From a virus: a stretch of DNA of 64,000 nucleotides. The notes under the pieces were generated by a model. It ran no database searches. It saw nothing but the letters and a program-made list of their open reading frames with translations, and was not told the DNA's origin. Below, piece after piece: positions 1 to 64,000 of this stretch. The DNA is taken from IMG/VR virus record IMGVR_UViG_3300022602_003048, positions 29,538 to 93,537 of that record, one strand, 5' to 3'. Within the stretch, counting starts at the first letter, position 1, and each line of letters opens with the position of its first letter. The translations under genes and the position numbers were made by a program.

Positions 1-180
1 TCTCACTGCTTCTTTCTGCATCTTATCCAGCAGTCGGAGCAATAACAGATTCATATTATGGGACAGCTCTTCGGCTTCGTTTATGGGTAATGTTATGACC
101 TTGCTGTTGCTACGCTTGGCCATCTTGACCTTGTTTATGAAATCTTCTAGTATCAGAGTAGATATGTTATTTGTTGACAT
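1..180 (-). CDS. hypothetical protein, partial (runs off window start)
   Basis: Manually translated: ATG at 180, MSTNNISTLILEDFINKVKMAKRSNSK..., open to position 1; overlaps the stop of the upstream gene. Confidence 0.6.
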   Translation of the reverse strand, partial: MSTNNISTLILEDFINKVKMAKRSNSKVITLPINEAEELSHNMNLLLLRLLDKMQKEAVR

Positions 181-658
181 TGCTAAGCACCTGTTTAAGC
201 TCTAGCTCCGTCTTGAATGGACCTTTATACTCATATCTCTGTACCGTGATTAGCTTTGGACAGAAACTACGTACCCATCCTTTTTCAAAACGGATGGCAT
301 AGTATCCTGCACAGTAAACGCTCTTGCTAGCATCGCTTTTGGTAAACAGCGGCAGCTTCTTTTTAACATCATACATAGGGTTATGCGGTTCACAGTTAGT
401 ACCAAAACCGTAGATCTCGTTATTGATCTTTATGTCTTCTTTCTTAGAAACAGTGAAGAAGTTCTTACCAAACTGTTTCTCCAAGGTCTTTAGATCCTTG
501 AATATCGACTTATTGTTCTTGGCTACTAGGACGAACTTGTTAGTTTCGTCTTTCTGTAGAGTTCCGATGCGTGTTCCTGCGTCTTCGACGATCCAGAACT
601 TGCCATCTATGATTGGTTTAGCTTTTATTTCCATTTTATCACTCCGGATATTTTGCAT
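167..658 (-). CDS. conserved phage hypothetical protein (likely start near 634, MEIKAKPII)
   Basis: 163 aa ORF tightly packed in operon; CAGYY..F..GW..SFCPKL motif. Confidence 0.7.
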   Translation of the reverse strand: MQNIRSDKMEIKAKPIIDGKFWIVEDAGTRIGTLQKDETNKFVLVAKNNKSIFKDLKTLEKQFGKNFFTVSKKEDIKINNEIYGFGTNCEPHNPMYDVKKKLPLFTKSDASKSVYCAGYYAIRFEKGWVRSFCPKLITVQRYEYKGPFKTELELKQVLSNVNK

Positions 659-1604
659 TCAGCGGTTCGGCATATGATTGTGCCTGTTCGCTGATCTTTA
701 CTAGATCAAACAATCCACAGAATTTAAGCAGCCTCATGCCTACCTGGTCTACATTTTTAGCTACTGATTTCTCAGAAATAGTCTGCTTGATGATGTATTT
801 GATGTCATCTGGCTGATGTTTAAGATCGATCAATCTACGATTGCGCTCATAATCATCGAGCACACGATGTTCTTCACCATTGTGGTCTACCCAACGCTGC
901 AACATCATATTGTTCCAAGCGAATCCTCTATTTTTGCGATCTTCAAATGCTTCTTCGAGTTTGTTCTTCCTCACCTTGGGATACGCACTAAAAACATTGT
1001 CAGTAGGATCACCCCGCATGCATTTTTCAAACAGCAACCATTCGGGGTTAGGGATTACTTTTGGTTCCTTTGTCTTGTTATCGATGACTATCTTGCCCTT
1101 CTTATCGAACACACCTTCGTGTGTAGTCGTCGTCTCTAGCACGCCGTTATACTGCTTGACGTTCGGAGCAATGAGCTGCACGAAATCGCTGTCTGTAGAG
1201 ATGATAATATGATTGTCGTTAGGATGATTTTCAATCCAACCTGCGATGAGATCATCTGCTTCAAGTCTTGGATTCTGCAGGACTGTGCAATTAGTCTTGT
1301 CTGTGATGAATTCTTTAAACTTATCAAAGGTCTCCCAAAACAGCCTATCTTCTTCTGCTTCTTTTTCTGTGAGAGCTGCTCGTGCTTCTGTGCGATTACG
1401 CTTATAGGGCGCATAATAGTCTTTGCGCCAGCTGCGTCCTTCTAAGCAGAACACGACATGATCGCCTTTGAAATCCTGCCAAGCCTTCTTGATGCTAGCC
1501 AGTGTAACATGTAGTGCCATGCCAATCTTTATGTCAGCGTCACCTCGCACGACATGTCTAGCGCGGAAGAAAGTATTAGCTGTATCTACTATGATGTAGT
1601 TCAT
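639..1604 (-). CDS. rnh: T4 RNase H-like 5'-3' exonuclease (PIN/FEN fold)
   Basis: Motifs IIVDTAN, YKRNR, LEADDLIA, ISTDSDF, GDPTDNV. Confidence 0.88.
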   Translation of the reverse strand: MNYIIVDTANTFFRARHVVRGDADIKIGMALHVTLASIKKAWQDFKGDHVVFCLEGRSWRKDYYAPYKRNRTEARAALTEKEAEEDRLFWETFDKFKEFITDKTNCTVLQNPRLEADDLIAGWIENHPNDNHIIISTDSDFVQLIAPNVKQYNGVLETTTTHEGVFDKKGKIVIDNKTKEPKVIPNPEWLLFEKCMRGDPTDNVFSAYPKVRKNKLEEAFEDRKNRGFAWNNMMLQRWVDHNGEEHRVLDDYERNRRLIDLKHQPDDIKYIIKQTISEKSVAKNVDQVGMRLLKFCGLFDLVKISEQAQSYAEPLNAKYPE

Positions 1605-1918
1605 ATGATCCTGATTTCTCTGTTTGCTTCACCTTCGTTGACAACAGTTTGGCACAATGCACGGAACCATTTGTCAACGATCTCTTCTTCTGTAACCCCA
1701 GTATAACCTGCTTTGCGCAAATCGTCAATGAAAAAGCTGTTCCAATCTAGCTCAAAATAACCATCTGCTGGATTAGCTCTATCTACTTTGGTATCTAGGA
1801 CCCTTATATAAGGTTCTTTACGTGCAGTAGCCATATCTTTTTCTGATATGAGATCTTGGTTTTCTTTTTTTGGACTTACACTTTGACCAAACATCTTTAA
1901 AAACTTATCTAACATCAT
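1601..1918 (-). CDS. conserved phage hypothetical protein
   Basis: 105 aa ORF with SD (GGAG); GYFELDWN motif; ATGA overlap with rnh. Confidence 0.7.
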   Translation of the reverse strand: MMLDKFLKMFGQSVSPKKENQDLISEKDMATARKEPYIRVLDTKVDRANPADGYFELDWNSFFIDDLRKAGYTGVTEEEIVDKWFRALCQTVVNEGEANREIRII

Positions 1919-1924
1919 GTCTCC

Positions 1925-2779
1925 TCAGGCCAAGCTAGCATATAAATGTATCTGTAGATTCAGGGTGAATCCATTTTGCGCACAATACTGTGCTGTGTAT
2001 TCGTGATTTCTTTGATTTGCCTTCATATCGAGCAGACCTTCTTCCCAAAAACTGATGACTTCATCTACGGCGCTGCGTTCCTCGATGGTGATATCGTTCT
2101 TTGTGCTACGCATCTGCTTGCTCTTCTGTGGCTCACGATTGTAGATGTTCATGGGACTGATAAACACCTGCTTGCCACTGCCCACGCTAGCATATTCATG
2201 TGCCCAATCTGGGATGCTGCTGTAAGGACTATCTGGATCTGCACTCATGACAAACTTGAGACAATCGGCTCGTTCCATAACATCTGCATTGGGACGCAGA
2301 TACTTGACAGGTTTGCCATCTTTTTCTAGGCATTTAGGACTGCATACCAACGTAGTCGAACTGGGAATATCCTGCCATACTGTGCCATTGCTTTCAATCT
2401 GTGTCCATGCAAAATGATCTTTTATATGATATAGGAAAGCACCTAGGTTTTTTTGCAACATTGGCTCGCCACCAGTTACTACTAATCCGACTTTTTGGCT
2501 AAACCAGTTTGGAATGATATCATCGTGATCATCGAAATAATTGTTTACGACATTCCATATCCTAGCTTCTAGCTCATCAAAAGATAACCAATCGCCGCCA
2601 TCAAAATAAGTATCGCAGAAAGAGCAAGCCAAGTTGCACTTGGCAAGTCTAACGAAAACTGCTGGCTCGCCTCGGTATGGACCTTCGCCTTGGAGTGTGT
2701 AAAAAATACTGGTGACAAAGAGCTTATCACCAGCATCATTGAAATATTTTTGTCCGACAATCTCATTTTTTCCAAACAT
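1925..2779 (-). CDS. queE: 7-carboxy-7-deazaguanine synthase (radical SAM)
   Basis: IFYTLQGEGP, FVRLAKCNLACSFCDT (CxxxCxxC), VTGGEPMLQ, IESNGT, CSPK, C-terminal LQIH. Confidence 0.92.
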   Translation of the reverse strand: MFGKNEIVGQKYFNDAGDKLFVTSIFYTLQGEGPYRGEPAVFVRLAKCNLACSFCDTYFDGGDWLSFDELEARIWNVVNNYFDDHDDIIPNWFSQKVGLVVTGGEPMLQKNLGAFLYHIKDHFAWTQIESNGTVWQDIPSSTTLVCSPKCLEKDGKPVKYLRPNADVMERADCLKFVMSADPDSPYSSIPDWAHEYASVGSGKQVFISPMNIYNREPQKSKQMRSTKNDITIEERSAVDEVISFWEEGLLDMKANQRNHEYTAQYCAQNGFTLNLQIHLYASLA

Positions 2780-2794
2780 TATCTATGATTCCTG

Positions 2795-3334
2795 TTAGTC
2801 TTTAATATAGTGTATTTGTGCAGATCTGTCAAGTCCTCGTTTCCACCACTCCTCCCATGGAAACACGATCCAGCAGTCGTCTTCGGCTTTGTTCACTTCG
2901 ATAGCATAGAAGTCAACGTTTTCCTTGCTGGCTAAATTGTTTACTAGCACTGCTATCTTCACACGCTCGTGCCACCACATGTTGCGGTCTGGATCCATCC
3001 CAGCTACGCTGCTAAACCAATCATTGCGTATCCAGGCCAATGTATCTCCTGTGTCGTTGATGTCGTCAACGATGAGGACATTTGTGGCATTAGCGACATC
3101 TTCAGGCATCCAACAGTTATGATCGCAATCTATCTCTTCACCGTCACGTAGCTGTACTTTTAAAGTCTGCATCGGAATACCTAGATAATGGCTTAGCATG
3201 ACAGCAGGATTGAGACCACCTCGTGTAAGTCCAACAAGATAATCAGGTTTCCAATCGCTCATATAAATTTGGCTAGCAATAGAGTTTACAGCCTTTTCTA
3301 TATCTTTCCAATTATAGTATATCTTGTTGGTCAT
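2795..3334 (-). CDS. purine phosphoribosyltransferase (Gpt/XGPRT-like)
   Basis: GLTRGGL, PRPP-binding VLIVDDINDTGDT, C-terminal WIVFPWE. Confidence 0.88.
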   Translation of the reverse strand: MTNKIYYNWKDIEKAVNSIASQIYMSDWKPDYLVGLTRGGLNPAVMLSHYLGIPMQTLKVQLRDGEEIDCDHNCWMPEDVANATNVLIVDDINDTGDTLAWIRNDWFSSVAGMDPDRNMWWHERVKIAVLVNNLASKENVDFYAIEVNKAEDDCWIVFPWEEWWKRGLDRSAQIHYIKD

Positions 3335-3804
3335 TTCTTTTCTCCTACGACCATGGATTCTAACAGTTTATAATGTTCGTATGCCTTTTTAAGAGCAGCA
3401 TATTTCTCATGCTTTTCAAAATCCGGAATGATGATCAAGAAACGCTCGCGCAAGATACACATCGTTTCTGCTAGTTCGTCTAGATCTATTTCATTTTTAT
3501 CTGTTGATAATTTTGGTTTATCACCACTAATTATTATGTTGGCATTATTATAATTAGTCCAAACAGGGCCACTACTGGTTGAAGTGATGAATGCTCCGGT
3601 TCCCGACGACAAACCTATAGCAGAACCTACAGCACCGATAGTAACTGTCTGTGGATTTGCTGTTAGGGGATAACTAGTCCCTCCGCTGGTGACAGATACG
3701 GTGCCAATGGGCGGAACAGCCCCATACGAGGTGTTAAAAGTACCAGTTCCGCCTCCTCCTCCTCCGCCTGCTCCAGTTGCCATTGTGATATTTGTAAATG
3801 TCAT
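3331..3804 (-). CDS. hypothetical protein (Gly/Thr/Ser-rich N-terminus, helical C-terminus)
   Basis: 157 aa ORF with ATGA overlaps on both sides. Confidence 0.65.
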   Translation of the reverse strand: MTFTNITMATGAGGGGGGGTGTFNTSYGAVPPIGTVSVTSGGTSYPLTANPQTVTIGAVGSAIGLSSGTGAFITSTSSGPVWTNYNNANIIISGDKPKLSTDKNEIDLDELAETMCILRERFLIIIPDFEKHEKYAALKKAYEHYKLLESMVVGEKK

Positions 3805-4487
3805 CGTGGTAGATATCCTTGCTGTAGCTTTATGTTCTCAAAGAACTCATTCTTGGTAGCAGGATCGCTATAAAAAGCACCGCGCAATACTGTGGTCTGT
3901 GTTAGCGAGCTATGTGCCATAATGCCTCGATTCTCACAGCAACCATGCGTGGCTTGTATGTATACAGCAACATCGCTGCTATCTGTTGCCTTCATGATCT
4001 CTCTCGCAATATCATTACAAAGCTCTTCCTGGAGTGTTCCACGACGAGCACACCATTGTGCGATGCGAGTGTACTTACTAAGTCCGATAAGCTTCTTAGC
4101 AGCAATAATGCCGATATAAGATACACCATTTACTGGTTGATGATGATGGCTACACATGCTCTTAAGCTCGCTGCGCACCACTAGCATACCTTCATAAGGT
4201 TCGTTGCTGTTATTTGGAAAGCTAGTAGCATCGGGAGCAGGGTCATATCGACCGCTCATGATCTCCCTGACATACATTTTGGCCAATCGACGCCCTGTGC
4301 CCGTGCTGTTTGGATCATTCTCACGATCGATAACCAAGCTATCTAACACAGCATCAAACCGAGCATGTAACTCATCAATAAGTGGATCAATTTCTTCTGG
4401 TTTTATGTATTTTGAAATATTATCTCCGGCCCAGTAACGGCCCCCGTCTTCTTTTATGCGATTGCGTATAGTTTCTGAAATGCTCAA
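3801..4487 (-). CDS. folE: GTP cyclohydrolase I (TTG start)
   Basis: SMCSHHHQP, GLSKYTR, LQEEL, HGCCENRG motifs; SD GGAG at 4495-4498. Confidence 0.93.
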   Translation of the reverse strand: MSISETIRNRIKEDGGRYWAGDNISKYIKPEEIDPLIDELHARFDAVLDSLVIDRENDPNSTGTGRRLAKMYVREIMSGRYDPAPDATSFPNNSNEPYEGMLVVRSELKSMCSHHHQPVNGVSYIGIIAAKKLIGLSKYTRIAQWCARRGTLQEELCNDIAREIMKATDSSDVAVYIQATHGCCENRGIMAHSSLTQTTVLRGAFYSDPATKNEFFENIKLQQGYLPR

Positions 4488-4494
4488 TTTTTTT

Positions 4495-4521
4495 CTCCGA
4501 TGTTAAAGCAGTGGATTGCTT
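4495..4521 (-). promoter_or_regulatory. candidate structured folE leader (small hairpin/pseudoknot over the SD)
   Basis: AAGCA-ATCCAC-TGCTT stem-loop; loop TCC complementary to GGA of the SD; begins at the predicted transcription start. Confidence 0.45.
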
Positions 4522-4529
4522 AAAATATT

Positions 4530-4558
4530 ATTATAGGTTATTTAGGTTCTAGAGTCAA
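4530..4558 (-). promoter_or_regulatory. sigma70-type promoter of folE (late TAAATA box in spacer)
   Basis: TTGACT-N17-TATAAT; TAAATA at 4539-4544. Confidence 0.75.
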
Positions 4559-5651
4559 GAATTGCTTTATATAAAGCATTACCTTCGAAAAATTCCATAC
4601 CAGTCCATTTAGCGTGTAGTCTAGCATTTACGTCGGTTGGTTGATTCGTTTCCATCAACCCCTTGATCTTTTCCATCAGATTGTTCTTGTTCTTTTGATA
4701 ACTGTCCCAATCTTTAGTCCATTCGCTAGGATATTTCACCCCCGCACCATCCCACATTTCGCTGTAGCTCAGCCTATCGGGCATCAACGGCAGCGTACCT
4801 ACCAATGCTCCTTCATAGACGCTTATTCCCAACGTCTCTTGTAGATTAGCACTGAATACCAGCTTGCTTTCTGCTAGATGCTGATGATATTCGTCTTTGG
4901 TTAGGGTGTTTTCCTGTGCTACGAACCATTCATATTCTGGCATAGCTTTAGCTAAGTCCTTGAATATTTCCAGCTGCTTCTCTGGTGCCAAGCGATGCGG
5001 GAAGATGATTTTTTGCTTTTTATCAACAAACATGTAAGGTTTCAGGATGTCTTTTAGGTATTCCATAGGCCATCCTACTATCATAATCTTAGGTCCGTTT
5101 AGATTTGTCTGTGTGTTCCATTCGTCGAGTTCATCATCACCAAACAACACATCAACCCCAAAAAGATTACGGAGGAACATGTTAGCATGGAATTGCGTGG
5201 CGAAGAAATTATGGTTATAGCAATAGAACATGCTCGATTCAGCATTGCGTACCCAAGGAACGTCTCCGATTAAACGTCCGAGAAAATCTTGAGGATCATA
5301 GCTGCCGGCATGCCACAGCCCTCCGATCTTGATCTCGATTCCTAGCAGCTCGGCCATGTACTTTAGCTGTATAACAGTAGGATTCCAAGCATCAGTATAG
5401 AGGAAATAGTCTCCATTTTTAACAGATCCATTAGCAAATAATTCTGCTATCTTCAGCATCTGTTGGCTCTTGTAGCTGTTAGTGCCTGCGAAGTTGAGGA
5501 ACGCACCTGGCGTAGTTGCCTGCGGTACATCTCCGCCTGAGATAATGTAAACATCCAGTCCAGCATCTCGCATCTGTTGCGGAAGATGATCCTTCCATTG
5601 TTTTGTGTAACGTGTGTCAACAGCTTCGAGATCAACTAGATATACTGTCAT
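4542..5651 (-). CDS. GT-B glycosyltransferase
   Basis: IIFPHRLAPEKQ and ETLGISVYEG motifs of the GT-B nucleotide-sugar-binding domain. Confidence 0.8.
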   Translation of the reverse strand: MTVYLVDLEAVDTRYTKQWKDHLPQQMRDAGLDVYIISGGDVPQATTPGAFLNFAGTNSYKSQQMLKIAELFANGSVKNGDYFLYTDAWNPTVIQLKYMAELLGIEIKIGGLWHAGSYDPQDFLGRLIGDVPWVRNAESSMFYCYNHNFFATQFHANMFLRNLFGVDVLFGDDELDEWNTQTNLNGPKIMIVGWPMEYLKDILKPYMFVDKKQKIIFPHRLAPEKQLEIFKDLAKAMPEYEWFVAQENTLTKDEYHQHLAESKLVFSANLQETLGISVYEGALVGTLPLMPDRLSYSEMWDGAGVKYPSEWTKDWDSYQKNKNNLMEKIKGLMETNQPTDVNARLHAKWTGMEFFEGNALYKAILDSRT

Positions 5652-5832
5652 CTTTTTCCTTCTTCTCTCTTATTATGACTTGACCGTTATCCTGCACATC
5701 CCACCATAGTTCTGTACCTTCGGTCCACCCCATCTGGCTCAATAGGTCAGGAGGAAAGGGGAGCAGGAGCTCCCCAGTTTTTGGATCTTCTTCTATTTCT
5801 ACTATCCAATTAGTGGTGGCGTTGGTTGGCAA
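5632..5832 (-). CDS. AbrB/MazE-like small DNA-binding protein
   Basis: GELLLPFPPDLLSQMGWTEGTELWW swapped-hairpin pattern. Confidence 0.65.
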   Translation of the reverse strand: MPTNATTNWIVEIEEDPKTGELLLPFPPDLLSQMGWTEGTELWWDVQDNGQVIIREKKEKDDSISS

Positions 5833-6025
5833 GCCAAGTCCTCCGGTCTTCTTTCCAGTTATTGGTTACACGCTGTCCTCGGCGATAGCGTTCAAAGTGA
5901 CCATAAGCAGTCCTCGGATCATATAGGTGTGCTTCATTGAACACATGTCCGAATTCTCTACAGAAATCTCTATAAACGTCGAGCTCGTCAAATATCTTCT
6001 TGATATCAGGGTATCTAGCAGCCAC
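5810..6025 (-). CDS. hypothetical protein (GTG start re-assigned)
   Basis: AAGGAG SD precedes GTG at 6025; the longer track ORF overlaps the upstream gene by about 100 nt. Confidence 0.6.
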   Translation of the reverse strand: MAARYPDIKKIFDELDVYRDFCREFGHVFNEAHLYDPRTAYGHFERYRRGQRVTNNWKEDRRTWLANQRHH

Positions 6026-6035
6026 TATCTTCTCC

Positions 6036-6419
6036 TTAGTTCTTGCTGTACTTGTTGAGGCAACCATTTTCGCCATCTTCGCTGACTTCGATCCAGACTT
6101 CTCTATCTGGATATCTTGCGATGATTTGATCGTATAGATCATCTGCGATCATCTCGCAGCTCTTGTAGTTTAGTTGCAGCACTCCTTCTACAGTATAGAG
6201 CCTCTGCAACCAACGCTTAAACTGTATGAATTCAACATCTCGATCGTCGTGAAATACCTCAAGGTATACCTTGAAATGGAAGATATGTCTATGTGGAACA
6301 CCTAAAAAAGCGACGTCATCCCAGTCACCTGTTGCTAGCTTGGGATCCGTTACTGCTGCCGGGTAACAATGCACACCTTCTTGTGTGAACGTGACCCAGA
6401 TCATTGAACTACTTTTCAT
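6036..6419 (-). CDS. QueD-paralog T-fold protein, DpdL-like (putative CDG decarboxylase)
   Basis: EGVHCYP, LGVPHRHIFHF (LxxxHRHxF), DRDVEFI, SCEMIA, EVSEDGENG; lacks the QueD CxxxHGH motif; inside the deazaguanine cluster. Confidence 0.7.
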   Translation of the reverse strand: MKSSSMIWVTFTQEGVHCYPAAVTDPKLATGDWDDVAFLGVPHRHIFHFKVYLEVFHDDRDVEFIQFKRWLQRLYTVEGVLQLNYKSCEMIADDLYDQIIARYPDREVWIEVSEDGENGCLNKYSKN

Positions 6420-6723
6420 TCTTTTTCATTTCCTCAAAATATGTATCGTATGCTATTTTATAATCAGACAGCATCTTTTGCAAGACATCAACGTCCTTGC
6501 GTTTTATGATAGCATCGTGCCACTTTACACCATCGTACCCAACCGCATATTTTATCGCAGCCCATACTCGCTTGTACCAAGGGAGATAGTGGCATGCTTG
6601 TACTTCTACGAAAAACTCAGGCATATCATCTGTACCCCAATCGTAGAAACTATAACGTACGATGTGTTCCGGAGAGTGACATTCACAATCTAGATGTATT
6701 ACACATGATTTATCTTCTTTCAT
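6409..6723 (-). CDS. hypothetical protein (CxCH..EH, possible metal binding)
   Basis: 104 aa ORF with SD. Confidence 0.65.
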   Translation of the reverse strand: MKEDKSCVIHLDCECHSPEHIVRYSFYDWGTDDMPEFFVEVQACHYLPWYKRVWAAIKYAVGYDGVKWHDAIIKRKDVDVLQKMLSDYKIAYDTYFEEMKKNEK

Positions 6724-6739
6724 TGCCTTTTCCTTTGCC

Positions 6740-7264
6740 TTATTTGATTATCTTATCTTGACCATATACTGACCAATCGTTGAACTTTGATCTATCCATG
6801 AGATCGTGTAGTTGATGTACCCAAACTCCAGGATTAGTAGCATCAAAATCCTTATCATCGATTTTGACACAGGTATTGTAATTCATATTGCTTATATAAG
6901 GAAGTTTCACTGATACCTGCAATATGAATTTGTTGTATTCGCAGAGATATGCTATTAGATCGAGGCTAGCGTTATAATAAGAAACATCCATGTCTAAGGT
7001 AACCCATAGTCCAGAATCTAACAAGTCTTTAGCCATACTCTCCCAGATGGTCAATGATTCATAATTTGTAGCACTATAACTATGGTTAGCACCTAAATAT
7101 ATGTGATAGCAATCGTGTTCCTTGGCAAGATCTACTAACATTTTAGCATCATGTACACCTACTACGAATAGTGTAGGCATACCATGCGCTGGAGTCTTTT
7201 CGACTTCTATGCCCGTGAAGAGCACCACATTGCTTTTAGAACCGTCCTGGTATTCTCTCTGCAT
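6740..7264 (-). CDS. conserved hypothetical protein of the deazaguanine cluster
   Basis: 174 aa; FTGIEVEKTPAHG, HIYLGANHSY, KIDDKDF..NPGVW motifs. Confidence 0.7.
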   Translation of the reverse strand: MQREYQDGSKSNVVLFTGIEVEKTPAHGMPTLFVVGVHDAKMLVDLAKEHDCYHIYLGANHSYSATNYESLTIWESMAKDLLDSGLWVTLDMDVSYYNASLDLIAYLCEYNKFILQVSVKLPYISNMNYNTCVKIDDKDFDATNPGVWVHQLHDLMDRSKFNDWSVYGQDKIIK

Positions 7265-7451
7265 CTTTTTTGTTTAAATCCTGAGTAATATTAAACATCT
7301 GTTCTTTGAGAAGTAGCTTTTCCTGCTTCATCTTATGAACGGTCTCGTCGTTAGTATAATGATTATAAGCTTCTGTTATCTGTTTGTCAAGCAAATCGTG
7401 TTTCTCTTGGATCTTCTTGTAGTGTGAAATCAATTTTTCTCTATCACTCAT
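7236..7451 (-). CDS. DUF465/YdcH-like coiled-coil protein
   Basis: KHDLLDKQI...KMKQEKLLLKEQM pattern. Confidence 0.65.
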   Translation of the reverse strand: MSDREKLISHYKKIQEKHDLLDKQITEAYNHYTNDETVHKMKQEKLLLKEQMFNITQDLNKKDAERIPGRF

Positions 7452-8997
7452 CTACTAACTCCTCTAGGTTGGTGAGCTTGCCATCATCTAACCCGCTATC
7501 ATCGCGATGATATTCTGCAGGTTCTTCTATCTCAAAGTTCTTGTTGAACATGGTAGAAGAATTCACTGTCTTCTTTCCAGTAGCACCGCGTGTTCCAATG
7601 ACACTGATCCAGAACTTGTTGTATTCTTCAACTAGTTCTAGTGCTTTGTTGCGATCATCAGTTTCAAATATGCGATCCACTACGTCTCGGAAATACTTCC
7701 TATCATATACGGTATTGAATACCATCATGTTAGGGATCACTCCTTGATCATATTGGCGGTTAGCTTCTTGGACAGAATTGATGTGCATCCACACGTTATG
7801 CCCCATCTGTATCGCATAGCTAAAACTATCCCAGCTGGTACGACCTTCCTTGCCGTTCTTGTTTAGGTCTCCGGGCTTATAGATACATACATCCTTTACT
7901 AGAGTGAGATCGGTGATAGGACTATCATTAAACATACTACTCTTTTTGAAGATACCGTCGCCGTTCACAGCAGTACTGAACTTTCGCTGATCGATGGAAT
8001 ATTTCTTGTCGTCAACGCTGGCTTCCATGCGATAGGTCCACTTTTTCATGTGTTCTATTTCAGTCTGCGTATATATCTGTCCATTAGCAGTTGCGAGGAA
8101 CGGACTAGCACAGTCAAAGCTAATGGTTAGCGTGGGATTATGATATTTTCGCACAGCCCGCTGGATGTCTGTAAGTAGGCATGCCCATTCTAGCTTAGAA
8201 GTACCTAGGAAGTGTATCCAATCTTGCTTACCTGATTCTAACAGACCGTCAAAACGAAGGTCTACTAACCTCTTTAGCGTTAGATGGACGTCACACATGT
8301 TCTGGCCTCCCATAGACCATCCGTTAAAATGTTCATTTGGATAGAGCTTTGGGTCGCTGTATTTCTTGACCTGTTGATACCAGTCTTCTGCTTCTGTATG
8401 ATTTTCTCCCTGTAAAACATTTAAAAACTTACAGTTACCGTTGCGATTGCGTATGAAATAATCATTATTGATATGGGTAGCATCTACTGCTTCTTGGTAT
8501 GTGCTGATACCAGTCGCTTTAGCACCTGCAGGACTACGTGCGACCCAGGCCGGTATATCTAATATCATTCCCCAATCCATGAGACCGTCCATCCAAGCAA
8601 GAACCTGTTGCCTTTTCTTGCTGGCTTTTGGACAGTTGGGATCTTTCCAGTCGCCTTCCCATACGCCCTTACCAATCTGGAATCCACCACTATCGCCAAC
8701 GACGATGCTTTCACCGTTGCGAGGTCGGCTGCGGAACATATCATCTTTCTCGCTAGCACGGGTCATGTCTAGATCAGCATGACCTGCTGAATACAGCCCC
8801 CATTTATAATAGAAGTAGCCTTTCTCTGGATCAAAGAAATTTAATCCTTCTACTCCGCTAGTAAAACCTGCGGGCAAGCGGGCTGGATCGACATAATTGC
8901 CAAACCGCTGTTTGCCGATAAATGTTGAATAAAACGAACTTACTGCTGGTAAGAATGTTGCATAATCATTCTGCGCTGTTGTTAAATTTTTGTTCAT
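7444..8997 (-). CDS. dpdA: TGT-fold guanine transglycosylase, DpdA-like (DNA 7-deazaguanine insertion)
   Basis: GDSGGFQI, MILDIP, LNVLQG, HFLGTS, SFDCASP motifs; adjacent to folE/queE and replication genes. Confidence 0.8.
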   Translation of the reverse strand: MNKNLTTAQNDYATFLPAVSSFYSTFIGKQRFGNYVDPARLPAGFTSGVEGLNFFDPEKGYFYYKWGLYSAGHADLDMTRASEKDDMFRSRPRNGESIVVGDSGGFQIGKGVWEGDWKDPNCPKASKKRQQVLAWMDGLMDWGMILDIPAWVARSPAGAKATGISTYQEAVDATHINNDYFIRNRNGNCKFLNVLQGENHTEAEDWYQQVKKYSDPKLYPNEHFNGWSMGGQNMCDVHLTLKRLVDLRFDGLLESGKQDWIHFLGTSKLEWACLLTDIQRAVRKYHNPTLTISFDCASPFLATANGQIYTQTEIEHMKKWTYRMEASVDDKKYSIDQRKFSTAVNGDGIFKKSSMFNDSPITDLTLVKDVCIYKPGDLNKNGKEGRTSWDSFSYAIQMGHNVWMHINSVQEANRQYDQGVIPNMMVFNTVYDRKYFRDVVDRIFETDDRNKALELVEEYNKFWISVIGTRGATGKKTVNSSTMFNKNFEIEEPAEYHRDDSGLDDGKLTNLEELVDE

Positions 8998-9170
8998 TCC
9001 TTACCCCAATCAATTTTTAACCATATTCTTTCATGTATATAATGAACTGTTGTTAGGATAATATGAATAATAATAGCATCACTTATTCCAGTCCACAACG
9101 CCGTTATTAAAAGAGCTAAAATTCTATAAGTTATAGCTCTAATAATGGTTCTTTTATGTGTTTCTATCAT
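8994..9170 (-). CDS. DUF2061-like small membrane protein (58 aa, not in ORF track)
   Basis: Manually translated MIETHKRTIIRAITYRILALL...HYIHERIWLKIDWGKE; ATGA overlaps at both ends. Confidence 0.7.
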   Translation of the reverse strand: MIETHKRTIIRAITYRILALLITALWTGISDAIIIHIILTTVHYIHERIWLKIDWGKE

Positions 9171-9898
9171 TTGGTTTGTGCTGGAATGTAATAATTGTAT
9201 TTTGCGATACCGCTATCTACAGTAACCAATGCTACACCGTCGTCGCTAAATTTGACAGTCTTGTCTCCGTCTAGGTTCAGTATACTGATGAACTGTGATA
9301 CCGGATAGCTCCAGTTCTGCCTAAGTTTTCCCGTGATTCCTGTTTGGAACACGAAGCTGCCTTCGTGCGTGTTTGCATCACCGAAGAATATTTTCAAGGA
9401 ATCGTTATCAGTCTTGACCATAAACACAGTTTCTTCAGAATGTGCCGCTGCCTGTAACTTGAGCCTATTGATACTAGCAACTGCTGGCCCAAACTCAACC
9501 TGCCAAGATGCTCCTTTGAATTTCACAGTCTTTAGTTTTTCGTTGATAAGTTCAGTGCCCATGAGCTTGTAATCGTTCTTGAAATCGCCAGCAGCATTTT
9601 CAAAATGTATCATGACTGGACGATTTTCACCGTTGCGCACTTCCCAAACAACTTGGATGTCTGCGCCGTCTTTGTATTCTGGATTCTTTAGATGCAGATC
9701 TAGCTTGTTTAGATCTGGTAATCCAAACGTCCCCTTGAATTCCTTTACTGCGTTGTTTGTTTCTGCTTGCACGATGACCGAACGATTCTCAGCCAATGCT
9801 TCGATATTGGTCTTGTCATCGTCACCTAATATTTTTACTAAATCGATGAAGCCTAATGCGTGTGTATGTGCTACTAAATCTTTAAGAATGTCTTTCAT
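9167..9898 (-). CDS. sliding clamp (gp45/PCNA-like)
   Basis: About 243 aa with clamp-like beta/alpha pattern, next to PolB; start re-assigned to MKDILK after GGAG. Confidence 0.7.
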   Translation of the reverse strand: MKDILKDLVAHTHALGFIDLVKILGDDDKTNIEALAENRSVIVQAETNNAVKEFKGTFGLPDLNKLDLHLKNPEYKDGADIQVVWEVRNGENRPVMIHFENAAGDFKNDYKLMGTELINEKLKTVKFKGASWQVEFGPAVASINRLKLQAAAHSEETVFMVKTDNDSLKIFFGDANTHEGSFVFQTGITGKLRQNWSYPVSQFISILNLDGDKTVKFSDDGVALVTVDSGIAKYNYYIPAQTK

Positions 9899-9918
9899 AT
9901 GAATCTCCATGTGTTATG

Positions 9919-9947
9919 ATTATATTTAGGTTTTGTCTAAGAGTCAA
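9919..9947 (-). promoter_or_regulatory. sigma70-type promoter (overlapping TAAATA)
   Basis: TTGACT-N17-TATAAT. Confidence 0.75.
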
Positions 9948-9954
9948 GATAATT

Positions 9955-12621
9955 TTAGAACTCAAATAGCTTGTTGAAAGTGTTAGTTTGTTCAGTGCTG
10001 ACCACGTCCCATTCCAAAACTCCGATGAGATTGTCTAGTTTAGCGTCAATGATGGTAGCTTCCATCTCAGCATCATCAAAAGGTAGATCCTTAAACCATT
10101 GGGGTAAGCGCAATTCATCTACAGGATACGCTACGCTGTTGAACCCCATTGGATTGTTTTTCAGCTTACAGACGATGACTTTAGCACCATCGCTGATGCT
10201 CATGGCATAATTATCGCTGTACATCTTCTTGAGCGTGTTCCAATTGATGCTTGCCCGAACGTGACCAGGCATATTTGCTTTTCCTGCCTTAGCTTCTTTC
10301 TTGCTATAGTCAGTAATATTGTTGGCACGTTTAGGGCTTCCCTTCTCCCAACCAGGTCGTCCCTTAAAGGCAGTGCGGAAGTCAGTGATCATCTCCAGTA
10401 TCTCTTCTTCCTTATGACCAGTCAGCACGCTTTCTAATACTTCACTAAGGAAGTTCTGTATAAATTCTGGAGTATCCGAACGCTTGAGATCCAATCCCAT
10501 GGCTTTAATCTTACCAGGTTTATCATTATTATCGTAACGCTTGCCTTCTTTATCGTAATAGAGGACGGCATAGCGTTTCTTAGTGATGAACAGTCCCTTG
10601 ATAGCCACGATCTCTCGCCCAGCCTTGATCACATCACCTCTGCTCTTTGGGCAATGGAACGCATCTAGCATGAACTTAGGGAATGTTCCGTTTACTTCTT
10701 CAGCTATCTGATCATAGAGCTGTATGACATTATCCTTAGACCAAGGTATCACACCTTTATCTATGTCTTTCTTTAGGGTAGTGTATGCTGAGAAATACAC
10801 AGAGTCAGTATCGCCATATATGATGCTCTTGCCTATGTGATCATTTACGCCTGTTATCACTTCGTTCACTTTTCCGGCCATGTGCTTGGCTATGCTCCTA
10901 CCAGTCAGTGTAGTTGACTGTCCGATGCGTTTATCAAAGAATCGGCATCCTGGATTTAGGATAGCACCATATAAGCTGTTGAGATTGATCTTCTTTACTA
11001 ACTGTCGCTTATCCCAGAATTCAGTTTCTATCTTGTTACCGGCGTTTAGTGATTCGCGCATCTTGGCCTGTAGTTCCTTGCGCTCAGCATACCAACGCTT
11101 TAGCAGTCCAGGTATAACCCCCTCAAACTCATAGGTAAAGATAGTACCGTTGGCACTGAGCATCCAGGGTTGGTTGCTGTCATAGATCATCTTATAGATC
11201 TCTGCACCACTCATCACTACGCTTTCGCCGTTTTCCCAGTCAACAGTTATATCAGTAGCCTTGTCTTGAGACATGACTATATCGTATTCCAAACAGGCAA
11301 ACTTACCCTCCCATGCGCTTGCGAAACTCTTTTTATGCACGGTTATCTGTTCGTCTATGTATGCATCTGTGTAGGTCTGGCGCAGTTGTCCAACAATGGT
11401 TTCTGGAGCCATGTTTAGCGCACGGATGGCTGATGGATATAGGCTGTTTAGATCCATTGATCCAATCCAGTCATGCAATCCTTTTTTTGGATATGCGACA
11501 TAGGCGCCTGCTGCCTGTGTGTTCTCGCTGTCATCACGTTTTGGACGATTGGGCACTATCAAGCCACGGCGATGTGCTTCATTGATGATAGCCTGTTCAG
11601 TAACAGCGACAGCACCCATGGTAGTCTGTAGCAGAACCGTGTTAGCATGGGCTAGTTCGTTGCTGAGATCGATGAATTTGAGTTTTTTATCTAATTTATC
11701 TAGCAATGCTACGTCTTGCCTGTTGTATTCGATGAACTTTCGGAAGTCGTTATTATATAGGCTGTCTAGCGTGCCTTCGTATACGGTTTTCTTTTCCCCT
11801 ATCTCCATTTCGCCGATAGCATCGAGTCGATAGGTGTGTCTTTCTTCATAGGTATATTTGCGATACAGTTCTAAGCTATCTAGGTGTACTCTACCTACTA
11901 GGTCGTAGGTAATAAGCTGCCGACCATATTTCTCAAATTCACGCTTTTTTGGAAACTCGTTCCAGAGGCAGAAACGGCGTGTATCTTCTTTGCTCAACAC
12001 TCGTGCTACGCGATTCACAGTGTAGGGAATATCGTAACCTTCGCTGTTCCAACCACTTAGTATGTCTGCATCCTCGATGAGATCTAAGAATGTTTCTAGC
12101 ATATCTGCTTCGCTGTCAAATATGAAACAGTCGTTGAATTCCTCACACTGTTTCTTTGCTTCTTCTACAGACAGTCTCTTTGGGGGTACTGCTAGAGTGA
12201 CTAACCTCTCTAACCACTGCAGATGCACTGTTATGGCAGTGATGCCCATGAACGGATCGCTAGGATCTGCGAAGCCACGTTCTGGATCAAAGTCTGTCTC
12301 GATGTCAAAGAACGCTACGTTCAGCTTCGGAGCATCTAGGTTTAGATAGTTTTCTTCGAGGCAGCGGAAAGCTGGATTGATATCACTTTCATAAAGGCGT
12401 TTGGTTCCGTGTATCTTTAATTCTTTATGGAAATCTTTGAGATTTCGGGCAGTTACTCTACCCAACTTCTCACCGTAAACACTTTCGTGCTTGCCCTTAG
12501 GGTCGGGATAATAAAATATATAACGAGCAGGATATTCTTTATATAATCGTTTGCCGTTTACACGTTCAACTACTTTAACAGATTCATCATCTCTCTTATA
12601 GAGAGCATCTACATAACTCAT
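9955..12621 (-). CDS. family B DNA polymerase (T4 gp43-like)
   Basis: Exo motifs FDIET, GWNSEGYDIPY, YNRQDV; pol motifs DLNSLYPS, KINLNSLYG, YGDTDS, KKRY; C-terminal clamp-binding-like LFEF. Confidence 0.96.
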   Translation of the reverse strand: MSYVDALYKRDDESVKVVERVNGKRLYKEYPARYIFYYPDPKGKHESVYGEKLGRVTARNLKDFHKELKIHGTKRLYESDINPAFRCLEENYLNLDAPKLNVAFFDIETDFDPERGFADPSDPFMGITAITVHLQWLERLVTLAVPPKRLSVEEAKKQCEEFNDCFIFDSEADMLETFLDLIEDADILSGWNSEGYDIPYTVNRVARVLSKEDTRRFCLWNEFPKKREFEKYGRQLITYDLVGRVHLDSLELYRKYTYEERHTYRLDAIGEMEIGEKKTVYEGTLDSLYNNDFRKFIEYNRQDVALLDKLDKKLKFIDLSNELAHANTVLLQTTMGAVAVTEQAIINEAHRRGLIVPNRPKRDDSENTQAAGAYVAYPKKGLHDWIGSMDLNSLYPSAIRALNMAPETIVGQLRQTYTDAYIDEQITVHKKSFASAWEGKFACLEYDIVMSQDKATDITVDWENGESVVMSGAEIYKMIYDSNQPWMLSANGTIFTYEFEGVIPGLLKRWYAERKELQAKMRESLNAGNKIETEFWDKRQLVKKINLNSLYGAILNPGCRFFDKRIGQSTTLTGRSIAKHMAGKVNEVITGVNDHIGKSIIYGDTDSVYFSAYTTLKKDIDKGVIPWSKDNVIQLYDQIAEEVNGTFPKFMLDAFHCPKSRGDVIKAGREIVAIKGLFITKKRYAVLYYDKEGKRYDNNDKPGKIKAMGLDLKRSDTPEFIQNFLSEVLESVLTGHKEEEILEMITDFRTAFKGRPGWEKGSPKRANNITDYSKKEAKAGKANMPGHVRASINWNTLKKMYSDNYAMSISDGAKVIVCKLKNNPMGFNSVAYPVDELRLPQWFKDLPFDDAEMEATIIDAKLDNLIGVLEWDVVSTEQTNTFNKLFEF

Positions 12622-12628
12622 TCATTTG

Positions 12629-12692
12629 TCTCCTATTGCGATTTGTGGCTCGCAAAATACCAATAGCGTGGTTTATGGCCCAACCTACCTTG
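12629..12692 (-). promoter_or_regulatory. tandem hairpins with GCCAYAAA loops upstream of the polB SD (candidate translational operator)
   Basis: TTGCGA-GCCACAAA-TCGCAA (12636-12655) and TGG-GCCATAAA-CCA (12669-12682), each preceded by GGTA; SD AGGAGA at 12629-12634. Confidence 0.55.
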
Positions 12693-12706
12693 CTCACAGT
12701 TACTTA

Positions 12707-12964
12707 TCAGACGTCCTTGCCTGTGGTAACTAAAATACTCTCTAGTTCTGCGAATTCTTCGTTTACTGCACCCCAGTTACGCTTATACGCGACCGAGATA
12801 GCCTTGTTTAGCAGTGCTGGTTTGATATCTAGTTCTTCTGCTACTGCTTTGACGGTGTCTTTCATACCGCCCTTGAGGTCATCAACTTCCTGCAATACCT
12901 GCACACATTGATCGATAACGCTCAACAATTTTGCTTTTTCTTCAGATCCGTAAGTGCGACTCAT
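12707..12964 (-). CDS. small dsDNA-binding protein (T4 DsbA/GapR-like)
   Basis: 85 aa; MKDTVKAVAEELDIKPALLNKAISVAYK helical pattern. Confidence 0.6.
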   Translation of the reverse strand: MSRTYGSEEKAKLLSVIDQCVQVLQEVDDLKGGMKDTVKAVAEELDIKPALLNKAISVAYKRNWGAVNEEFAELESILVTTGKDV

Positions 12965-12985
12965 CTATCTCTCCTTATTTTCTAT

Positions 12986-13014
12986 AGTATACAGGAACGA
13001 TGGACTAAGGTCAA
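12986..13014 (-). promoter_or_regulatory. sigma70-type promoter
   Basis: TTGACC-N17-TATACT. Confidence 0.7.
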
Positions 13015-13017
13015 TGT

Positions 13018-13584
13018 TTATGTTAGTCCTATGATCATGTAGCGATCGTATTCTGTTTCTGGATCTTCTAGAGTTATAGTCCCCTCAAACATCAATTCAC
13101 GCAGTGGATAATCTCTCCGGAATTGTTCTAGGCTATCATACTGATTGACCGCACCGAGATCGTTGTTCCTACCCTGAAGAGCTACTAACGTGTTTTTCGG
13201 AATCGCATCAAACCATCCATCGTTTTTCATGTTAGTTGTGCTTGTGTTTATTATCAAGCTCTTTTTAGTCACTTGCCTGTAGTCTAGGTCGTTCGCATCT
13301 TTGAGCATGTCTACGATGCGATCGTGCAGACCTAATTTCTTGGCGAATCGCTTTCCGTCTCTTAATACTCTAGGATCTGTCTCTACGTTTATTATCTTGT
13401 TAAAATCCCAGTGCTTAGATATCAGCATGATGCTGAGATTGCCGTACCAGCTACCCAATATATAAATAACATCAAATCTATCACTTATCTTAGTGATTTC
13501 TTTTATCAACCAGAGTTTGCTAAACACTAGATCTCGTGTAAAACTACCTTCTAAAGTGTTTGGACTGACTTCATTTATCTTCAT
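13018..13584 (-). CDS. class I SAM-dependent methyltransferase-like protein
   Basis: YILGSWYG motif I-like, NVETD, IINTS; N-terminal MKINEV motif. Confidence 0.6.
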   Translation of the reverse strand: MKINEVSPNTLEGSFTRDLVFSKLWLIKEITKISDRFDVIYILGSWYGNLSIMLISKHWDFNKIINVETDPRVLRDGKRFAKKLGLHDRIVDMLKDANDLDYRQVTKKSLIINTSTTNMKNDGWFDAIPKNTLVALQGRNNDLGAVNQYDSLEQFRRDYPLRELMFEGTITLEDPETEYDRYMIIGLT

Positions 13585-13789
13585 CGTCCCACCGAGTTTC
13601 TATATCTTTTACTATGTCTATGTAGCGCCTGAGAGGATTATTTGATTTCAGTCTCTTATCCTTGGCCAGTGTTTCGAGACCCCGCGCACCCGGACTGACT
13701 GGGTCCTTTATCTGTTTCTTGATATCTTCGACTCCTGGAGATCCCTTGATCTTCTTCATATTAGATTCCGTAGGTGCTCTTGACAGCAT
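13571..13789 (-). CDS. hypothetical protein (start uncertain)
   Basis: Short basic ORF in late operon. Confidence 0.5.
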   Translation of the reverse strand: MLSRAPTESNMKKIKGSPGVEDIKKQIKDPVSPGARGLETLAKDKRLKSNNPLRRYIDIVKDIETRWDDEDK

Positions 13790-14519
13790 TGTAGTTGGCT
13801 GTAACCTGTGTTTGATTCAATGCTATATTATAGACACGCATCTGATAATAGGTTCCGACGCACGCATCCATTGGAGTGCTTGAGGTTCCTGCGTTTGGAT
13901 GCCTAGATCCAAAATTTAGGCCGGTAGAGGTGCTTCCTGGATTAGCATATAGCGTTTGGCTAGCAGTCTGCAAACTACCGTTGATGTATAGCTTCAAGCT
14001 AGGGGTAGCATCGACGGTAACTATTATCTGTCTTATGTTTCCAGTATTTGCCGAAATGCTGTAAGAATTTGCAGCAGCTGAACCACCTATGCTAAGCAAT
14101 GAAGAGCCGCTCCAATATGCGAGATATCCCTTAGAGGCAGTGTAGCTCTCATTGCCCCACAGCGACGACCAATAGGCTGATGGATTTAAATTTACGATAA
14201 CTTCTACAGTAAAAGGTACTACTAAATTGTATGTGGTGGCTATCATGGCCATATTAGTAATCTGAGAAGGACCTAGTATCAATCCGCCGTTATGCGCAGA
14301 AGTATATGTAGCAGATCCTGTACCTGTTTTTATTATAGTACCATTATTGCCATAACCGCTAACATCAGTCCAAGAAATTCCTGAACTAGGAGCGTTCAAA
14401 AGATTCATGACCAGCCCAGTACTAGTACCGGTCCAGGTATTACCTACCGGTCCTTTGCTAGCTGAAACAACAGTTGCAATCTTGCTGATAGCAGTAGTTC
14501 GGCCTGGCTTACGGAACAT
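13761..14519 (-). CDS. LamG/concanavalin A-like lectin domain virion protein
   Basis: WTDVSGYGNNG, LKLYING, MRVYNIAL..V..NY pattern. Confidence 0.75.
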   Translation of the reverse strand: MFRKPGRTTAISKIATVVSASKGPVGNTWTGTSTGLVMNLLNAPSSGISWTDVSGYGNNGTIIKTGTGSATYTSAHNGGLILGPSQITNMAMIATTYNLVVPFTVEVIVNLNPSAYWSSLWGNESYTASKGYLAYWSGSSLLSIGGSAAANSYSISANTGNIRQIIVTVDATPSLKLYINGSLQTASQTLYANPGSTSTGLNFGSRHPNAGTSSTPMDACVGTYYQMRVYNIALNQTQVTANYNAVKSTYGI

Positions 14520-14520
14520 A

Positions 14521-14814
14521 TCAAGCCAATTCTGTTATGCTGATATAACCACTAGTGGTAACCTGCAGGAAAGCAATGTAAGTAAAGCCTGTTCCTGTGC
14601 CTACGGCTATGAATTCTATCTGACCAGCTGGAATGATCATGCTGCTATTTGTAGCAGTAACACTAGATCCGCCTAGGGCTATATAAGTATCTGCTTGCAC
14701 AGCTACCCTTATGACGCTAGTTGATGTGCCAAATGCAGCTGAAACTTGGCTGCTGCCTGAAGTAGCAAAGTTCTGCGTAGTGCCTGGTGCGTAGGCGCCT
14801 TTTCTTAGTAACAT
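14521..14814 (-). CDS. hypothetical beta-rich virion protein
   Basis: 97 aa ORF with SD GAGG. Confidence 0.65.
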   Translation of the reverse strand: MLLRKGAYAPGTTQNFATSGSSQVSAAFGTSTSVIRVAVQADTYIALGGSSVTATNSSMIIPAGQIEFIAVGTGTGFTYIAFLQVTTSGYISITELA

Positions 14815-14824
14815 ATTAGTTTCC

Positions 14825-15046
14825 TCATTTCTTTATGGGACGACAGTCATTGACCATCTTGCCGCCTTTTTTCTTCAATCCTGCTTTACGATATCCAGAC
14901 CAGCAGTGCGTGTTTCCGTTATCATCGGCTTTCTCGTTGATACCTTCAGATTTGATAGAGAGAGAAGATAACCTTCCGGATAGATTCTCTCCGAGACCGT
15001 GCTTATGGTTTAGTTCTATCGCTTTTTCAAGCTCAGTTATTTTCAT
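14825..15046 (-). CDS. small basic protein with CW-x-GY...NDC module
   Basis: MKITEL start; TAAATA 5 nt before ATG. Confidence 0.7.
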   Translation of the reverse strand: MKITELEKAIELNHKHGLGENLSGRLSSLSIKSEGINEKADDNGNTHCWSGYRKAGLKKKGGKMVNDCRPIKK

Positions 15047-15341
15047 GCAGATATTTATCTGTTCGCCTGTGATAGGCTAGATACCATCTGACATATCTGA
15101 GTAGTTCGCCGCCATTTGATCTGATCTGTTTTTCGTTATGCTTCTTGATCTTTTTGGCTTTAGAGCTTATCTCTTTTAGGAATCTAGGATCAGAGCTACT
15201 GCGCCACTGGCTAAGGTCCATATATTGTGCTGCTTGGGATTTTAGGTTTGAATATCTAGGCCTATTCTCAACGTCTTCCAACAGATAATCCCAGTCGGAC
15301 CAATCTATCTCAGTCCAACTACTTAAAGTATCGTAGCGCAT
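15033..15341 (-). CDS. hypothetical protein
   Basis: 102 aa ORF with SD AAGGAG. Confidence 0.6.
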   Translation of the reverse strand: MRYDTLSSWTEIDWSDWDYLLEDVENRPRYSNLKSQAAQYMDLSQWRSSSDPRFLKEISSKAKKIKKHNEKQIRSNGGELLRYVRWYLAYHRRTDKYLHENN

Positions 15342-15345
15342 TTGC

Positions 15346-16572
15346 TTACTCCTTATGGTGTTTTTTCTGTCCAGAGCGCATGTTAGCCATCCAACGGGCT
15401 AGTTGTCCTTTGCGACCCTTAGCGTGGCTTGCTTTCTCTAGCTCTGACTTGGTGGCGTGCTTTGGGATACCGTGCCTAGCACTATCTCCTGCTCGTCCTG
15501 GACCTTTGCCATCGGCAAAGTTCTCGTTAGTTGGAGCAGAAACTTTTTTCTTGTATACGTATAGTTTGTAACCTGAAGCATCATCGCTAAAAATCTTTTT
15601 CTGTTGGACTGGATCAGTTACAGCCTTAAAACCCATCTGCTCAAAGAATTTTGCTGCCCTATCATATAACTTGATTCTGCTTGGTTCGTTTGATTTTGCA
15701 CCCATGACAATTACTTCGGTTTTAGGATGTCTTGCAATAAAGTGGTTCAAGCAATAGGCAACACCATTGAATATTTTAAAAACAGTATCTCTTTCAGTAC
15801 CAGTTGCAGCATGGGTATCAGGTCTACTCTGCGTTTTATTTTCAAATGCCAATATATAATAATTTTCATTATATTCTTTAAATGTGACTTCGATTTTGGT
15901 TTTACCAACGGTGAAATCATAATCAGAACCGTAACTATCTTCATACACATCAAAGTTCTCTGGCGCTTTGTTTACGTCGATAAATTCTCCGATCACTTCT
16001 TTTTTAGCTATCGCTATAGCTGCTTGCTGTGCGGCATTAGCTGCTTCATCTATGTCTTCATTTGGTACACAGTTGTTGACACGGATACCGCCCTTGATCT
16101 TAGTGCCTTCCTTGTGCTTGCCAGTCCAGCATTTTGGATCTAAACGCTGTTTCGTCTCAGCGATATAAGCCTCAGCATATACTATGAGATCGCGCATCTC
16201 TTCGATGCTCTCGCAGTGCCACTTGCGCAGGCTCTTGTTGATCCTTGAGTTTGGATCATGTGCAGTCTTGGCGCCAGTGCGATGTTTCTTCATGCCACGC
16301 ATGCGAGCACAGAAGCTCTTGCGACGCTTGCTAGCCTTGCTGCCCTTCTTGAGCTTGCTAGGCTTTGTAGTGACTGCTGTCTGTAAATGGCTACCTGGAT
16401 GGCTGCGGCGATAGCTAGCAACGCCCTTCTTGTTGAGGCCGCCGTTCTTGTTCTTGCCTTTCTTGGTCTGCCAAGCTTCTGCTTCGTCTATCGGATCGTT
16501 GCAGCCGCAATCACATTCGGCATTACCTATGCATTCTCTGAGATTTTCTGATAAGATTTCTCTGAATTTCAT
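15346..16572 (-). CDS. modular basic protein (putative internal head polyprotein)
   Basis: MKFREILSE N-terminus; modules separated by IDE, IAE, PNE-DIDE, IGE, TNE. Confidence 0.75.
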   Translation of the reverse strand: MKFREILSENLRECIGNAECDCGCNDPIDEAEAWQTKKGKNKNGGLNKKGVASYRRSHPGSHLQTAVTTKPSKLKKGSKASKRRKSFCARMRGMKKHRTGAKTAHDPNSRINKSLRKWHCESIEEMRDLIVYAEAYIAETKQRLDPKCWTGKHKEGTKIKGGIRVNNCVPNEDIDEAANAAQQAAIAIAKKEVIGEFIDVNKAPENFDVYEDSYGSDYDFTVGKTKIEVTFKEYNENYYILAFENKTQSRPDTHAATGTERDTVFKIFNGVAYCLNHFIARHPKTEVIVMGAKSNEPSRIKLYDRAAKFFEQMGFKAVTDPVQQKKIFSDDASGYKLYVYKKKVSAPTNENFADGKGPGRAGDSARHGIPKHATKSELEKASHAKGRKGQLARWMANMRSGQKKHHKE

Positions 16573-16575
16573 AGC

Positions 16576-17055
16576 TTACCTCTTGACATTCTTCCACATC
16601 GCTGCGGCAGCTACTTTTTCGCCTTTTTCTTTAGAGCCATACTTCTTGGCAGCTTTGTCTGCTATTGCTTTGAATCCTTTACCCTTCTTGCCAATATCTT
16701 TACCTGCATGGGCTTTCTTAGCTACTGCTGATTTCTTCTTCTTGCTGAGACCCGCAGACGGCTTAGATTCTATCAGTTGATTCTCAAGATTACGATGTAG
16801 TGCTTCCATGTATTCCTCGCCTACTGGTTCGTTCGTACCGTATTGTTTTTCATACATCATGTAATCATGCACTGTGTTTAGATAATCTGCTGCTTTAGTG
16901 ATCTTGGCAGCTACCCAGCCCTCTAGATTTTCGCCTGGTTCTATCATCTTGAATAGTTCCATAGCGTTCTTTATAGCATTGTAAAGCTCACCTCTCGCCA
17001 TGCTAGCTTCATGATCGTGTGTTCCGTAATCAGTTGGTTCGTGCATATCGTGCAT
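16576..17055 (-). CDS. hypothetical protein with Lys-rich C-terminal module
   Basis: EASMARGEL...WVAAKITKAADYL domain, then LIE followed by a highly basic module. Confidence 0.75.
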   Translation of the reverse strand: MHDMHEPTDYGTHDHEASMARGELYNAIKNAMELFKMIEPGENLEGWVAAKITKAADYLNTVHDYMMYEKQYGTNEPVGEEYMEALHRNLENQLIESKPSAGLSKKKKSAVAKKAHAGKDIGKKGKGFKAIADKAAKKYGSKEKGEKVAAAAMWKNVKR

Positions 17056-17064
17056 GGCAATATC

Positions 17065-17322
17065 CTATCTCTTTATGGATGGGCCGCCGAATAGGCTAGT
17101 GCCCTTCATATCTAATGCGTTTACAGCAGTACCCATCTTGGTCTTTGGTTGTACTGCTTTTGGGGGTTTCGGTGCTTTGGTTCCGCTCTTGCCAGGGGAT
17201 CCTGTATAGCTCTTGTTTCCTCGGGCTTTTCCTATAGCTACGTTTGGATTGACGACAGTAGCTATGCTGCCTGCTGAAGTAGCACCTGCTGAAGCATACT
17301 CAAATAACTCTTTTATCTTCAT
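17065..17322 (-). CDS. small basic protein (putative internal head protein)
   Basis: MKIKELFE start, ASAGATSAGSIATV; TAAATA 5 nt before ATG. Confidence 0.7.
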   Translation of the reverse strand: MKIKELFEYASAGATSAGSIATVVNPNVAIGKARGNKSYTGSPGKSGTKAPKPPKAVQPKTKMGTAVNALDMKGTSLFGGPSIKR

Positions 17323-17353
17323 AGAAATATTTATCTCTGAATCAGATAAGAAG

Positions 17354-17378
17354 GTGCGGGAGATTGGATCTCCCGCAC
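17354..17378 (-). terminator. rho-independent terminator hairpin
   Basis: GTGCGGGAGAT-tgg-ATCTCCCGCAC inverted repeat downstream of the nuclease gene, followed by CTTCTT. Confidence 0.7.
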
Positions 17379-17401
17379 TGATATATTATTAAAGATCGAT
17401 A

Positions 17402-18238
17402 TTAGTCTTCGGTGCCTGGTGCGCCCTTGCAAGCTGCCTTCTTAGCATCGGCAGTCTTCTTTAGATCCACTGGCCAAACTGCTGCGGCTGGCTTGGTCTT
17501 GTCAGTGCCTGGGGGGACAGGGAAACTGATACCTGTAGCCTGTTCGATGCTAGCGATGCTAACCAAATGTGCTGGTAGATCGATAGGTTGTGAAGCTACC
17601 TGTGGGAAAGTGAAAGCCAGCACCTGTTTGGTATTGTCGTCGATCACGATCTTGTAGAGGAAGTCTGGAACTACGACATTGTCTGCACCGATAGTCTTGC
17701 TCTTGCCCACTGTGTAGATGTTACCTGCATATACTGTGTAGTTATGACCATTTCCATAAGTCCATGCACGCACGTTGCTTTCTAGAGCTTTCCAGATACC
17801 GCGGTTTAGGTTTGGTAACTGTGGACTCATGTTTGACATTAGGAATGATTCGTATTCAACCTGTGTATCCCAGCTCATGTCACCGTCTGGAGCAAGATGT
17901 CCTTGGTCATATCCTGAACCAGCGTAATCAGATGGTTTAGAACCGTTAGCACCAAGGATAGTATCAGCTACGAATGCATTTGTGCGAGGAACACATCCGA
18001 TAGCGTGTTGCGGGGTGAGCGTATATGCTACCCAAGCTGGTATCTTAGCTGCATTGTCGTGCTGTAGGGCATACCCAGTGTGGCATTCCACAACAGTGTT
18101 TGCTTTATTTAGAACCGGCGCACCATATGGTACCTGTGCTGCGCAAGCTGTGATCGGTTGGTTGGGTTTTTGATCCCAAGCAAATACTGCACCTGTGAAT
18201 CCTAGGAACAATAATGCTGATATTACTATTTTCTTCAT
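17402..18238 (-). CDS. secreted DNA/RNA non-specific endonuclease (NucA/Serratia family)
   Basis: Signal peptide MKKIVISALLFLGFTGAVFA; YDQGHLAP, SFLMSNMSPQ, LNRGIWKALE, VPDFLYK. Confidence 0.9.
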   Translation of the reverse strand: MKKIVISALLFLGFTGAVFAWDQKPNQPITACAAQVPYGAPVLNKANTVVECHTGYALQHDNAAKIPAWVAYTLTPQHAIGCVPRTNAFVADTILGANGSKPSDYAGSGYDQGHLAPDGDMSWDTQVEYESFLMSNMSPQLPNLNRGIWKALESNVRAWTYGNGHNYTVYAGNIYTVGKSKTIGADNVVVPDFLYKIVIDDNTKQVLAFTFPQVASQPIDLPAHLVSIASIEQATGISFPVPPGTDKTKPAAAVWPVDLKKTADAKKAACKGAPGTED

Positions 18239-18252
18239 GCTATCTCCTTTTG

Positions 18253-18268
18253 CATAAGTATACTTATG
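18253..18268. promoter_or_regulatory. palindromic divergent late promoter pair
   Basis: CATAAGTATACTTATG perfect palindrome giving TAAGTA on both strands between divergent genes. Confidence 0.55.
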
Positions 18269-18736
18269 ACTATTAAAGTAACAGATATTTATTCCAGAAT
18301 CAAGAATAATCTATCTCTGGAAAATGCAAAAAAAGCACTATGGTTTTCAGCTGGTATCATATTCCTAGGTATAGCTTATCTAGGGACGTTTGTTCCTGGA
18401 TTACCTTGGTCAACTCCGAGCCTGTTAGCTGCATGGTGCTTTAGCAAAAGCAGCAAGCGTTTTCACGACTACATGCTCAACCATAGACTTTTTGGACCGT
18501 TCATAAAGAACTGGAGCAGTGGGAGGGTATTTCCTAAGATCGCTAAGTGGCTCATGTTCTTGAGCATGGATGGTAGTTTAGTGATCATGTGGTTTACAAC
18601 ACATAATGTGAAACTAGTTGTAGGTATGGCAGTGTTTTTTGCTTTGATATTGATTTGGGCAAGTCGTTATCCAGGATCTAAGGAAGAAGCTGATCGCAGG
18701 ATAGCAGCCGGCGAAAAATTAGGTTGGTTTAAGTAG
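18266..18736 (+). CDS. YbaN/DUF454 family inner-membrane protein
   Basis: G..VPGLP..P..LLAAWCFSKSS.RFH..L..H..FGP.I..W pattern. Confidence 0.85.
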   Translation: MTIKVTDIYSRIKNNLSLENAKKALWFSAGIIFLGIAYLGTFVPGLPWSTPSLLAAWCFSKSSKRFHDYMLNHRLFGPFIKNWSSGRVFPKIAKWLMFLSMDGSLVIMWFTTHNVKLVVGMAVFFALILIWASRYPGSKEEADRRIAAGEKLGWFK

Positions 18737-19255
18737 ACTCTTCTTTAATGCCTGTATAGCATCGCCTACGTGGCTGTCTTCGTATTTTATTCCTATACCA
18801 CCAGCAGCTTCCCAAGCACGTATGTTCTTACCAAAATCGTCAATCAGTATGTTAGGAGTGCCATCTGCTTGGGTGGCATGTGCTGCCTTGTTATGTGTGA
18901 TAATCACTTCTTTTGGAGGGAACGCATGCAGATGCTTCTTGACCCACTCTCTCTTCTGTGGCTCGCTGTTTGGATCGCCTGCTAAGGGTGTGCTGCATAT
19001 GTTGTAAGCACCTGCGAATTTCTTCACTGCTCCCAATAGCTTTCCTGCTCCTTGCAAGACCGGTAAGTCGATCCAAAATGTGGGATGATCTCTCACTAGC
19101 TGTAGCTTTGCTTCTGGATTCTCTATGTCCTTGTAGTGAGATTTACCGTCTAGCGCAGCCCATGCTCCAAAGAAATCAGCTAATACTCCATCCATGTCTA
19201 CGTAGACTTCTGGTTTCTTTTCTCTGCCTTCGCTGTCTACTTCGAATATCTTCAT
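18719..19255 (-). CDS. HAD 5'(3')-deoxyribonucleotidase (NT5C-like)
   Basis: YVDMDGVLADF, K..WV, ILIDD, W..AGGIGI; MKIFEV start. Confidence 0.85.
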   Translation of the reverse strand: MKIFEVDSEGREKKPEVYVDMDGVLADFFGAWAALDGKSHYKDIENPEAKLQLVRDHPTFWIDLPVLQGAGKLLGAVKKFAGAYNICSTPLAGDPNSEPQKREWVKKHLHAFPPKEVIITHNKAAHATQADGTPNILIDDFGKNIRAWEAAGGIGIKYEDSHVGDAIQALKKSLLKPT

Positions 19256-20077
19256 CTATCCTACCTCTTGGTATTCGATCCACTCGTCTGGAGTGACTCC
19301 TTGTTTCTTTTTAAATGCATCATGCAGCTGCTTTGGTGTTATATCGTTATCTTTGCTTATCTTTTTCATCATGCTATCGATCTCAAAATAGGTATGATCG
19401 CGCTTGTTAGTAGCCAGCAGGTCATCTTCTAGCCTGCTGACTGCTGTGTCTAGAGATTTCTCTAGCTTCTTCTTGGCCTTCTTATCAGCTTCAAAGATAT
19501 TGCACCATCCTTTTGGATCTATGTTTCCTATGACAGCTGTGCATTGATTTGGTTTCTTCCACATAGTGCATAGTTCGCAGTAGTTGTCCTTCTTAGGATG
19601 ATCTTGGTACTTTACAGCACCCTTTGTCTTCCGAGGTTTGGCTACTTCAAACAGTTTTTTGTTGAGTTCTAAACCTTCTCTCAGCGGTTTGATATCAAAC
19701 GCTTCGGGATGTGCTGCATCAAACTTGCGCATGATGATACCTGCGACCGCATGTGCTTCGTTTTCTTGTGGACTTCCATCCTCGCCGCTACGATGATTGA
19801 TCTCGCCCTTGAGATTCTGTTTATAATGTACTAGCTCATGGGCTAGTGTGCGCATGATGTCTAGTATGTGTCTGTTTCCTATCTCTACTAATACTTCATT
19901 TGTGTTGTTAGTAAAACTACCAAAGCTGTGGTGCTTTCGGTGATGTTCACCGTCTATCGCCCATTTGATAGGAGGTAAGTGATCTAGTTCTAGCATTTCC
20001 TTACACAGTATAAGGAAATCTCTGAATAAGTCAATCAGCTGATTTGGATTTGGGCTGTTTACTTCATTTATCTTCAT
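19256..20077 (-). CDS. zincin metallopeptidase-like domain + HiPIP-like 4Fe-4S module + C-terminal helical module
   Basis: RTLAHELVH...ENEA; YQDHP..CxxC..C..V.G.I.P.GWC; MKINEV start. Confidence 0.75.
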   Translation of the reverse strand: MKINEVNSPNPNQLIDLFRDFLILCKEMLELDHLPPIKWAIDGEHHRKHHSFGSFTNNTNEVLVEIGNRHILDIMRTLAHELVHYKQNLKGEINHRSGEDGSPQENEAHAVAGIIMRKFDAAHPEAFDIKPLREGLELNKKLFEVAKPRKTKGAVKYQDHPKKDNYCELCTMWKKPNQCTAVIGNIDPKGWCNIFEADKKAKKKLEKSLDTAVSRLEDDLLATNKRDHTYFEIDSMMKKISKDNDITPKQLHDAFKKKQGVTPDEWIEYQEVG

Positions 20078-20292
20078 TTCGTGCGCCCCCTAAACCCAAC
20101 CGGGCGTTCCTGTGTTAGATAAGGCCTGCTAAACCACAGCTGGAACCATTCTGGAGTTCCTGGACGTATGTTATTAGTCTTCATCAGATTGGCTTTTTCC
20201 ATGCCAGTGACAGAGATATTGCTACCTTCATATGGTGTCATGCCCTTGTATTCTTGTATCCCTGCCAGTTTCCTAAGTTCATCTAGATTCAT
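20074..20292 (-). CDS. conserved small phage protein
   Basis: MNLDELRKLAGI; IRPGTPEWFQLWFSRPYLT. Confidence 0.7.
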   Translation of the reverse strand: MNLDELRKLAGIQEYKGMTPYEGSNISVTGMEKANLMKTNNIRPGTPEWFQLWFSRPYLTQERPVGFRGRTK

Positions 20293-21785
20293 AATTTGAA
20301 CGCCTTTAGATTTTTTTTGATAGTCCTTGGACCTACGTCTGCTGTGCTGTTTTGCTTTGTTACAATTCCAACTCCTGCAGCTTCTTCGTCGACATTATAA
20401 TCTGTTAGATTAATTGGTCTTATTCTAAAATGAGGTTGAAAATAATATCCTATATTTTTATTCAGATTTTTTAATACTTCTTGTTTTGCTAAGTTATATG
20501 CTTTATCTTTATCTTTAAGTTTTTTATAAAAAGTATAAAAGCTACTATTTTCTTTTATTTGCCTTTCAATAAACTTTTCGAACATAGGAAGAGTTAATCC
20601 AAATTCTTCAATATTATGTTTTTTGTAAATTGCTTCAATTGATAGTAATTGACTATCCTCAGCAACCGCAACATTTGGGAATTCATAAGAAGCATATTTC
20701 TTGTGATAATCAGGATTACTGCTACCACCGAAACGCTTTGCTATAGCGTTATATGCCCTAAGTCGACCTAAATCTTTCTTAGCAGCTTGGAATGAGATAT
20801 TCTTGATCTCAGGATGGCGTTTCATATGATAGATGACGATGGCCTTTACTGTTCCTAGGATTTTTGCTGCGTCAAAAGGATGCTCACCAGTCATCTCTTC
20901 AGAATCATCGCTGGCCCTGTAAAATGTCACATGGCCTGTGCCTGTTCTTTCCTCATAAAATATAGAGACATTGATTTTAGATCCCTTACTAGGGGTAAAA
21001 CTATAGATGGAGACATTATCGCCATCATAACCTTTATACTTGAACTTATATGCAGAATCTAATGTTTCATCTATGTCTTCTGCTGTGCCTCTGGAAGCTC
21101 TGAATATATCCTGTGTCGAAGCATAGTTACCCCATACATCGGCAGCATTGCTGCCTTTCTTTCCAGCAGCACTTAGTGGGCTCTGGTTATCACCTGCTTC
21201 TTTGACTTTCTTGCCCTTCTTGGCAGCAGCATCTGCATAAGGAAGGAGATATTCTGCTACTAGATCAAAGAATGGCTTGCCTGCTATCTTGGTTTCGCTT
21301 GAAACTCCGGCAGCATCGCTAAATGCTTTGCGATCACCCTTTATCACAGCGTCACGCAGGGCTGTAGCACTGCTCAAACGAGGAGTAGGTGTCTGTTCTA
21401 TGTGTGGGAAATCGTAATATCCGTGTGGACCTTCTTTGCCGTTATACTGCATAATGGTCTTAGTGACCCAATCTTCATCAGTTAGGCACTTGAGATTTAC
21501 TTTTCCGTGCTTTTCGTAAACCATGCTAGCCAAGGTAAGCCAACTGATTTCAGCTATTATATGTTTGGCTACGTCGGGCCATATAGCTTCCATGGCCTGT
21601 ACTTTTACTTCATAAGGTAATGGATCCTTTGGGCCAACTGTGCTCTTGTTGGTACCTACGTACCAAACGGGGCTCTTAGCAGCCAATTCCCAAGCGGCCC
21701 TATGTCCCTTGTGTGGTGGATTGAATCTGCCGAAGATTATAGCGACTTCGTTTCCAGTTGACTCAAAAAATTCTCTCAATAACAT
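20289..21785 (-). CDS. HIGH-motif cytidylyltransferase-like protein with appended modules
   Basis: FGRFNPPHKGH, DPL...K, SSATALR; start re-assigned to MLLREFFE (ATG 21785). Confidence 0.78.
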   Translation of the reverse strand: MLLREFFESTGNEVAIIFGRFNPPHKGHRAAWELAAKSPVWYVGTNKSTVGPKDPLPYEVKVQAMEAIWPDVAKHIIAEISWLTLASMVYEKHGKVNLKCLTDEDWVTKTIMQYNGKEGPHGYYDFPHIEQTPTPRLSSATALRDAVIKGDRKAFSDAAGVSSETKIAGKPFFDLVAEYLLPYADAAAKKGKKVKEAGDNQSPLSAAGKKGSNAADVWGNYASTQDIFRASRGTAEDIDETLDSAYKFKYKGYDGDNVSIYSFTPSKGSKINVSIFYEERTGTGHVTFYRASDDSEEMTGEHPFDAAKILGTVKAIVIYHMKRHPEIKNISFQAAKKDLGRLRAYNAIAKRFGGSSNPDYHKKYASYEFPNVAVAEDSQLLSIEAIYKKHNIEEFGLTLPMFEKFIERQIKENSSFYTFYKKLKDKDKAYNLAKQEVLKNLNKNIGYYFQPHFRIRPINLTDYNVDEEAAGVGIVTKQNSTADVGPRTIKKNLKAFKL

Positions 21786-21793
21786 ATCTATTC

Positions 21794-22951
21794 CTAGGTT
21801 GGCGTCCAACGCTTTCGCGGCACGAATTTCACGTTGCCAAACTGCTTGTTCTGGTCAGCATAACGCACACGCCCTTCGCCCTTAGTATCCCATATATCTC
21901 CCTGTGGTCCGTCCACTTGGTCGATGATATCGTCCTTCATCTTCTGTATCTCTTTGACCAGAGTGAACATGGCTTCCAGTGCTTGAGGATGCGCCACTGC
22001 TATCTCTTTTATCTTGGCCTGCTTTGGTCCGCTTACCTTGCTCTTAGAAAGCCACTCGTTGAAACTTTTTGCTCCTAGATTGTCTAGCTGTTTGGCCTTA
22101 GCAGTCTGGTTTACATAGGTATAGATTATATTCTTGAGATCACTCATTCCTGCACGGTCTTCTAGGAAACCGTTTATCTGTGCGCCGTGCTTCCTGACAT
22201 ATGCTTCTACTTGGTCTATCGACTGTGTGTTGATCTTTACTGGTTTAGTGTTGTATACTGGTCCTAGCACTATGAGATTTTGATTGCTGTTGAACTTGCT
22301 GAAATCGCTGATTGGTTTCTGATCGCTATCTGCCATACCAAATTCTGGAAAGAACGCATGCCCTACGACCATCACCTGTGCATTAGCTATCCTCTTACCT
22401 AGCTCGCTGTTAGCACGGACATGGTAACCTGTACCACTCTTGGGGTTAGGAAAGAAGTTATAGACTCCTTGTGCGTCTAACTGCGGACGCTTTAAGAACA
22501 GTCCGTCTGCGTAGACGAACCCAACAAAATCCTTAGGTGTTCCCTTGTTGAATATAGGATATAGGCTAGCGAATTCATCAGCAAACTGATCCCTAGCTTC
22601 TTTCTCTTCTGGAGTCTTTGGTGATCCGCTCTTGTTAGCGATGAAATCTTTTAGATCTTCCGGATTGTCTGTCTTAGCACCTCGGCTCCAACCGTTGTGT
22701 CCTGCCAGTATCAGAGGACCGTTTTTAACCTCACGTCCCCAATATATCTGCGGATTACCGTCCCACTTCATGCGCAGGCTACCAGCACCTTCTTGGGTGC
22801 TCATCTCTTTTATGTGTGCTAGTGCTTCGCCAGCACCTTCGGTACCATGGAAGAAGACTAAGTCTTCGAGATGATTGAACGCACGACCTAGCTTCTTAGC
22901 AGGTGCAGCTTCCTCAGCTTCTCTGATACCAAACAGTTCATTCAACAACAT
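21794..22951 (-). CDS. DUF6267-like protein with ligase/nucleotidyltransferase motifs
   Basis: FNHLED, MKWDG (KxDG), GEGRV, VKFVPR; MLLNELF start; TAAATA at 22976-22981. Confidence 0.65.
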   Translation of the reverse strand: MLLNELFGIREAEEAAPAKKLGRAFNHLEDLVFFHGTEGAGEALAHIKEMSTQEGAGSLRMKWDGNPQIYWGREVKNGPLILAGHNGWSRGAKTDNPEDLKDFIANKSGSPKTPEEKEARDQFADEFASLYPIFNKGTPKDFVGFVYADGLFLKRPQLDAQGVYNFFPNPKSGTGYHVRANSELGKRIANAQVMVVGHAFFPEFGMADSDQKPISDFSKFNSNQNLIVLGPVYNTKPVKINTQSIDQVEAYVRKHGAQINGFLEDRAGMSDLKNIIYTYVNQTAKAKQLDNLGAKSFNEWLSKSKVSGPKQAKIKEIAVAHPQALEAMFTLVKEIQKMKDDIIDQVDGPQGDIWDTKGEGRVRYADQNKQFGNVKFVPRKRWTPT

Positions 22952-22981
22952 TACTGATAAACTTCCTTATTGGAATATTTA

Positions 22982-23197
22982 TCAATCCAAGTGTACTGTA
23001 AAGTACTGTCCATTATGTGCCCCTCGATAGGGGATGGTCTCGTCAGCACGTACCATGAAGATCTCGATCTTGGTGCCCTGTGGACGCACAGTCATCTTGG
23101 TTTTGTCCTTGCTCAATATATCAGCAGAGATCTTTTGACCAGTTTCTGGATGTACAAGCGTGCATTTAGTCTTGTTTGGAACCTTGGTTGACTTCAT
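22982..23197 (-). CDS. hypothetical protein
   Basis: ATG 23197 after GGAG; own sigma70 promoter. Confidence 0.6.
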   Translation of the reverse strand: MKSTKVPNKTKCTLVHPETGQKISADILSKDKTKMTVRPQGTKIEIFMVRADETIPYRGAHNGQYFTVHLD

Positions 23198-23218
23198 GAT
23201 ACTCTCCAATTTTGTTTA

Positions 23219-23247
23219 AGTATAACACAAAATCAGAGGATCGTCAA
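23219..23247 (-). promoter_or_regulatory. sigma70-type promoter
   Basis: TTGACG-N17-TATACT. Confidence 0.7.
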
Positions 23248-23250
23248 CCT

Positions 23251-26200
23251 TTATGCCCAGGTACCTACACTGGTATTGGCACCACTTGCGCCGATCGGCC
23301 ATATCTCTATAGTAGCACCTGCCTGCACGTATGAGCTAGACCCTGGGGTTTGGCTGTTAGAGAATCCAAGTTGTGGTATCACTGTACCACCTGTGGTTAC
23401 ATCTATACTGCCATCTATGATAAGGTTGTAGTAAGCAGTACCGCTTATGCTATTTGACACAGTGACTAGGGTAGTGAATCCTGTGGTGATGTGGTTGCTC
23501 ATCTGATAGACCTGGGTCGGAGTTGTTTGACCGCTGCTGCATGCTGGATTTACGATGTAGGTATGCTGTGCCAATGTTGCGGTCCCTGCCAGTGCATACT
23601 GTATGCCGCTCGAAGTCCTTACTCCGCTTGACGCATATATTGTGCAGAGTATGCGATACTGATAACGTGTTCCGCTGCTCAAAGTCACACCAACACCTAG
23701 CAGGCTCTGTGTGCTAGATTGGTTAGCTAGAGAATAGTTAGCGTTTAACACATAGTATTGCAAGGACGGTAATATACCACGCTGTGCTCCTTGTGGTGTG
23801 AAATATAACGCCTTGCCATCATATTCTGTAGCACCAGCTGAGGCACTGGTTAGGTTAGAACCAGCCACGAATGTCAGCGGATCGACGCTGTTGGTTCCTG
23901 CTGACAGTGTGACCGGACCTGGGAAAGTAACTGCGCTAGGCAAGCTGATCGTTACTGAACCCGTGCTAGCTGAAACTGATATCTGGTTAGCTGTCCCTGC
24001 TAAGCTGGTTACTGCTGTCTGCAGAGGAGTGAATCCTAATGCTGTAGTGACTTGGCTGGATGAGAGTGAACCGCTATAGGTTCCTGTTATGCTAGCTGCT
24101 GTACCGCTAACGTTACCGGTAACGTTACCGGTCAAGTTACCAGTGAAGGTCGTAGCACTCACGCTGGTCAGCCCGCCTAGAATGGTTGATGTAGCACCTA
24201 GTGAGATGCTGGTAGAACCTATAGTAACTGAGCTGTTAGTGAGCTTGCTGTTGGCGATGCTGCCTGCTAACATGGCGTTTGTTACAGTGCCAGTGTCATT
24301 GGATGTTATTATGCCAGTCACTGAACCGGTGTATCCGTTGACAGCGAGGACGCCATTGTTGGTTATAGTAACATTGCCTGTGCCTGAGCTAACTCCTATA
24401 CCTAGTCCTGCTACAGCAGAAGTAACACCTGCGTTCGTCAGTGTACCGCCACCAGTGACTGCTAGTCCTGTGCTGACTATCACACTACCGAGCGTTGAAG
24501 TAGTCGCTGCTATGTTTGGACCAACCGATCCAGTATAACCTATGTTGCCCTGCGATCCCGCATAGCCGACTGTTCCCTGCGATCCAGTGTAACCGAACGA
24601 TCCCCAATAGCCCTGCGAGCCTGTGTAACCATAGGAACCAGTAAATCCGAATGATCCAACAAAACCTAGATTGCCCTGAGAGCCTACATATCCGACTGCG
24701 CCTAGTGATCCTGTATAACCTATGGTTCCTTGCGATCCCGCGTATCCACTACCAGTATAACCTGTGGGTCCTACGATAGCACCAACATCGGTCCATGCAG
24801 CACCACTCCATACATATAAGTGGCCGCTAGCAATGACTATGTATCCGTCGCCGACAGTGTTGCCGCTGGCTGGGAGAGCACCTACGGTAGCTACAGATCC
24901 CTTGAGTGTAGTGTTTGTTCCCTGTGCGCCCTGTGGACCTTGTGATCCTGCATAGCCTACAGAACCCGCATAACCTGTGAATCCTATAGAACCAGTATAA
25001 CCTGCGACACCAAATGATCCAGTGTACCCGCTGATTCCCTGTATGCCCTGTGATCCAGTAAAGCCAACGCCTTGCATGCCCTGTGGACCCTGTGAACCAG
25101 TATATCCGATAGATCCAAATGACCCGGTGTATCCTACAGCACCAGCTGCGCCAGCTGATCCTAGATAGCCTCTAGAACCAGTATAACCTATTGGAACAGT
25201 GCTGCTGACCGTGATAGTGCTTCCTGCTGTGGTCATAGACACACCGCTACCTGCAGTGAATGTTAGGGTATCGTTGTTAGAGATAGCAGTGATAGTGCCC
25301 TGTCCGGTCACGAATACGTTTTTGAATATGTTCTGCTGCGAACCTCCGTCTGCGTTGGTCAATATTATAGATCCACCGAGCGACACAGTGCCACCGCCCG
25401 ATAGGCCAGAGCCAGCAGTTACAGTCACTGAGCTGTTGGTTAGCTTGCCGTTGGTAATGCTGCCGGCTAGCATTAGGTTAGTGACCGTACCTGTATCAGT
25501 GGTATAGACACCGTGTGTCACTGTTCCGGCATTGCCAGAGACGTTGCCTGTCACGTTTCCGGTCACGTTACCTATGACATTACCATATACAGATCCAGTG
25601 AATCCAGTTGCCGTGACAGAACCTGCCACGTTTAAACCTGTATCGCTGATAATAGCACGTATGTTAGTGCTTAGTGTCCCCCCGGTGTGGAACTTTATTA
25701 CAGCACCTGCTGTGCTAGTACCTATCGTTAGGTTACCGTTAGCATTGTATAGATAAGCGTCATTAGCTCCACTGACTGTCCAACCCACACTGGTGCCATT
25801 ATAAGTACTGGAATTGATACCCATGTCTATGAAATAGCTGCTATCGTCGCCTAGGTCGTTGCTAGCTACGAAATCTGTGCTTGCGTTGGTACCATTGCTG
25901 TGGTTCTGCTGTACCAGCTGCACGTAAGAATTAGCATTTTCATCTATCTGTAGGAAAGCGTTCGGGTAAGCAGATCCAACGTAAGCAGTACCGAACCTAG
26001 CAGTATTAGAAACGCTGATAGTGTTAGCAGATAAGCTGCCTGTGTCTACTTCGCTGGCTACTTTTATGCCAGCAGTTCCTAGATCCCAGTAGTTGTTGGT
26101 CAGATTGTAGAGTATCTGTTGCGCGAACGGACTGGCGCCTAATATGATACCACCGCCGTCTATCTGGCTCGCACCTGTTGATCCTGTAGCTAGATATAGT

Positions 26201-28173
26201 ATCTTACCGGCTATTGTTGAGCTGGTGTTTACTGTGCTGGTCCCATTGACAGTGAGATTGTTCACTGTTAGGTTGTTGAATGTTGGATTGGCAGTAGAAT
26301 CTATGTTCTGTGGCAAGCTAAGCGTTAGGTTCTTGTTACCGGCGTCCGTGACATAGATTTGTGCCTGCGTACCGTACACATTCTGAACGCCCGTAGCGTT
26401 CATCGTGATGTTACCTGTAGTTCCGCTTTGGTACAGGCCGGTGCCCGCAGTGATGCTGGTTACTACATTTCCTGTGATCTGGTTGGCGCTTACGGAACCA
26501 GTCCACGCAGTAGTTTGCCTAGTGCCATCTGACCAAGTGATACCTCCGCTGCCTCCCTGTAGAAGGGTGATGCCTGTGGTGTCTATGGTTAGGGTGTTGT
26601 CCTGTATGGTATTCGTGCCTACTGGTGTAAGGTTTATGGCAATCTTGCTGCCTTTGGCTGAATCTGTGTAATTTTCAGCAGCAACAACGCTGATGTTTCC
26701 GACACCCAGACTATTAAAACCAGTCGCACCATAACCATTTCCGGCTATCCTCATCAGCGTGTCGCCTATCTGCGTAGCTGATGGAGCACTAACAGTACCT
26801 CGGGCCATGCGCCCTGCTATGACATTATATGTTCCTGCGCCATAGGCGTCAACGATTAGCCTAGCAGACTGTCCTGTTTGGTTGATCCAATGTGTGAGCG
26901 TTCCAGCATTGCTCAATGGAGTACCGCTTTGGCCGCTTCCATAGATCTTTAGAGGGCTGTCATTTGCCCCAAATGCTGTTGAGATGACAGTGAAATTACC
27001 GCTGTTGACCGTAGTGCTTCGGTTGATGATGAAACTGCCAGTGGCTTCGATACTGCCTAACAATATGTCCTGCGATGTATCTACTAATCCAATCTTGTTG
27101 CCGTTGAAGAGGAAATTACCGACCTGGAGTCCATCGCCACCTTGTACATATAGGTTACCATCGCGGGCTCCTATGGCTATATCTGTTCCTAGCGTCTCGT
27201 CTAACACGTAGATCGTGCCAGCACCTAACCATATTTCCCTGAATCTCCTGGCGGGACTACCTAGCCTCCATTGGTCTGTGGTATAGGGTAGGATATCGTT
27301 GTGAGGCACGATATTACCACCAGGTCCCGCATTTAGCGTGATATCTGTGTTGGCCTGTGTCTGTATACTCAATCCAGCGTTGACGATTGACCGTGCGGTG
27401 GTTACTGTAGTGCCTGCAGCAGGCGCGGTCGCTGTACCAAAATCAGTGTTAACTATCACATAGGTAGCATATGAATTGCTACCTACATAGACTACTGTGC
27501 TGTTCGTAGGGATACCGGCACCTGCTATTATATCTCCGACCTGTAGTATGGGTGAGGGAGTAGTAGTGAAAGAATAGACAGTCCAAGGAGCTATTATACC
27601 GTTGGGTATCCCATACTGTCCCACGGTCAATGCTGTAGTAGAACTGTGGTCTATCACTGCTGCTAATGTTAGGTTGGCTATGTTGGCTACTATCTGGCTG
27701 GTGTCGCTGATCAGCGTACCCGCCGGTATCTTGACGCCATTGGTTGATAGATATCCCGAGCCGTTGGGATTTATCACTATGTCGCCGTTGACATCATTGC
27801 CTGTTATGGTTTGGTCTACGATGGTTAGATTGCCTAGATTGTTGAAGTTGCTGGTAGTGAGATAGCCAGCATCATTGAAGAAAGCACTCACATTGGTAGG
27901 GATCGCTGCTACAGATATAACACCATTGCTGTCGATGTTGATGTTAGAACCTATCTTCACGCCGCCTAGTGTTGAACTGGTAGCCTGTGGCAGCGTGTAA
28001 GCCATAGCGATGCGATTGGTATTGTCTGTGAGCTGGCTAACATCGGTAGGTATGTTCGAAGTAGCAGCGTAAACCTCACCAAAGTTCTGGTTGATCTTAT
28101 CAAAGGCAGAGTATAAACCTTCTCCATCTCCTGCTAGCGGTCCTGAACCTATGTTGATTATCTGTTTTGTCAT
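23251..28173 (-). CDS. tail fibre protein with collagen-like segment
   Basis: 1640 aa, G/T/S-rich; N-terminal KQIINIG..GDG..L..AF.KIN.NF baseplate-attachment motif; GNVTGNV and GYTGS repeats. Confidence 0.85.
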   Translation of the reverse strand: MTKQIINIGSGPLAGDGEGLYSAFDKINQNFGEVYAATSNIPTDVSQLTDNTNRIAMAYTLPQATSSTLGGVKIGSNINIDSNGVISVAAIPTNVSAFFNDAGYLTTSNFNNLGNLTIVDQTITGNDVNGDIVINPNGSGYLSTNGVKIPAGTLISDTSQIVANIANLTLAAVIDHSSTTALTVGQYGIPNGIIAPWTVYSFTTTPSPILQVGDIIAGAGIPTNSTVVYVGSNSYATYVIVNTDFGTATAPAAGTTVTTARSIVNAGLSIQTQANTDITLNAGPGGNIVPHNDILPYTTDQWRLGSPARRFREIWLGAGTIYVLDETLGTDIAIGARDGNLYVQGGDGLQVGNFLFNGNKIGLVDTSQDILLGSIEATGSFIINRSTTVNSGNFTVISTAFGANDSPLKIYGSGQSGTPLSNAGTLTHWINQTGQSARLIVDAYGAGTYNVIAGRMARGTVSAPSATQIGDTLMRIAGNGYGATGFNSLGVGNISVVAAENYTDSAKGSKIAINLTPVGTNTIQDNTLTIDTTGITLLQGGSGGITWSDGTRQTTAWTGSVSANQITGNVVTSITAGTGLYQSGTTGNITMNATGVQNVYGTQAQIYVTDAGNKNLTLSLPQNIDSTANPTFNNLTVNNLTVNGTSTVNTSSTIAGKILYLATGSTGASQIDGGGIILGASPFAQQILYNLTNNYWDLGTAGIKVASEVDTGSLSANTISVSNTARFGTAYVGSAYPNAFLQIDENANSYVQLVQQNHSNGTNASTDFVASNDLGDDSSYFIDMGINSSTYNGTSVGWTVSGANDAYLYNANGNLTIGTSTAGAVIKFHTGGTLSTNIRAIISDTGLNVAGSVTATGFTGSVYGNVIGNVTGNVTGNVSGNAGTVTHGVYTTDTGTVTNLMLAGSITNGKLTNSSVTVTAGSGLSGGGTVSLGGSIILTNADGGSQQNIFKNVFVTGQGTITAISNNDTLTFTAGSGVSMTTAGSTITVSSTVPIGYTGSRGYLGSAGAAGAVGYTGSFGSIGYTGSQGPQGMQGVGFTGSQGIQGISGYTGSFGVAGYTGSIGFTGYAGSVGYAGSQGPQGAQGTNTTLKGSVATVGALPASGNTVGDGYIVIASGHLYVWSGAAWTDVGAIVGPTGYTGSGYAGSQGTIGYTGSLGAVGYVGSQGNLGFVGSFGFTGSYGYTGSQGYWGSFGYTGSQGTVGYAGSQGNIGYTGSVGPNIAATTSTLGSVIVSTGLAVTGGGTLTNAGVTSAVAGLGIGVSSGTGNVTITNNGVLAVNGYTGSVTGIITSNDTGTVTNAMLAGSIANSKLTNSSVTIGSTSISLGATSTILGGLTSVSATTFTGNLTGNVTGNVSGTAASITGTYSGSLSSSQVTTALGFTPLQTAVTSLAGTANQISVSASTGSVTISLPSAVTFPGPVTLSAGTNSVDPLTFVAGSNLTSASAGATEYDGKALYFTPQGAQRGILPSLQYYVLNANYSLANQSSTQSLLGVGVTLSSGTRYQYRILCTIYASSGVRTSSGIQYALAGTATLAQHTYIVNPACSSGQTTPTQVYQMSNHITTGFTTLVTVSNSISGTAYYNLIIDGSIDVTTGGTVIPQLGFSNSQTPGSSSYVQAGATIEIWPIGASGANTSVGTWA
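24525..25190 (-). repeat. collagen-like Gly-X-Y repeats (G[YF][TAV]GSx)
   Basis: Two blocks of GYTGSQ/GYAGS/GFTGS repeats interrupted by a small globular domain. Confidence 0.85.
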
Positions 28174-28183
28174 TTATGGCACC

Positions 28184-28600
28184 TTAGTGATTGAGCAATA
28201 TCTGTGTTATGGTACCCTGGGTCCAATTAGTAACATTGGCGCGGATCCATATGAAATTACCTACGAAATTGTAAGAAGTTACTGAAGTAGTCGCTGAAAC
28301 GTATGTTAGCAGGCTAGCGGGGCTGAGCCTCAGCACTAGTCCTGTCGTGTCAACTGAGAATCTATCTTGCGAAGATAATGGGATGTTTACCCAATCTCCC
28401 GCACCGGGCGAAGCAGCTAGTGTGCCCTGTATGTTTATGCTGCCTATGAAATTGGCTAACTCTATCTGTACGGTATGGGTACCATCGCCCCATCCGTAGT
28501 AACCATCTCCCTTGAAAGGATCTCCTACGAGCGTGGTAGGACCTGTACCCATCGTAGGGTAGCTGGTGCTGGGAACTATAACATCGCTGATTGCTGGCAT
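28184..28600 (-). CDS. conserved hypothetical virion protein
   Basis: KGDGYYG..DG.HTVQ, NFVGNFIWIRA; TAAATA at 28622-28627. Confidence 0.7.
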   Translation of the reverse strand: MPAISDVIVPSTSYPTMGTGPTTLVGDPFKGDGYYGWGDGTHTVQIELANFIGSINIQGTLAASPGAGDWVNIPLSSQDRFSVDTTGLVLRLSPASLLTYVSATTSVTSYNFVGNFIWIRANVTNWTQGTITQILLNH

Positions 28601-28661
28601 TTCTGATCTTCCTGTCGTGTATATTTACCACGACAGGGCTTATGCAGACCAGCGCCTCAGA

Positions 28662-28949
28662 TCATTTGTATTTTTTAGCGGGTTTTATGCGATAGGCCTG
28701 TGCGAAGCGAGGAACGTCCATGCCCTCGATAGTCATGATGTCTTCAAAATCCGCATGCCTCTGCTTGCCTCCCTCGAAAATAGCCGTGATACCAGTAGGA
28801 TCTATGCTGTGTATCGTGCCAAACTTTTCGCGTGTGACAGGTATGTGACCGAACGCATTGACTGGAACCCTTGCGCTCACAGTCATACCTACGTTCAAGA
28901 AACGCTTATCTGCCAGCAGTTTAGCTAGATTTATCATGTTATTAGACAT
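28662..28949 (-). CDS. hypothetical protein
   Basis: 95 aa ORF in operon. Confidence 0.6.
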   Translation of the reverse strand: MSNNMINLAKLLADKRFLNVGMTVSARVPVNAFGHIPVTREKFGTIHSIDPTGITAIFEGGKQRHADFEDIMTIEGMDVPRFAQAYRIKPAKKYK

Positions 28950-29652
28950 TTGCTTCTTCCTGTTGTTTGAGTTCTTCTTCTGTTATCATCCTTATCACTT
29001 CTTTAATAATGGGATCTGCTACTAATCTCATCATCAAGAGGTACTGTTCGTCCTTGATGTATAGATAATTCTGATAGAACCAACGCTTATCCGGTTCTCT
29101 CAGGTACTGCCTAAACCCATGAGTTACGTGTTTGAACTTATCTGGATGCCTCTCTAATAGATTGTATATGGACTGTTTGTTGGTGTATGGCAGACTAGTC
29201 TTTGGGTTGGTCAGCATGAGCTTGTAGCGGCAATCGTGTGTCAGCTGTTTCTTTATCATAGTCCTTTCGTTGGACAATAGATAATCTAGAGCCTGATTAT
29301 CAACTGGTTCATAGAATTCTTGGAAACAGTCCTCGGGGAGGACAGCTAGTGCCCGGTCTAAGAAACTGCGATCCTTGAAGAACAGGCTGAATCTGTATCC
29401 TTCTATCCTAGTGCGCAGCTCATTACGATCATATCCTGATAACAGATCAAAGAGATTGGACACAGCAGCTTGGTTCCTCCAAGCTGCTTCTCTAACTCGT
29501 CCGGCCGGTGGTTTCTTGTGCTTCTTTACCTGCTCAAATTCATGAGCAGACAACAGCTTTGCGCACATAGCCCATGTTGATCCTATGACCAATTTGTAGG
29601 GGAAGATCCTATAATATAGGCTCTCAGACTTGTGATAAGACAGCATCAGCAT
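28942..29652 (-). CDS. hypothetical protein
   Basis: 236 aa ORF overlapping the clpA stop. Confidence 0.65.
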   Translation of the reverse strand: MLMLSYHKSESLYYRIFPYKLVIGSTWAMCAKLLSAHEFEQVKKHKKPPAGRVREAAWRNQAAVSNLFDLLSGYDRNELRTRIEGYRFSLFFKDRSFLDRALAVLPEDCFQEFYEPVDNQALDYLLSNERTMIKKQLTHDCRYKLMLTNPKTSLPYTNKQSIYNLLERHPDKFKHVTHGFRQYLREPDKRWFYQNYLYIKDEQYLLMMRLVADPIIKEVIRMITEEELKQQEEANV

Positions 29653-31873
29653 CAGTTATTGCTCCAATTTCAAGTATAACATCATCGTTGCTAGCGTCAA
29701 CCGTCACAGTTCCGCCACTCTTCAGCTTACCAAACAGCAGTTCACGGCTCATTGGTTTCTTGATCTCTTGATCGATGATGCGTGATAGCGGTCTAGCACC
29801 CATCTTTGGATCAAATCCTCTCTTGATCAGCAGATCGATCCCATCTAAGGTCAGCACTACCTTGACGTTTTTCTCTCTCACTAGGTCATTCAGTTCTTTC
29901 ACGAACTTGTAGACGATCATAGTCATGCTTGATTTGCTTAGCTTATTGAATTTGATGATACCATCGAGCCTGTTGCGGAATTCTGGAGCAAAGAAAGATT
30001 TCATAGCATCGTCGCTGTCGTTATAACGATCCTCTGACGAGAATCCGATAGTCGCACGTTCTGCGTCCTTAGCACCTAGATTGCTGGTCATTATCAGTAT
30101 CAAATTCCTGCAATCTGCTACCTTACCATTGGACCCTGTCACTTGTCCGTTATCCATGATCTGCAACAGTACGTTGCTCACGTCTGGATGTGCTTTTTCT
30201 ATCTCATCCAGCAGCAGCACACAGTTGGGGCTTTCCTGTATCTTGGTGATCAGCTGTCCTGCATTGTCATCAAACCCCACATAACCCGGAGGTGAACCTA
30301 TCAGCTTGGCTACACTGTGCTTTTCTTGGTACTCACTCATATCAAAACGAATCAATTTTACTGCTAGATTGTCCGCCAGCTGCTTAGCTGTCTCAGTCTT
30401 GCCACAGCCAGTGGGTCCAACGAACAAGAAGCTACCGATAGGCTTAGTAGGACTCTTTAATCCTGCGCGGGCGATAAAGATCTTGTCCAGCACATCGTTG
30501 ATGGCGGTATCTTGTCCAAACACTTTAGACTTCATGTTGCTTTCTAACATTGACAACCCTTCGCTTTCGGTCTCAGCTACAGCTTCGACCGGTAGCTTGA
30601 CCATCTTGCTCAGTTCAAACTCGATATTTGACTTGCGTACCACACGCTCTGAATTAGGATCTAGCTTGAAACGGCTGCAGGCTAGATCGATGAGATCGAT
30701 GGCCTTATCGGGCAGCTTCTTGTCAGTGAGATATTTCACAGACAGTTTTACTGAGTTTTCCAACGCTTCATCTGTGATTTCAGCGGCATGAAATTTCTCA
30801 TAGTACTTGCGTATGCCCTTTAAGATATCGATAGTGACTTCCGTGCTGGGTTCGTCGACTGTGACACGCTGGAACCGACGCATCAGCGCACGATCCTTCT
30901 CAAAGTGCTTGCGGTATTCCTCCCACGTAGTGCTAGCGATGACCTTGATAGCACCCTTGCTGAGCGCAGGCTTTAGCATGTTGGCCATATCGTTGGGATT
31001 ATTGCTGCTTGATCCTGCTCCGTTCATCATGTGTGCTTCGTCAATGAACACGACAGCCTTGCCTTTTTTCTCGATGGCTTTGATGACAGCTTTGAGTCGC
31101 TCTTCAAACTCACCACGATACTTAGATCCAGCCAGCAGTGATCCAATATCTAGATTGTAAAGCGTATGTTCATGCAAAAACTCCGGTATGTCACCGTTGA
31201 CGATCTTATAGGCGAGACCCTCTGCGATAGCGGTCTTACCGACGCCTGGGTCACCGACCATGATCACGTTGGCCTTGTTGCGGCGTCCTAGCGCAAGCAC
31301 TATGCTTTCGATCTCAATATCTCTACCGATCACCGGATCGATCTTGTTCTTCTCTACCTGCTGGTTTAGGTTAGTAGTATACTGTGCCAGCATCTTGTCT
31401 ATCTGGTTGCCGGAGAAATTCTCTTCGTCTACGCTGATAGTTTCTGTATCAACATATTCAGCGAACTGCGCTTTAGTGAAGCCTGCTTTGTTTAGATAGA
31501 AAACAGCGTGGCTTTTCTTCTCGCTCAGTATGCTGAGCAGTAGGTCGTTCACTTCGATCTTCTGCCTGCCATTGAACAGCACTTGTGTGAAAGCACGATT
31601 CAAGCAGCGTTCTACACTAGCGGTCTTCTGCGGTTTAATTTTCTTGCTGCTCCCAACGATAGATACAAGGTTGTTCCTGATGAAATGATCTAGATTGGCA
31701 CGCACATAATTTAGATCACTGGGATAGTCCTTGATGAATTCTACAAATTTTTCATCAGTGAGTATAGCTAGAGTTAGATGTTCTATAGTGAGATATTCGT
31801 GCATAAATGATGCAGCTATCTCTAATGCTTTCTCGAAAACGTTCTGTAGCTCTTCGCTTGGTTCTAGCATCAT
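29624..31873 (-). CDS. clpA: ATP-dependent Clp protease ATPase subunit ClpA
   Basis: Clp N-domain (HEYLTIEHL), two AAA modules (GDPGVGKT, GPTGCGKT), RFDMSEY, IGF loop, MGARPL; no ClpB middle domain. Confidence 0.92.
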   Translation of the reverse strand: MMLEPSEELQNVFEKALEIAASFMHEYLTIEHLTLAILTDEKFVEFIKDYPSDLNYVRANLDHFIRNNLVSIVGSSKKIKPQKTASVERCLNRAFTQVLFNGRQKIEVNDLLLSILSEKKSHAVFYLNKAGFTKAQFAEYVDTETISVDEENFSGNQIDKMLAQYTTNLNQQVEKNKIDPVIGRDIEIESIVLALGRRNKANVIMVGDPGVGKTAIAEGLAYKIVNGDIPEFLHEHTLYNLDIGSLLAGSKYRGEFEERLKAVIKAIEKKGKAVVFIDEAHMMNGAGSSSNNPNDMANMLKPALSKGAIKVIASTTWEEYRKHFEKDRALMRRFQRVTVDEPSTEVTIDILKGIRKYYEKFHAAEITDEALENSVKLSVKYLTDKKLPDKAIDLIDLACSRFKLDPNSERVVRKSNIEFELSKMVKLPVEAVAETESEGLSMLESNMKSKVFGQDTAINDVLDKIFIARAGLKSPTKPIGSFLFVGPTGCGKTETAKQLADNLAVKLIRFDMSEYQEKHSVAKLIGSPPGYVGFDDNAGQLITKIQESPNCVLLLDEIEKAHPDVSNVLLQIMDNGQVTGSNGKVADCRNLILIMTSNLGAKDAERATIGFSSEDRYNDSDDAMKSFFAPEFRNRLDGIIKFNKLSKSSMTMIVYKFVKELNDLVREKNVKVVLTLDGIDLLIKRGFDPKMGARPLSRIIDQEIKKPMSRELLFGKLKSGGTVTVDASNDDVILEIGAITDADAVLSQV

Positions 31874-31877
31874 AACA

Positions 31878-32378
31878 TTATCTCCAATTCTTCTTCATCT
31901 TTTTGAGGGCCATTTCTATCTTCAGCTTGCTTACCCTATTAGTAAAGCATATGCCATCTAGGTGGTCTATCTCGTGCTGCACTACTTTTGCAACATAACC
32001 ATCTACCCTTACATCGTTCCATAAACCTCTGCTATCTTGATAGGTCATCTCAACCCATATAGGTCGGCTTACCTTTAACCATAGTCCAGGGAAGCTGAGA
32101 CAGCCTTCTCTATCTAGAGAAGTTTCTCGACTGGTACCAGTAATCATTGGATTGAAGAACGCCTGAGGTTTTGGAAATCCATCTATACCGTTAGATCCTA
32201 TGACGAAGACTCTGCTCTGTATATCGACTTGGTTGGCAGCAAGCCCTATACCTCTGTTTTCATGCATGACAGCGAGCATGTCGTGCTCTAACTGTTCAGG
32301 GTCTAGGTCTCCGTCAAATGTGAATTCCGTGAGTCTCTGGTGGAGGAGTGCGTGTGGTTCATATTTTAATTCTAGCAT
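31878..32378 (-). CDS. def: peptide deformylase
   Basis: GIGLAANQV, EGCLSFP, QHEIDHLDG. Confidence 0.95.
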   Translation of the reverse strand: MLELKYEPHALLHQRLTEFTFDGDLDPEQLEHDMLAVMHENRGIGLAANQVDIQSRVFVIGSNGIDGFPKPQAFFNPMITGTSRETSLDREGCLSFPGLWLKVSRPIWVEMTYQDSRGLWNDVRVDGYVAKVVQHEIDHLDGICFTNRVSKLKIEMALKKMKKNWR

Positions 32379-32384
32379 AACATT

Positions 32385-32413
32385 ATTATATAACAGAACC
32401 CAAGTTTAATCAA
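32385..32413 (-). promoter_or_regulatory. sigma70-type promoter, leaderless def transcript
   Basis: TTGATT-N17-TATAAT-N6-ATG; no SD. Confidence 0.65.
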
Positions 32414-32416
32414 CAG

Positions 32417-33286
32417 TTATCTGTTAGACCCGCGGACTTTGTTTGCCAAATCGTTTACCATAGATATCAGCTGCGGATCTTTTATCACAGGAGTCTTCAC
32501 GTTCACCGTCACGATCATGTGTCCTCTGAGATTGGTAAACTTTACACTAGGAAAACCTATGTCATGGCAGCTGTATTTCCTACCGTGCTGTGTTCCTGGT
32601 TGTATGACGATCTCTATGTTAGTTCCGTCTATGTTCTTGATCGTTTTCTTGCAGCCCAGCATAGCTTCAAAGATGTCAATCTCTGTAGCAGTGACTAGAT
32701 TTAGATCTTCTCTATGGAAGTAAGGATCTTTTTCTACTTCTATAATGACTGTTAGATCGCCGCGCCTCAGGGTAGGTATGCTATCGTCACCGTACTCTGA
32801 TACCTTTAGCGTCATACCATTTTCAACACCTGGCGGTATGTGCAGGGTAACTTTTTCATCGCGTCCGCTCGGGAGCCTATAGGTTATGTCAATGTTTTTA
32901 CCTAGATATGTGTCTTTTAAACTAACACGGCATTTTAAGTTTAGATCTCTGTTCCTCTGCGGCATGTTATTGGTGCGGAAGGTGAATCCAAAATTGCCCA
33001 TGATGTCTTGGAACTCTGGCGGCATATTTCCGAAAGGATTGAAGCCAAAATCATGGAAATTGCCACCAGTGTGTGCATGGAAATGCTGCTGGTTATGGCC
33101 ACCGTGATCGTACATCATCTTCTTCTCAGGGTCGCTGAGTGTGTTATATGCTTCGTTTAATTCCTTGAATTTAGCTTCATCACCTCCGCGATCGGGGTGG
33201 TGCTTCATAGCCATCTTCTTAAATGCTGATTTAATCTCTTCTGGACTTGCGTTCCGTCCAACACCTAACGTATCATAATAGCTCAT
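32417..33286 (-). CDS. DnaJ class B chaperone (CbpA-like)
   Basis: J-domain with HPD, G/F-rich linker, C-terminal DnaJ_C, no Zn finger. Confidence 0.92.
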   Translation of the reverse strand: MSYYDTLGVGRNASPEEIKSAFKKMAMKHHPDRGGDEAKFKELNEAYNTLSDPEKKMMYDHGGHNQQHFHAHTGGNFHDFGFNPFGNMPPEFQDIMGNFGFTFRTNNMPQRNRDLNLKCRVSLKDTYLGKNIDITYRLPSGRDEKVTLHIPPGVENGMTLKVSEYGDDSIPTLRRGDLTVIIEVEKDPYFHREDLNLVTATEIDIFEAMLGCKKTIKNIDGTNIEIVIQPGTQHGRKYSCHDIGFPSVKFTNLRGHMIVTVNVKTPVIKDPQLISMVNDLANKVRGSNR

Positions 33287-33318
33287 GACAATACTTATTC
33301 CACTGTTTTTTGCTCTAA

Positions 33319-34050
33319 TTATTTCTTGAGTTCAAAAACCATCACAGTGTTATCATTTTCAAACACGAAATGGTCTCCGTATTTGGTAATATTATAGTCA
33401 CCGAAGTATTTTGTCAACCATGTAGTTTCAGCAGTCGCAGATTCATCTACACGTATGTTGCCTGCTAGTTTGTTTAGTATATCAGTTCTCGTACCGTGTT
33501 CGATCATTTTCATCTTGATAGGACTGTTGAAAGATCTCTTAAATATCAGATCACCGTTTTCTATCAGCAGATAGTCTAGTGGGCTCTGGCGGAAGAAAAA
33601 CCTAAGCTCGTTCTCAAATATGTCTCCCATCTTGGCCTTGTATTCGTCCGGAGATTTAGGTATAACATCTCGCAGGTCTCTGAGAGGTTTGCTTTGATAA
33701 TCTCTATAGTAACGGAATCGCCAATCATCTATGCCTGAAAGCTCAGATAGCCCATACAATATTTCGTCTATCTGTTCAGCTACTTTCCTGTCTCTTTCGA
33801 GTTCTACGAACACTCTATACGTGTTTCTAGAAACTTCACCTTCGCTAGAATCTGCATCTATCACAGCTTCGTAACTTTTCTCTATAAAGTTTTCTAGATC
33901 TTTGGCAGGCTGACGTCCTGTGACTTCGAAGCTGAGCACTGCTATATCTTCGTCGTTGCCCATCTTGCTTTTGTATGCATCTACTTCAAAAGTTGGATCG
34001 ATGAGATCTGTTAGGTCTCCGGAACTAAGCCCTTCACGCAGTTGGTTCAT
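33319..34050 (-). CDS. conserved phage hypothetical protein
   Basis: 243 aa; D.YKSKMG.D.DI.VLSF, FIEKSY..V.DAD.S.GE. Confidence 0.72.
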   Translation of the reverse strand: MNQLREGLSSGDLTDLIDPTFEVDAYKSKMGNDEDIAVLSFEVTGRQPAKDLENFIEKSYEAVIDADSSEGEVSRNTYRVFVELERDRKVAEQIDEILYGLSELSGIDDWRFRYYRDYQSKPLRDLRDVIPKSPDEYKAKMGDIFENELRFFFRQSPLDYLLIENGDLIFKRSFNSPIKMKMIEHGTRTDILNKLAGNIRVDESATAETTWLTKYFGDYNITKYGDHFVFENDNTVMVFELKK

Positions 34051-34579
34051 TGGTTATATCCTGGACTGGTTGATCTAGAGCTGCACTAGCGCCGCCTTTG
34101 CCTGGCATGGTATCTAGTTCCTGGTAGATGCTTTCGAGGTCGACTTCGCTGTCTTGAGAACCTCGTATAGAACCCTTGAACACTTCAAACATCAGTTCCT
34201 TTGGCATCTTTATGGTTACTATCCATATAGGGTGTTTGTCGAGTATACCCTTCTTGCTCTTTGGACGGAAGTCGCTTGGCTGTTTGATCTTACGAGGCTG
34301 TTCTAAGAAATCTTTGAGATATGATATTTTGCAGTTGTAATCTAGCAGCATCTTTCCGCCCATTGGATCCGGCATCTTTTCTTTGGGCCACATGAAGCTG
34401 CATTCGACCCAGTGCCTCGATATTTTTGGACCTCTAACTAGCTCACCATCTTCCCAGTTCTTGAATACATATAGGTTTAATTCATCTAAGACACGTTCAA
34501 AATCCTTGAGGATCCTGAGACCGTTGTTGCTATCATAGATGGTGGATATGTTCTTTATTATGTCAATATGATTGGGCAT
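34034..34579 (-). CDS. conserved phage hypothetical protein
   Basis: DFERVLDE..LYVF.NW..GELV.GP, MPDP.GG; TAAATA at 34601-34606. Confidence 0.72.
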   Translation of the reverse strand: MPNHIDIIKNISTIYDSNNGLRILKDFERVLDELNLYVFKNWEDGELVRGPKISRHWVECSFMWPKEKMPDPMGGKMLLDYNCKISYLKDFLEQPRKIKQPSDFRPKSKKGILDKHPIWIVTIKMPKELMFEVFKGSIRGSQDSEVDLESIYQELDTMPGKGGASAALDQPVQDITNEPTA

Positions 34580-34726
34580 TAGTGTCTCGCTTGTATGAAT
34601 TATTTATCGTTCAAAAACTTTATATAACCACTTGTGATCTTGACACAGCATTTAAATACTTGTGTAGGACGACTGGTCCTCATTTTTGGACAGATCGTTC
34701 TTCGGCAATATGAAGGAGAAAAGCAT

Positions 34727-35458
34727 TTGTCTAGACAGCGAGCTAATAAGAAGCAGCAACAATCTACCCGTTTTAATAATAACGTAATTGATTTCCAACA
34801 ATACGTACCTCCAAAAAAAGCACAAGTAAAGATAATTCCACGCAATAGAGCACAAGAGAATTACTTCCTAAAGCTACAAGATCCAAACAAGACAATGCTA
34901 TTTGCTGTAGGACCTGCGGGTACTGGTAAGACCCTATTGGCTACACAGATGGCTATTAAACTGTTGAAAGAAGGAGAGATAGACAAGATCATAGTTACTA
35001 GACCAGCAGTCAGTGTTGACGAACAACATGGATTCCTCCCAGGAACACTAGAAAAGAAGATGGAGCCATGGACACGTCCGATATTTGATGTGTTTAGCGA
35101 ATATTATTACGCAAAAGATATACAGAATATGCTGCTAGAAGGAGTGATAGAAGTCAGTCCGCTTGCATACATGAGGGGGAGAACGTTTAAGAATGCTTTT
35201 ATATTAGCCGATGAGATGCAGAATGCCACACCTAATCAGATGAAGATGCTGCTGACTCGCATAGGTGAGAACAGTCGCATGGTAATCACTGGTGATCTAA
35301 AACAAGCTGACCGATTAGAGGATAACGGGCTGATCGAATTCATCCGCCTGCTCACTTCACACAAAGATCTCAAACATGTTGACATAGTCAACTTTGGACA
35401 GAAGGACATTGAAAGACATCCTGCGGTCAAGGAGATATTAGAGATATACGGCGATTGA
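34727..35458 (+). CDS. phoH: PhoH-like ATPase (TTG start re-assigned)
   Basis: GPAGTGKT, TRPAV, GFLPG, MRGRTF, DEMQN, TGDLKQ; SD AAGGAG before TTG 34727. Confidence 0.92.
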   Translation: MSRQRANKKQQQSTRFNNNVIDFQQYVPPKKAQVKIIPRNRAQENYFLKLQDPNKTMLFAVGPAGTGKTLLATQMAIKLLKEGEIDKIIVTRPAVSVDEQHGFLPGTLEKKMEPWTRPIFDVFSEYYYAKDIQNMLLEGVIEVSPLAYMRGRTFKNAFILADEMQNATPNQMKMLLTRIGENSRMVITGDLKQADRLEDNGLIEFIRLLTSHKDLKHVDIVNFGQKDIERHPAVKEILEIYGD

Positions 35459-35462
35459 GCTG

Positions 35463-36383
35463 TTAGGTTAGTGCAGCTATACGGATCAGTGTAGCAGCAA
35501 GGTTTATCTCAGGGTCGGCCACGAAACTGTGGTCGACTAAACCTTGCTTTATTATCAAGATAGCTTTATCCTGTATAGACTCATCCTCGCTGATTAGTTC
35601 TAGGTTATCATATAACCAACGATAGATGTCCTCCATCTCTTCGGCCCTAGCAGTTTTGCAAACCATCTTACGGGCTTCGTTGATCTTTCCGTCTTTAAAA
35701 AGCTGCACCATGTCAAGGCGCCAGTCTGCTTCATTTTTGTCGTTTTTATCCGGCGCAGTGAGCTTACCCGTCCCAGAATTCATCTGCACCATATTGATGC
35801 ATTTCCTCAAATCTGGATACGTGGCCTTGACATAGGTGTCTAACGTATCGAGGTCTACCTCAATCTCTTCATTTACTAAGATAGTAGCTACCCTAGCAGT
35901 AAACTCATCCTTATCTACAGTTTCAATATGGAAGCCCTGGCACCTGCTGTGTAGGGCAGGGATGATCCTGTTTGGATAGTTACAGGTCATTATGAATCTA
36001 ACCGTGTGATGATATTCTTCCATCACACCGCGCAGTGCTGCCTGCGCATTGGGACTGAGATAATCTGCTTCATCTAACATCACGACTTTGAAGTCACCGA
36101 ATGGGATCATGCGTGAGAAGCTGACGATCTTGTCTCTTACAGTGTCTACATTGTTCTCTCGGCTAGCATTTATTTCCAAGATATCGTACGGATTGATATC
36201 CATCTCGTTCAACAGCATCTTAGCTAGTGTGGTCTTACCAATGCCTGCCGAGCCACTAAACAGCAGATGCGGTATAGATCTGCTCTTGATCCATGATTCT
36301 ACCTGTTGGCGTTGTGTGTCGTCTCTGAACACATAGCCATCTATAGTCTTAGGGCGGTATTTCTCAACCCACAGCTCTTTCAT
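35463..36383 (-). CDS. clamp loader AAA+ subunit (gp44/RFC small subunit)
   Basis: LWVEKYRP, GSAGIGKTT, INAS, LDEADYL, SRC, PDLRK. Confidence 0.93.
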   Translation of the reverse strand: MKELWVEKYRPKTIDGYVFRDDTQRQQVESWIKSRSIPHLLFSGSAGIGKTTLAKMLLNEMDINPYDILEINASRENNVDTVRDKIVSFSRMIPFGDFKVVMLDEADYLSPNAQAALRGVMEEYHHTVRFIMTCNYPNRIIPALHSRCQGFHIETVDKDEFTARVATILVNEEIEVDLDTLDTYVKATYPDLRKCINMVQMNSGTGKLTAPDKNDKNEADWRLDMVQLFKDGKINEARKMVCKTARAEEMEDIYRWLYDNLELISEDESIQDKAILIIKQGLVDHSFVADPEINLAATLIRIAALT

Positions 36384-36586
36384 TCATCACCTATCAGTTT
36401 CATAATTTCCCGAGGACTCTCAGCAACATTCCATGCTTCTCCCTTTGGACCGCCCCATACCACGGTGACTAAACTGCCACCGTCTCCCCTAGGCATTTCA
36501 TAGATGGTGACTATCCAATCGACATTTATATAGATTGGATTACCAACATAGTCTCCTACGGTATTTGTGAGCTTGATAAATTTCAA
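36380..36586 (-). CDS. small protein resembling the FlbD/SwrD family
   Basis: FIKLT...IYINVDWIVTIYE...V.ES..EI pattern. Confidence 0.5.
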   Translation of the reverse strand: MKFIKLTNTVGDYVGNPIYINVDWIVTIYEMPRGDGGSLVTVVWGGPKGEAWNVAESPREIMKLIGDE

Positions 36587-36942
36587 CGCATCATCTCCAT
36601 GCTTACTATCCTAGTAAACGATTCTGTAAAATCCTTCTCAGTTGAAATCACATACATTCTATTATCGTGCCTATCTTTATGTCTATCATATCTGCGGAAT
36701 TCTACTATATGCCCACCAGTCGCACCGTAGAGTCGGATGCTCAATCCTTCAACGTTGAACCCAGGTTCTTCAACAGCGGCAATAATTCTAGGTGGCATAG
36801 GTTGATTTGAAAACTGAGAACGTTCCCAAGACTCTTTACACTTGCGGTCAAACCAACGTGTAAACCATCCTAACTTCTTCTCTTTATTGTAATATGTATC
36901 ACCTGCTTCTGCTCCTGTTGATACTGCATACGATCCGCTCAT
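36583..36942 (-). CDS. hypothetical protein
   Basis: Start re-assigned to MSGSYAV; ATGG.IVEFR.YD motif. Confidence 0.6.
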   Translation of the reverse strand: MSGSYAVSTGAEAGDTYYNKEKKLGWFTRWFDRKCKESWERSQFSNQPMPPRIIAAVEEPGFNVEGLSIRLYGATGGHIVEFRRYDRHKDRHDNRMYVISTEKDFTESFTRIVSMEMMR

Positions 36943-37097
36943 TTGCGATTCTCCTGTCCTATAGCACTTAGTATTAAAAATATATACAAGATAGGCCAAG
37001 CCCAACCCGTTAGTTGTCCTGTGATGTGCAAGATCATCAGGCTGACACCAGTTAGCCCCATCGTACCTATTCCGGCACTGGCATTAGTAAACTTCAT
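36939..37097 (-). CDS. small membrane protein
   Basis: MKFTNASAGIG...LHITGQLTGWAWP; SD GGAGG. Confidence 0.6.
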   Translation of the reverse strand: MKFTNASAGIGTMGLTGVSLMILHITGQLTGWAWPILYIFLILSAIGQENRK

Positions 37098-37252
37098 ACT
37101 AATTCCTCCAATATCCCCAATAGTTCTGCGACCACAAGATAGATACCTGCCGTCGCGACCCAACCGAATACCAACATACCACCAGCTGCGATACGGAATG
37201 CACTCTTGACAAAGCTGATGATCTTGTGTTTTAAGGGATCGGGGTGCTTCAT
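37094..37252 (-). CDS. small membrane protein (52 aa, not in ORF track)
   Basis: Manually translated MKHPDPLKHKIISFVKSAFRIAAG...AELLGILEELV; ATGA overlaps at both ends. Confidence 0.65.
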   Translation of the reverse strand: MKHPDPLKHKIISFVKSAFRIAAGGMLVFGWVATAGIYLVVAELLGILEELV

Positions 37253-37701
37253 AGATCGCCCTCTTTGCGGTTTTCGCTATAATATGCATCAAACTTTCCG
37301 CCAGGATAACGTGCTTCTAACTTGCGCACGTTCTCTTCAATCACCTCGTTAGGATCGAGGTTTAAAGCACGACAAGCATTGATCCAATACCACATAACAT
37401 CACCTAGTTCTCGTTTCATATGGAACACATTATCTTCATTCAACGGTTTACCTTGGAAAATCATTTTCTTGATTATCTCGTTAAACTCACCAACTTCGCT
37501 GCTCAGACCGATACTTGCTGTTATGAGCAAGCTAGGGTTCACTTCTAGGTTTTGTCGATTGCTCTCTGTGAACAGATCGCCTAATCTAGCAACCATTACA
37601 TCTAACCGATTGCTTTCATCGCTAGTCACTGCTTTAACGAAATCACTATATCTGTTTAGGTCAATCTTTTGCAAAGTAGGCATCCTTTGGCTTCTCATCA
37701 C
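37249..37701 (-). CDS. MazG-like nucleotide pyrophosphohydrolase
   Basis: GLSSEVGEFNEIIKK, RELGDVMWY, N..KL..RYP. Confidence 0.88.
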   Translation of the reverse strand: MMRSQRMPTLQKIDLNRYSDFVKAVTSDESNRLDVMVARLGDLFTESNRQNLEVNPSLLITASIGLSSEVGEFNEIIKKMIFQGKPLNEDNVFHMKRELGDVMWYWINACRALNLDPNEVIEENVRKLEARYPGGKFDAYYSENRKEGDL

Positions 37702-38002
37702 TTATCATCATAATAGCATCAGCATCTATCCTTCGCAACATAATTGTTGAGCCATCCTCTTTTTCTAGCTCAAAACCACGTGTCCAACGACCGTGTTCTA
37801 TCAATACCCAATCTCCGACTGAAACGTCTTCTTGGTCTCTACCTATGGCATAGACTTTACCCCATCTAGGTTTTACACCGATGGACTTTCCGTCGTCGTC
37901 TGGGATGATCACACCGCTAGCAGTTTTCTGTTCACCGAAGTACATATCACTGACTATAATTCCTTTTTTGATGGGAGTTATAGATTTGATCGCCTTGTGC
38001 AT
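37661..38002 (-). CDS. groES: co-chaperonin GroES-like
   Basis: KTASGVIIP, G.VYAIG, VSVGDWVL. Confidence 0.82.
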   Translation of the reverse strand: MHKAIKSITPIKKGIIVSDMYFGEQKTASGVIIPDDDGKSIGVKPRWGKVYAIGRDQEDVSVGDWVLIEHGRWTRGFELEKEDGSTIMLRRIDADAIMMISDEKPKDAYFAKD

Positions 38003-38005
38003 GAA

Positions 38006-38350
38006 TTATTCTCCTGTGCGTTTACGCTTAGTGATATCAGCAGGAACTACTGCATCATCGAAGTTTTCTGAAACTAGCTCGTCGATAGTTTTATCGTTTG
38101 TTGCGACTGTTTCTGGTACCACTACATTTGGTCGCCTCTTTATCACTTCATCAGGGACAGCATTTGGGTTGTTCCTATAATACTCAGCTAATATATCTTC
38201 ACGCTTGCGCACGATCTTTCCGCCCGGACCTAGCTCGTCTCCACGAGCATTTACACGCACATTTCCTATAGCTGGAGTTAGTTCATTTTTGGTAGCCAGA
38301 TTCTCTAGATCGACTATCCTACCCTGCATGGTTTTATATGTTTTCTTCAT
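38006..38350 (-). CDS. conserved phage hypothetical protein
   Basis: AIGNVRVNARGDELGPGG motif; SD AGGAG. Confidence 0.72.
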   Translation of the reverse strand: MKKTYKTMQGRIVDLENLATKNELTPAIGNVRVNARGDELGPGGKIVRKREDILAEYYRNNPNAVPDEVIKRRPNVVVPETVATNDKTIDELVSENFDDAVVPADITKRKRTGE

Positions 38351-38359
38351 CTTGTTCTC

Positions 38360-38896
38360 CTATCTTAAAAATTCACTAATATCTAAATCATATTTAAGTG
38401 AGTCTATTTTGTGTATGCCTAAAAGATAAAGACAGTAGCTGGCTACACTTGATCCTCTACCTACGCCCCATAATATATTGTTTTCTCGCATGATGTCAAC
38501 CAAATATTTCAAGAAACGCAACACATCTATCATATTCCTCTCTCGGAACAGCATCAGTTCCTGTGTTACCCTCATCATCTCCTCGTCGGTATTTGCCGCA
38601 TTTATCAGGAACAGGTCTATGTCCATGTTTTTATATTCATCAGGCATGAACCAATTGGATTGATTTGATCGATCGAAATCTTCTTTAGTTGGATTATTTT
38701 CGCTTTGTGGAACAGGAAGTGGCCAATCAGAAAGAGAATTGTTCTCTAAGAATTCTAGATATCTCAAATAATCTTGGTCATCGAATGATACTCGAGCGTT
38801 AGCAATCTTATCAATATTGCCTTTATAGATCTCTCTTATAAGATTTGATCCAGTAAAAGTTATACGACCTAGGTCGTCAATCTGCATCCTTGCCAC
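38360..38896 (-). CDS. stand-alone DNA polymerase III alpha (DnaE) fragment
   Basis: RV..EL..F, YLVD..R...I.WGVGRGSSVAS..LYLLGI..ID..KY.L...EFLR; stops before the catalytic PDID. Confidence 0.8.
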   Translation of the reverse strand: MARMQIDDLGRITFTGSNLIREIYKGNIDKIANARVSFDDQDYLRYLEFLENNSLSDWPLPVPQSENNPTKEDFDRSNQSNWFMPDEYKNMDIDLFLINAANTDEEMMRVTQELMLFRERNMIDVLRFLKYLVDIMRENNILWGVGRGSSVASYCLYLLGIHKIDSLKYDLDISEFLR

Positions 38897-39530
38897 CTGT
38901 TATTATCTGGAACTTTTTGGTCGCTTTTTTTAATTGTTCCGCTTCTGCTAGCTCTTCTTTAAACATTTCTTCCCAAGTAAAGTCTCCTTCGTATATACCA
39001 TCATCTTTTATTAGGTCATATGTGGCTGCGTCTTTGCGTAACCACCAAGGCAAGAGTTTTGTGTCCTTATCGCCCCACCATTCTTCTTTGGTCGGCAACA
39101 GTATAGATAGTTCAGGACTGTCGGAGTCGAACGTGAATCGTATGTTATTTCCTAGTTCGCTAGATATGACTATGTGTGATATTTCTAGATCATCTCCTAC
39201 TATGGCTATCAGTTTAGACAGCATCAAACAGCCCATAGTCTGATCGTTTGCTTTTCCCGGAACCATGATAAAATTATTAGTAACTAAGTTAGACAGCTCA
39301 CTGCTGTAGTCTTTTTGATCTAGTATCACTGCGCCGTTCATCAGTGTCTTGAAGAACATCTCTATCTTTTCTATAGCAATGTCATTTAGTATAGGATTTT
39401 CAACAACTGGGTTGAAACCAACAGTTATATTGAAGTCATTCAATAATAGTAATTTGTCAACATATATCAGACAGGTAAGTGTAGTCGGCCATTCATGTGG
39501 TGCCGCACTAATCGACGTTGATGAGCTCAT
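38877..39530 (-). CDS. hypothetical protein
   Basis: 217 aa ORF in operon. Confidence 0.65.
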   Translation of the reverse strand: MSSSTSISAAPHEWPTTLTCLIYVDKLLLLNDFNITVGFNPVVENPILNDIAIEKIEMFFKTLMNGAVILDQKDYSSELSNLVTNNFIMVPGKANDQTMGCLMLSKLIAIVGDDLEISHIVISSELGNNIRFTFDSDSPELSILLPTKEEWWGDKDTKLLPWWLRKDAATYDLIKDDGIYEGDFTWEEMFKEELAEAEQLKKATKKFQIITGGKDAD

Positions 39531-39744
39531 CTAGATCATTTTCTCCATTCTCAGCAGCTCTCTTGGCTTTTGCCAGAGACCTTTCTTGCATCTCGGCCTT
39601 ATAACTGTCTAATAATAACACAATCTGACCTGTAATGCTAGGAGAAAAACGCATAGCTTGGAAGTATTTTTTGGTGAGTTCCTGCACCTTTTCGTCCAGT
39701 TCTTTATCAGATATAGCAGACAAGTCTGGAGTAAAAGGATGCAT
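39508..39744 (-). CDS. hypothetical protein
   Basis: 78 aa helical ORF, coupled to neighbours. Confidence 0.65.
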   Translation of the reverse strand: MHPFTPDLSAISDKELDEKVQELTKKYFQAMRFSPSITGQIVLLLDSYKAEMQERSLAKAKRAAENGENDLDELINVD

Positions 39745-40595
39745 TATGAGAAGGTTCCAAAATTACGCATGAATACAACGCTACCGCCGTTATATGTAGT
39801 AAATTCAAAACCTGTATATGAGCTAGAGCTAGAAACTTGGAATACCGGTGTAGGAGTAGAGATGTTAGCAACAGCACCTGCTACCGGAACAGATCCGCCT
39901 GTTACAGTATAGGTGATGCTGGTTGAATTGATTATGCTAGCCACCACACATGAACTCGGTGTTCCGTTGTACAATGCGCCCGTCTGGCTGATTGCTGTTA
40001 TAGTTGATCCTACAGTGAGCTTTGAAGTGTCAATCATGTTTGTGATAGTAGCAGTCCAAGGTCCTGTTCCGGAGATAGAACCAACAGTTCCTGTTGTGCT
40101 AACTCGAGTAACTGCTGCGTCCTTTAGAAGTGACCCACCATTACCGACTACGAAATTAAAAGTCCTAGGTGTTGAATCGTTATTGTTTACTAATATCCTC
40201 ATAGTAGCTTCGTTAGCAGCAGGAAAACCAGTTCCAGCGGTAGAGTTGTTAGGTAACAAGGTAAACTGTACACTACTAGCAGGTGAGCCTAGCGAGAATG
40301 TCTGTAGTGCGCCCTGTGTGTAATCTAGATTAGTAGCGGATATTACTATGCCTCCAGAATAAAGTCCTTCGGTGTAATTTAATAGATTGACACTGGTTAT
40401 TGTGTTGTTATTGAAATTAGTCGAAGTAGCATTCGTAGTAGCAGCAGTTGATTGCAGAGCAGATATCTCACCAGCTGCGGTTTCTAATCCATTCTTTATA
40501 TAGAGGAAAATATCTCTGAAACCCTGGCTATCGTTATCAACACCAGCTACTGGATATGTAGCATCTATACCGCTGTAATTTATCTGACTAGTCAT
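39744..40595 (-). CDS. virion structural protein
   Basis: MTSQIN..ID.TYPVAG.DNDSQGFRD N-terminus, beta-rich C-terminus. Confidence 0.72.
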   Translation of the reverse strand: MTSQINYSGIDATYPVAGVDNDSQGFRDIFLYIKNGLETAAGEISALQSTAATTNATSTNFNNNTITSVNLLNYTEGLYSGGIVISATNLDYTQGALQTFSLGSPASSVQFTLLPNNSTAGTGFPAANEATMRILVNNNDSTPRTFNFVVGNGGSLLKDAAVTRVSTTGTVGSISGTGPWTATITNMIDTSKLTVGSTITAISQTGALYNGTPSSCVVASIINSTSITYTVTGGSVPVAGAVANISTPTPVFQVSSSSSYTGFEFTTYNGGSVVFMRNFGTFS

Positions 40596-43500
40596 TTATA
40601 ACCTCTCTCGCTGGAAACATGATATATTTAGCTCCCACCTCACCAGTGACACTGTCAACTATGGCCCTGTCGATGGTTAGATCTATCAATTTAAAATCAA
40701 ATCCAGAATTTTCTATGTTCAATATTATGTTGTCTGCTGCTCCAGGCAAGCAATAGCAGAGTACCATCGCCTTGGTAAATCCCTGTGCCACTCCACTGTA
40801 TGATTGCGGAGTACGCATCCACAGTGGCATGAAATTCCTCTCAGTATCACCGACTGATGCTACATTATTCCTTATATTAGTAAAGCTATTAGCAAACACT
40901 GAACTCTTGTTTATATCGCTCACTAGCTGTCCAGTGAAATCTACGCTCATAACCTTATCTTGTAGCTGCACTATAGGAAGACGATCGAGAGACATAGCTG
41001 CTGTCCTGTTACCGGTTAGGTCGCCATCGGCTACATCTCTCCTAGATTGATTTACAGTAATTGGATGGTTTAGTAGATTGGTTTTGATCTCTAGGATAGT
41101 ACCCTCATCTGTTTCTAGATTATCTATTATTTCTAGATACACAGCTTCATATACCGTAGTATTGGTGGTTATGTCAGTAGCTATTCCTTTTTTCAGATTT
41201 CCTACACGTAATCTTTTCCTAGAACTGCGTCCAAACGCCGAAACGTAGCCAGCAGCTGATTTGGTTTCGATTCCAGGATAGAGCAGTATCTTTAGATCAG
41301 CCTGAACGCCAAATTCTGGATCGCTTGGTCTATACAGCTTCGAAGGTTCAAATATAGAGGTATCGATAAACAGATTAGCCAATTTAGACCTCATGTCTGC
41401 ACTGAGAAAAGGTTTGACATATATGTTGCTGTACAAGCGATCGTTAGGAGTAACGACCTTTAGCGTGAATATCTTAGTTGCGCTAGATTCGTTAAACTGG
41501 TCGGTCGCTAGTATTATGAATTTATAGCTGCGATCTACAGTCGTTGTCAAACCATCTAATATCATGGTATTGTTATCGAAGGTAGTCAACCCCGGACTCG
41601 ACTCTGTAGCGAACTGTGTTACTTTGCCTTGTATAGTTCCATCTCTACCTAGCGTTAGCCCGGGAGGTAATGCACCACCTGCTAATTCGTATGCTAGCAC
41701 AGCATTGCTTATCGTAGTAGTTGCTGATACAGAGAGAGTGCTGTTGAAATTAGCAGCGATAGTTCCGAGATCGCCGCCAGTGACGAATCTTATGTTGCTA
41801 TCAACTTCTCCGAGTATATCTACATTGAACGTGCGATAGCTACTGATAGTATCCCCAGTCTGGGGATCATATCTAACAGCTATAATAGTGAATTTATAAT
41901 TTTTAGTGACAGCTGTCTGATAAGGAACGTCCCCATATATAGAACCACTTAGTTGATCTAGCTCCATGTCAGGAGGTAGCGTGCTGATAGTACCCATCCT
42001 CAGCACGACTCCTTTGGTGTTTCCTAGATCCGTTGGACTGTTCCAGCTAATAAGCAAGGTCTTAGTGCTAGGCGACCAACCGATCACTACGGCTTCTATA
42101 GGTATTCCTACTGCGTCTACATGATATCCTACCTCTATGGTTCCTGTTACTTTTGTTGGATCGACAGTTAGAGACGCGGTTGTGTTGACTGCATATATGG
42201 TAGCATTGCTAATAGCTGATGCTACACCTGTCGATATCGTAAATGTGGTACCATTTAGGTCGATATTGGTAATAGTAGTTCCGCTGACGAAAGATCCATT
42301 GCCCTTGATAACATACACACTCATACCCACAGATAAGTTGGCAGTACTAGTTACTGTTATTGTTGTACCTGTACCTGAGGCATTTGTTAGCGTAGTGTGG
42401 TTTCCAGTCGACCAAGATACTCCGTTAGCTATAGCTTCATTATTGTTTGGTGCCTGCACGAAACCTATAGTGCCTTGCAGTGTTGATGATACATATACCC
42501 TCAAAGGAATAGTAATGTAATTGTTAGCACGCCTCGATCCTAGATACTGTGGAGTTATCCACACAGGCTTACGCAGGAATGTATCGTCAGCCGTGAATAT
42601 CCCAGTGCCTGCTTTCATTATAGTATCATCTGCGCGGAGATGATCATCGCTAACAACGAATATCCTGAACGTCCTATCTACGTAATTCCTACCGTCGCTT
42701 GCCCTCACGATGAAAGAGTAGTATTGGTTCAGCTTTTTAGGAGCACGTATAGCATCGCTGTAATCGTAGGTCTGATTGTCATAGAAGAAACTGTCATAAC
42801 CGTCGTATGGTGCGACTCCGTAATCGTAGTTGTATTTGTCGTACAGAGTAGTATCAAACGTTCCATTGGTAGTATCTCCAGCAGTGACAGCCAGGACTGG
42901 CTGGGTAAACCCACTCAGCAGTCCAGATTCAGATAGCGTTATGCCTGGTGGTAGTTCCCCTCCGTTGGGTGGTATATAGAAACTAAAAGAGTGACCCAAC
43001 GGTAGTGATTGGTAAACAGCTGACAGTTGGAAGTCTATCGGACTGTTATCTAATATCCAATATGATCCGTTGACTCCTACAGGCAGATCTCCTGCAGGAG
43101 TTTCCCATTCTGGAAGTGTTGGACCAGTTACTGTTATGGTAAAAGTACGATCAGTTATTCCATCTAGATTCTGTGCCCTCAGCACGAATCTAAAGTCAGT
43201 AATATCAAAAACATCGTAGGGTGTTCCGATTATAGAATCGCCGGAGATCCTCAGACCACCGGGTAACTCTCCCGAAATAACAGATATGTTTATGGTTCCA
43301 GGAAATGCAAACCCACCGTTAGGCAAGATAGGAATTCCAAAATATTGTGGACCAATGATGTACGGATATACAGGTCTGCTAGTGTCAGCAGGATCAACTG
43401 TGACGAAATAGGCCTGCACACCCTGAGGATATTCTGGAGTTTTGCAGAAACGGCTGTTGTATTGGTCGAGATCTCCGTATCCTGACACATATTCGAAATC

Positions 43501-44214
43501 TTCTATGAATGTTCCATCTGGATCTGTGCCATTAGCTCGCTGTGCGGTCTTCAACACATAGCTGCTGGTCATTATCTTGATGCTGCTGTTCATATCATCG
43601 AACTGTGAATAACCATATGGTCCATAGATAGGTAACCCGTCAAACGCATATCCTATTATAGGGCTGTGTGCGCTTGGGTTCTTGGTATAGACTAATGCAG
43701 GATCGGCTTGGTAGTAGAATTTGCGATCTGAACCGACGATGCCCGAACCGTCAGTGAAATAGTCCTGAACGGGATATATTACGGAATTTTCTGTGTAGAC
43801 AGTGCCATTAAAGCTGTGGATCTTTCCCGAATTAGGAGAGATGAATGGCACACCATCAATCGCTACCCCTATCTGTCCTAACGCAGCAGTTGGTGTATTA
43901 GACGTAGCAAGCAATTTGATCCTAGGAAACTGGAAAACGTAAGACTGTGCTTGGGGTGAATATGTGTTGTATCCTGTCGGTGCACCTATCCATGCTGTTT
44001 GCGCTAATCCGTTGCTTTTTATGAAAACATAGTCAACATTAGCATATACCTGTGTGTTAGATTTAAACTGCGCTGCCTCGATGGTAGCTATATTGTCTGA
44101 ATCTAAAACTAGTGGATCGTTAGGATCTGTGAATTTTATAGGAGCTAAAACCGTCCTCTCGGGAAAAGTGCCGAGACTAGTGTTAGATTTTATTGTCCAG
44201 GATGGTTTCGCCAT
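40588..44214 (-). CDS. large virion/baseplate protein with YHYH-like domain and putative Ig repeats
   Basis: HSPIIGYAFDGLPIYGPYG...GDLD..N.R...TPEYP.G; repeated G.LP.G..L...G.I.G; TAAATA at 44236-44241. Confidence 0.78.
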   Translation of the reverse strand: MAKPSWTIKSNTSLGTFPERTVLAPIKFTDPNDPLVLDSDNIATIEAAQFKSNTQVYANVDYVFIKSNGLAQTAWIGAPTGYNTYSPQAQSYVFQFPRIKLLATSNTPTAALGQIGVAIDGVPFISPNSGKIHSFNGTVYTENSVIYPVQDYFTDGSGIVGSDRKFYYQADPALVYTKNPSAHSPIIGYAFDGLPIYGPYGYSQFDDMNSSIKIMTSSYVLKTAQRANGTDPDGTFIEDFEYVSGYGDLDQYNSRFCKTPEYPQGVQAYFVTVDPADTSRPVYPYIIGPQYFGIPILPNGGFAFPGTINISVISGELPGGLRISGDSIIGTPYDVFDITDFRFVLRAQNLDGITDRTFTITVTGPTLPEWETPAGDLPVGVNGSYWILDNSPIDFQLSAVYQSLPLGHSFSFYIPPNGGELPPGITLSESGLLSGFTQPVLAVTAGDTTNGTFDTTLYDKYNYDYGVAPYDGYDSFFYDNQTYDYSDAIRAPKKLNQYYSFIVRASDGRNYVDRTFRIFVVSDDHLRADDTIMKAGTGIFTADDTFLRKPVWITPQYLGSRRANNYITIPLRVYVSSTLQGTIGFVQAPNNNEAIANGVSWSTGNHTTLTNASGTGTTITVTSTANLSVGMSVYVIKGNGSFVSGTTITNIDLNGTTFTISTGVASAISNATIYAVNTTASLTVDPTKVTGTIEVGYHVDAVGIPIEAVVIGWSPSTKTLLISWNSPTDLGNTKGVVLRMGTISTLPPDMELDQLSGSIYGDVPYQTAVTKNYKFTIIAVRYDPQTGDTISSYRTFNVDILGEVDSNIRFVTGGDLGTIAANFNSTLSVSATTTISNAVLAYELAGGALPPGLTLGRDGTIQGKVTQFATESSPGLTTFDNNTMILDGLTTTVDRSYKFIILATDQFNESSATKIFTLKVVTPNDRLYSNIYVKPFLSADMRSKLANLFIDTSIFEPSKLYRPSDPEFGVQADLKILLYPGIETKSAAGYVSAFGRSSRKRLRVGNLKKGIATDITTNTTVYEAVYLEIIDNLETDEGTILEIKTNLLNHPITVNQSRRDVADGDLTGNRTAAMSLDRLPIVQLQDKVMSVDFTGQLVSDINKSSVFANSFTNIRNNVASVGDTERNFMPLWMRTPQSYSGVAQGFTKAMVLCYCLPGAADNIILNIENSGFDFKLIDLTIDRAIVDSVTGEVGAKYIMFPAREVIND

Positions 44215-44255
44215 GATAAATTTATCCTTATGATATATTTATCGTGTCCCAAGCA

Positions 44256-45005
44256 TCATATAGAACCGTTGTCTACTATAATCTGAACCGGAGATTGGAA
44301 TGTACCCATGTCTATATTGGTACCTAATTTTAGATAAGATATGAAATCTGTGACAACGGGTATCAGGCCGCCCATGTCAAATGATTGAGAAGCCAAGCTC
44401 AAGGATCTAATATCAATACCGTACACTAGACCAGTTACGTTTCCAGTCAGGTTGCCAGTAACATTACCACTTAGATTACCAGTGACATCTCCAGTTACCG
44501 GACCTACGAAACTACCAGCCGTTATCGTACCAGAACCTGATATGTTATGTGTTCCAGTATTTAGGTTTCCACCTAGCTGTGGTGATAAATCTGCCTGTAC
44601 AGTGAAGGTATTGTTTATGGTGACTGTGTTTCCAGAAACAGAAGTGCTGGCGTTAGTCCCACCTACTATGTTTAATACAGATCCTGATGATGCTGTAAAT
44701 GATCCGGTAGATCCAGTTACTACGCCGATGCTGCCTGCGCTATTAGCTATTACTAGCTCGTTGTTGGTTCCGGAGACAGTGATGTTTATCCCAGATCCTG
44801 CGCTCAAGGTCCTAAAGTCTAGATTTACACCAGTCTTTCCCTGGAAGACACCTAGACCGGTACCTACGTTAGTGCCGGTATTGTCCTGAGCCTGGAGCAG
44901 ATCTATCTGCTGGAAATTATCATTTACCTTGGTAAAGGCTGTGCGCAGATCATCGCCTGTGCCGTCATTTGGATAGTTACCTAGGTTGATAGTCTGTAGA
45001 GCCAT
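44256..45005 (-). CDS. baseplate/short fibre protein (gp9/gp10-like N-terminus)
   Basis: QTINLG..PNDGTGDDLRTAF.KVN.NF; TAAATA at 45021-45026. Confidence 0.75.
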   Translation of the reverse strand: MALQTINLGNYPNDGTGDDLRTAFTKVNDNFQQIDLLQAQDNTGTNVGTGLGVFQGKTGVNLDFRTLSAGSGINITVSGTNNELVIANSAGSIGVVTGSTGSFTASSGSVLNIVGGTNASTSVSGNTVTINNTFTVQADLSPQLGGNLNTGTHNISGSGTITAGSFVGPVTGDVTGNLSGNVTGNLTGNVTGLVYGIDIRSLSLASQSFDMGGLIPVVTDFISYLKLGTNIDMGTFQSPVQIIVDNGSI

Positions 45006-45031
45006 TTTTGTTCCTTTTGATATTTATCGGA

Positions 45032-48000
45032 TTAGTGCTTACCTACCAGTACCTCAATGACTCCGATCTTATCTGAATCGTAATCTTCTAGTGCCTTACC
45101 GATTATGCTGCCCAACACTGGATTTTCATCTGCACTAGCTACACCAGCAAACAGACCAACTGTTAGGATGTCGCCCTTTGAGATCTTACCGATGACTTTG
45201 CAAGGAACGCGGCCTGTCAGCGCCACTACTACTGGATGCTCTGCGACTAACTTGCTGTTCATCAAGTGTGCTGGATTGGTCGAAACTACCCCTGCTACTT
45301 TGGTTGTCCTTAGTCCCTTAGCTATAGTGACTTCAAACTCGCCACCGATCATTACCACTGTTCCTGGCTCATAATCCTTATCACCTGCATACATCTCTGC
45401 CAAGTCAGCGTAGTCTGCTGATGTAGCAGTACCATAGACAGTTCCCCATGATAAGCTATTACTGCCTAGGTTATAAGTAGCATTAGCTAATGGTAATATG
45501 TTTTGTGTATTTAAATCACCACCGTTTATGTCAATATGGTTAGCACGCAGCATCACGTGATTATTGGTATTGAATCCTATAGCAAAAACCCTATTATCGC
45601 TGACTCCGTATGACCAAGTAGTGTTATTTGTTGTGTTAGTCCAAGTTAGTAGTTCGGCACTATCTACCGTGCTAGGATTAGCAGCAAAATTAGTAGTGAA
45701 ACTCAAACCTGGATTAGTAGTTCCGCTGCTGATGCTCAGTGAACTGAGTGTTGGGATATCACTAGCTGAGATAGTGCCCCAGATTGGCGCAGCACCATTG
45801 GTTCCATCCCCCGTCTGTACTAAGAATTTCTTAGTAGTAGTAGTGTTTGGCGATAAAAGTGTAGTCGTGTTGGCATTGCTCTGATATGGGATGCTACCTA
45901 ACTGTGTAGTGTTGTTTCCACCGACTAGATTGTTTACAGCAGGAATGTCAGCAGCTACTAATGCACGGAACGCTGCTGTGGTAGGAGTACCACTCGCTGC
46001 TCCAGCATAAACTTGATTGTTGGCCACCGTACCTGCGATTCCGGTTGCTGTGCCATTCAGCGTAGCTGTTATGGTTCCTGCGCTAAAGTTACCACTGCTA
46101 TCTCTCGACACTATGGTGCTTGCTGTATTGGTGCTACCAAAAGCTACACCCGACGGAGCTGCTGAGACTGATCCGTTATTGCCTAGCACTAGCCCAGTAC
46201 CGAGATTTTGCAGATTGCTGAACTGTATGCCGCCCGCAGCTATCTGTACTAACCCACTGGTGACTGTGAAGTTTGTTGGATCATATATGCTGAGTCCTTT
46301 GCTAGGTGTGCTTCCTGGAGCAGCATTGGCAGTCATAACAGTTGATGCGACGGTCTGGCTAGCACTCACTGTATAGGTACCAGCAGCGCCAGAACCTGAA
46401 CCTAACGCTGTGATGATAGTGCCTGCAGTAATACCAGTACCTAGCAGCGTCTGTCCGACAGCTATAGTACCTACTGGTGCCGGTGATGCTGCAACAGTTA
46501 GCGTAGTCCCAGATATAGCACCGGTGAAGTATACAGCAGTACCAAAAGAATACATTATAGTTGCGGAACTGACTGTTTGAGATATGCTTATGGTGTATGT
46601 ACCAGCACCACCGGTTCCTGATCCTAGCGAGGTTACCACAGTACCTGGAGCAACACCTGATCCTGTTATAACCTGTCCCACAGTGATAGTTCCGACAGGT
46701 GCCGGAGTAGTCAGGCTACCAGCAGTACCTGTAGCCACTGTTAGGGTAGTACCAGATATAGTACCCGTGAAATATATGCCCGTAGTGGCGTCGTTTATGG
46801 AAAGCTTTGACTGAGATATAGCAGCAGATGGGCTAACCATGCTGTTTGTTATCCTGCTAGGACCTATCGAGCTGGTTGCGGCAAATGCGGTAGCTGAACC
46901 AGTATAACTAACTGTGAATGCACTAGTAACATCACCAGTCTGGCTAGCACTCACCCATTTGGATCCTAGATAACCTAGTATGTTGTTGGTAGCAGTCGTG
47001 CCCGAATTTACGTCGTTGAGTGTAGACAGGCTAGTGTGTGCATCTACGTAGCTCTTAGTAGCAGCATCTGTTGAAGTGGTTGGAGTAGGTAATCCTGTAA
47101 TAGGATTACCATTCATGCCTATCGAGCTTGGTATGACCGCAGTGCCTATCTGTGAAGTTCCTGCTCCTGCAGCTATGTCTGAACCTGCATTAGCATAAGT
47201 GAACGTGTTAGCAGTGACCGGAGTGACTGCTACACTAGTAACCATGCCCATGATCCCTGTCGCAGTGGTTAGGGTTACATTAGCTCCCCCTGATGTGAGG
47301 CTTACAGTGATAGTACCACCAGTCGTGCCGCTCACTGCTGTAACATAGTATGTCACACCCGCTGTTATACCACCAAATGTGGTTCCTGAGAATACCACGG
47401 CATTGCCTACGGCAGTACCTACGGTAGTAGAAACTGTTATAGTATTTGCAGTAGCAGTAGTAGCAGTAGCGTTGGTAGTTCCTGTGTTGAATCCTGTAGT
47501 TGATATGCCTGATATAGTCACTAACGCATTCAACGCTAACGCATGTGGTTTTTCTGTGGTCACAGTAGCCACACCAGAAGCCCTGGCTATATTCATTATA
47601 GCTATGCTAGTAGTGCTGCTCATCGTGAACATATCCATAGTGCGTGCATATCCATAAGCGTTCACACGTCGAATATCGTTGTCTACATAGTTCTTGGTAG
47701 CAGCATCGGAAGAGATAGTTGGATCTGCTAGATTGTTGATCTTGAAACTGCCCATGTTCATCGCAGCAGTCGCAGCCAACGACCCGTTCCTTGGCATGAA
47801 TCCTGGACCTATAGCTGTAACTGTTGATGTGCTGCTGCTTGGATCTATCCCTAATCTATTGTTGATGTATCCTATAACAGCTGTCTGCACAGGAACTGCC
47901 TGTGAACTGTTTTCTAGCATCTGTGGATCAGTGCTGAATTCGTTTACCGCAACACCCTTGCTGAAACCCAAACCTGATATATTAGAAAGAGATATTGAAG

Positions 48001-51000
48001 AACTTAAAGTTACTATTCCAGTTCCCTGCTGTACGGAAAAATACTTGCCAACACTGAAGTTACCATCTTGGTCAGTTATGGTATAGTATACACGACCCTT
48101 ACCTATTTCTCTCACTTGGTTAGCAGAAGTAGGTGCGTTTACGGGTGGTCCATATATGTCATTAGGTATGTTAGAATCGGCATAACTGCCAGTACCGATG
48201 TTTACGAGATCTGTGTTGGTAGCTCTTAGCACTGATATCTGATAGTTTATCTGTGCGCTAGCACCTGCTTGGAATCCGGCATATAGAGTAGGAGCGACAT
48301 TGTTATAGCTTACGTTGTAGAGAGTAGCAGTTAGCGCAGGTGTTACTGTTATGGTGCTCCATGGGTTTCCGCCTGATGGTGCAGCATATGTGGATACAGT
48401 GTGCAGCGATGTACCCCAGGCAAACTGTAATCCAACCAATGATGAGCTGCCGCCCACTATCCTTATGGTAGTGTCGCCTGATTGTCCCGTGCCCGTCGCG
48501 CTACCTGCGGTAGGATCGACTGTTATAGTAACGTAGCTGTAGGGAGCAGAAGTTGTTAGTATCGAATCTCCAGAAACGATTCCGTTTAAACCTGTTCCAT
48601 TATTGCGTCCTATAACGCTATAGACGTTGCTGTCTCCTGAGAATTGCAGTGCGCTAGTCGGTCTAGTAGTAGTGACTACGCTCACTCCAGTGAATTCAAA
48701 ATTTTCTAAGCTCTGTACTATTATGCTAGTTGTATTTGGAACTGTCGCAAGCAGGCCGTTTCCGTTACTTCCGGGTAATAGTCCGGTAGTGCTTAGATTT
48801 AGTGCATAGACATACTGCTGGAAAGTAGGATTGCCGGCGTAGTTTGCGGTCAGTGTTGAGCTCAGTGTTATAGTAGACGCGACAGAGTTTATGCTAGTGA
48901 TAACAGCAGCAGTAGTCGGTGTACCGGATACGCTCATACCTATCATCAATCCAGTAGTAGTCGCTACACTCAAGACATTTGATCCTGAGGTTCCCGAAAC
49001 GTGTATGCTGGTTATAGCAGTACCGCCAGCGGTTGCTGTCTTTGTGGCACTGTTCACAGTGTAGTTGGTTACAGTAGAAGTTCCAGTAGGAGTGTTAGCA
49101 TGTACTATCTGTATGTTGCTAACATTGAATATAGGTCTGTTCACATTATTCACATATAGAGTGAAGCTACCTGCTGCGTTTGTATAAGTGCCATTAGTAA
49201 ATGCGTTTACTACCTGGAAGAGCGGATATGTTAGTGTTACTGTGTTAGGAACTTCTATCGGGCTCGAACCTTCGGAACTTAGTGCATAAACACCATAGGC
49301 ACACGAGCTATTTAAGCTGCGTATCTGTGCGCCATTTATGGCATAATATGCCCTGTAAGCATAATAGGCAAACAAGCTAACAGCTTCGATCACAGCACCA
49401 TTAGTACCAACGACACCATAGCCCATATCATTTATCTGTGTGAAATCGCTAGCCAAGCATGATCTATTGCCTGCTGTCTGTAGTTCTATAGCTGTTGATG
49501 GAGTTAGTACGTTAGAACCTGATCCAGTATATGACTGTGAATCTGGAGTGTTTAGGTTTAAGTTTAGCGTAGCAGTGCCACCTGTGCTGCCATTCCATGC
49601 GACATAGTTGCTGACAAAATCGACCTCAAATCTAATGCCGCTAGCGATAAACGAGAAAGGAATCTGTGGTGCCCGAACGTTCAATCCGCTCACGTTGATC
49701 GTATATTGGTCAGTCCTTGTGGCTATAGTTGCCTGCAGGTTGCCAGTGAACGCATCGATATACATCCCTCCTGAGAATACCTGTGCATTTATGCTCCTAG
49801 AAAAGGAAGAAGCTTGCTGTATGTAAGGTGACTTAGTGAGTATCTGTCCAATAGGATCTAGGACGATCATGAATCCACCGTGTCCTTGGGCACTCAGCTG
49901 AACTATCCTATTAGCATCATTCAGCATGAACACATCCATGTCTTCGTTATTTTTTGGAGGATTGAATGATGAATCTTGATTTATCACATCATTGATGAGT
50001 TGGAATAGATTCTGCGAAGCAGTGATAGATGCATATTCTGGAGTGGTTATCGTGTAAGTGAATGCAGCACCCGTAGTGGTACCATTCAATACATTATAAG
50101 TGAAGGTAGCACCAGTCACCGATCCTGTGCTGATGTTTAATGGACTATTGCCAGCTACTGCATTAGCATAGCTGGCATATAAAGAAGCTGAAGTTGAAGT
50201 CGTTGAGCCTAGATAATAAGTTTGGCCACTAGCGATAGTGATACCATTGATAGTCATCGAACCTGTGACAGTACCACCTATAGTGACAGATGTTCCTGCA
50301 GGTAGGGCCAATCCCGTCGATGAGAAACTTATAGTAGTTGGCGACCCATAAGTGACCGCTGAAATGGTTCCGGAAGTGCTGCCTATAGCTAGTGGGCTCA
50401 CAGAATTTATAGCGTTAGAATAGCTAGAATAGAGCGTAGCGGTAGTTGCAGTAATCGGATAACCGATATAGTATGTTTGGTTCGCAGCGATAGCTACTCC
50501 GCCTATAGTCATGCTACCTGTTATGCTTGATCCACTTATTGTGATACTAGTTCCTGCAGGCAGCGCCGAAATAGTAGTCGAGAAACCTATACTGTTTGTT
50601 GAATTGTAGGCTACTGATGATAGCGTACCGTTAAAAAATAGCTGTTGCACTGCGCTCTGATATAGCTGTGCAGGTGCTGATCCATTCAGCACAGAAGACA
50701 CGAGAGATCCTATCCTAGTGATAGTAGCTACTGTCTGTGCTAGATGACCTTCGTTAGCCAGCAGCGTATTACCAGAGGTAGTGAAAAAATACTTAGAAGC
50801 AGGATGCAGTGTCTTGTAGTAGCTACCATATAATAGATCATAACCTATGTAATCTATTATCAACCCCACATCCGATGCAAATGTTGTGGTATTATATGGA
50901 TAAGAACCTACCATTGATCCTGTAGCATTAGCTAAAGCAAAAGCAGCTCCTCCTGACGTAGTCGACACAGTGAAGTGCGTAGAATCTACGATGGTCTTCA

Positions 51001-52927
51001 CGTAATAGGTGGTACCAGCGACTATGTTTCCAAAAGTAGTTCCAGTGAAAACGATAGGCATGTTAGCATTTAGATATGTGGTACTGCTAGTAGTTAGATA
51101 ACCAGTTGCTGATGCTGATGCAGTCACCGTTACGGGATACACTGAAGCGATATAAGCCATTATCTCAGCGATAATAAACGATCTATTTGAGTTTAGTACC
51201 CTTTGTGCATTGTAGAAAGAACCTAGATTGGAAACAGTCTTGCTATACATGCTCTTGGTAGGATCTGTTAGATAATGATATCCGAATAGGCTGCTGCTGT
51301 TTGCAGCTAGATTTGCCTTGCCATAGTTGCTGCTTTTAGTGAGTCCATCTATTAGATAATCTCTCCTGAAGAAAGTATTGCCCCATAAGCTTGCGCTCCT
51401 CCCTAATCTCGGCCTAACGATTACACGCCTAGTATCATCGCCTGACAATGTCACATTATTTGGCACACGTAATGGGTAACTTTCGTAGTACTCGCCGCTC
51501 TCTATCCTCACAGTAACCTGTGCAGTAGGCACAGGTTGACCATATTGCAGTGTCTCACCTGCTTGGAAATTGGTCGTAGATAGGTAAGATACCTGATAGG
51601 TTTCAGTATTAGATACGGAATTTATAGTGCCTATATAATCTATAACAGCTAATGCACCGCTAGTAGTACCTAATAATAGCAGTCCTGCACGTACATCAAA
51701 GTTAGCAGTCGCACCTGAACCGCTAACTTTCCTCATGTCAGTTCCGGCACCACCGTTAGTGATAGTCAAGGTAAACTGTGTTCCACTGTTTACACCATAT
51801 ATCGTAGCGCCAGAAAGAGCAGTAGTAGGAGCTTGGCTTACAACAAATGTAACACCGTCCAGGTTTATAGCAGTTACTACAGTATTTGCAGCAAACGCTC
51901 CGGTGCCTGATGCTACATACACAACCATGCCGGTAACTAACCCGATTGTGCTTGATACGGTTATAGTAGTGCCCGAACCACTACCGCTTGTTAGATTAGC
52001 ATAATAGTTAGCTGGAACTGTTGACACGACAGATGATAGAGAAGCTCCTCCTCCGTAGTAGACCGGCTTCTGGTATATTCCGAGCTCTTGTGTTGATGCT
52101 GTTATGATCCTAGCAGCAGCCTGTAAAGCTGCTCCTATGGTCATGTAGGCATAGGCAGGCGCCCTACCTTTCTTGTATTCTGGTATATTGTAATTGAAAT
52201 CGTTTCCGCTAGTTGCACTAACGAATAGATTTACCTTGCTGTAGTTAGTGTTTATATCAACATAATTTTTAGTAGCAGCAGTCGAAGGTAAACTAGTATC
52301 TGTTGGATCAGATGCCAGTATGAGAGAACCAATCATGGTATCTCCTGATTTACCTATCACTTCTTGTTTTTGGGGTACCTGTGTACCACTGGCGCCTGCA
52401 GGAACGCTTAGTGGTCCGTTCATAACGTCACCGCTCATGTTCACGTAGGTATCATCGGCGTAACCTTTGTTTACAGCCAATGATCTAACGTTCACAGCAG
52501 GATTGGCAACTAGGAAGGCAGTAGCATTAGTACCACCGGGTGAGTCTATGTCAGATATAGCATATCCGTTACCATCTAGATTATTTCCAAGCTTTGGGTG
52601 TATGTCAGATACTAAACTAGAACCAGTAGATATCAGTGTTATCTTGTTAGGATCGGTATTATCTATCTGTATACCAGTACCTGCTGTTAGGACCTTTGAT
52701 AGTATAGTGGTGCCCGCATCATTGACGATGAACATAGAATCAGATACTAGATGTCCGTCCCTAGCCTTGTCGTATTCGTTTAATGAAGTGAAAGATATAC
52801 CATCTCCCTGACCGAGGGTAGAATAGAGCTCATTGAAATTTTCATTTGTTTTGTTGAACGCATCTCTTATAGCATCGCCGGTAGCATCATTGCCTTCGAC
52901 CCCAATATTGATTATCTGTCTTACCAT
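45032..52927 (-). CDS. very long tail fibre/virion protein with C-terminal chaperone-like domain
   Basis: 2631 aa; N-terminal [20 protein letters not shown]; DAATK.YVD repeats; C-terminal [23 protein letters not shown]. Confidence 0.85.
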
Positions 52928-52939
52928 CTTGTCTCCACC

Positions 52940-53281
52940 TTATACAGCAATGCTAGTACCGCAACCACAGCTGCTTTTAGCCATCGGATTGTTCACAACC
53001 AACTGGCTACTAATAAAATCGTTTTTGTAATCTATAACGCTGCCTAAAATGTACATCTGGCTGACACCGTCTACTATGAGTGTCTTCCCTTCACCTAAAG
53101 AAATCATCTCATCGATATCAGGAGACCCCTTTTTGGAATAAAGATCGTCATCAGCAGGTTCCCAGAAATACTCAAATCCTGCGCAACCTCCGCCTTTTAA
53201 TCCAAACACTAGATAGGGTTTATCCATCTTTTTTAAGGTGTCTCTTATATGCGTCCTGGCAGATTCTGTTATAGTGATCAT
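52940..53281 (-). CDS. iscA: HesB/IscA Fe-S cluster assembly protein
   Basis: MITITESA, GGGCAGFEY, NPMAKSSCGCGTS; start re-assigned; TAAATA at 53304-53309. Confidence 0.9.
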   Translation of the reverse strand: MITITESARTHIRDTLKKMDKPYLVFGLKGGGCAGFEYFWEPADDDLYSKKGSPDIDEMISLGEGKTLIVDGVSQMYILGSVIDYKNDFISSQLVVNNPMAKSSCGCGTSIAV

Positions 53282-53388
53282 GTTGTTTTTCATCTCTTTA
53301 TGATATTTATTCAATGCAATAATAAAGAATTTTTTTGGCCTACCATATTTATCACTAAATATTTTCACCTAAATAAAGGAGAAAATTT

Positions 53389-53697
53389 ATGGAAGCTCTA
53401 GTCGGAGTTATTCTTGTAGCAATAGTTGTCTACGCCGGGTATAAATTATTAGCAAAGAAGGAAGAAGCTCTTCCTGAAACAGTCGCTGAAGCTAAAGCAG
53501 CAGAAGCCAAGGTAGAAACTGTTGCAGCAGTTGCAGAAATCAAGGCATCGGCTGAAGTTGCAGCACCGGTTGAAATTACAGCGCCAGCAAAGAAGGTACG
53601 CACTGCGAAACCAAAGGCTGAAAAGGCAAAGCCAGCATCGAAGGCAAAGCCAGAAACTGTTGCTAAGAAAGCCGGTCGTCCTAAGAAGACTGCTTGA
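53389..53697 (+). CDS. membrane-anchored Ala/Lys-rich (histone H1-like) protein
   Basis: N-terminal TM helix, AKPKAEKAKP repeats, GRPKK end; SD AAGGAG. Confidence 0.7.
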   Translation: MEALVGVILVAIVVYAGYKLLAKKEEALPETVAEAKAAEAKVETVAAVAEIKASAEVAAPVEITAPAKKVRTAKPKAEKAKPASKAKPETVAKKAGRPKKTA

Positions 53698-54694
53698 TAA
53701 ATTCAGAATAAAGTCGGAGGCTAGCTAGATTCTTAGCCTTTGATTCGCACATGATATCAAAATCATCGAGAAACCCTAGGGCCCACTGATTAGCTGCTGC
53801 ATTCCAGTAGTAGTTAGAATGGGCCCTAAGTTTTTGTTTCTTGTAGCCCTGTTCTAATAGCAGTTGCATATCTGGAGCAGTAGTCAATGAGTGCCCATCC
53901 AAGTCAGTCTCACGAGAGACAGAATAATGTAGAGTAGGCCGAACACCGCGCCAGCTATCCAAAACCCTTCTCGTGCGGTCATCTTTGTGTTGAATGTATT
54001 CCCCTGTCTTGATCCAATGATGGTGGATATCAAGAACGATAGGAACGACATCACTAATAGCGAGACAATCATCAAGTCCATGTGTATTTTCCTCGTTTTC
54101 GATCGTTATGGTATTGCGGGCCTCGGGACTCAATCGGCCTAATACCTTGCGTATACCTTCGTGACCTTGCCTGCCGGCGATATGCACATTACATTTAAAA
54201 TCTTGGAATTTCTGGCCATAGCCCATCCAACGTATCATATCTACATGATATTCAAACTCTTCTATTGAGCGTTCAACAACATCTTCTCGATCACTTGCAA
54301 GAACAGTAAATTGGCCAGGATGAAAAGACAGACGTACATCATTGTGTCTGCTGATTTCTCCAATCCGTTTAAATCCTCGCTCTGCATATGTTTTAACGTC
54401 TGTTCTATGCCAAAAGTAATTCCAATTAGATTCTGTATAAACAGGAAGAATATCGCTACCAAGGCGAACCATACGAAGGGATTCATCTAACGCTCCTACA
54501 CGCTGCACCAATCTATTTACTGCTTCTATGTTATGGGTCATTAGGTCCCATAACTTCTGTTCTGCTACTTCTCGTTTTTGGCGGTTGAGCCAAGCAACAG
54601 TCGTAGTCTTGCAATTTAGTTCTGGATCAGCAGCAATACCCTTAGGAGTATCGTCAGACCATTTACAAGCGAAACCTATGCGTTTAATTGTCAT
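53681..54694 (-). CDS. uvsE: UV damage endonuclease UvdE/UvsE
   Basis: RIGFACK, RLGSDILP, RLSFHPGQF, IENEE, LDIHHHW, HYS, AHS, DIMCESK.KN. Confidence 0.92.
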   Translation of the reverse strand: MTIKRIGFACKWSDDTPKGIAADPELNCKTTTVAWLNRQKREVAEQKLWDLMTHNIEAVNRLVQRVGALDESLRMVRLGSDILPVYTESNWNYFWHRTDVKTYAERGFKRIGEISRHNDVRLSFHPGQFTVLASDREDVVERSIEEFEYHVDMIRWMGYGQKFQDFKCNVHIAGRQGHEGIRKVLGRLSPEARNTITIENEENTHGLDDCLAISDVVPIVLDIHHHWIKTGEYIQHKDDRTRRVLDSWRGVRPTLHYSVSRETDLDGHSLTTAPDMQLLLEQGYKKQKLRAHSNYYWNAAANQWALGFLDDFDIMCESKAKNLASLRLYSEFIKQSS

Positions 54695-55142
54695 AGTTTA
54701 TAATAACATGTTTAGATTGTTTGTCAAGCTGAGGATATCCTAAATAACGACGCAGTTCCTTGTCCTGCGGTTCGAATCTCTCTCCTTTGAAGAAGATGCG
54801 ATAGCTTTCGCTGCCATATCGACCGATGCCATAGAGTTTAGAGGCATCGTCAAAATCCCACCAAACTAGGAAGTCAGCAGTCATCCTACGCAGGCGATTC
54901 TCCCTCACATTCCCCATACCAAGAGGCCAGATGATTTCTTTAACCTCTTCAGGAGTGCTATCCCAAAATGCCGTAGGGTTGGGCCACTTGTGTAGGAATA
55001 TAGGAAGCACTGTTTTAACAGGCTTGCGCCCAGTTTGGTTGAGCATGATGACAGCGACCATATGTTGCCAGATACGATCTGCCCTATCCTCGGCAGGCAG
55101 CTGTTCTTGGACCATCAGGTTGTCGAGTAAAGGCTCAATCAA
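54684..55142 (-). CDS. MBD4-like HhH DNA glycosylase
   Basis: W...VAVIMLNQT, LYGIGRYGSESYRIF, PQDKEL (catalytic Asp position). Confidence 0.82.
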   Translation of the reverse strand: MIEPLLDNLMVQEQLPAEDRADRIWQHMVAVIMLNQTGRKPVKTVLPIFLHKWPNPTAFWDSTPEEVKEIIWPLGMGNVRENRLRRMTADFLVWWDFDDASKLYGIGRYGSESYRIFFKGERFEPQDKELRRYLGYPQLDKQSKHVIINYDN

Positions 55143-55374
55143 GTGTGCGACCCTCCGCTGCTAGACGTAGCAATATCTTATAATTGTCCCAAGCTTTCTT
55201 CACTGCTGGATTGTTCATGCGTACCCAATTTTCCCGTTCAGTCATCGCACGATATTCGCCTGGATCTCGGTAGTATTCTTGAATTTTGAATCCGTCTTCG
55301 GGATCAAATTGATATGTCTTATCAGCAGACAAGTTAGCCTGTTCAGTAAGTTGTTTTATCTTCTGTTCGTTCAT
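55135..55374 (-). CDS. hypothetical protein
   Basis: 79 aa; NPAVKKAWDNYK..L.L motif. Confidence 0.6.
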   Translation of the reverse strand: MNEQKIKQLTEQANLSADKTYQFDPEDGFKIQEYYRDPGEYRAMTERENWVRMNNPAVKKAWDNYKILLRLAAEGRTLD

Positions 55375-56231
55375 AGGTAATAATATTCCTTGTTGGCTGG
55401 GTCTTTCAATCTACTATGTAGTTTGTATTCTGATATGTTTAATTCTAACATAGCCTGTTTAAGAGTGTCAAATGTTCTGGACTCGGCAACAATCTTTCTT
55501 GCCCTACCATTTTCACTACCAGCACATTTGCCTTTTCTGCCACGACTACTATTCTCAAACACTGCTTTACGCTTTTCTTCTGTCCAGTTTGCTCTTGTTT
55601 CTAGAGCCTTCAGTCTTGCTAATGCTTCTGTTTCGGGGTCACGATTCTCTACCCCTTTACGGGCTACTTCTTTCCTGCGTTCAGAACCCATACGCTCTTT
55701 ACCTAAACGGGCACTACGCTTTCTATCTTCTGGGTCACGAGCCTTTACACCCTCTACCATCTTGGGTATATTGTTTCGCAACTTCTCTTTTAATTGCCGA
55801 CCCTCTTCGGTCTGATACCATTCTTTAGTTTTGCTATGGACATTATCTAATAATGCTTTCTTTTCTTCTTCTGTCCTATTTGCCCAGACTTGTTTGATTT
55901 GATTACTAAATTCCTGACGGCGTTCTTCTGTCCAACCCGCTTTAGTATCTCCACCTATTACATCTTTGGCTACATTATAGAAGTTATCTGAATAGTAAGC
56001 ATTGACTTTATCTAAATGGAACTTTTCACGCTCTAATAGATACTTTCTATCTTCAACTTCAACATACTCAAGAATGGTTCGTGTAAAGTTTTCTATCCCG
56101 TGCTTCTTTATAGCTCTTTGAAAAACTTTACCAGACCCGATATAGCCATCTTCTGTTGTTCCGGCGTGTGAACCAATATACTTTTTACCGTTAAGCATAT
56201 TGGTCCATTCGTAAATAAATCCATAATACAT
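55371..56231 (-). mobile_element. free-standing GIY-YIG homing endonuclease (Seg-like)
   Basis: GFIYEWTN..NGKKYIGSH...DGYIGSG, NF.R.ILE, FYN; basic helical tail; own TAAATA at 56257-56262. Confidence 0.85.
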
Positions 56232-56269
56232 AGTTCGTCCTTTGCTACTAACTATGTATTTATGCAAAC

Positions 56270-56776
56270 TTACTCAAAACCTTCAAATAAGTCCTCGTTC
56301 CATTCACGATGACCTTCTCTAAATGCCATATTTGACTGGGTTTCACGGACTTCGACTCTATAGCACCAAAGTCTCTGTGCTTCACCGGGCCCCCACATAT
56401 CTGGAATATAGACAGCATTTACATATTTGTAAAGCATATCGCTTAATCCCTCGCAACCTAATTTAGGCAGGATAGTGAGTTTAGCCATCTTCTTTTCTTG
56501 TAGAAGTTTGTATGTTTCAAGTTCCGGGTCATCAGAACTGACCAGAAGGGTATGGTCAAATTTGTCTTCCAGCTGTGCCTTTAGTTCTTTCAGACCGCCG
56601 TAATCAGCAGCCCAATTGCGCACGTCTAAATCATTGGTGCCAAAGTAAAACTTCATGCTAAATGAATAACCATGGATTAGATTGCAGTGGCTATCTGCTC
56701 TCCACTGGCGGTAAGCGCAAGGGAAGGCGTCGTGGTATTCTTTAGTGCTGGTATATTTGTAAACGATCGGTGTCAT
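56270..56776 (-). CDS. queD: 6-carboxy-tetrahydropterin synthase
   Basis: CAYRQWRADSHCNLIHGY, DYGGLK, FDHT, GCE, VEVRET..N. Confidence 0.88.
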   Translation of the reverse strand: MTPIVYKYTSTKEYHDAFPCAYRQWRADSHCNLIHGYSFSMKFYFGTNDLDVRNWAADYGGLKELKAQLEDKFDHTLLVSSDDPELETYKLLQEKKMAKLTILPKLGCEGLSDMLYKYVNAVYIPDMWGPGEAQRLWCYRVEVRETQSNMAFREGHREWNEDLFEGFE

Positions 56777-56850
56777 GCTTTCACTCCTATGTCAATATAG
56801 CATAGGCTGCAGAATTTCTAAAGCGGGATGAAGCCCGGAGTGCCGCTGTA
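56777..56850 (-). ncRNA. candidate cis-regulatory RNA (riboswitch-like) in the queD leader
   Basis: AGCGG/CCGCT stem; loop CACTCC complementary to SD-containing GGAGTG; CCTATG/CATAGG hairpin; alternative CGGG/CCCG stem. Confidence 0.55.
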
Positions 56851-56862
56851 ATTATTTAACAA

Positions 56863-56891
56863 GTATAACAAAGTTGACACAGGAAATCAAC
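56863..56891 (-). promoter_or_regulatory. sigma70-type promoter of queD
   Basis: TTGATT-N17-TATACT with extended -10 TG. Confidence 0.65.
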
Positions 56892-57231
56892 CTTCTTTTC
56901 TTATGTCGTTTATCTCTCGATGCATTATCTTGATCTCAGCGATAACTTCCTTTAGATTATACTGAGACCTGTCCAATATGGTAGCGATAGTAGCGATAGT
57001 GTATATGATCCATAACCACCACACGACTCCGAACACTAAGAAGAACACTATTATGCCATCTACGATGAGATTCCAATCTCGTTCTCCGGTCATATAGAGA
57101 GCAAGCACGGAAAGCACCAGAACAAAGGGTATGATCTTGGCGAATCTATCCCAGATGATAGCTTGCCAAACTATGAGTTTTGGCGCCGATGCGGAGAAAA
57201 AACTCCTCATTTTTTTGATTGAACGTCTCAT
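56887..57231 (-). CDS. two-TM membrane protein
   Basis: Two hydrophobic helices plus coiled tail; TATAAATA 5 nt before ATG. Confidence 0.65.
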   Translation of the reverse strand: MRRSIKKMRSFFSASAPKLIVWQAIIWDRFAKIIPFVLVLSVLALYMTGERDWNLIVDGIIVFFLVFGVVWWLWIIYTIATIATILDRSQYNLKEVIAEIKIMHREINDIRKEG

Positions 57232-57258
57232 GCAATTATTTATAAGCCTATAAATGTC

Positions 57259-58506
57259 TTAAGTATAGGCTTTTAATAGTATGATGTCAGTGTTCATCCT
57301 ACCGTTCATCGCCGTCTCGACACTGTTGATACCTTCATATAGCTTTCGCATCTTGGTCTTGGGCAGTGATTTTGAATCTTTGAGCAGTTCTTCGGGTTTA
57401 CGCACTGTCTTTGCCCTACTCTTGGCTTCGCTGAAATTGATGATTGAAGTACCTTTGATGCTAAGCGCAGCCTTGTCGTTAGCTACATAGCAGCCCAGTT
57501 TGCGTGTCTTGGTGTTAAACACCCAGATTTCCAAAGCCTGCAGGCAGTCTTCTGGTTTCATAGATACCAGCTTGTAGCGATCGTCGCTCAGCTTGTACTT
57601 GAGCTTGGCGATCAACTTCTCTTTGCTGGGTGCCTTCTTGGCACGGACCTTGCGGTTTACCTTTGCCTGTTGGAGGAACATATCGCAAGCAGACAAGATT
57701 TCACCCAGCGCAGTCTGCATGTTCTTTAGCTGTGCCTTTGTATAGCAGCTATAAGCTTCTACGAGCTGCGTATAAGCGTCATCTTTGATCTTAGGAGGTG
57801 CGAGCAGCTCGTCGTAGTCTTCTTTGTTATAGGCGTATTTGTCGCGGATTATACGTGCATGTGCTTGGTTGATACCATTTGACTTAAAATAGTTGATCAC
57901 ATTGAAGCTCTTTGGATCGAATCCTTCAGGATCGGTAATGAATCCTTCTAACCATTCCTCGATCGCTACTAAATGTTCGTAAGTGGCTTCTCTGATGCGC
58001 TCTTGGATAGTTGGGACATACAGTGTAGCAGACTTTTTCTCGTCTGCTTTCTTTTGGGCGAGCAGTTCTCTTCCTTCGGTAATCAAAGGCAGCAAACGTT
58101 CGTTCAGCCATTCTGACGAATCTTGGTCTTCACTTTCTGGGTGCTTTGCGGGCATTCCTCGATTGAGCATAGTAGACAATGCGCCCATAGTAGTTCCGGT
58201 CTTCCAATCGGGCATTTCTTTATAAGCACGGATATCTTCTTTAGAGTATCCATTCTTGCCCATCCATTCGATCACAGCGGGGATCATATCTTTGGCATTG
58301 TTAAAATAGTTGTAATAGTAGTGCCCACGATGCTTCTCTTTGCGGAATTTATCAAAGCTCCACTTTTCCCAGCCCGTCCATTCAGGTTCGGGTCCGGTAT
58401 ATTTCTCATCCATGAACAATGGGTTACGGGCTTTCTTGACTTTCTTAGCCCGTGGAGCCAAACTGATCTTTCCAGTGTCTTTCTTTGCTGCCTTAGCCAT
58501 GATCAT
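57259..58506 (-). CDS. conserved large-phage hypothetical protein
   Basis: 415 aa; PTIQERIRE, WVFNTKTRKL..Y, KTVRKPEE, NGRMN..ILLK; TTGACA-N16-TATAAT at 58524-58551. Confidence 0.78.
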   Translation of the reverse strand: MIMAKAAKKDTGKISLAPRAKKVKKARNPLFMDEKYTGPEPEWTGWEKWSFDKFRKEKHRGHYYYNYFNNAKDMIPAVIEWMGKNGYSKEDIRAYKEMPDWKTGTTMGALSTMLNRGMPAKHPESEDQDSSEWLNERLLPLITEGRELLAQKKADEKKSATLYVPTIQERIREATYEHLVAIEEWLEGFITDPEGFDPKSFNVINYFKSNGINQAHARIIRDKYAYNKEDYDELLAPPKIKDDAYTQLVEAYSCYTKAQLKNMQTALGEILSACDMFLQQAKVNRKVRAKKAPSKEKLIAKLKYKLSDDRYKLVSMKPEDCLQALEIWVFNTKTRKLGCYVANDKAALSIKGTSIINFSEAKSRAKTVRKPEELLKDSKSLPKTKMRKLYEGINSVETAMNGRMNTDIILLKAYT

Positions 58507-58620
58507 CTCCTCTTACTTTAGTCATTATATAGCCTTGTTTTGTTTTGTCAAGCATTACCTGCGCATATTATCCGACCCAAAATACACCTAAATATTACCA
58601 TATATTAGGAGAAACACCCT

Positions 58621-61600
58621 ATGAAACGTATAATCTGCGCACTTTTTAGTGCTTTTTTTCTTGCTGGCTTCTTTCAACCGGCTTCTGCACAGCAAGCAGT
58701 TTACAATAGCATTGCAACTGCTTATGTAACAACAACTATCAGCCAGAGCGTGGTATTCGACAGTACCATGCAACAGGGCGGAACCTTCAATTTCTCAGTG
58801 CTAGCACACAACGGCGGCGGCCGTGCAGGACAGAGCGACACTGCCAACGTGAAGATAGAATTCTATAACAGCAGTAACACACTGATAACCAGTGCAAACA
58901 CAAGTTACAGCAATAACTTGCCTAACCCAAATGCACTGGGAGGCAATCCTCAGATCGATCCTGCTGTTCCCTGGACCACTTTGACAGTGAGTTCTACACT
59001 GACAGCAGCACAGGCCGCAAACGTGGCCTATGCAAAAGTCTACATGTATGGCATCGACGGTTCATACTGGGCAGGTGATTACGGTCCCTGGTATCGTGCT
59101 CCAACATTGACACTGGGCAGCAGCAATAACCTGCTGTACAATCCAGAATTCGGTCCCTACAACGGCATCACAGCACAGGGTTGGACAAGTAGTCCAGGCT
59201 TTGGTGCTTGCCAAGGTGCATGGGGTGGTAGCAATGCCTGTATCGTAAACAGCAGTGGTCAGCCTGGTCAGAGCACTGTGGGTCTAGTAGCCAACCAGAA
59301 CGGTGGCGGACCCAGTGCCACAGGTGGAACAACCAGCGGTCAACCTGGTGGTTATAACAGCACAATGAGCACAAGTAATCCCAACGGTGCTCCTGCTGCT
59401 ACAACCAGCACCAATCCAGCTGGAACCACAACCACTTACACATTAGGTCAACCAACTGATAATGCCATCACAAACAATGGAACTATCAACGTCTCAGGTG
59501 CTAATAGTAATGGTATCAATAGCACAAATGCTGTATCAACCACTATCACCAATGCTGGAACCATCACTACAGATAACGGCACTGGTATCAATGCACAGCA
59601 AGGAACCAGCACTTCAGCCAATATCAGTGTTACTAATAGTGGTAGCATAACTGCCAACACCAGCGGCAACACACTGCTGGGCAATGGTTATTCAGCACAT
59701 GGTATCGTGACCAGTTTTAATGGCACTGGCAGCACAGGCACAGCAACAGTCACTAATACAGCAACTGGAACTATCGCTGTTACCAACGGTGACGGTGTTG
59801 TGATGATGGGCTATGGTACTACTATCCTAAACAATGCAGGTAGCATCACCAGCACACCAACTGGTACTAACAGTATGCCAGCAGTGCTCATGGGCAATAA
59901 TGCTACGATCAATAACAACGGTAGCATCACAGGCGATGTTGGTGTGGATTTCATCAACACCACAGCAGGCAGCATCATCAATAATAATGCCGCTGGCACC
60001 ATCACCGGCGGTAGCGGATTAGCTATAGTCAATTTAGGAAACACTAACACCGGTGCTATTATCAACAATGCCGGCACGATCAACGGAGATGTACAACTAT
60101 CAACTAATGGTGTTTTCAACCAGTTCCTAACTGGATCAGTTGCTGGTGCGATCCGTACCACAGATGCTAGCGCAGTAGTCAACATTGGAACCAATGCTGC
60201 TACAGCAACAACTACACTTGCTGGCAACTTAGGTGATCCTGCTAATACAGCAGCACCAGCTGGCACTTATGGTAACTTCCCAAGAGCGTTTACATTCCAA
60301 CCACTTGCGGCGGTAAACATCGGCACAGGCAGCACACTAACTGATAACACAGGCTACACTATCAATGCTACCAACGTAACAAACAATGGCACATTTGTTA
60401 GTGGCGCAGGTACAACAACTATAAATGGAGCAGTTACTAGCAACGGTAACATAAGCACTACATATAACGGTCCAGCATATAGCCAGATCGCTATAAACGG
60501 TGGACTAACACTTGGTTCACAAGCCACTTATACTCCAATAATAGTTGGTGGTCAGACCACTAATGTCACACTAAACAGTCCATACACTAGCATCATCAGT
60601 GCTACTGGTGGAATCACTGGTGCGTTTACTGCAACTAACGGCAGCATTGGCAACATCAACTGGGCACTTACACAAAATGGTAATCAAATCGATATGCTAT
60701 GGACACCTCAGGTTTATGTTACTGGAACAGCACCCGGACAGCCTATAGTAACATCAACATCAACTAATGGTAATACTGTTACAACTACTAGCGTTGCTTA
60801 TGGAACTCCTACACAGACAGCAACTATCGTAGCAGGTACTCCAACAGCTACAGTAGGTGTTGGATTTAATGCAGGCAGGAGCGGTAATGACATAAATGTA
60901 GCGAGGACTATTACAACAACTGTAAGCACTCCTTATACAACAACTGTTACTACAGATACTCCTGTGATCACAACTACTACAAATACTACTCCAGTAACAA
61001 CTGTAGTAAACACAGTTCCAACTACTGTAACTTCGTACAGCGACGGAACAACAACTACAGCTAATGGTACAGCAGTTGTAACATCAACTACTACTAACCA
61101 AGTAACAGCTACTAACGTCACTACTGATCAGATTACTAGTGTATCAACTAATGGTGTACAAGTAATATCACATCCAGAGACTAGCACACAGAAAGTTAGT
61201 GCTACTGGATTTAGCGATGCTGTAGCTGGTAGGAATGCTAATCCATTCCTAACTGATCCGCTATCACAACCAGATGGTAGCTGGTTAGGTCCATATGCTG
61301 CATATCTAAGCACTAGCGGCAGCTATACTAGCGGTGGACTAATGGGCGGACATCAGAAGACTGTAGATAACAATACTTTTGGTTTCGCATTTAGATATGG
61401 TACTGGAACAAGTGATGGATTCTTAAATAATAAAATCACTAACGAATCTTATGATGCAAATGCATATGTGCTAACCAAACAGGACTATGCTTGGTTTAAA
61501 GGTAGCATCGGTGGAGGCGTTGCTAATCATTCAGGAACTGTTTCTATACCACAGTTTGCTCTGATAAACTCCACTAAGTTCCAGCAGACAAACTACTATG

Positions 61601-61965
61601 CTGATCTAACAGTATACAGTGCTAATACATTTGGTGGTGTACGTCCATTAGTTGGTGCTACTGTAAATGCTAGCAACATAGATAATGTAACATCAACGGG
61701 TAGCAGCTTGCTAGCAACAGCACCAAACAAAGGCACAACTACTACAGTCAATCCTTATGTAGGTGCTCGTTACGACTTCACTAACAATGTTGGTGTTGAA
61801 GTACGTGCTACACAGACTAGTCAGTTTGGAACTGTAGGCAGCGTTAGAGCAGTAGCTAAAAAAGAGATAACGAAAAATGTTTATCTCGATGCTAGTGTTG
61901 GCATAGATGCTGGCTCTAAATATACAGCTGGGGTTGCGATGGTTGGTTTAAAGATCAACTTCTAA
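58621..61965 (+). CDS. autotransporter-like outer-membrane adhesin
   Basis: Signal peptide, N-x-G-x-I beta-helix repeats, Thr-rich stalk, about 270 aa beta-barrel ending GLKINF. Confidence 0.78.
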   Translation: MKRIICALFSAFFLAGFFQPASAQQAVYNSIATAYVTTTISQSVVFDSTMQQGGTFNFSVLAHNGGGRAGQSDTANVKIEFYNSSNTLITSANTSYSNNLPNPNALGGNPQIDPAVPWTTLTVSSTLTAAQAANVAYAKVYMYGIDGSYWAGDYGPWYRAPTLTLGSSNNLLYNPEFGPYNGITAQGWTSSPGFGACQGAWGGSNACIVNSSGQPGQSTVGLVANQNGGGPSATGGTTSGQPGGYNSTMSTSNPNGAPAATTSTNPAGTTTTYTLGQPTDNAITNNGTINVSGANSNGINSTNAVSTTITNAGTITTDNGTGINAQQGTSTSANISVTNSGSITANTSGNTLLGNGYSAHGIVTSFNGTGSTGTATVTNTATGTIAVTNGDGVVMMGYGTTILNNAGSITSTPTGTNSMPAVLMGNNATINNNGSITGDVGVDFINTTAGSIINNNAAGTITGGSGLAIVNLGNTNTGAIINNAGTINGDVQLSTNGVFNQFLTGSVAGAIRTTDASAVVNIGTNAATATTTLAGNLGDPANTAAPAGTYGNFPRAFTFQPLAAVNIGTGSTLTDNTGYTINATNVTNNGTFVSGAGTTTINGAVTSNGNISTTYNGPAYSQIAINGGLTLGSQATYTPIIVGGQTTNVTLNSPYTSIISATGGITGAFTATNGSIGNINWALTQNGNQIDMLWTPQVYVTGTAPGQPIVTSTSTNGNTVTTTSVAYGTPTQTATIVAGTPTATVGVGFNAGRSGNDINVARTITTTVSTPYTTTVTTDTPVITTTTNTTPVTTVVNTVPTTVTSYSDGTTTTANGTAVVTSTTTNQVTATNVTTDQITSVSTNGVQVISHPETSTQKVSATGFSDAVAGRNANPFLTDPLSQPDGSWLGPYAAYLSTSGSYTSGGLMGGHQKTVDNNTFGFAFRYGTGTSDGFLNNKITNESYDANAYVLTKQDYAWFKGSIGGGVANHSGTVSIPQFALINSTKFQQTNYYADLTVYSANTFGGVRPLVGATVNASNIDNVTSTGSSLLATAPNKGTTTTVNPYVGARYDFTNNVGVEVRATQTSQFGTVGSVRAVAKKEITKNVYLDASVGIDAGSKYTAGVAMVGLKINF

Positions 61966-61975
61966 TAGATAAGAA

Positions 61976-62001
61976 TAGAGGGCGGATAAGACCGCCCTCT
62001 A
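61976..62001. terminator. bidirectional terminator hairpin between convergent genes
   Basis: TAGAGGGCGG-ataaga-CCGCCCTCTA. Confidence 0.72.
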
Positions 62002-62012
62002 GTTATAGTCAC

Positions 62013-62192
62013 TTACTTCTTCTTTTTCTTAGCTTGCTTTGTGTGTACCTTGACAGTCTTGCACACTTCCTTACCGTGCTGTACATGGCAAACCTTCTTA
62101 GTAGAAGGTTCGGCCGCATAAGCAGGAGCAGCTGATAAGGATACGCTAGCAACAAACATCAAAGCACTTGCGATCATGAGGATCTTTTTCAT
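62013..62192 (-). CDS. small secreted basic protein (59 aa, not in ORF track)
   Basis: Manually translated MKKILMIASALMFVASVSLSAAPAYA-AEPSTKKVCHVQHGKEVCKTVKVHTKQAKKKKK; SD AAGGAAG. Confidence 0.72.
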   Translation of the reverse strand: MKKILMIASALMFVASVSLSAAPAYAAEPSTKKVCHVQHGKEVCKTVKVHTKQAKKKKK

Positions 62193-62208
62193 CTTCTCTT
62201 CCTTTTTA

Positions 62209-62283
62209 TGGTGGGCGGTGAGGGGCTCGAACCCCCGACCCTCTCGGTGTAAACGAGATGCTCTACCACTGAGCTAACCGCCC
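62209..62283 (-). tRNA. tRNA-Val(TAC)
   Basis: GGGCGGT acceptor stem, AGCTCAGTGGTAGAGC D arm, anticodon loop TTTACAC, GGTTCGA T arm, encoded CCA; 75 nt. Confidence 0.96.
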
Positions 62284-63011
62284 GTATTATTTACTGATCC
62301 GCCTTGGCCTAGTGTTAGATCTCTGCCTAGTTTCTGTTTCCTATCTTTACTAGTTCCAGTGGTGATGTTTCCAATGTCTAGCGAAGATAGATGACCGTTA
62401 GCATCTGTCCGTATCTCACCTTCGTAGAAGGTGTTGAAACTGAGGCTGACTCTGGTCTCGTTTGATTCGTTTGGATCAACTGAGTGCGAGAGGCTGCTGG
62501 GGAACAGATACAGATCGTAGGTTTTTGGAGTAAAGTAGTAGTAGTCGTAGTTGAACTGATTCCAAGTAGTGATTTGATCTCTTATCATAGCTCTCTGCCC
62601 ATCGGCTCGGTGCACGTTGAAGTTGCCACTCCTCTCATTAGTACGCAGATAAAAGACACCACTTACTATGCTGTTGGGATGTACGTGCTTGTGATGCGCC
62701 GTCTTGGGGGGATTAAAATTTACCCAAGAAAGATGCATCCTCAGTTTTGATTCTCCCTCGCCCAATATTTGTTTGGCGAAATAATCAACATGCAGTTTTA
62801 TTGTCTTCTCTAGGCTAGATCCTGTCTTCAAAATCTTGTTGAACACGTCATTTTCTCTAGTGAAGAAATTCTGCCTCTCGTTTATCAAGAGATTATCTTT
62901 ATCATTTTCTAGCTTCATCAGTTTCTTGATGTCAGCTGATTTGATGTACTCGGATAGATTGATTATATAAAAGGGTGTTGGGAATAAGGTCAGTACTTGT
63001 GCTTCTGTCAT
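62274..63011 (-). CDS. putative 2OG-Fe(II) oxygenase (TIGR02466-like)
   Basis: LFPTP, SWVN, H.HPNS.VSGVFYL, LFPSSL.HSV.PN, RVSLSFN. Confidence 0.85.
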   Translation of the reverse strand: MTEAQVLTLFPTPFYIINLSEYIKSADIKKLMKLENDKDNLLINERQNFFTRENDVFNKILKTGSSLEKTIKLHVDYFAKQILGEGESKLRMHLSWVNFNPPKTAHHKHVHPNSIVSGVFYLRTNERSGNFNVHRADGQRAMIRDQITTWNQFNYDYYYFTPKTYDLYLFPSSLSHSVDPNESNETRVSLSFNTFYEGEIRTDANGHLSSLDIGNITTGTSKDRKQKLGRDLTLGQGGSVNNTGG

Positions 63012-63017
63012 GTTTTT

Positions 63018-63046
63018 ATACTATACGATATGATCAACGAAGTCAA
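63018..63046 (-). promoter_or_regulatory. sigma70-type promoter, leaderless transcript
   Basis: TTGACT-N17-TAGTAT-N6-ATG. Confidence 0.6.
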
Positions 63047-63047
63047 G

Positions 63048-63076
63048 GAAAATGGCGGATTTTTTCCGCCATTTTC
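63048..63076 (-). terminator. terminator hairpin
   Basis: GAAAATGGCGGA-ttttt-TCCGCCATTTTC downstream of the porin-like gene. Confidence 0.7.
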
Positions 63077-63095
63077 AATGATGAATACTTAGGGA

Positions 63096-63743
63096 TTAGA
63101 ACTTTGCAGTTAGACCAACTTCAAAGGCATCGCCTGTTGCATTGAAGTTAGTTGAAGTGTCAAAGCTACGATATACCTGTGCGTTTACGCTGTAAACTGG
63201 AGTGATATCGTAGGTTACGCCAGTACCTAAACGGTGGCTCTGATATCCATAAGATGAAGTATCAAATGCGCTACGATAGCGATACTGCACAGCGTTCCAT
63301 GTTAGCTTGTCCATTGCCTTGTAGTCTGCTGAACCATATACAGCAAAGTATGGGAAGTTGCCTGTTGAAACGAAACGCTCACCGACACCTACCTTGCCTC
63401 CGAGCGTGACACCGTAGAATGCAGGCAGCTTATAACCAGCCTGTGCTTCTAGATTCTGCTTTAGAGCATTACCAGTATCTTGTGTGGTCTGTGCTACACC
63501 GCCAACGCTGAATCCATTGCCGATGTTGTGTGAATATGAGAGCTTATATACGTCGTCAACCTTTGCGCCAAAATTATTGTCTAAATCCTGGCCGTATGCA
63601 GCAGTCAAGCTGTCATTGCCTGTTGAAGCTGTTGCATCAGCAACTGGAGCAGCTGGTGCCTTGGTCTTGCTTGGCAGATCCGTTGCCGCTGCTGCTGTGA
63701 TCATCGCTACAGATGCCAACAGCGTTACTAGTGTCTTCTTCAT
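63096..63743 (-). CDS. outer-membrane beta-barrel (porin-like) protein
   Basis: Signal peptide, TDLPSKTKAP motif, alternating beta strands, C-terminal Phe; TATAAATA at 63768-63775 and TTGACA at 63793-63798. Confidence 0.8.
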   Translation of the reverse strand: MKKTLVTLLASVAMITAAAATDLPSKTKAPAAPVADATASTGNDSLTAAYGQDLDNNFGAKVDDVYKLSYSHNIGNGFSVGGVAQTTQDTGNALKQNLEAQAGYKLPAFYGVTLGGKVGVGERFVSTGNFPYFAVYGSADYKAMDKLTWNAVQYRYRSAFDTSSYGYQSHRLGTGVTYDITPVYSVNAQVYRSFDTSTNFNATGDAFEVGLTAKF

Positions 63744-63827
63744 TACTTTCTCCTTTAATTTAGATTGTATTTATAACATGTTATACCTGACATGTCAAAT
63801 TTATTCTAGTCCATCTCGTGATAAAAA

Positions 63828-64000
63828 TTAGATATTATTGCTAATTCTTTATCTATGTCCAAAGAATCTATCCATTCCTTCTTAAAATCCTTGGGCAAGC
63901 AAAAGTAGAATCTCTTTCTCAGTTTCTTCTGTTGCTTATACCAAGCGGTATTAGATACGTATTGTATATAGTTGAAAACCAAAGCAATCGGTATATTAGG
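63828..64000 (-). CDS. hypothetical protein, partial C-terminus
   Basis: Open frame ...KKLRKRFYFCLPKDFKKEWIDSLDIDKRISNNI-stop entering from window end. Confidence 0.45.

Follow-up and report, generated by a model that had tools for sequence, protein, structure and literature searches.

The head of bacteriophage T4 contains small basic proteins as well as the enzyme Alt, and the prohead protease gp21 cleaves the capsid-targeting sequence off IPI, IPII, IPIII and Alt (PMC9026906, reviewing Mullaney and Black 1996). Residues 4 and 7 determine targeting and residues 8 and 10 determine processing, and a protein needs no more than its ten N-terminal residues to be targeted (PMC9026906). As read from NC_000866, the T4 tags are MKTYQEFIAE in ipII and ipIII, MKTFKEF in ipI and MELITELF in alt. 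The variable internal-protein loci of T-even phages are described as encoding unrelated basic proteins with leaders resembling this sequence (Repoila et al. 1994, as cited in PMC9026906). In the phiKZ-like giants, proteases related to the gp21 type, such as SPN3US gp245 and phiKZ gp175, cleave many proteins of the head interior after Glu. Cleavage after Glu is thus common to both systems, although the phiKZ-like propeptides are mostly longer than 100 residues, carry the motif A/S-x-E and belong to a lineage different from that of the phage described here (PMC5694885). In cyanophages, proteins resembling nicotinamide mononucleotide adenylyltransferase (NMNAT) or cytidylyltransferase are reported to be virion-associated in S-SCSM1, S-CBWM1 and S-CREM2 (PMC9602691, PMC10665884). 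The S-SCSM1 report describes NMNAT-like proteins as repeatedly found in cyanophage virions, and its authors raise the possibility that non-structural virion proteins are a carry-over of highly expressed proteins (PMC9602691). The searched text of these two articles makes no mention of a capsid-targeting sequence, and a literature search found no paper tying a T4-like capsid-targeting tag to aquatic T4-like phages.

The locus examined here lies in a stretch of 64,000 nucleotides (the window) within a 93.5 kb contig, which represents about a quarter (24% complete) of an uncultured T4-superfamily jumbo phage from a lake. An earlier note on this DNA had pointed to nine genes that begin with the same short motif, and all nine are present on the minus strand with the common start M-x-[ILF]-x-E-[VLIF]: MKINEV (start at 13584), MKITEL (15046), MKFREILSE (16572), MKIKELFE (17322), MKIFEV (19255), MKINEV (20077), MNLDEL (20292), MLLREFFE (21785) and MLLNELF (22951). 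Residues 3-6 of these tags (INEV, ITEL, FREI, IKEL, IFEV, LDEL, LREF and LNEL) correspond to residues 4-7 of the T4 sequences (YQEF, FKEF and ITEL). The core hydrophobic-x-Glu-hydrophobic is therefore common to IPI, IPII, IPIII, Alt and the window with a register shifted by one residue; within T4 the same-length motif also matches the non-head gp48, gp54, e.8 and 61.1, and the window's register matches T4 lysozyme. In both systems a short N-terminal peptide with hydrophobic residues three apart and a hydrophobic-x-Glu sequence of the prohead-protease type (present in all nine tags) stands on otherwise unrelated proteins, and in both the tagged set comprises enzymes and small basic proteins. 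Since the tag is a one-residue-shorter version of the T4 head-loading signal, the proteins that bear it, enzymes as well as small basic ones, probably travel inside the virus particle.

Unlike in T4, the nine tagged genes form a single 10 kb block and encode predicted NMNAT-like nucleotidyltransferase, ligase-like DUF6267, 5'-nucleotidase, zincin-like and methyltransferase-like proteins. The T-even internal-protein loci share with the window a variable locus with differing bodies behind one leader; they belong to close T4 relatives of enterobacteria and hold small basic cargo, whereas the window represents a distant aquatic jumbo lineage with enzymes and modular fusions.

Within the contig the tag is confined to this region. 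With genes called by rule (first ATG, greedy non-overlap), M.[ILFVM].E[ILFVM] begins 8 of the 18 genes at window positions 12700-23210 and none of the 93 genes elsewhere in the contig (Fisher 1e-7). The ninth tagged gene (14825-15046) is missing from the caller's eight because an overlapping plus-strand ORF took its place; it has PHROG hits. Composition predicts 0.42 tags per contig; of the 609 internal Met residues, just 2 match the pattern. When 80 related loci are taken together, the tag begins 200 of their 1697 genes, against 0.5% of internal Met. The enrichment proposed as a check in the earlier note is borne out in both contig and relatives. The 60 nt upstream of the nine genes are unrelated to one another and the tag codons vary (AAA/AAG, GAA/GAG, GTC/CTT/ATC/TTA), which argues that the tag is conserved at the protein level and is not a repeated DNA cassette. 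The tag is also kept across homologues while the sequence flanking it varies. When the first 12 residues are set aside, the 73 aa and 408 aa proteins are the one pair with a common module, a Cys-flanked basic unit, so that the view of the bodies as unrelated holds in general with this exception.

These counts bear on the idea that the tag arose by chance or as a by-product of mRNA-start selection, which favors A/T-rich early codons and Lys at position 2. MK starts are indeed common throughout the contig and just four tag positions are constrained. Such an origin is nonetheless extremely improbable: matches number 0 of 93 outside the cluster against 8-9 inside, Glu5 and the hydrophobic residue 6 are fixed while their codons vary, and distant homologues keep the tag.

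Several of the tagged proteins resemble enzymes. The 385 aa protein (21794..22951, minus strand; tag MLLNELFGIRE) belongs to Pfam family DUF6267, in which 104 of 120 relatives are tagged, frequently with MRAREFLKEA, a start that resembles MKTYQEFIAEA of T4. In its AF2 model (pLDDT 88) residues 1-23 are disordered, placing the tag in a 23-residue extension outside the fold. K62-W-D-G is invariant in 37 sequences, and the folds closest to the model are those of RNA and DNA ligases, with Z just 5-6.8; Foldseek returned no match below E 0.001 and a PDB sequence search no match. The KWDG motif and these fold matches suggest a ligase-like fold of the ligase/capping nucleotidyltransferase type.

The neighboring 498 aa protein (20289..21785, minus strand; tag MLLREFFES) combines an NMNAT/cytidylyltransferase-like domain with a long C-terminal part. 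Its HxGH-type motif reads FGRFNPPHKGH, and it matches PHROG 3041 and 395 (cytidyltransferase) at 4e-13 and 5e-11. HxGH within a Rossmann-like N-terminal domain, together with family homology, identifies it as a predicted HIGH-motif nucleotidyltransferase. Homologues occur in 167 phage records, and the tblastn matches are annotated cytidyltransferases. Those of S-CREM2 (MKNFSSFLTE), P-SSM2 (MKSFSQFLTE), S-SRM01 (MKNFHQFITE) and Melnitz (MKKFSEIIEA) begin with T4-like sequences, and those of 121Q and GAP32 are without the tag. The 498 aa protein is thus homologous to the cyanophage virion NMNAT-like proteins, with a tag one residue shorter.

The 273 aa protein (19256..20077, minus strand) has a candidate zincin-like domain, recognized by HExxH (HELVHYKQ) in the sequence only, followed by a central part rich in Cys and a helical tail. 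It has 240 IMG/VR relatives; among 42 N-terminally colinear homologues 23 carry the strict tag and many of the remainder start MRA[RK]EF, and the S-SRM01 homologue is untagged as annotated. The 178 aa protein (18719..19255, minus strand) matches Pfam NT5C (1.5e-12; 48.2 bits, with the gathering score at 24.8) and PHROG 2643 and has the DxDGV motif as VDMDGVLADF, which assigns it to the 5'(3')-deoxyribonucleotidases of the HAD type. The 188 aa protein (13018..13584, minus strand) has a body weakly resembling methyltransferases (PDB sequence matches at E 0.006), and its homologues start MRLQEISPNT, MITESAP and MIVIELFED. Of the enzyme identities proposed in the earlier note, the NT5C (Pfam) and HIGH nucleotidyltransferase (PHROG) proteins have family matches, and the methyltransferase (E 0.006), the ligase-like protein (Z 5-6.8) and the zincin (motif only) are putative.

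The remaining tagged genes encode basic proteins. In the 85 aa protein (17065..17322, minus strand; pI 10.4) the tag is followed by a ASAGATSAGSIATV motif, and orthologues start MKIRELLE, MKIKELLE and MKISEIINE. The 408 aa modular protein (15346..16572, minus strand) consists, by Pfam and PHROG matches, of DUF6321, a CW..NNCVP unit, DUF6934 and a basic tail; its DUF6321 part recurs in 307 phage records, the majority of them from cyanophages and pelagiphages. The 73 aa protein (14825..15046, minus strand) has a CW..G..C module. MNLDEL, on the 72 aa protein (20074..20292, minus strand), is the weakest of the nine. Its counterpart, PIHELK, is N-terminal in two related loci (L069, L074) and lies inside 103 aa ORFs in three others (L005, L051, L006). 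Eight starts can thus be read as N-terminal tags as originally proposed, and that of MNLDEL is doubtful.

Indirect support for head loading comes from the virions of cultured cyanophages. In S-CREM2, MK.F..FL.E begins exactly 4 of 219 genes, and the products of all four are listed in the published mass spectrometry proteome of purified virions. The same list includes gp15, whose start MNFSEF has the window's register, giving gp6, gp13, gp14, gp15 and gp154 as tagged and virion-detected; gp159 (MNFSELNKD) is absent from the proteome as listed. Of these, gp154 is the homologue of the 498 aa protein. All four local tblastn matches of window proteins against S-CREM2 fall in proteins listed for the virion (gp137, gp154 and gp160): gp137 matches the C-terminal tail of the zincin-like protein and the DUF6321 part of the 408 aa protein, and gp160 shares the CW..G..C module of the 73 aa protein, a module that the 408 aa protein has as well. 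The protease anticipated in the earlier note is a divided case. Neither a protease nor a capsid gene was found in the 93.5 kb contig, of which 24% completeness is estimated, and a gp21-type Peptidase_S77 is encoded by all three near-complete relatives, each with tagged zincin homologues; the lineage thus resembles T4 in having this protease. In the complete relative G003 an 80 aa gene starting MILRELF directly follows the gene taken as portal, a position equivalent to that of T4 gp67.

The likeness to the T4 sequence, which the earlier note had based on MKTYQEFIAE, has survived each test run: the core is that of ipI, ipII, ipIII and alt, the tag is conserved and lies in a disordered extension, and tagged homologues and modules are listed among the proteins of purified cyanophage virions. 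The nine N-termini are best explained, with a probability of about 0.65, as T4-type tags for capsid targeting and head-protease cleavage, borne by a cargo of enzymes and peptides. The amphipathic start, with hydrophobic residues 3 and 6 around Glu5, would bind the scaffolding core during prohead assembly, and the attached enzyme or basic peptide would thereby be enclosed in the head. A gp21-type prohead protease would then cut after Glu in hydrophobic-x-Glu, freeing the mature cargo inside the head, and the cargo may exit with the DNA at infection. Counting against this reading are the shifted register, the small number of constrained positions (four) with its matches to non-head proteins of T4, the absence of S-CREM2 gp159 from the virion list, the carry-over considered by the S-SCSM1 authors, the untagged S-SRM01 zincin homologue, the late-type boxes at just three of the nine genes, and the location of the cyanophage homologues in a replication module, where helicase and primase flank them.

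Fused homologues add a feature not seen in T4, as the site recurs at their internal junctions. In L005 and L006 an NT5C domain is fused behind the zincin domain, with junctions LRISEV and LKVTEV. Hydrophobic-x-Glu at the module boundaries of such relatives suggests that some cargo is probably delivered as polyproteins and then cut apart. The same junctions could mean that the motif is a mere cutting site for the prohead or another protease, or a helix cap at module boundaries, with packaging decided elsewhere, for example by the basic modules. Fusion junctions in relatives keep hydrophobic-x-E but not the hydrophobic residue after it, such sites also occur near the N-termini of T4 scaffold proteins, and the cluster contains untagged basic proteins. 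This explanation is unlikely, as fused proteins bear the tag at their very N-terminus regardless of how their domains are ordered, the ten N-terminal residues of T4 cargo need nothing further for targeting (PMC9026906), and acidic soluble enzymes, namely the NT5C (pI 6.4) and methyltransferase-like (pI 5.8) proteins, are tagged without a basic module. In the complete relative G003 an 80 aa gene starting MILRELF directly follows the gene taken as portal, a position equivalent to that of T4 gp67.

The genomic setting allows two further interpretations. Just upstream of the cluster (window 29624-33286) are genes for DnaJ, a deformylase and a Clp-like double-AAA+ protein of 749 aa, and L005, L006 and G003 have this block ahead of their tagged clusters too. 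The tag could be a degron or a handle for chaperones, by which a ClpA/ClpB-like unfoldase, DnaJ and peptide deformylase time or fold the proteins, and its N-terminal position and disorder fit a degron no less than a targeting peptide. This is rather improbable; the synteny may merely reflect a large conserved block, and such a role leaves unexplained the T4 match, the virion-detected tagged homologues and the hydrophobic-x-Glu at fusion junctions. The tag could also be a leader for a modifying enzyme such as one of the contig's radical-SAM enzymes. In genome coordinates, however, more than 13 kb separate the end of the radical-SAM island from the cluster start, and the location of the tagged genes of S-CREM2 and Melnitz in replication modules may also speak against such a role. 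With 6-10 residues and no Cys, Ser or Thr pattern, and with virion detection not predicted, a modification leader is very improbable.

Untagged genes are interspersed within the cluster, all on the minus strand except one. Genes for 72 aa, 252 aa (LamG/concanavalin-like; Laminin_G_3, 3e-8) and 97 aa proteins occupy 13571..14814, and a 102 aa basic protein starting MRYDTL lies at 15033..15341. A 159 aa protein with a basic C-terminus (16576..17055) is kept in relatives, none of whose 14 distinct homologues has the tag. The 278 aa Endonuclease_NS (17402..18238; Pfam 5.7e-41) has an N-terminus, MKKIVISALLFLGFTGAVFA, read from the sequence as a signal peptide and is probably exported rather than capsid cargo. 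The sole plus-strand gene encodes a 156 aa DUF454 membrane protein (18266..18736; Pfam 9.5e-27).

The designation of the cluster as late rests on T4-late-promoter-like ATAAATA boxes, which sit before an ORF start in 19 of 23 cases, against 26% for permuted heptamers. On the minus strand, boxes lie 24 nt before the 385 aa gene (22976..22982), 5 nt before the 85 aa gene (17328..17334), 5 nt before the 73 aa gene (15052..15058) and 47 nt before the nuclease start (18286..18292). Only 3 of the 9 tagged genes are preceded by one, and boxes also precede several known structural genes. A GC-rich, terminator-like hairpin of 11-12 bp on the minus strand (17354..17378) separates the nuclease gene from that for the 85 aa protein.

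The tag considered here, an N-terminal M-x-[ILF]-x-E-[VLIF], is shared by nine minus-strand genes clustered at about window positions 13018-22951. All nine of the tagged starts claimed by the earlier note were recovered. Gene calling was rule-based and blind to the motif, and the pattern M.[ILFVM].E[ILFVM] begins 8 of the 18 cluster genes versus none of the 93 genes elsewhere in the contig (Fisher 1e-7). The ninth tagged gene (14825-15046), which has several PHROG hits, was lost from the calls to an overlapping plus-strand ORF. From amino-acid composition, 0.42 matches would be expected in the entire contig; among 609 internal Met residues, only 2 fit the pattern. Because the motif is missing elsewhere in the contig, composition or a translation ramp is ruled out as the origin of the tag. 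The same absence speaks against a translation artefact, which explains less than a targeting signal does. A repeated DNA cassette, or a recombining module of promoter plus start, is likewise excluded: the nine genes have unrelated sequences in the 60 nt ahead of them and use different synonymous codons for the tag, so the tag is conserved at the protein level. Once the first 12 residues are removed, the sole module shared among the bodies is that between the 73 aa and 408 aa proteins.

The tag resembles the capsid-targeting sequence (CTS) of T4 internal proteins, in which residues 4 and 7 direct targeting, residues 8 and 10 direct processing, and the first ten residues are enough to load foreign proteins (PMC9026906). 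In T4 (NC_000866), ipII and ipIII start with MKTYQEFIAEA, ipI with MKTFKEF and alt with MELITELF. All four hold hydrophobic-x-Glu-hydrophobic at residues 4-7, whereas the window tags hold the same core at residues 3-6; the likeness first drawn with T4 stands, shifted by one residue. After this shift the commonest leader of DUF6267 homologues, MRAREFLKEAEA, aligns residue for residue with MKTYQEFIAEA. As a control, the four-position motif was applied to all 279 called genes of T4 and matched 10. Five are substrates of the prohead protease gp21 or their kin (ipI, ipII, ipIII, gp24 and alt.-1, a duplicate of the alt start), the others being 61.1, e.8, gp48, gp54 and one small ORF. With about half of its T4 matches of this kind, the motif alone is only moderately specific, and its strength here therefore comes from density and conservation. 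Most likely, with a probability of roughly two in three, the tag marks this set of enzymes and basic peptides with a capsid-targeting and processing signal of the T4 type. Such a mechanism would extend T4 biology and would not be a new principle.

When IMG/VR was scanned with the zincin-like protein, 240 related places emerged, and 80 loci were retained from these. The enrichment extends to these relatives, where the strict tag begins 200 of 1697 called genes, as against 0.5% of internal Met. In the four closest loci both gene order and tag are retained, with tag residues drifting (MKFREIL to MRLNEVL, MLLREFF to MFLRELL, MKIKELFE to MKIRELLE). The strict pattern undercounts tags because many homologues have Ala at position 3 (MRAREF, MRAKEF). 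Relaxed to M.[ILFVMA].[ED][ILFVM], it starts 104 of the 120 top-ranking DUF6267 homologues from a collection of 5.8 billion proteins; the linker that follows is freely variable and the conserved body begins at about residue 20. Fused homologues (HAD-zincin, nucleotidyltransferase-zincin and zincin-NT5C) always carry the tag at the extreme N-terminus, whatever the domain order. Residues 1-23 are disordered in the AlphaFold model of the DUF6267 protein (pLDDT 88), and the enterobacterial jumbo phages 121Q and GAP32 encode the same nucleotidyltransferase domain without the tag extension. For these reasons, the tag has the properties of an appended signal and does not behave as a piece of a folded domain. 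The alternative that it is a leader for a modifying enzyme explains less of the evidence than capsid targeting.

Tagged starts are also found further afield. A complete 400 kb relative (G003) carries the tag on 13 of its 484 genes, one of which, 80 aa long, immediately follows the putative portal gene and so matches T4 gp67 in position and size. Other aquatic T4-like phages have the same set of tagged genes: Methylophilales phage Melnitz has a four-gene run starting MQGFKTFLSEA, (L)INFSKYITED, MKKFSELTSE and MKKFSEIIEA, P-SSM2 has MKSFSQFLTE and S-SRM01 has MKNFHQFITE. A search for Peptidase_S77 found none in the 93.5 kb contig, which as a 24% fragment is uninformative on this point; this gp21-type protease is present in all three near-complete relatives with tagged zincin homologues (326, 328 and 400 kb).

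The decisive evidence for capsid targeting is indirect and comes from the virions of cultured cyanophages. For Synechococcus phage S-CREM2 (OR473000), the published virion proteome comprises 52 of 219 proteins (PMC10665884). The pattern MK.[FYLIM]..[FLIM][ILMV].E, modelled on T4, starts exactly four S-CREM2 genes, those for the SAM hydrolase gp6, the small protein gp13, the kinase gp14 and the cytidylyltransferase gp154. All four appear in the virion list, with a chance of about 0.003 for a pattern written after the sequences were seen. The same list includes gp15 (MNFSEF, in the register of the window) and lacks gp159 (MNFSELNKD). The window proteins give four local tblastn matches to S-CREM2, and all of these fall inside gp137, gp154 and gp160, which the list records as virion-detected. 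According to a second paper, NMNAT-like proteins are recurrent in cyanophage virions, whether as cargo or as carry-over (PMC9602691). A capsid-targeting sequence is not mentioned in the searched passages of either PMC10665884 or PMC9602691, and a full-text literature search for 'capsid targeting sequence' with 'cyanophage' found no paper linking the two. Should the tag function as it does in T4, a motif of six residues would predict the proteins that an uncultured giant phage brings into the cell. The recurrent "non-structural" enzymes of purified cyanophage particles, over which authors wavered between cargo and contamination, would find an explanation as well, and candidate injected proteins could be listed cheaply by this rule in thousands of aquatic phage genomes. 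Such candidates, drawn from sequence, are testable on existing proteomics data, and the repeatedly tagged pair of ligase-like DUF6267 protein and NMNAT-like nucleotidyltransferase is singled out.

Some relatives have one fused gene where the window has two. In L005 and L006, two of the closest loci, NT5C is fused behind the zincin domain and preceded by LRISEV and LKVTEV exactly at the place of the window MKIFEV. Hydrophobic-x-Glu is kept at the aligned position in 9 of 11 fusion junctions (for example ITVTE, ETFTE and TQLSE), which fits a putative protease site marking module boundaries and supports separate earlier notes on polyproteins. A cutting site without any targeting role is a less probable but tenable reading of the tag itself, and it accounts for less than a signal for both targeting and processing. 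PHROG 10346 (a profile of 525 positions) unites three modules that lie on separate genes in the window, namely DUF6321, the CW..C unit and the C-terminal tail of the zincin, and this combination shows module shuffling among these proteins. A bolder and rather doubtful proposal is that, in aquatic T4-like and jumbo phages, hydrophobic-x-Glu is a code that denotes cargo modules wherever it stands. As polyproteins, enzymes and basic peptides would undergo free splitting, fusion and shuffling; the N-terminal tag would load them, and the head protease would then cut them apart. The injected ready-made kit would comprise ligase-like, NMNAT-like nucleotidyltransferase, 5'-nucleotidase, metalloprotease-like and methyltransferase-like proteins, and may act on NAD, nucleotide or RNA-based defences of the host ahead of any phage gene expression.

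The T4 late promoter core is ATAAATA. This heptamer occurs 23 times in the contig, and in 19 cases an ORF starts within 60 nt downstream on the same strand, compared with 26% for permuted heptamers. Boxes lie upstream of the tagged genes at 15046, 17322 and 22951, and also of the 1208 aa and 249 aa genes, presumed structural from size and place. Late expression, which the earlier note had assumed for the whole cluster, is thus suggested by promoter-like boxes at three of the nine tagged genes, the other six having none. A sigma-70-type promoter scan was not informative (16 sites versus 21.5 expected). Six boxes (window 15052-15058, 17328-17334 and 57237-57243; genome 8617, 8635 and 22305, outside the window) stop 4-5 nt short of an ATG, where transcription beginning about 6 nt downstream, as in T4, would give leaderless mRNAs; the remaining boxes lie 21-25 nt upstream, which leaves space for a ribosome-binding site. 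Cyanophage homologues of the tagged genes are located between helicase and primase. T4 gene 61.1 (NC_000866 18966-19130; 54 aa, hypothetical), whose start MKTFKEFIKE is a near-copy of the ipI leader, adjoins primase gene 61, at that same site.

The source contig, from IMG/VR, is linear, 93.5 kb long and 24% complete by CheckV; the window spans its bases 29538-93537. The family-B DNA polymerase shares 44-51% identity with the enzymes of Sinorhizobium phage Phosso, Agrobacterium phage Atu_ph07, Yersinia phage fHe-Yen9-04 and the E. coli 121Q/PBECO4 group, and the contig is therefore assigned to a T4-superfamily jumbo phage. The 10 kb cluster had no megablast match among 50,697 phage records. The cluster, in which all genes but one are on the minus strand, is flanked by the polymerase gene and a gene for a probable fibre of 1640 aa that carries collagen triple-helix repeats (23251-28173, minus strand), which is missing at the corresponding position in L005, L006 and G003. 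Beyond it lies a minus-strand block (29624-33286) encoding a ClpA/ClpB-like double AAA+ protein (749 aa), a peptide deformylase (166 aa) and DnaJ (289 aa); this block also stands directly upstream of the tagged cluster in those three relatives. The tag as a handle for the neighbouring Clp-like unfoldase is a less probable but tenable alternative that explains less than capsid targeting. Inside the cluster are an Endonuclease_NS gene with a signal peptide (17402-18238, minus strand), conserved in position in L003-L006, and, in the opposite orientation, a DUF454 membrane protein gene (18266-18736, plus strand).

The body assignments of the earlier note largely hold for NT5C, DUF6321 plus DUF6934, DUF6267 and the phage cytidyltransferase family; methyltransferase matches are weak, and the zincin-like HExxH comes from sequence reading only. 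KWDG is retained by all 37 sequences compared for the DUF6267 protein. Foldseek of its model against the PDB returned nothing below E 0.001, and neither the 385 aa nor the 498 aa protein had a match in PDB sequence searches; the ligase trend emerged with a slower aligner alone, the closest structures being RNA and DNA ligases at only Z 5-6.8. Several DUF6267 homologues of 414-423 aa (P0002, P0003, P0012 and others) hold a 30-residue Cys-flanked basic insert, KYKRSINC.NPKGFSQKAHC.GRKK, between tag and body. This insert has the appearance of a mobile mini-module, comparable in type to the CW..NNCVP unit found in the window's 73 aa and 408 aa proteins.

Follow-up and report, generated by a model that had tools for sequence, protein, structure and literature searches.

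A putative cis-regulatory RNA resembling a riboswitch precedes queD in uncultured lake phages

Comparison with related phage sequences supports the view that the leader of the queD-like gene in the window (the whole 64,000-nucleotide stretch analyzed here) is a conserved, structured, and queD-specific cis-regulatory RNA that resembles a riboswitch. The reading that we favor, with a probability of roughly 55%, is that the leader is a preQ1-I-like pseudoknot aptamer coupled to a translational ON platform, with ligand binding and the direction of switching both deduced from conserved sequence patterns. A preliminary description of the same DNA had already proposed a riboswitch-like queD leader; the conserved, structured, and queD-specific nature of the leader stood, whereas the architecture proposed for it did not.

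The leader is linked to queD in related phages

The window belongs to a 93.5-kb IMG/VR viral contig from lake water with an estimated completeness of 24%, and the length and completeness together point to a jumbo phage as the source. The queD-like gene, its 3′ neighbor, and two further pathway genes are located as follows:

56270..56776, minus strand: queD-like gene (PTPS family, 168 aa; start codon at 56776-56774)
55371-56267, minus strand: GIY-YIG (SegE-like) endonuclease ORF (298 aa), directly 3′ of queD
1925-2779, minus strand: QueE-like radical SAM enzyme gene, same contig, ∼52 kb from queD
about 3831-4337, minus strand: FolE gene, same contig, ∼52 kb from queD

The queD-like product matches the Pfam PTPS family (5.7e-16) and the QueD-like PHROG (2.6e-34), and it scores 33.7 bits against NCBIfam QueD, below the cutoff of 89. 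The leader sequence quoted in the preliminary description lies on the minus strand at 56777-56850, directly 5′ of the ATG at 56776-56774, and it is GC rich within an AT-rich region as described there (0.55 in the aptamer part versus 0.25 in the upstream spacer). Other genes of the window include a very long ORF of 2631 aa (45032-52927, minus strand), a gene for an iron-sulfur cluster biosynthesis-like protein (52940-53368), and a DNA repair pair (53681-55142, minus strand) that comprises a UvdE UV endonuclease (337 aa) and an HhH-GPD glycosylase-like protein (152 aa); this pair is found again near queD in relatives.

A search of IMG/VR with the QueD protein returned more than 591 matching stretches, from which the best 80 loci (85 to 97% identity) were taken. 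The same leader was present at 80 of the 81 related queD loci, and the lone exception has no upstream DNA. Another 120 stretches came from a pattern scan for the leader, and the pooled set contained 162 distinct instances. A queD-like ORF directly follows the leader in 153 of these 162, and in the remaining instances a small ORF or a homing endonuclease gene intervenes before queD. In two relatives (L185 and L194), the insertion between the leader Shine-Dalgarno (SD) sequence and queD is a 282-aa ORF for a putative homing endonuclease, which splits the predicted switch from its gene.

A covariance model of the leader, made from the alignment of the relatives, detected a single copy in the window (59.6 bits, with the runner-up at 10.2 bits). 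Five related records, including a complete 364-kb genome, contain one strong copy each (46 to 66 bits), and all other matches score ≤14.5 bits. In the window and in these five records, the strong copy always lies 5′ of queD. The QueE-like and FolE genes of the window carry no leader copy; in three relatives (G001-G003), the QueE-like and FolE genes lie within 2 to 5 kb of queD.

The surroundings of queD vary among the relatives. At loci L002-L201, the 3′ neighbor is glycosyltransferase-like in 54 cases and QueE-like in 30, and the other neighbors encode a methyltransferase, an NAD epimerase, a B12 radical SAM protein, an FAD oxidoreductase, a KDO8P/DAHP-type synthase, MazG, or YhhQ, the last of which belongs to a preQ0/preQ1 transporter family. 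This pathway context, with FolE and a QueE-like enzyme in the window and QueE-like or YhhQ genes after queD in relatives, agrees with the riboswitch reading. The complete relative (G001, the record of locus L051; 364 kb with terminal repeats) has genes for FolE, QueD, a QueE-like enzyme, and a YhhQ-family protein, and no match to QueC or TGT/DpdA was found in it. Thus, a route to preQ1 is not evident there, and the ligand need not be preQ1.

Searches beyond the uncultured relatives gave no further copies. The locus and a consensus-like leader had no real blastn match among 50,697 phage records, and in the four closest cultured phages (ACP17, X1, R5C, and Phosso), the region upstream of queD gave no match to the covariance model. 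Bacterial genomes were taken from the phyla of a Bacteroidota, a Methylotenera, and an actinobacterial MAG. In these 5 + 453 = 458 genomes, the motif was not found by the covariance model, for which the best scores were 23.5 and 28.2 bits; the 28.2-bit match and one 23.5-bit match (G009) lie inside ORFs on the other strand, and the second 23.5-bit match belongs to G057. A pattern scan of the bacterial genomes yielded no full motif among the at least 120 chance-level matches listed, a result that does not imply absence.

Covariation of two helices points to an H-type pseudoknot

The elements of the leader, all on the minus strand, are given below in the 5′ to 3′ direction of the RNA, together with the promoter-like sequences that precede or overlap it:

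56862..56890, minus strand: sigma70-like site TTGATT-17-TATACT, upstream of the leader
56859-56851, minus strand: AT-rich TTAAATAAT box after the sigma70-like site, 4 nt before P1
56843..56847, minus strand: P1 5′ strand AGCGG, pairs with 56826-56822
56836..56842, minus strand: loop L1, CACUCC(G), pyrimidine-rich; family consensus yCUU(u)
56832..56835, minus strand: P2 5′ strand GGCU, within the P1 loop
56827..56831, minus strand: loop L2, UCAUC; its last base, an invariant C (56827), immediately precedes the P1 3′ strand
56822..56826, minus strand: P1 3′ strand CCGCU, partner of AGCGG
56822-56794, minus strand: internal sigma70-like site TTTAGA-17-TATATT, inside the leader
56809..56821, minus strand: loop L3, an A-rich tail UUAGAAAU followed by invariant UCUGC
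56805..56808, minus strand: P2 3′ strand AGCC, the predicted switching strand, common to P2 and the sequestor hairpin
56786..56806, minus strand: sequestor hairpin CCUAUG-CUAUAUUGA-CAUAGG, with its first CC in P2 and its last AGG in the SD
56782..56788, minus strand: SD sequence AGGAG, with GGAGUG at 56787-56782

Folded on its own, the leader is unexceptional (minimum free energy [MFE], −20 kcal/mol; z = −0.45), and its MFE structure does not contain the conserved P1. The evidence for structure therefore rests on comparison with the relatives, among which 134 distinct aptamer cores were the basis for the P1 and invariant-column counts. P1, the AGCGG/CCGCU pairing noticed earlier in the window, pairs in all 134 sequences (100%), with compensatory changes at three of the five pairs; variants include AGUGG/CCACU, AGAGG/CCUCU, ACCGG/CCGGU, and UGCGG/CCGCA. 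The observed value was matched by 0 of 500 shuffles, and shifted registers pair in just 41 to 60%.

The preliminary description missed a second conserved helix, P2, in which GGCU (56835-56832) pairs with AGCC (56808-56805). Pairing in P2 was counted by script because MAFFT left this helix out of register. Its two strands form 46 helix types among the relatives, including GGCU/AGCC, GGCA/UGCC, GGCG/CGCC, GGUG/CACC, GACAU or GGCAU/AUGUC, GGCAU/AUGCC, GACUU/AAGUC, GACGC/GUGUC, and ACGAC/GUCGU. The loop-tail duplex energy is −5.25 kcal/mol for true partners versus −3.97 ± 0.11 kcal/mol for swapped ones. The variable pair beside GGC/GCC is formed in 45 of the 52 in-register sequences, compared to 25.3 expected (chi-square P = 8e-13, not corrected for phylogeny). 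Covariation among the queD leaders of related phages, which the preliminary description had named as a check on its proposal, is thus present in both P1 and P2. G·U pairs, as in GACGC/GUGUC and UGUCAUC/GAUGGCA, match the queD sense strand only, which indicates a constraint on RNA rather than DNA.

Across the 134 sequences, 12 columns are invariant and 10 more are nearly so, most of them unpaired, and the flanks are variable. Among the invariant positions are the C that precedes the P1 3′ strand, three tail A's, and UCUGC (L3 columns A32, A34, A36, T38, C39, G41, and C42), as well as the top GG/CC pairs of P1. The comparison establishes the P1, P2, and sequestor helices and their overlap. Taken together, P1 and P2 would constitute an H-type pseudoknot, although we infer their simultaneous formation, which is beyond the reach of covariation.

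The P2 3′ strand is reused in masks over the ribosome site

The P2 3′ strand is reused in three or more types of expression platform. Class 1, which includes the window, has the arrangement nGCC-UAUG...CAUA-GG(AG), in which a hairpin contains the CC of P2 and covers the AGG of the SD. The CCUAUG/CAUAGG stem of this hairpin had been pointed out in the window and proved to be real; it is nearly invariant in 95 class-1 relatives, and rare variants retain the pairing (CCUAUA/UAUAGG, CCUGUG/CAUAGG, and CUCUAUU/AAUAGAG). Since the hairpin hardly varies, it shows little covariation of its own. A CGGG/CCCG stem, suggested earlier as a competitor, is not conserved among the relatives. The overlap between P2 and the hairpin amounts to only 2 nt in class 1, and one relative (L171) has no overlap.

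In class 2, UGUCAUC or UGCCAUUG pairs with GAUGGCA or CAAUGGCA, the start codon region. This helix is 6 to 8 bp long, its 6 inner pairs are formed in 36 of 36 sequences, and it shows compensation between C-G and U-A while tolerating a GUG start and differing second codons. In class 3, UGUCU pairs with AGACA beside the SD.

When the P2 3′ strand was blocked in folding calculations, the platform MFE changed from −7.8 to −4.7 kcal/mol in the window and from a mean of −8.7 to −4.0 kcal/mol in the family, so that ∼4.7 kcal/mol of structure was lost at the ribosome-binding site. The unpaired probability of the SD in the family rose from 0.36 to 0.63. Modeled accessibility of the start codon showed no mean rise, and the lower of the SD and AUG accessibilities went from 0.27 to 0.36 (54 sequences up and 30 down). 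Because the P2 3′ strand is the strand that forms the mask over the SD or start codon, the knot should free the ribosome site, which corresponds to an ON state.

Across the family, complementarity between L1 and the SD is compositional

The preliminary description centered on the complementarity of CACUCC in L1 to GGAGUG at the SD, which it likened to the SD-sequestering pseudoknots of preQ1-II and preQ1-III. The conserved fold is instead a preQ1-I-like H-type knot formed through GGCn/nGCC. The 6-bp complement is indeed perfect in the window, but it does not covary across the family, where L1:SD complementarity is 5.02 for true partners versus 5.09 for swapped ones. As true partners do no better than swapped ones, the complementarity is best read as a CU-rich loop that faces a purine-rich SD, i.e., as composition. 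Scored as an in-register extension of P2, the pairing reaches 2.73, compared to 2.86 ± 0.15 for shuffled L1. In the subclade of the window, the second base of L1 changes together with the base that follows GGAG (G and C, respectively, in 5 of 7 distinct sequences, and A and U in the window), which is suggestive.

These values bear on an OFF switch of the preQ1-II/III kind, in which the knot would let CACUCC of L1 pair with GGAGUG of the SD, thereby lengthening P2 across the embedded hairpin and shutting off translation. Such a switch would account for the direct adjoining of the Watson-Crick complement to P2 in the window, for the subclade co-variation, and for an L1 complementarity to the SD that exceeds that of letter-shuffled L1 (5.0 versus 4.0), and OFF logic would suit an end-product ligand. 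It is difficult to reconcile with true partners that pair no better than swapped ones, with an in-register extension that does not rise above the shuffle, and with class-2 leaders, which have no hairpin to bring the SD beside P2. Moreover, 0 nt would separate P1 from an 11-bp composite helix, an arrangement in which a compact pocket is probably sterically disfavored. We consider the OFF switch quite unlikely.

Promoters and the predicted transcript start

The sigma70 promoter reported just upstream of the leader corresponds to the site TTGATT-17-TATACT, which is present but is a consensus match only (9/12). Among the relatives, the end of a TATAAATA-like or TATAAT box usually falls 5 to 9 nt before P1, and the transcript is therefore likely to begin with the aptamer. 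The window shows no enrichment of TATAAATA (3 occurrences versus 4.3 expected). Lake-water metatranscriptome contigs are unbroken over the leader (56326-57216), although contigs cannot show the start, the strand, or the origin of the RNA. Contigs from three lake metatranscriptome runs all end at about 57202-57217, within 15 nt, just inside a 114-aa ORF upstream of the leader, and an exact TATAAATA is located at 57244-57237. These contig ends may represent a transcript start.

A leader at the very 5′ end of its predicted transcript could also be an RNA structure that works independently of any ligand, as a 5′ stabilizer against RNases, a ribosome standby site or enhancer, or a thermosensor, and the origin of the samples in lake water would be compatible with such a role. 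However, a stabilizer would need neither 12 invariant, mostly unpaired bases nor a sequestor that always reuses one strand of the pseudoknot. We regard this explanation as rather improbable.

The promoter scan also lists the internal site TTTAGA-17-TATATT (9/12, with TG). Class-1 relatives have TTTACA-17-TGnTATAAT at this position, and the hairpin loop contains its −10 box. Transcription from the internal site would yield an RNA without the aptamer. The conservation might accordingly be thought to act on DNA, as an internal promoter flanked by an inverted-repeat operator, CCTATG/CATAGG, which could coexist with an RNA switch; the hairpin loop, including TAWAAT, is unusually conserved in 95 sequences. 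This idea leaves the covariation of P1 and P2 and the sense-strand G·U pairs unexplained, and class-2 and class-3 leaders retain L3 but are without the −10 box. The window contains no other TGNTATAAT (4.2 expected) and no TTTAC-N17-19-TANAAT. We judge the DNA-level explanation to be very improbable.

A predicted switch that activates translation

In the ON-switch reading that we favor, the first ∼45 nt of the queD mRNA would fold as an H-type pseudoknot that consists of P1, a loop with L1, GGCU, and L2 ending in the invariant C, the A-rich L3 with UCUGC, and AGCC. An aptamer for a small, guanine-like molecule is suggested by the invariant unpaired bases, by the likeness to preQ1-I, and by the restriction of the leader to queD; candidate ligands would be guanine, a pterin intermediate, or a 7-deazaguanine (preQ0, preQ1, or CDG). 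The P2 3′ strand is predicted to double as the 5′ arm of a mask over the ribosome site, which would be the CCUAUG/CAUAGG hairpin over the SD in the window and a 6- to 8-bp helix over the start codon in other lineages. Without the knot, the ribosome site would be masked; a locked knot would take the arm away, so that the SD and AUG open and translation is turned on. We infer that knot and mask are mutually exclusive, which makes the locked knot the ON state. In the window, L1 (CACUCC) may additionally mask the SD (GGAGUG).

The structure and conservation of the leader could also belong to a translational operator bound by a protein, e.g., QueD itself or a RegA- or gp32-like repressor, with no small molecule sensed. 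Genes for a family B DNA polymerase and for baseplate proteins (baseplate-wedge genes of the T4-like phage kind) are present on the same contig, the leader is single copy and gene specific in the manner of autoregulatory operators, and no Rfam riboswitch model matches it, all of which would be in keeping with such an operator. Its invariant bases, which comprise the C preceding the P1 3′ strand, the G-C pair that tops P1, and those of the A-rich tail, nevertheless occupy the positions of the preQ1-I ligand pocket, and a constant aptamer with swapped platforms is the usual pattern of riboswitches. A protein operator is therefore unlikely in our estimation.

It is conceivable, and we propose it tentatively and with some doubt, that the leader represents a new phage-restricted riboswitch class that has the preQ1-I fold, recognizes another pathway metabolite (CDG, preQ0, CPH4/H2NTP, or guanine), and activates translation. 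To our knowledge, few riboswitches are known from phages. An ON switch for a biosynthetic gene is unusual, which counts against the ON reading, as do the short overlap between P2 and the class-1 hairpin, the scant variation of that hairpin, and the modeled start codon accessibility with no mean rise. No natural ON preQ1 switch is described in a review of these riboswitches (PMC11625349). With a riboswitch of such a new class, a jumbo phage could adjust 7-deazaguanine or pterin synthesis to the metabolic state of its host cell. The identity of the ligand would show the use to which FolE, QueD, and QueE are put in these abundant lake phages, as one complete relative has no match to QueC or DpdA. 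With an aptamer of ∼45 nt, very clear covariation, and hundreds of natural variants, the proposal is easy to test, and a compact ON switch would be a possible addition to the RNA toolbox.

Comparison with known systems

No description of the queD-leader motif was found in the literature searched. An Rfam scan, also named as a check in the preliminary description, gave no preQ1 family match; at E ≤ 10, there was no PreQ1 or other relevant match in 2.5 kb, in 121 nt of the window, or in 121 nt of a relative (L026) with an AGAGG/CCUCU P1. The likeness to preQ1-I is therefore architectural only.

The preQ1-I riboswitch (RF00522; types I to III, e.g., B. subtilis queC, T. tengcongensis, and E. coli) serves as the architectural comparator. 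It features a 5-bp P1, a specificity C, a G-C pair that tops P1, and an A-rich tail, and the specificity cytosine lies directly 5′ of the P1 3′ strand, in the context UC in type I and AC in types II and III (PMC11625349). The queD leader likewise appears as a small H-type pseudoknot. Its P1 has 5 bp and is topped by an invariant G-C pair, an invariant C (mostly after U, which is the type I context) immediately precedes the P1 3′ strand, and an A-rich tail begins where P1 ends. A short P2 joins the P1 loop to this tail, and the leader is located before a gene of the queuosine/7-deazaguanine pathway. It differs in that the RF00522 covariance model gives no match at E ≤ 10 and in that the leader is found only in uncultured lake phages. 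In contrast to preQ1-I types I and III, which have UU on the P1 5′ strand, L1 of the queD leader is 4 to 9 nt long and starts with yC (UC, CC, or AC), with C-N-C at its start in the subclade of the window. L3 is 13 nt long with the extra invariant UCUGC, and P2 is 4 to 7 bp long and lies 20 to 40 nt upstream of the SD. In preQ1-I, the SD is in or next to the P2 3′ strand, which yields an OFF switch, whereas the P2 3′ strand of the queD leader is an anti-SD or anti-AUG strand, with ON as the predicted outcome.

The preQ1-II and preQ1-III riboswitches (RF01054 and RF02680) share with the queD leader the context of a queuosine-precursor gene and, on the preliminary description's idea, a pseudoknot, an embedded hairpin, and a pairing partner for the SD. 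The queD leader departs from them in having no Rfam match, no evident HLout topology or U-A-U triples, and no covariation of L1 with the SD.

Two systems outside the preQ1 families offer partial parallels. The add adenine riboswitch of Vibrio vulnificus is a translational ON switch in which the ligand-stabilized aptamer captures a strand that would otherwise mask the SD or start codon. Capture of a masking strand by aptamer folding is likewise predicted for the queD leader, whereas the add fold, a three-way junction purine aptamer, is unrelated. The leader of T4 gene 32 mRNA has a 5′ H-type pseudoknot that acts in translational control as an operator for the gp32 protein; it resembles the queD leader in being a pseudoknot with which a phage mRNA begins and differs from it in having no sequence similarity and no shared switching strand. 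Like riboswitches in general, the queD leader combines a conserved, covarying putative aptamer with interchangeable platforms and a single linked gene function.
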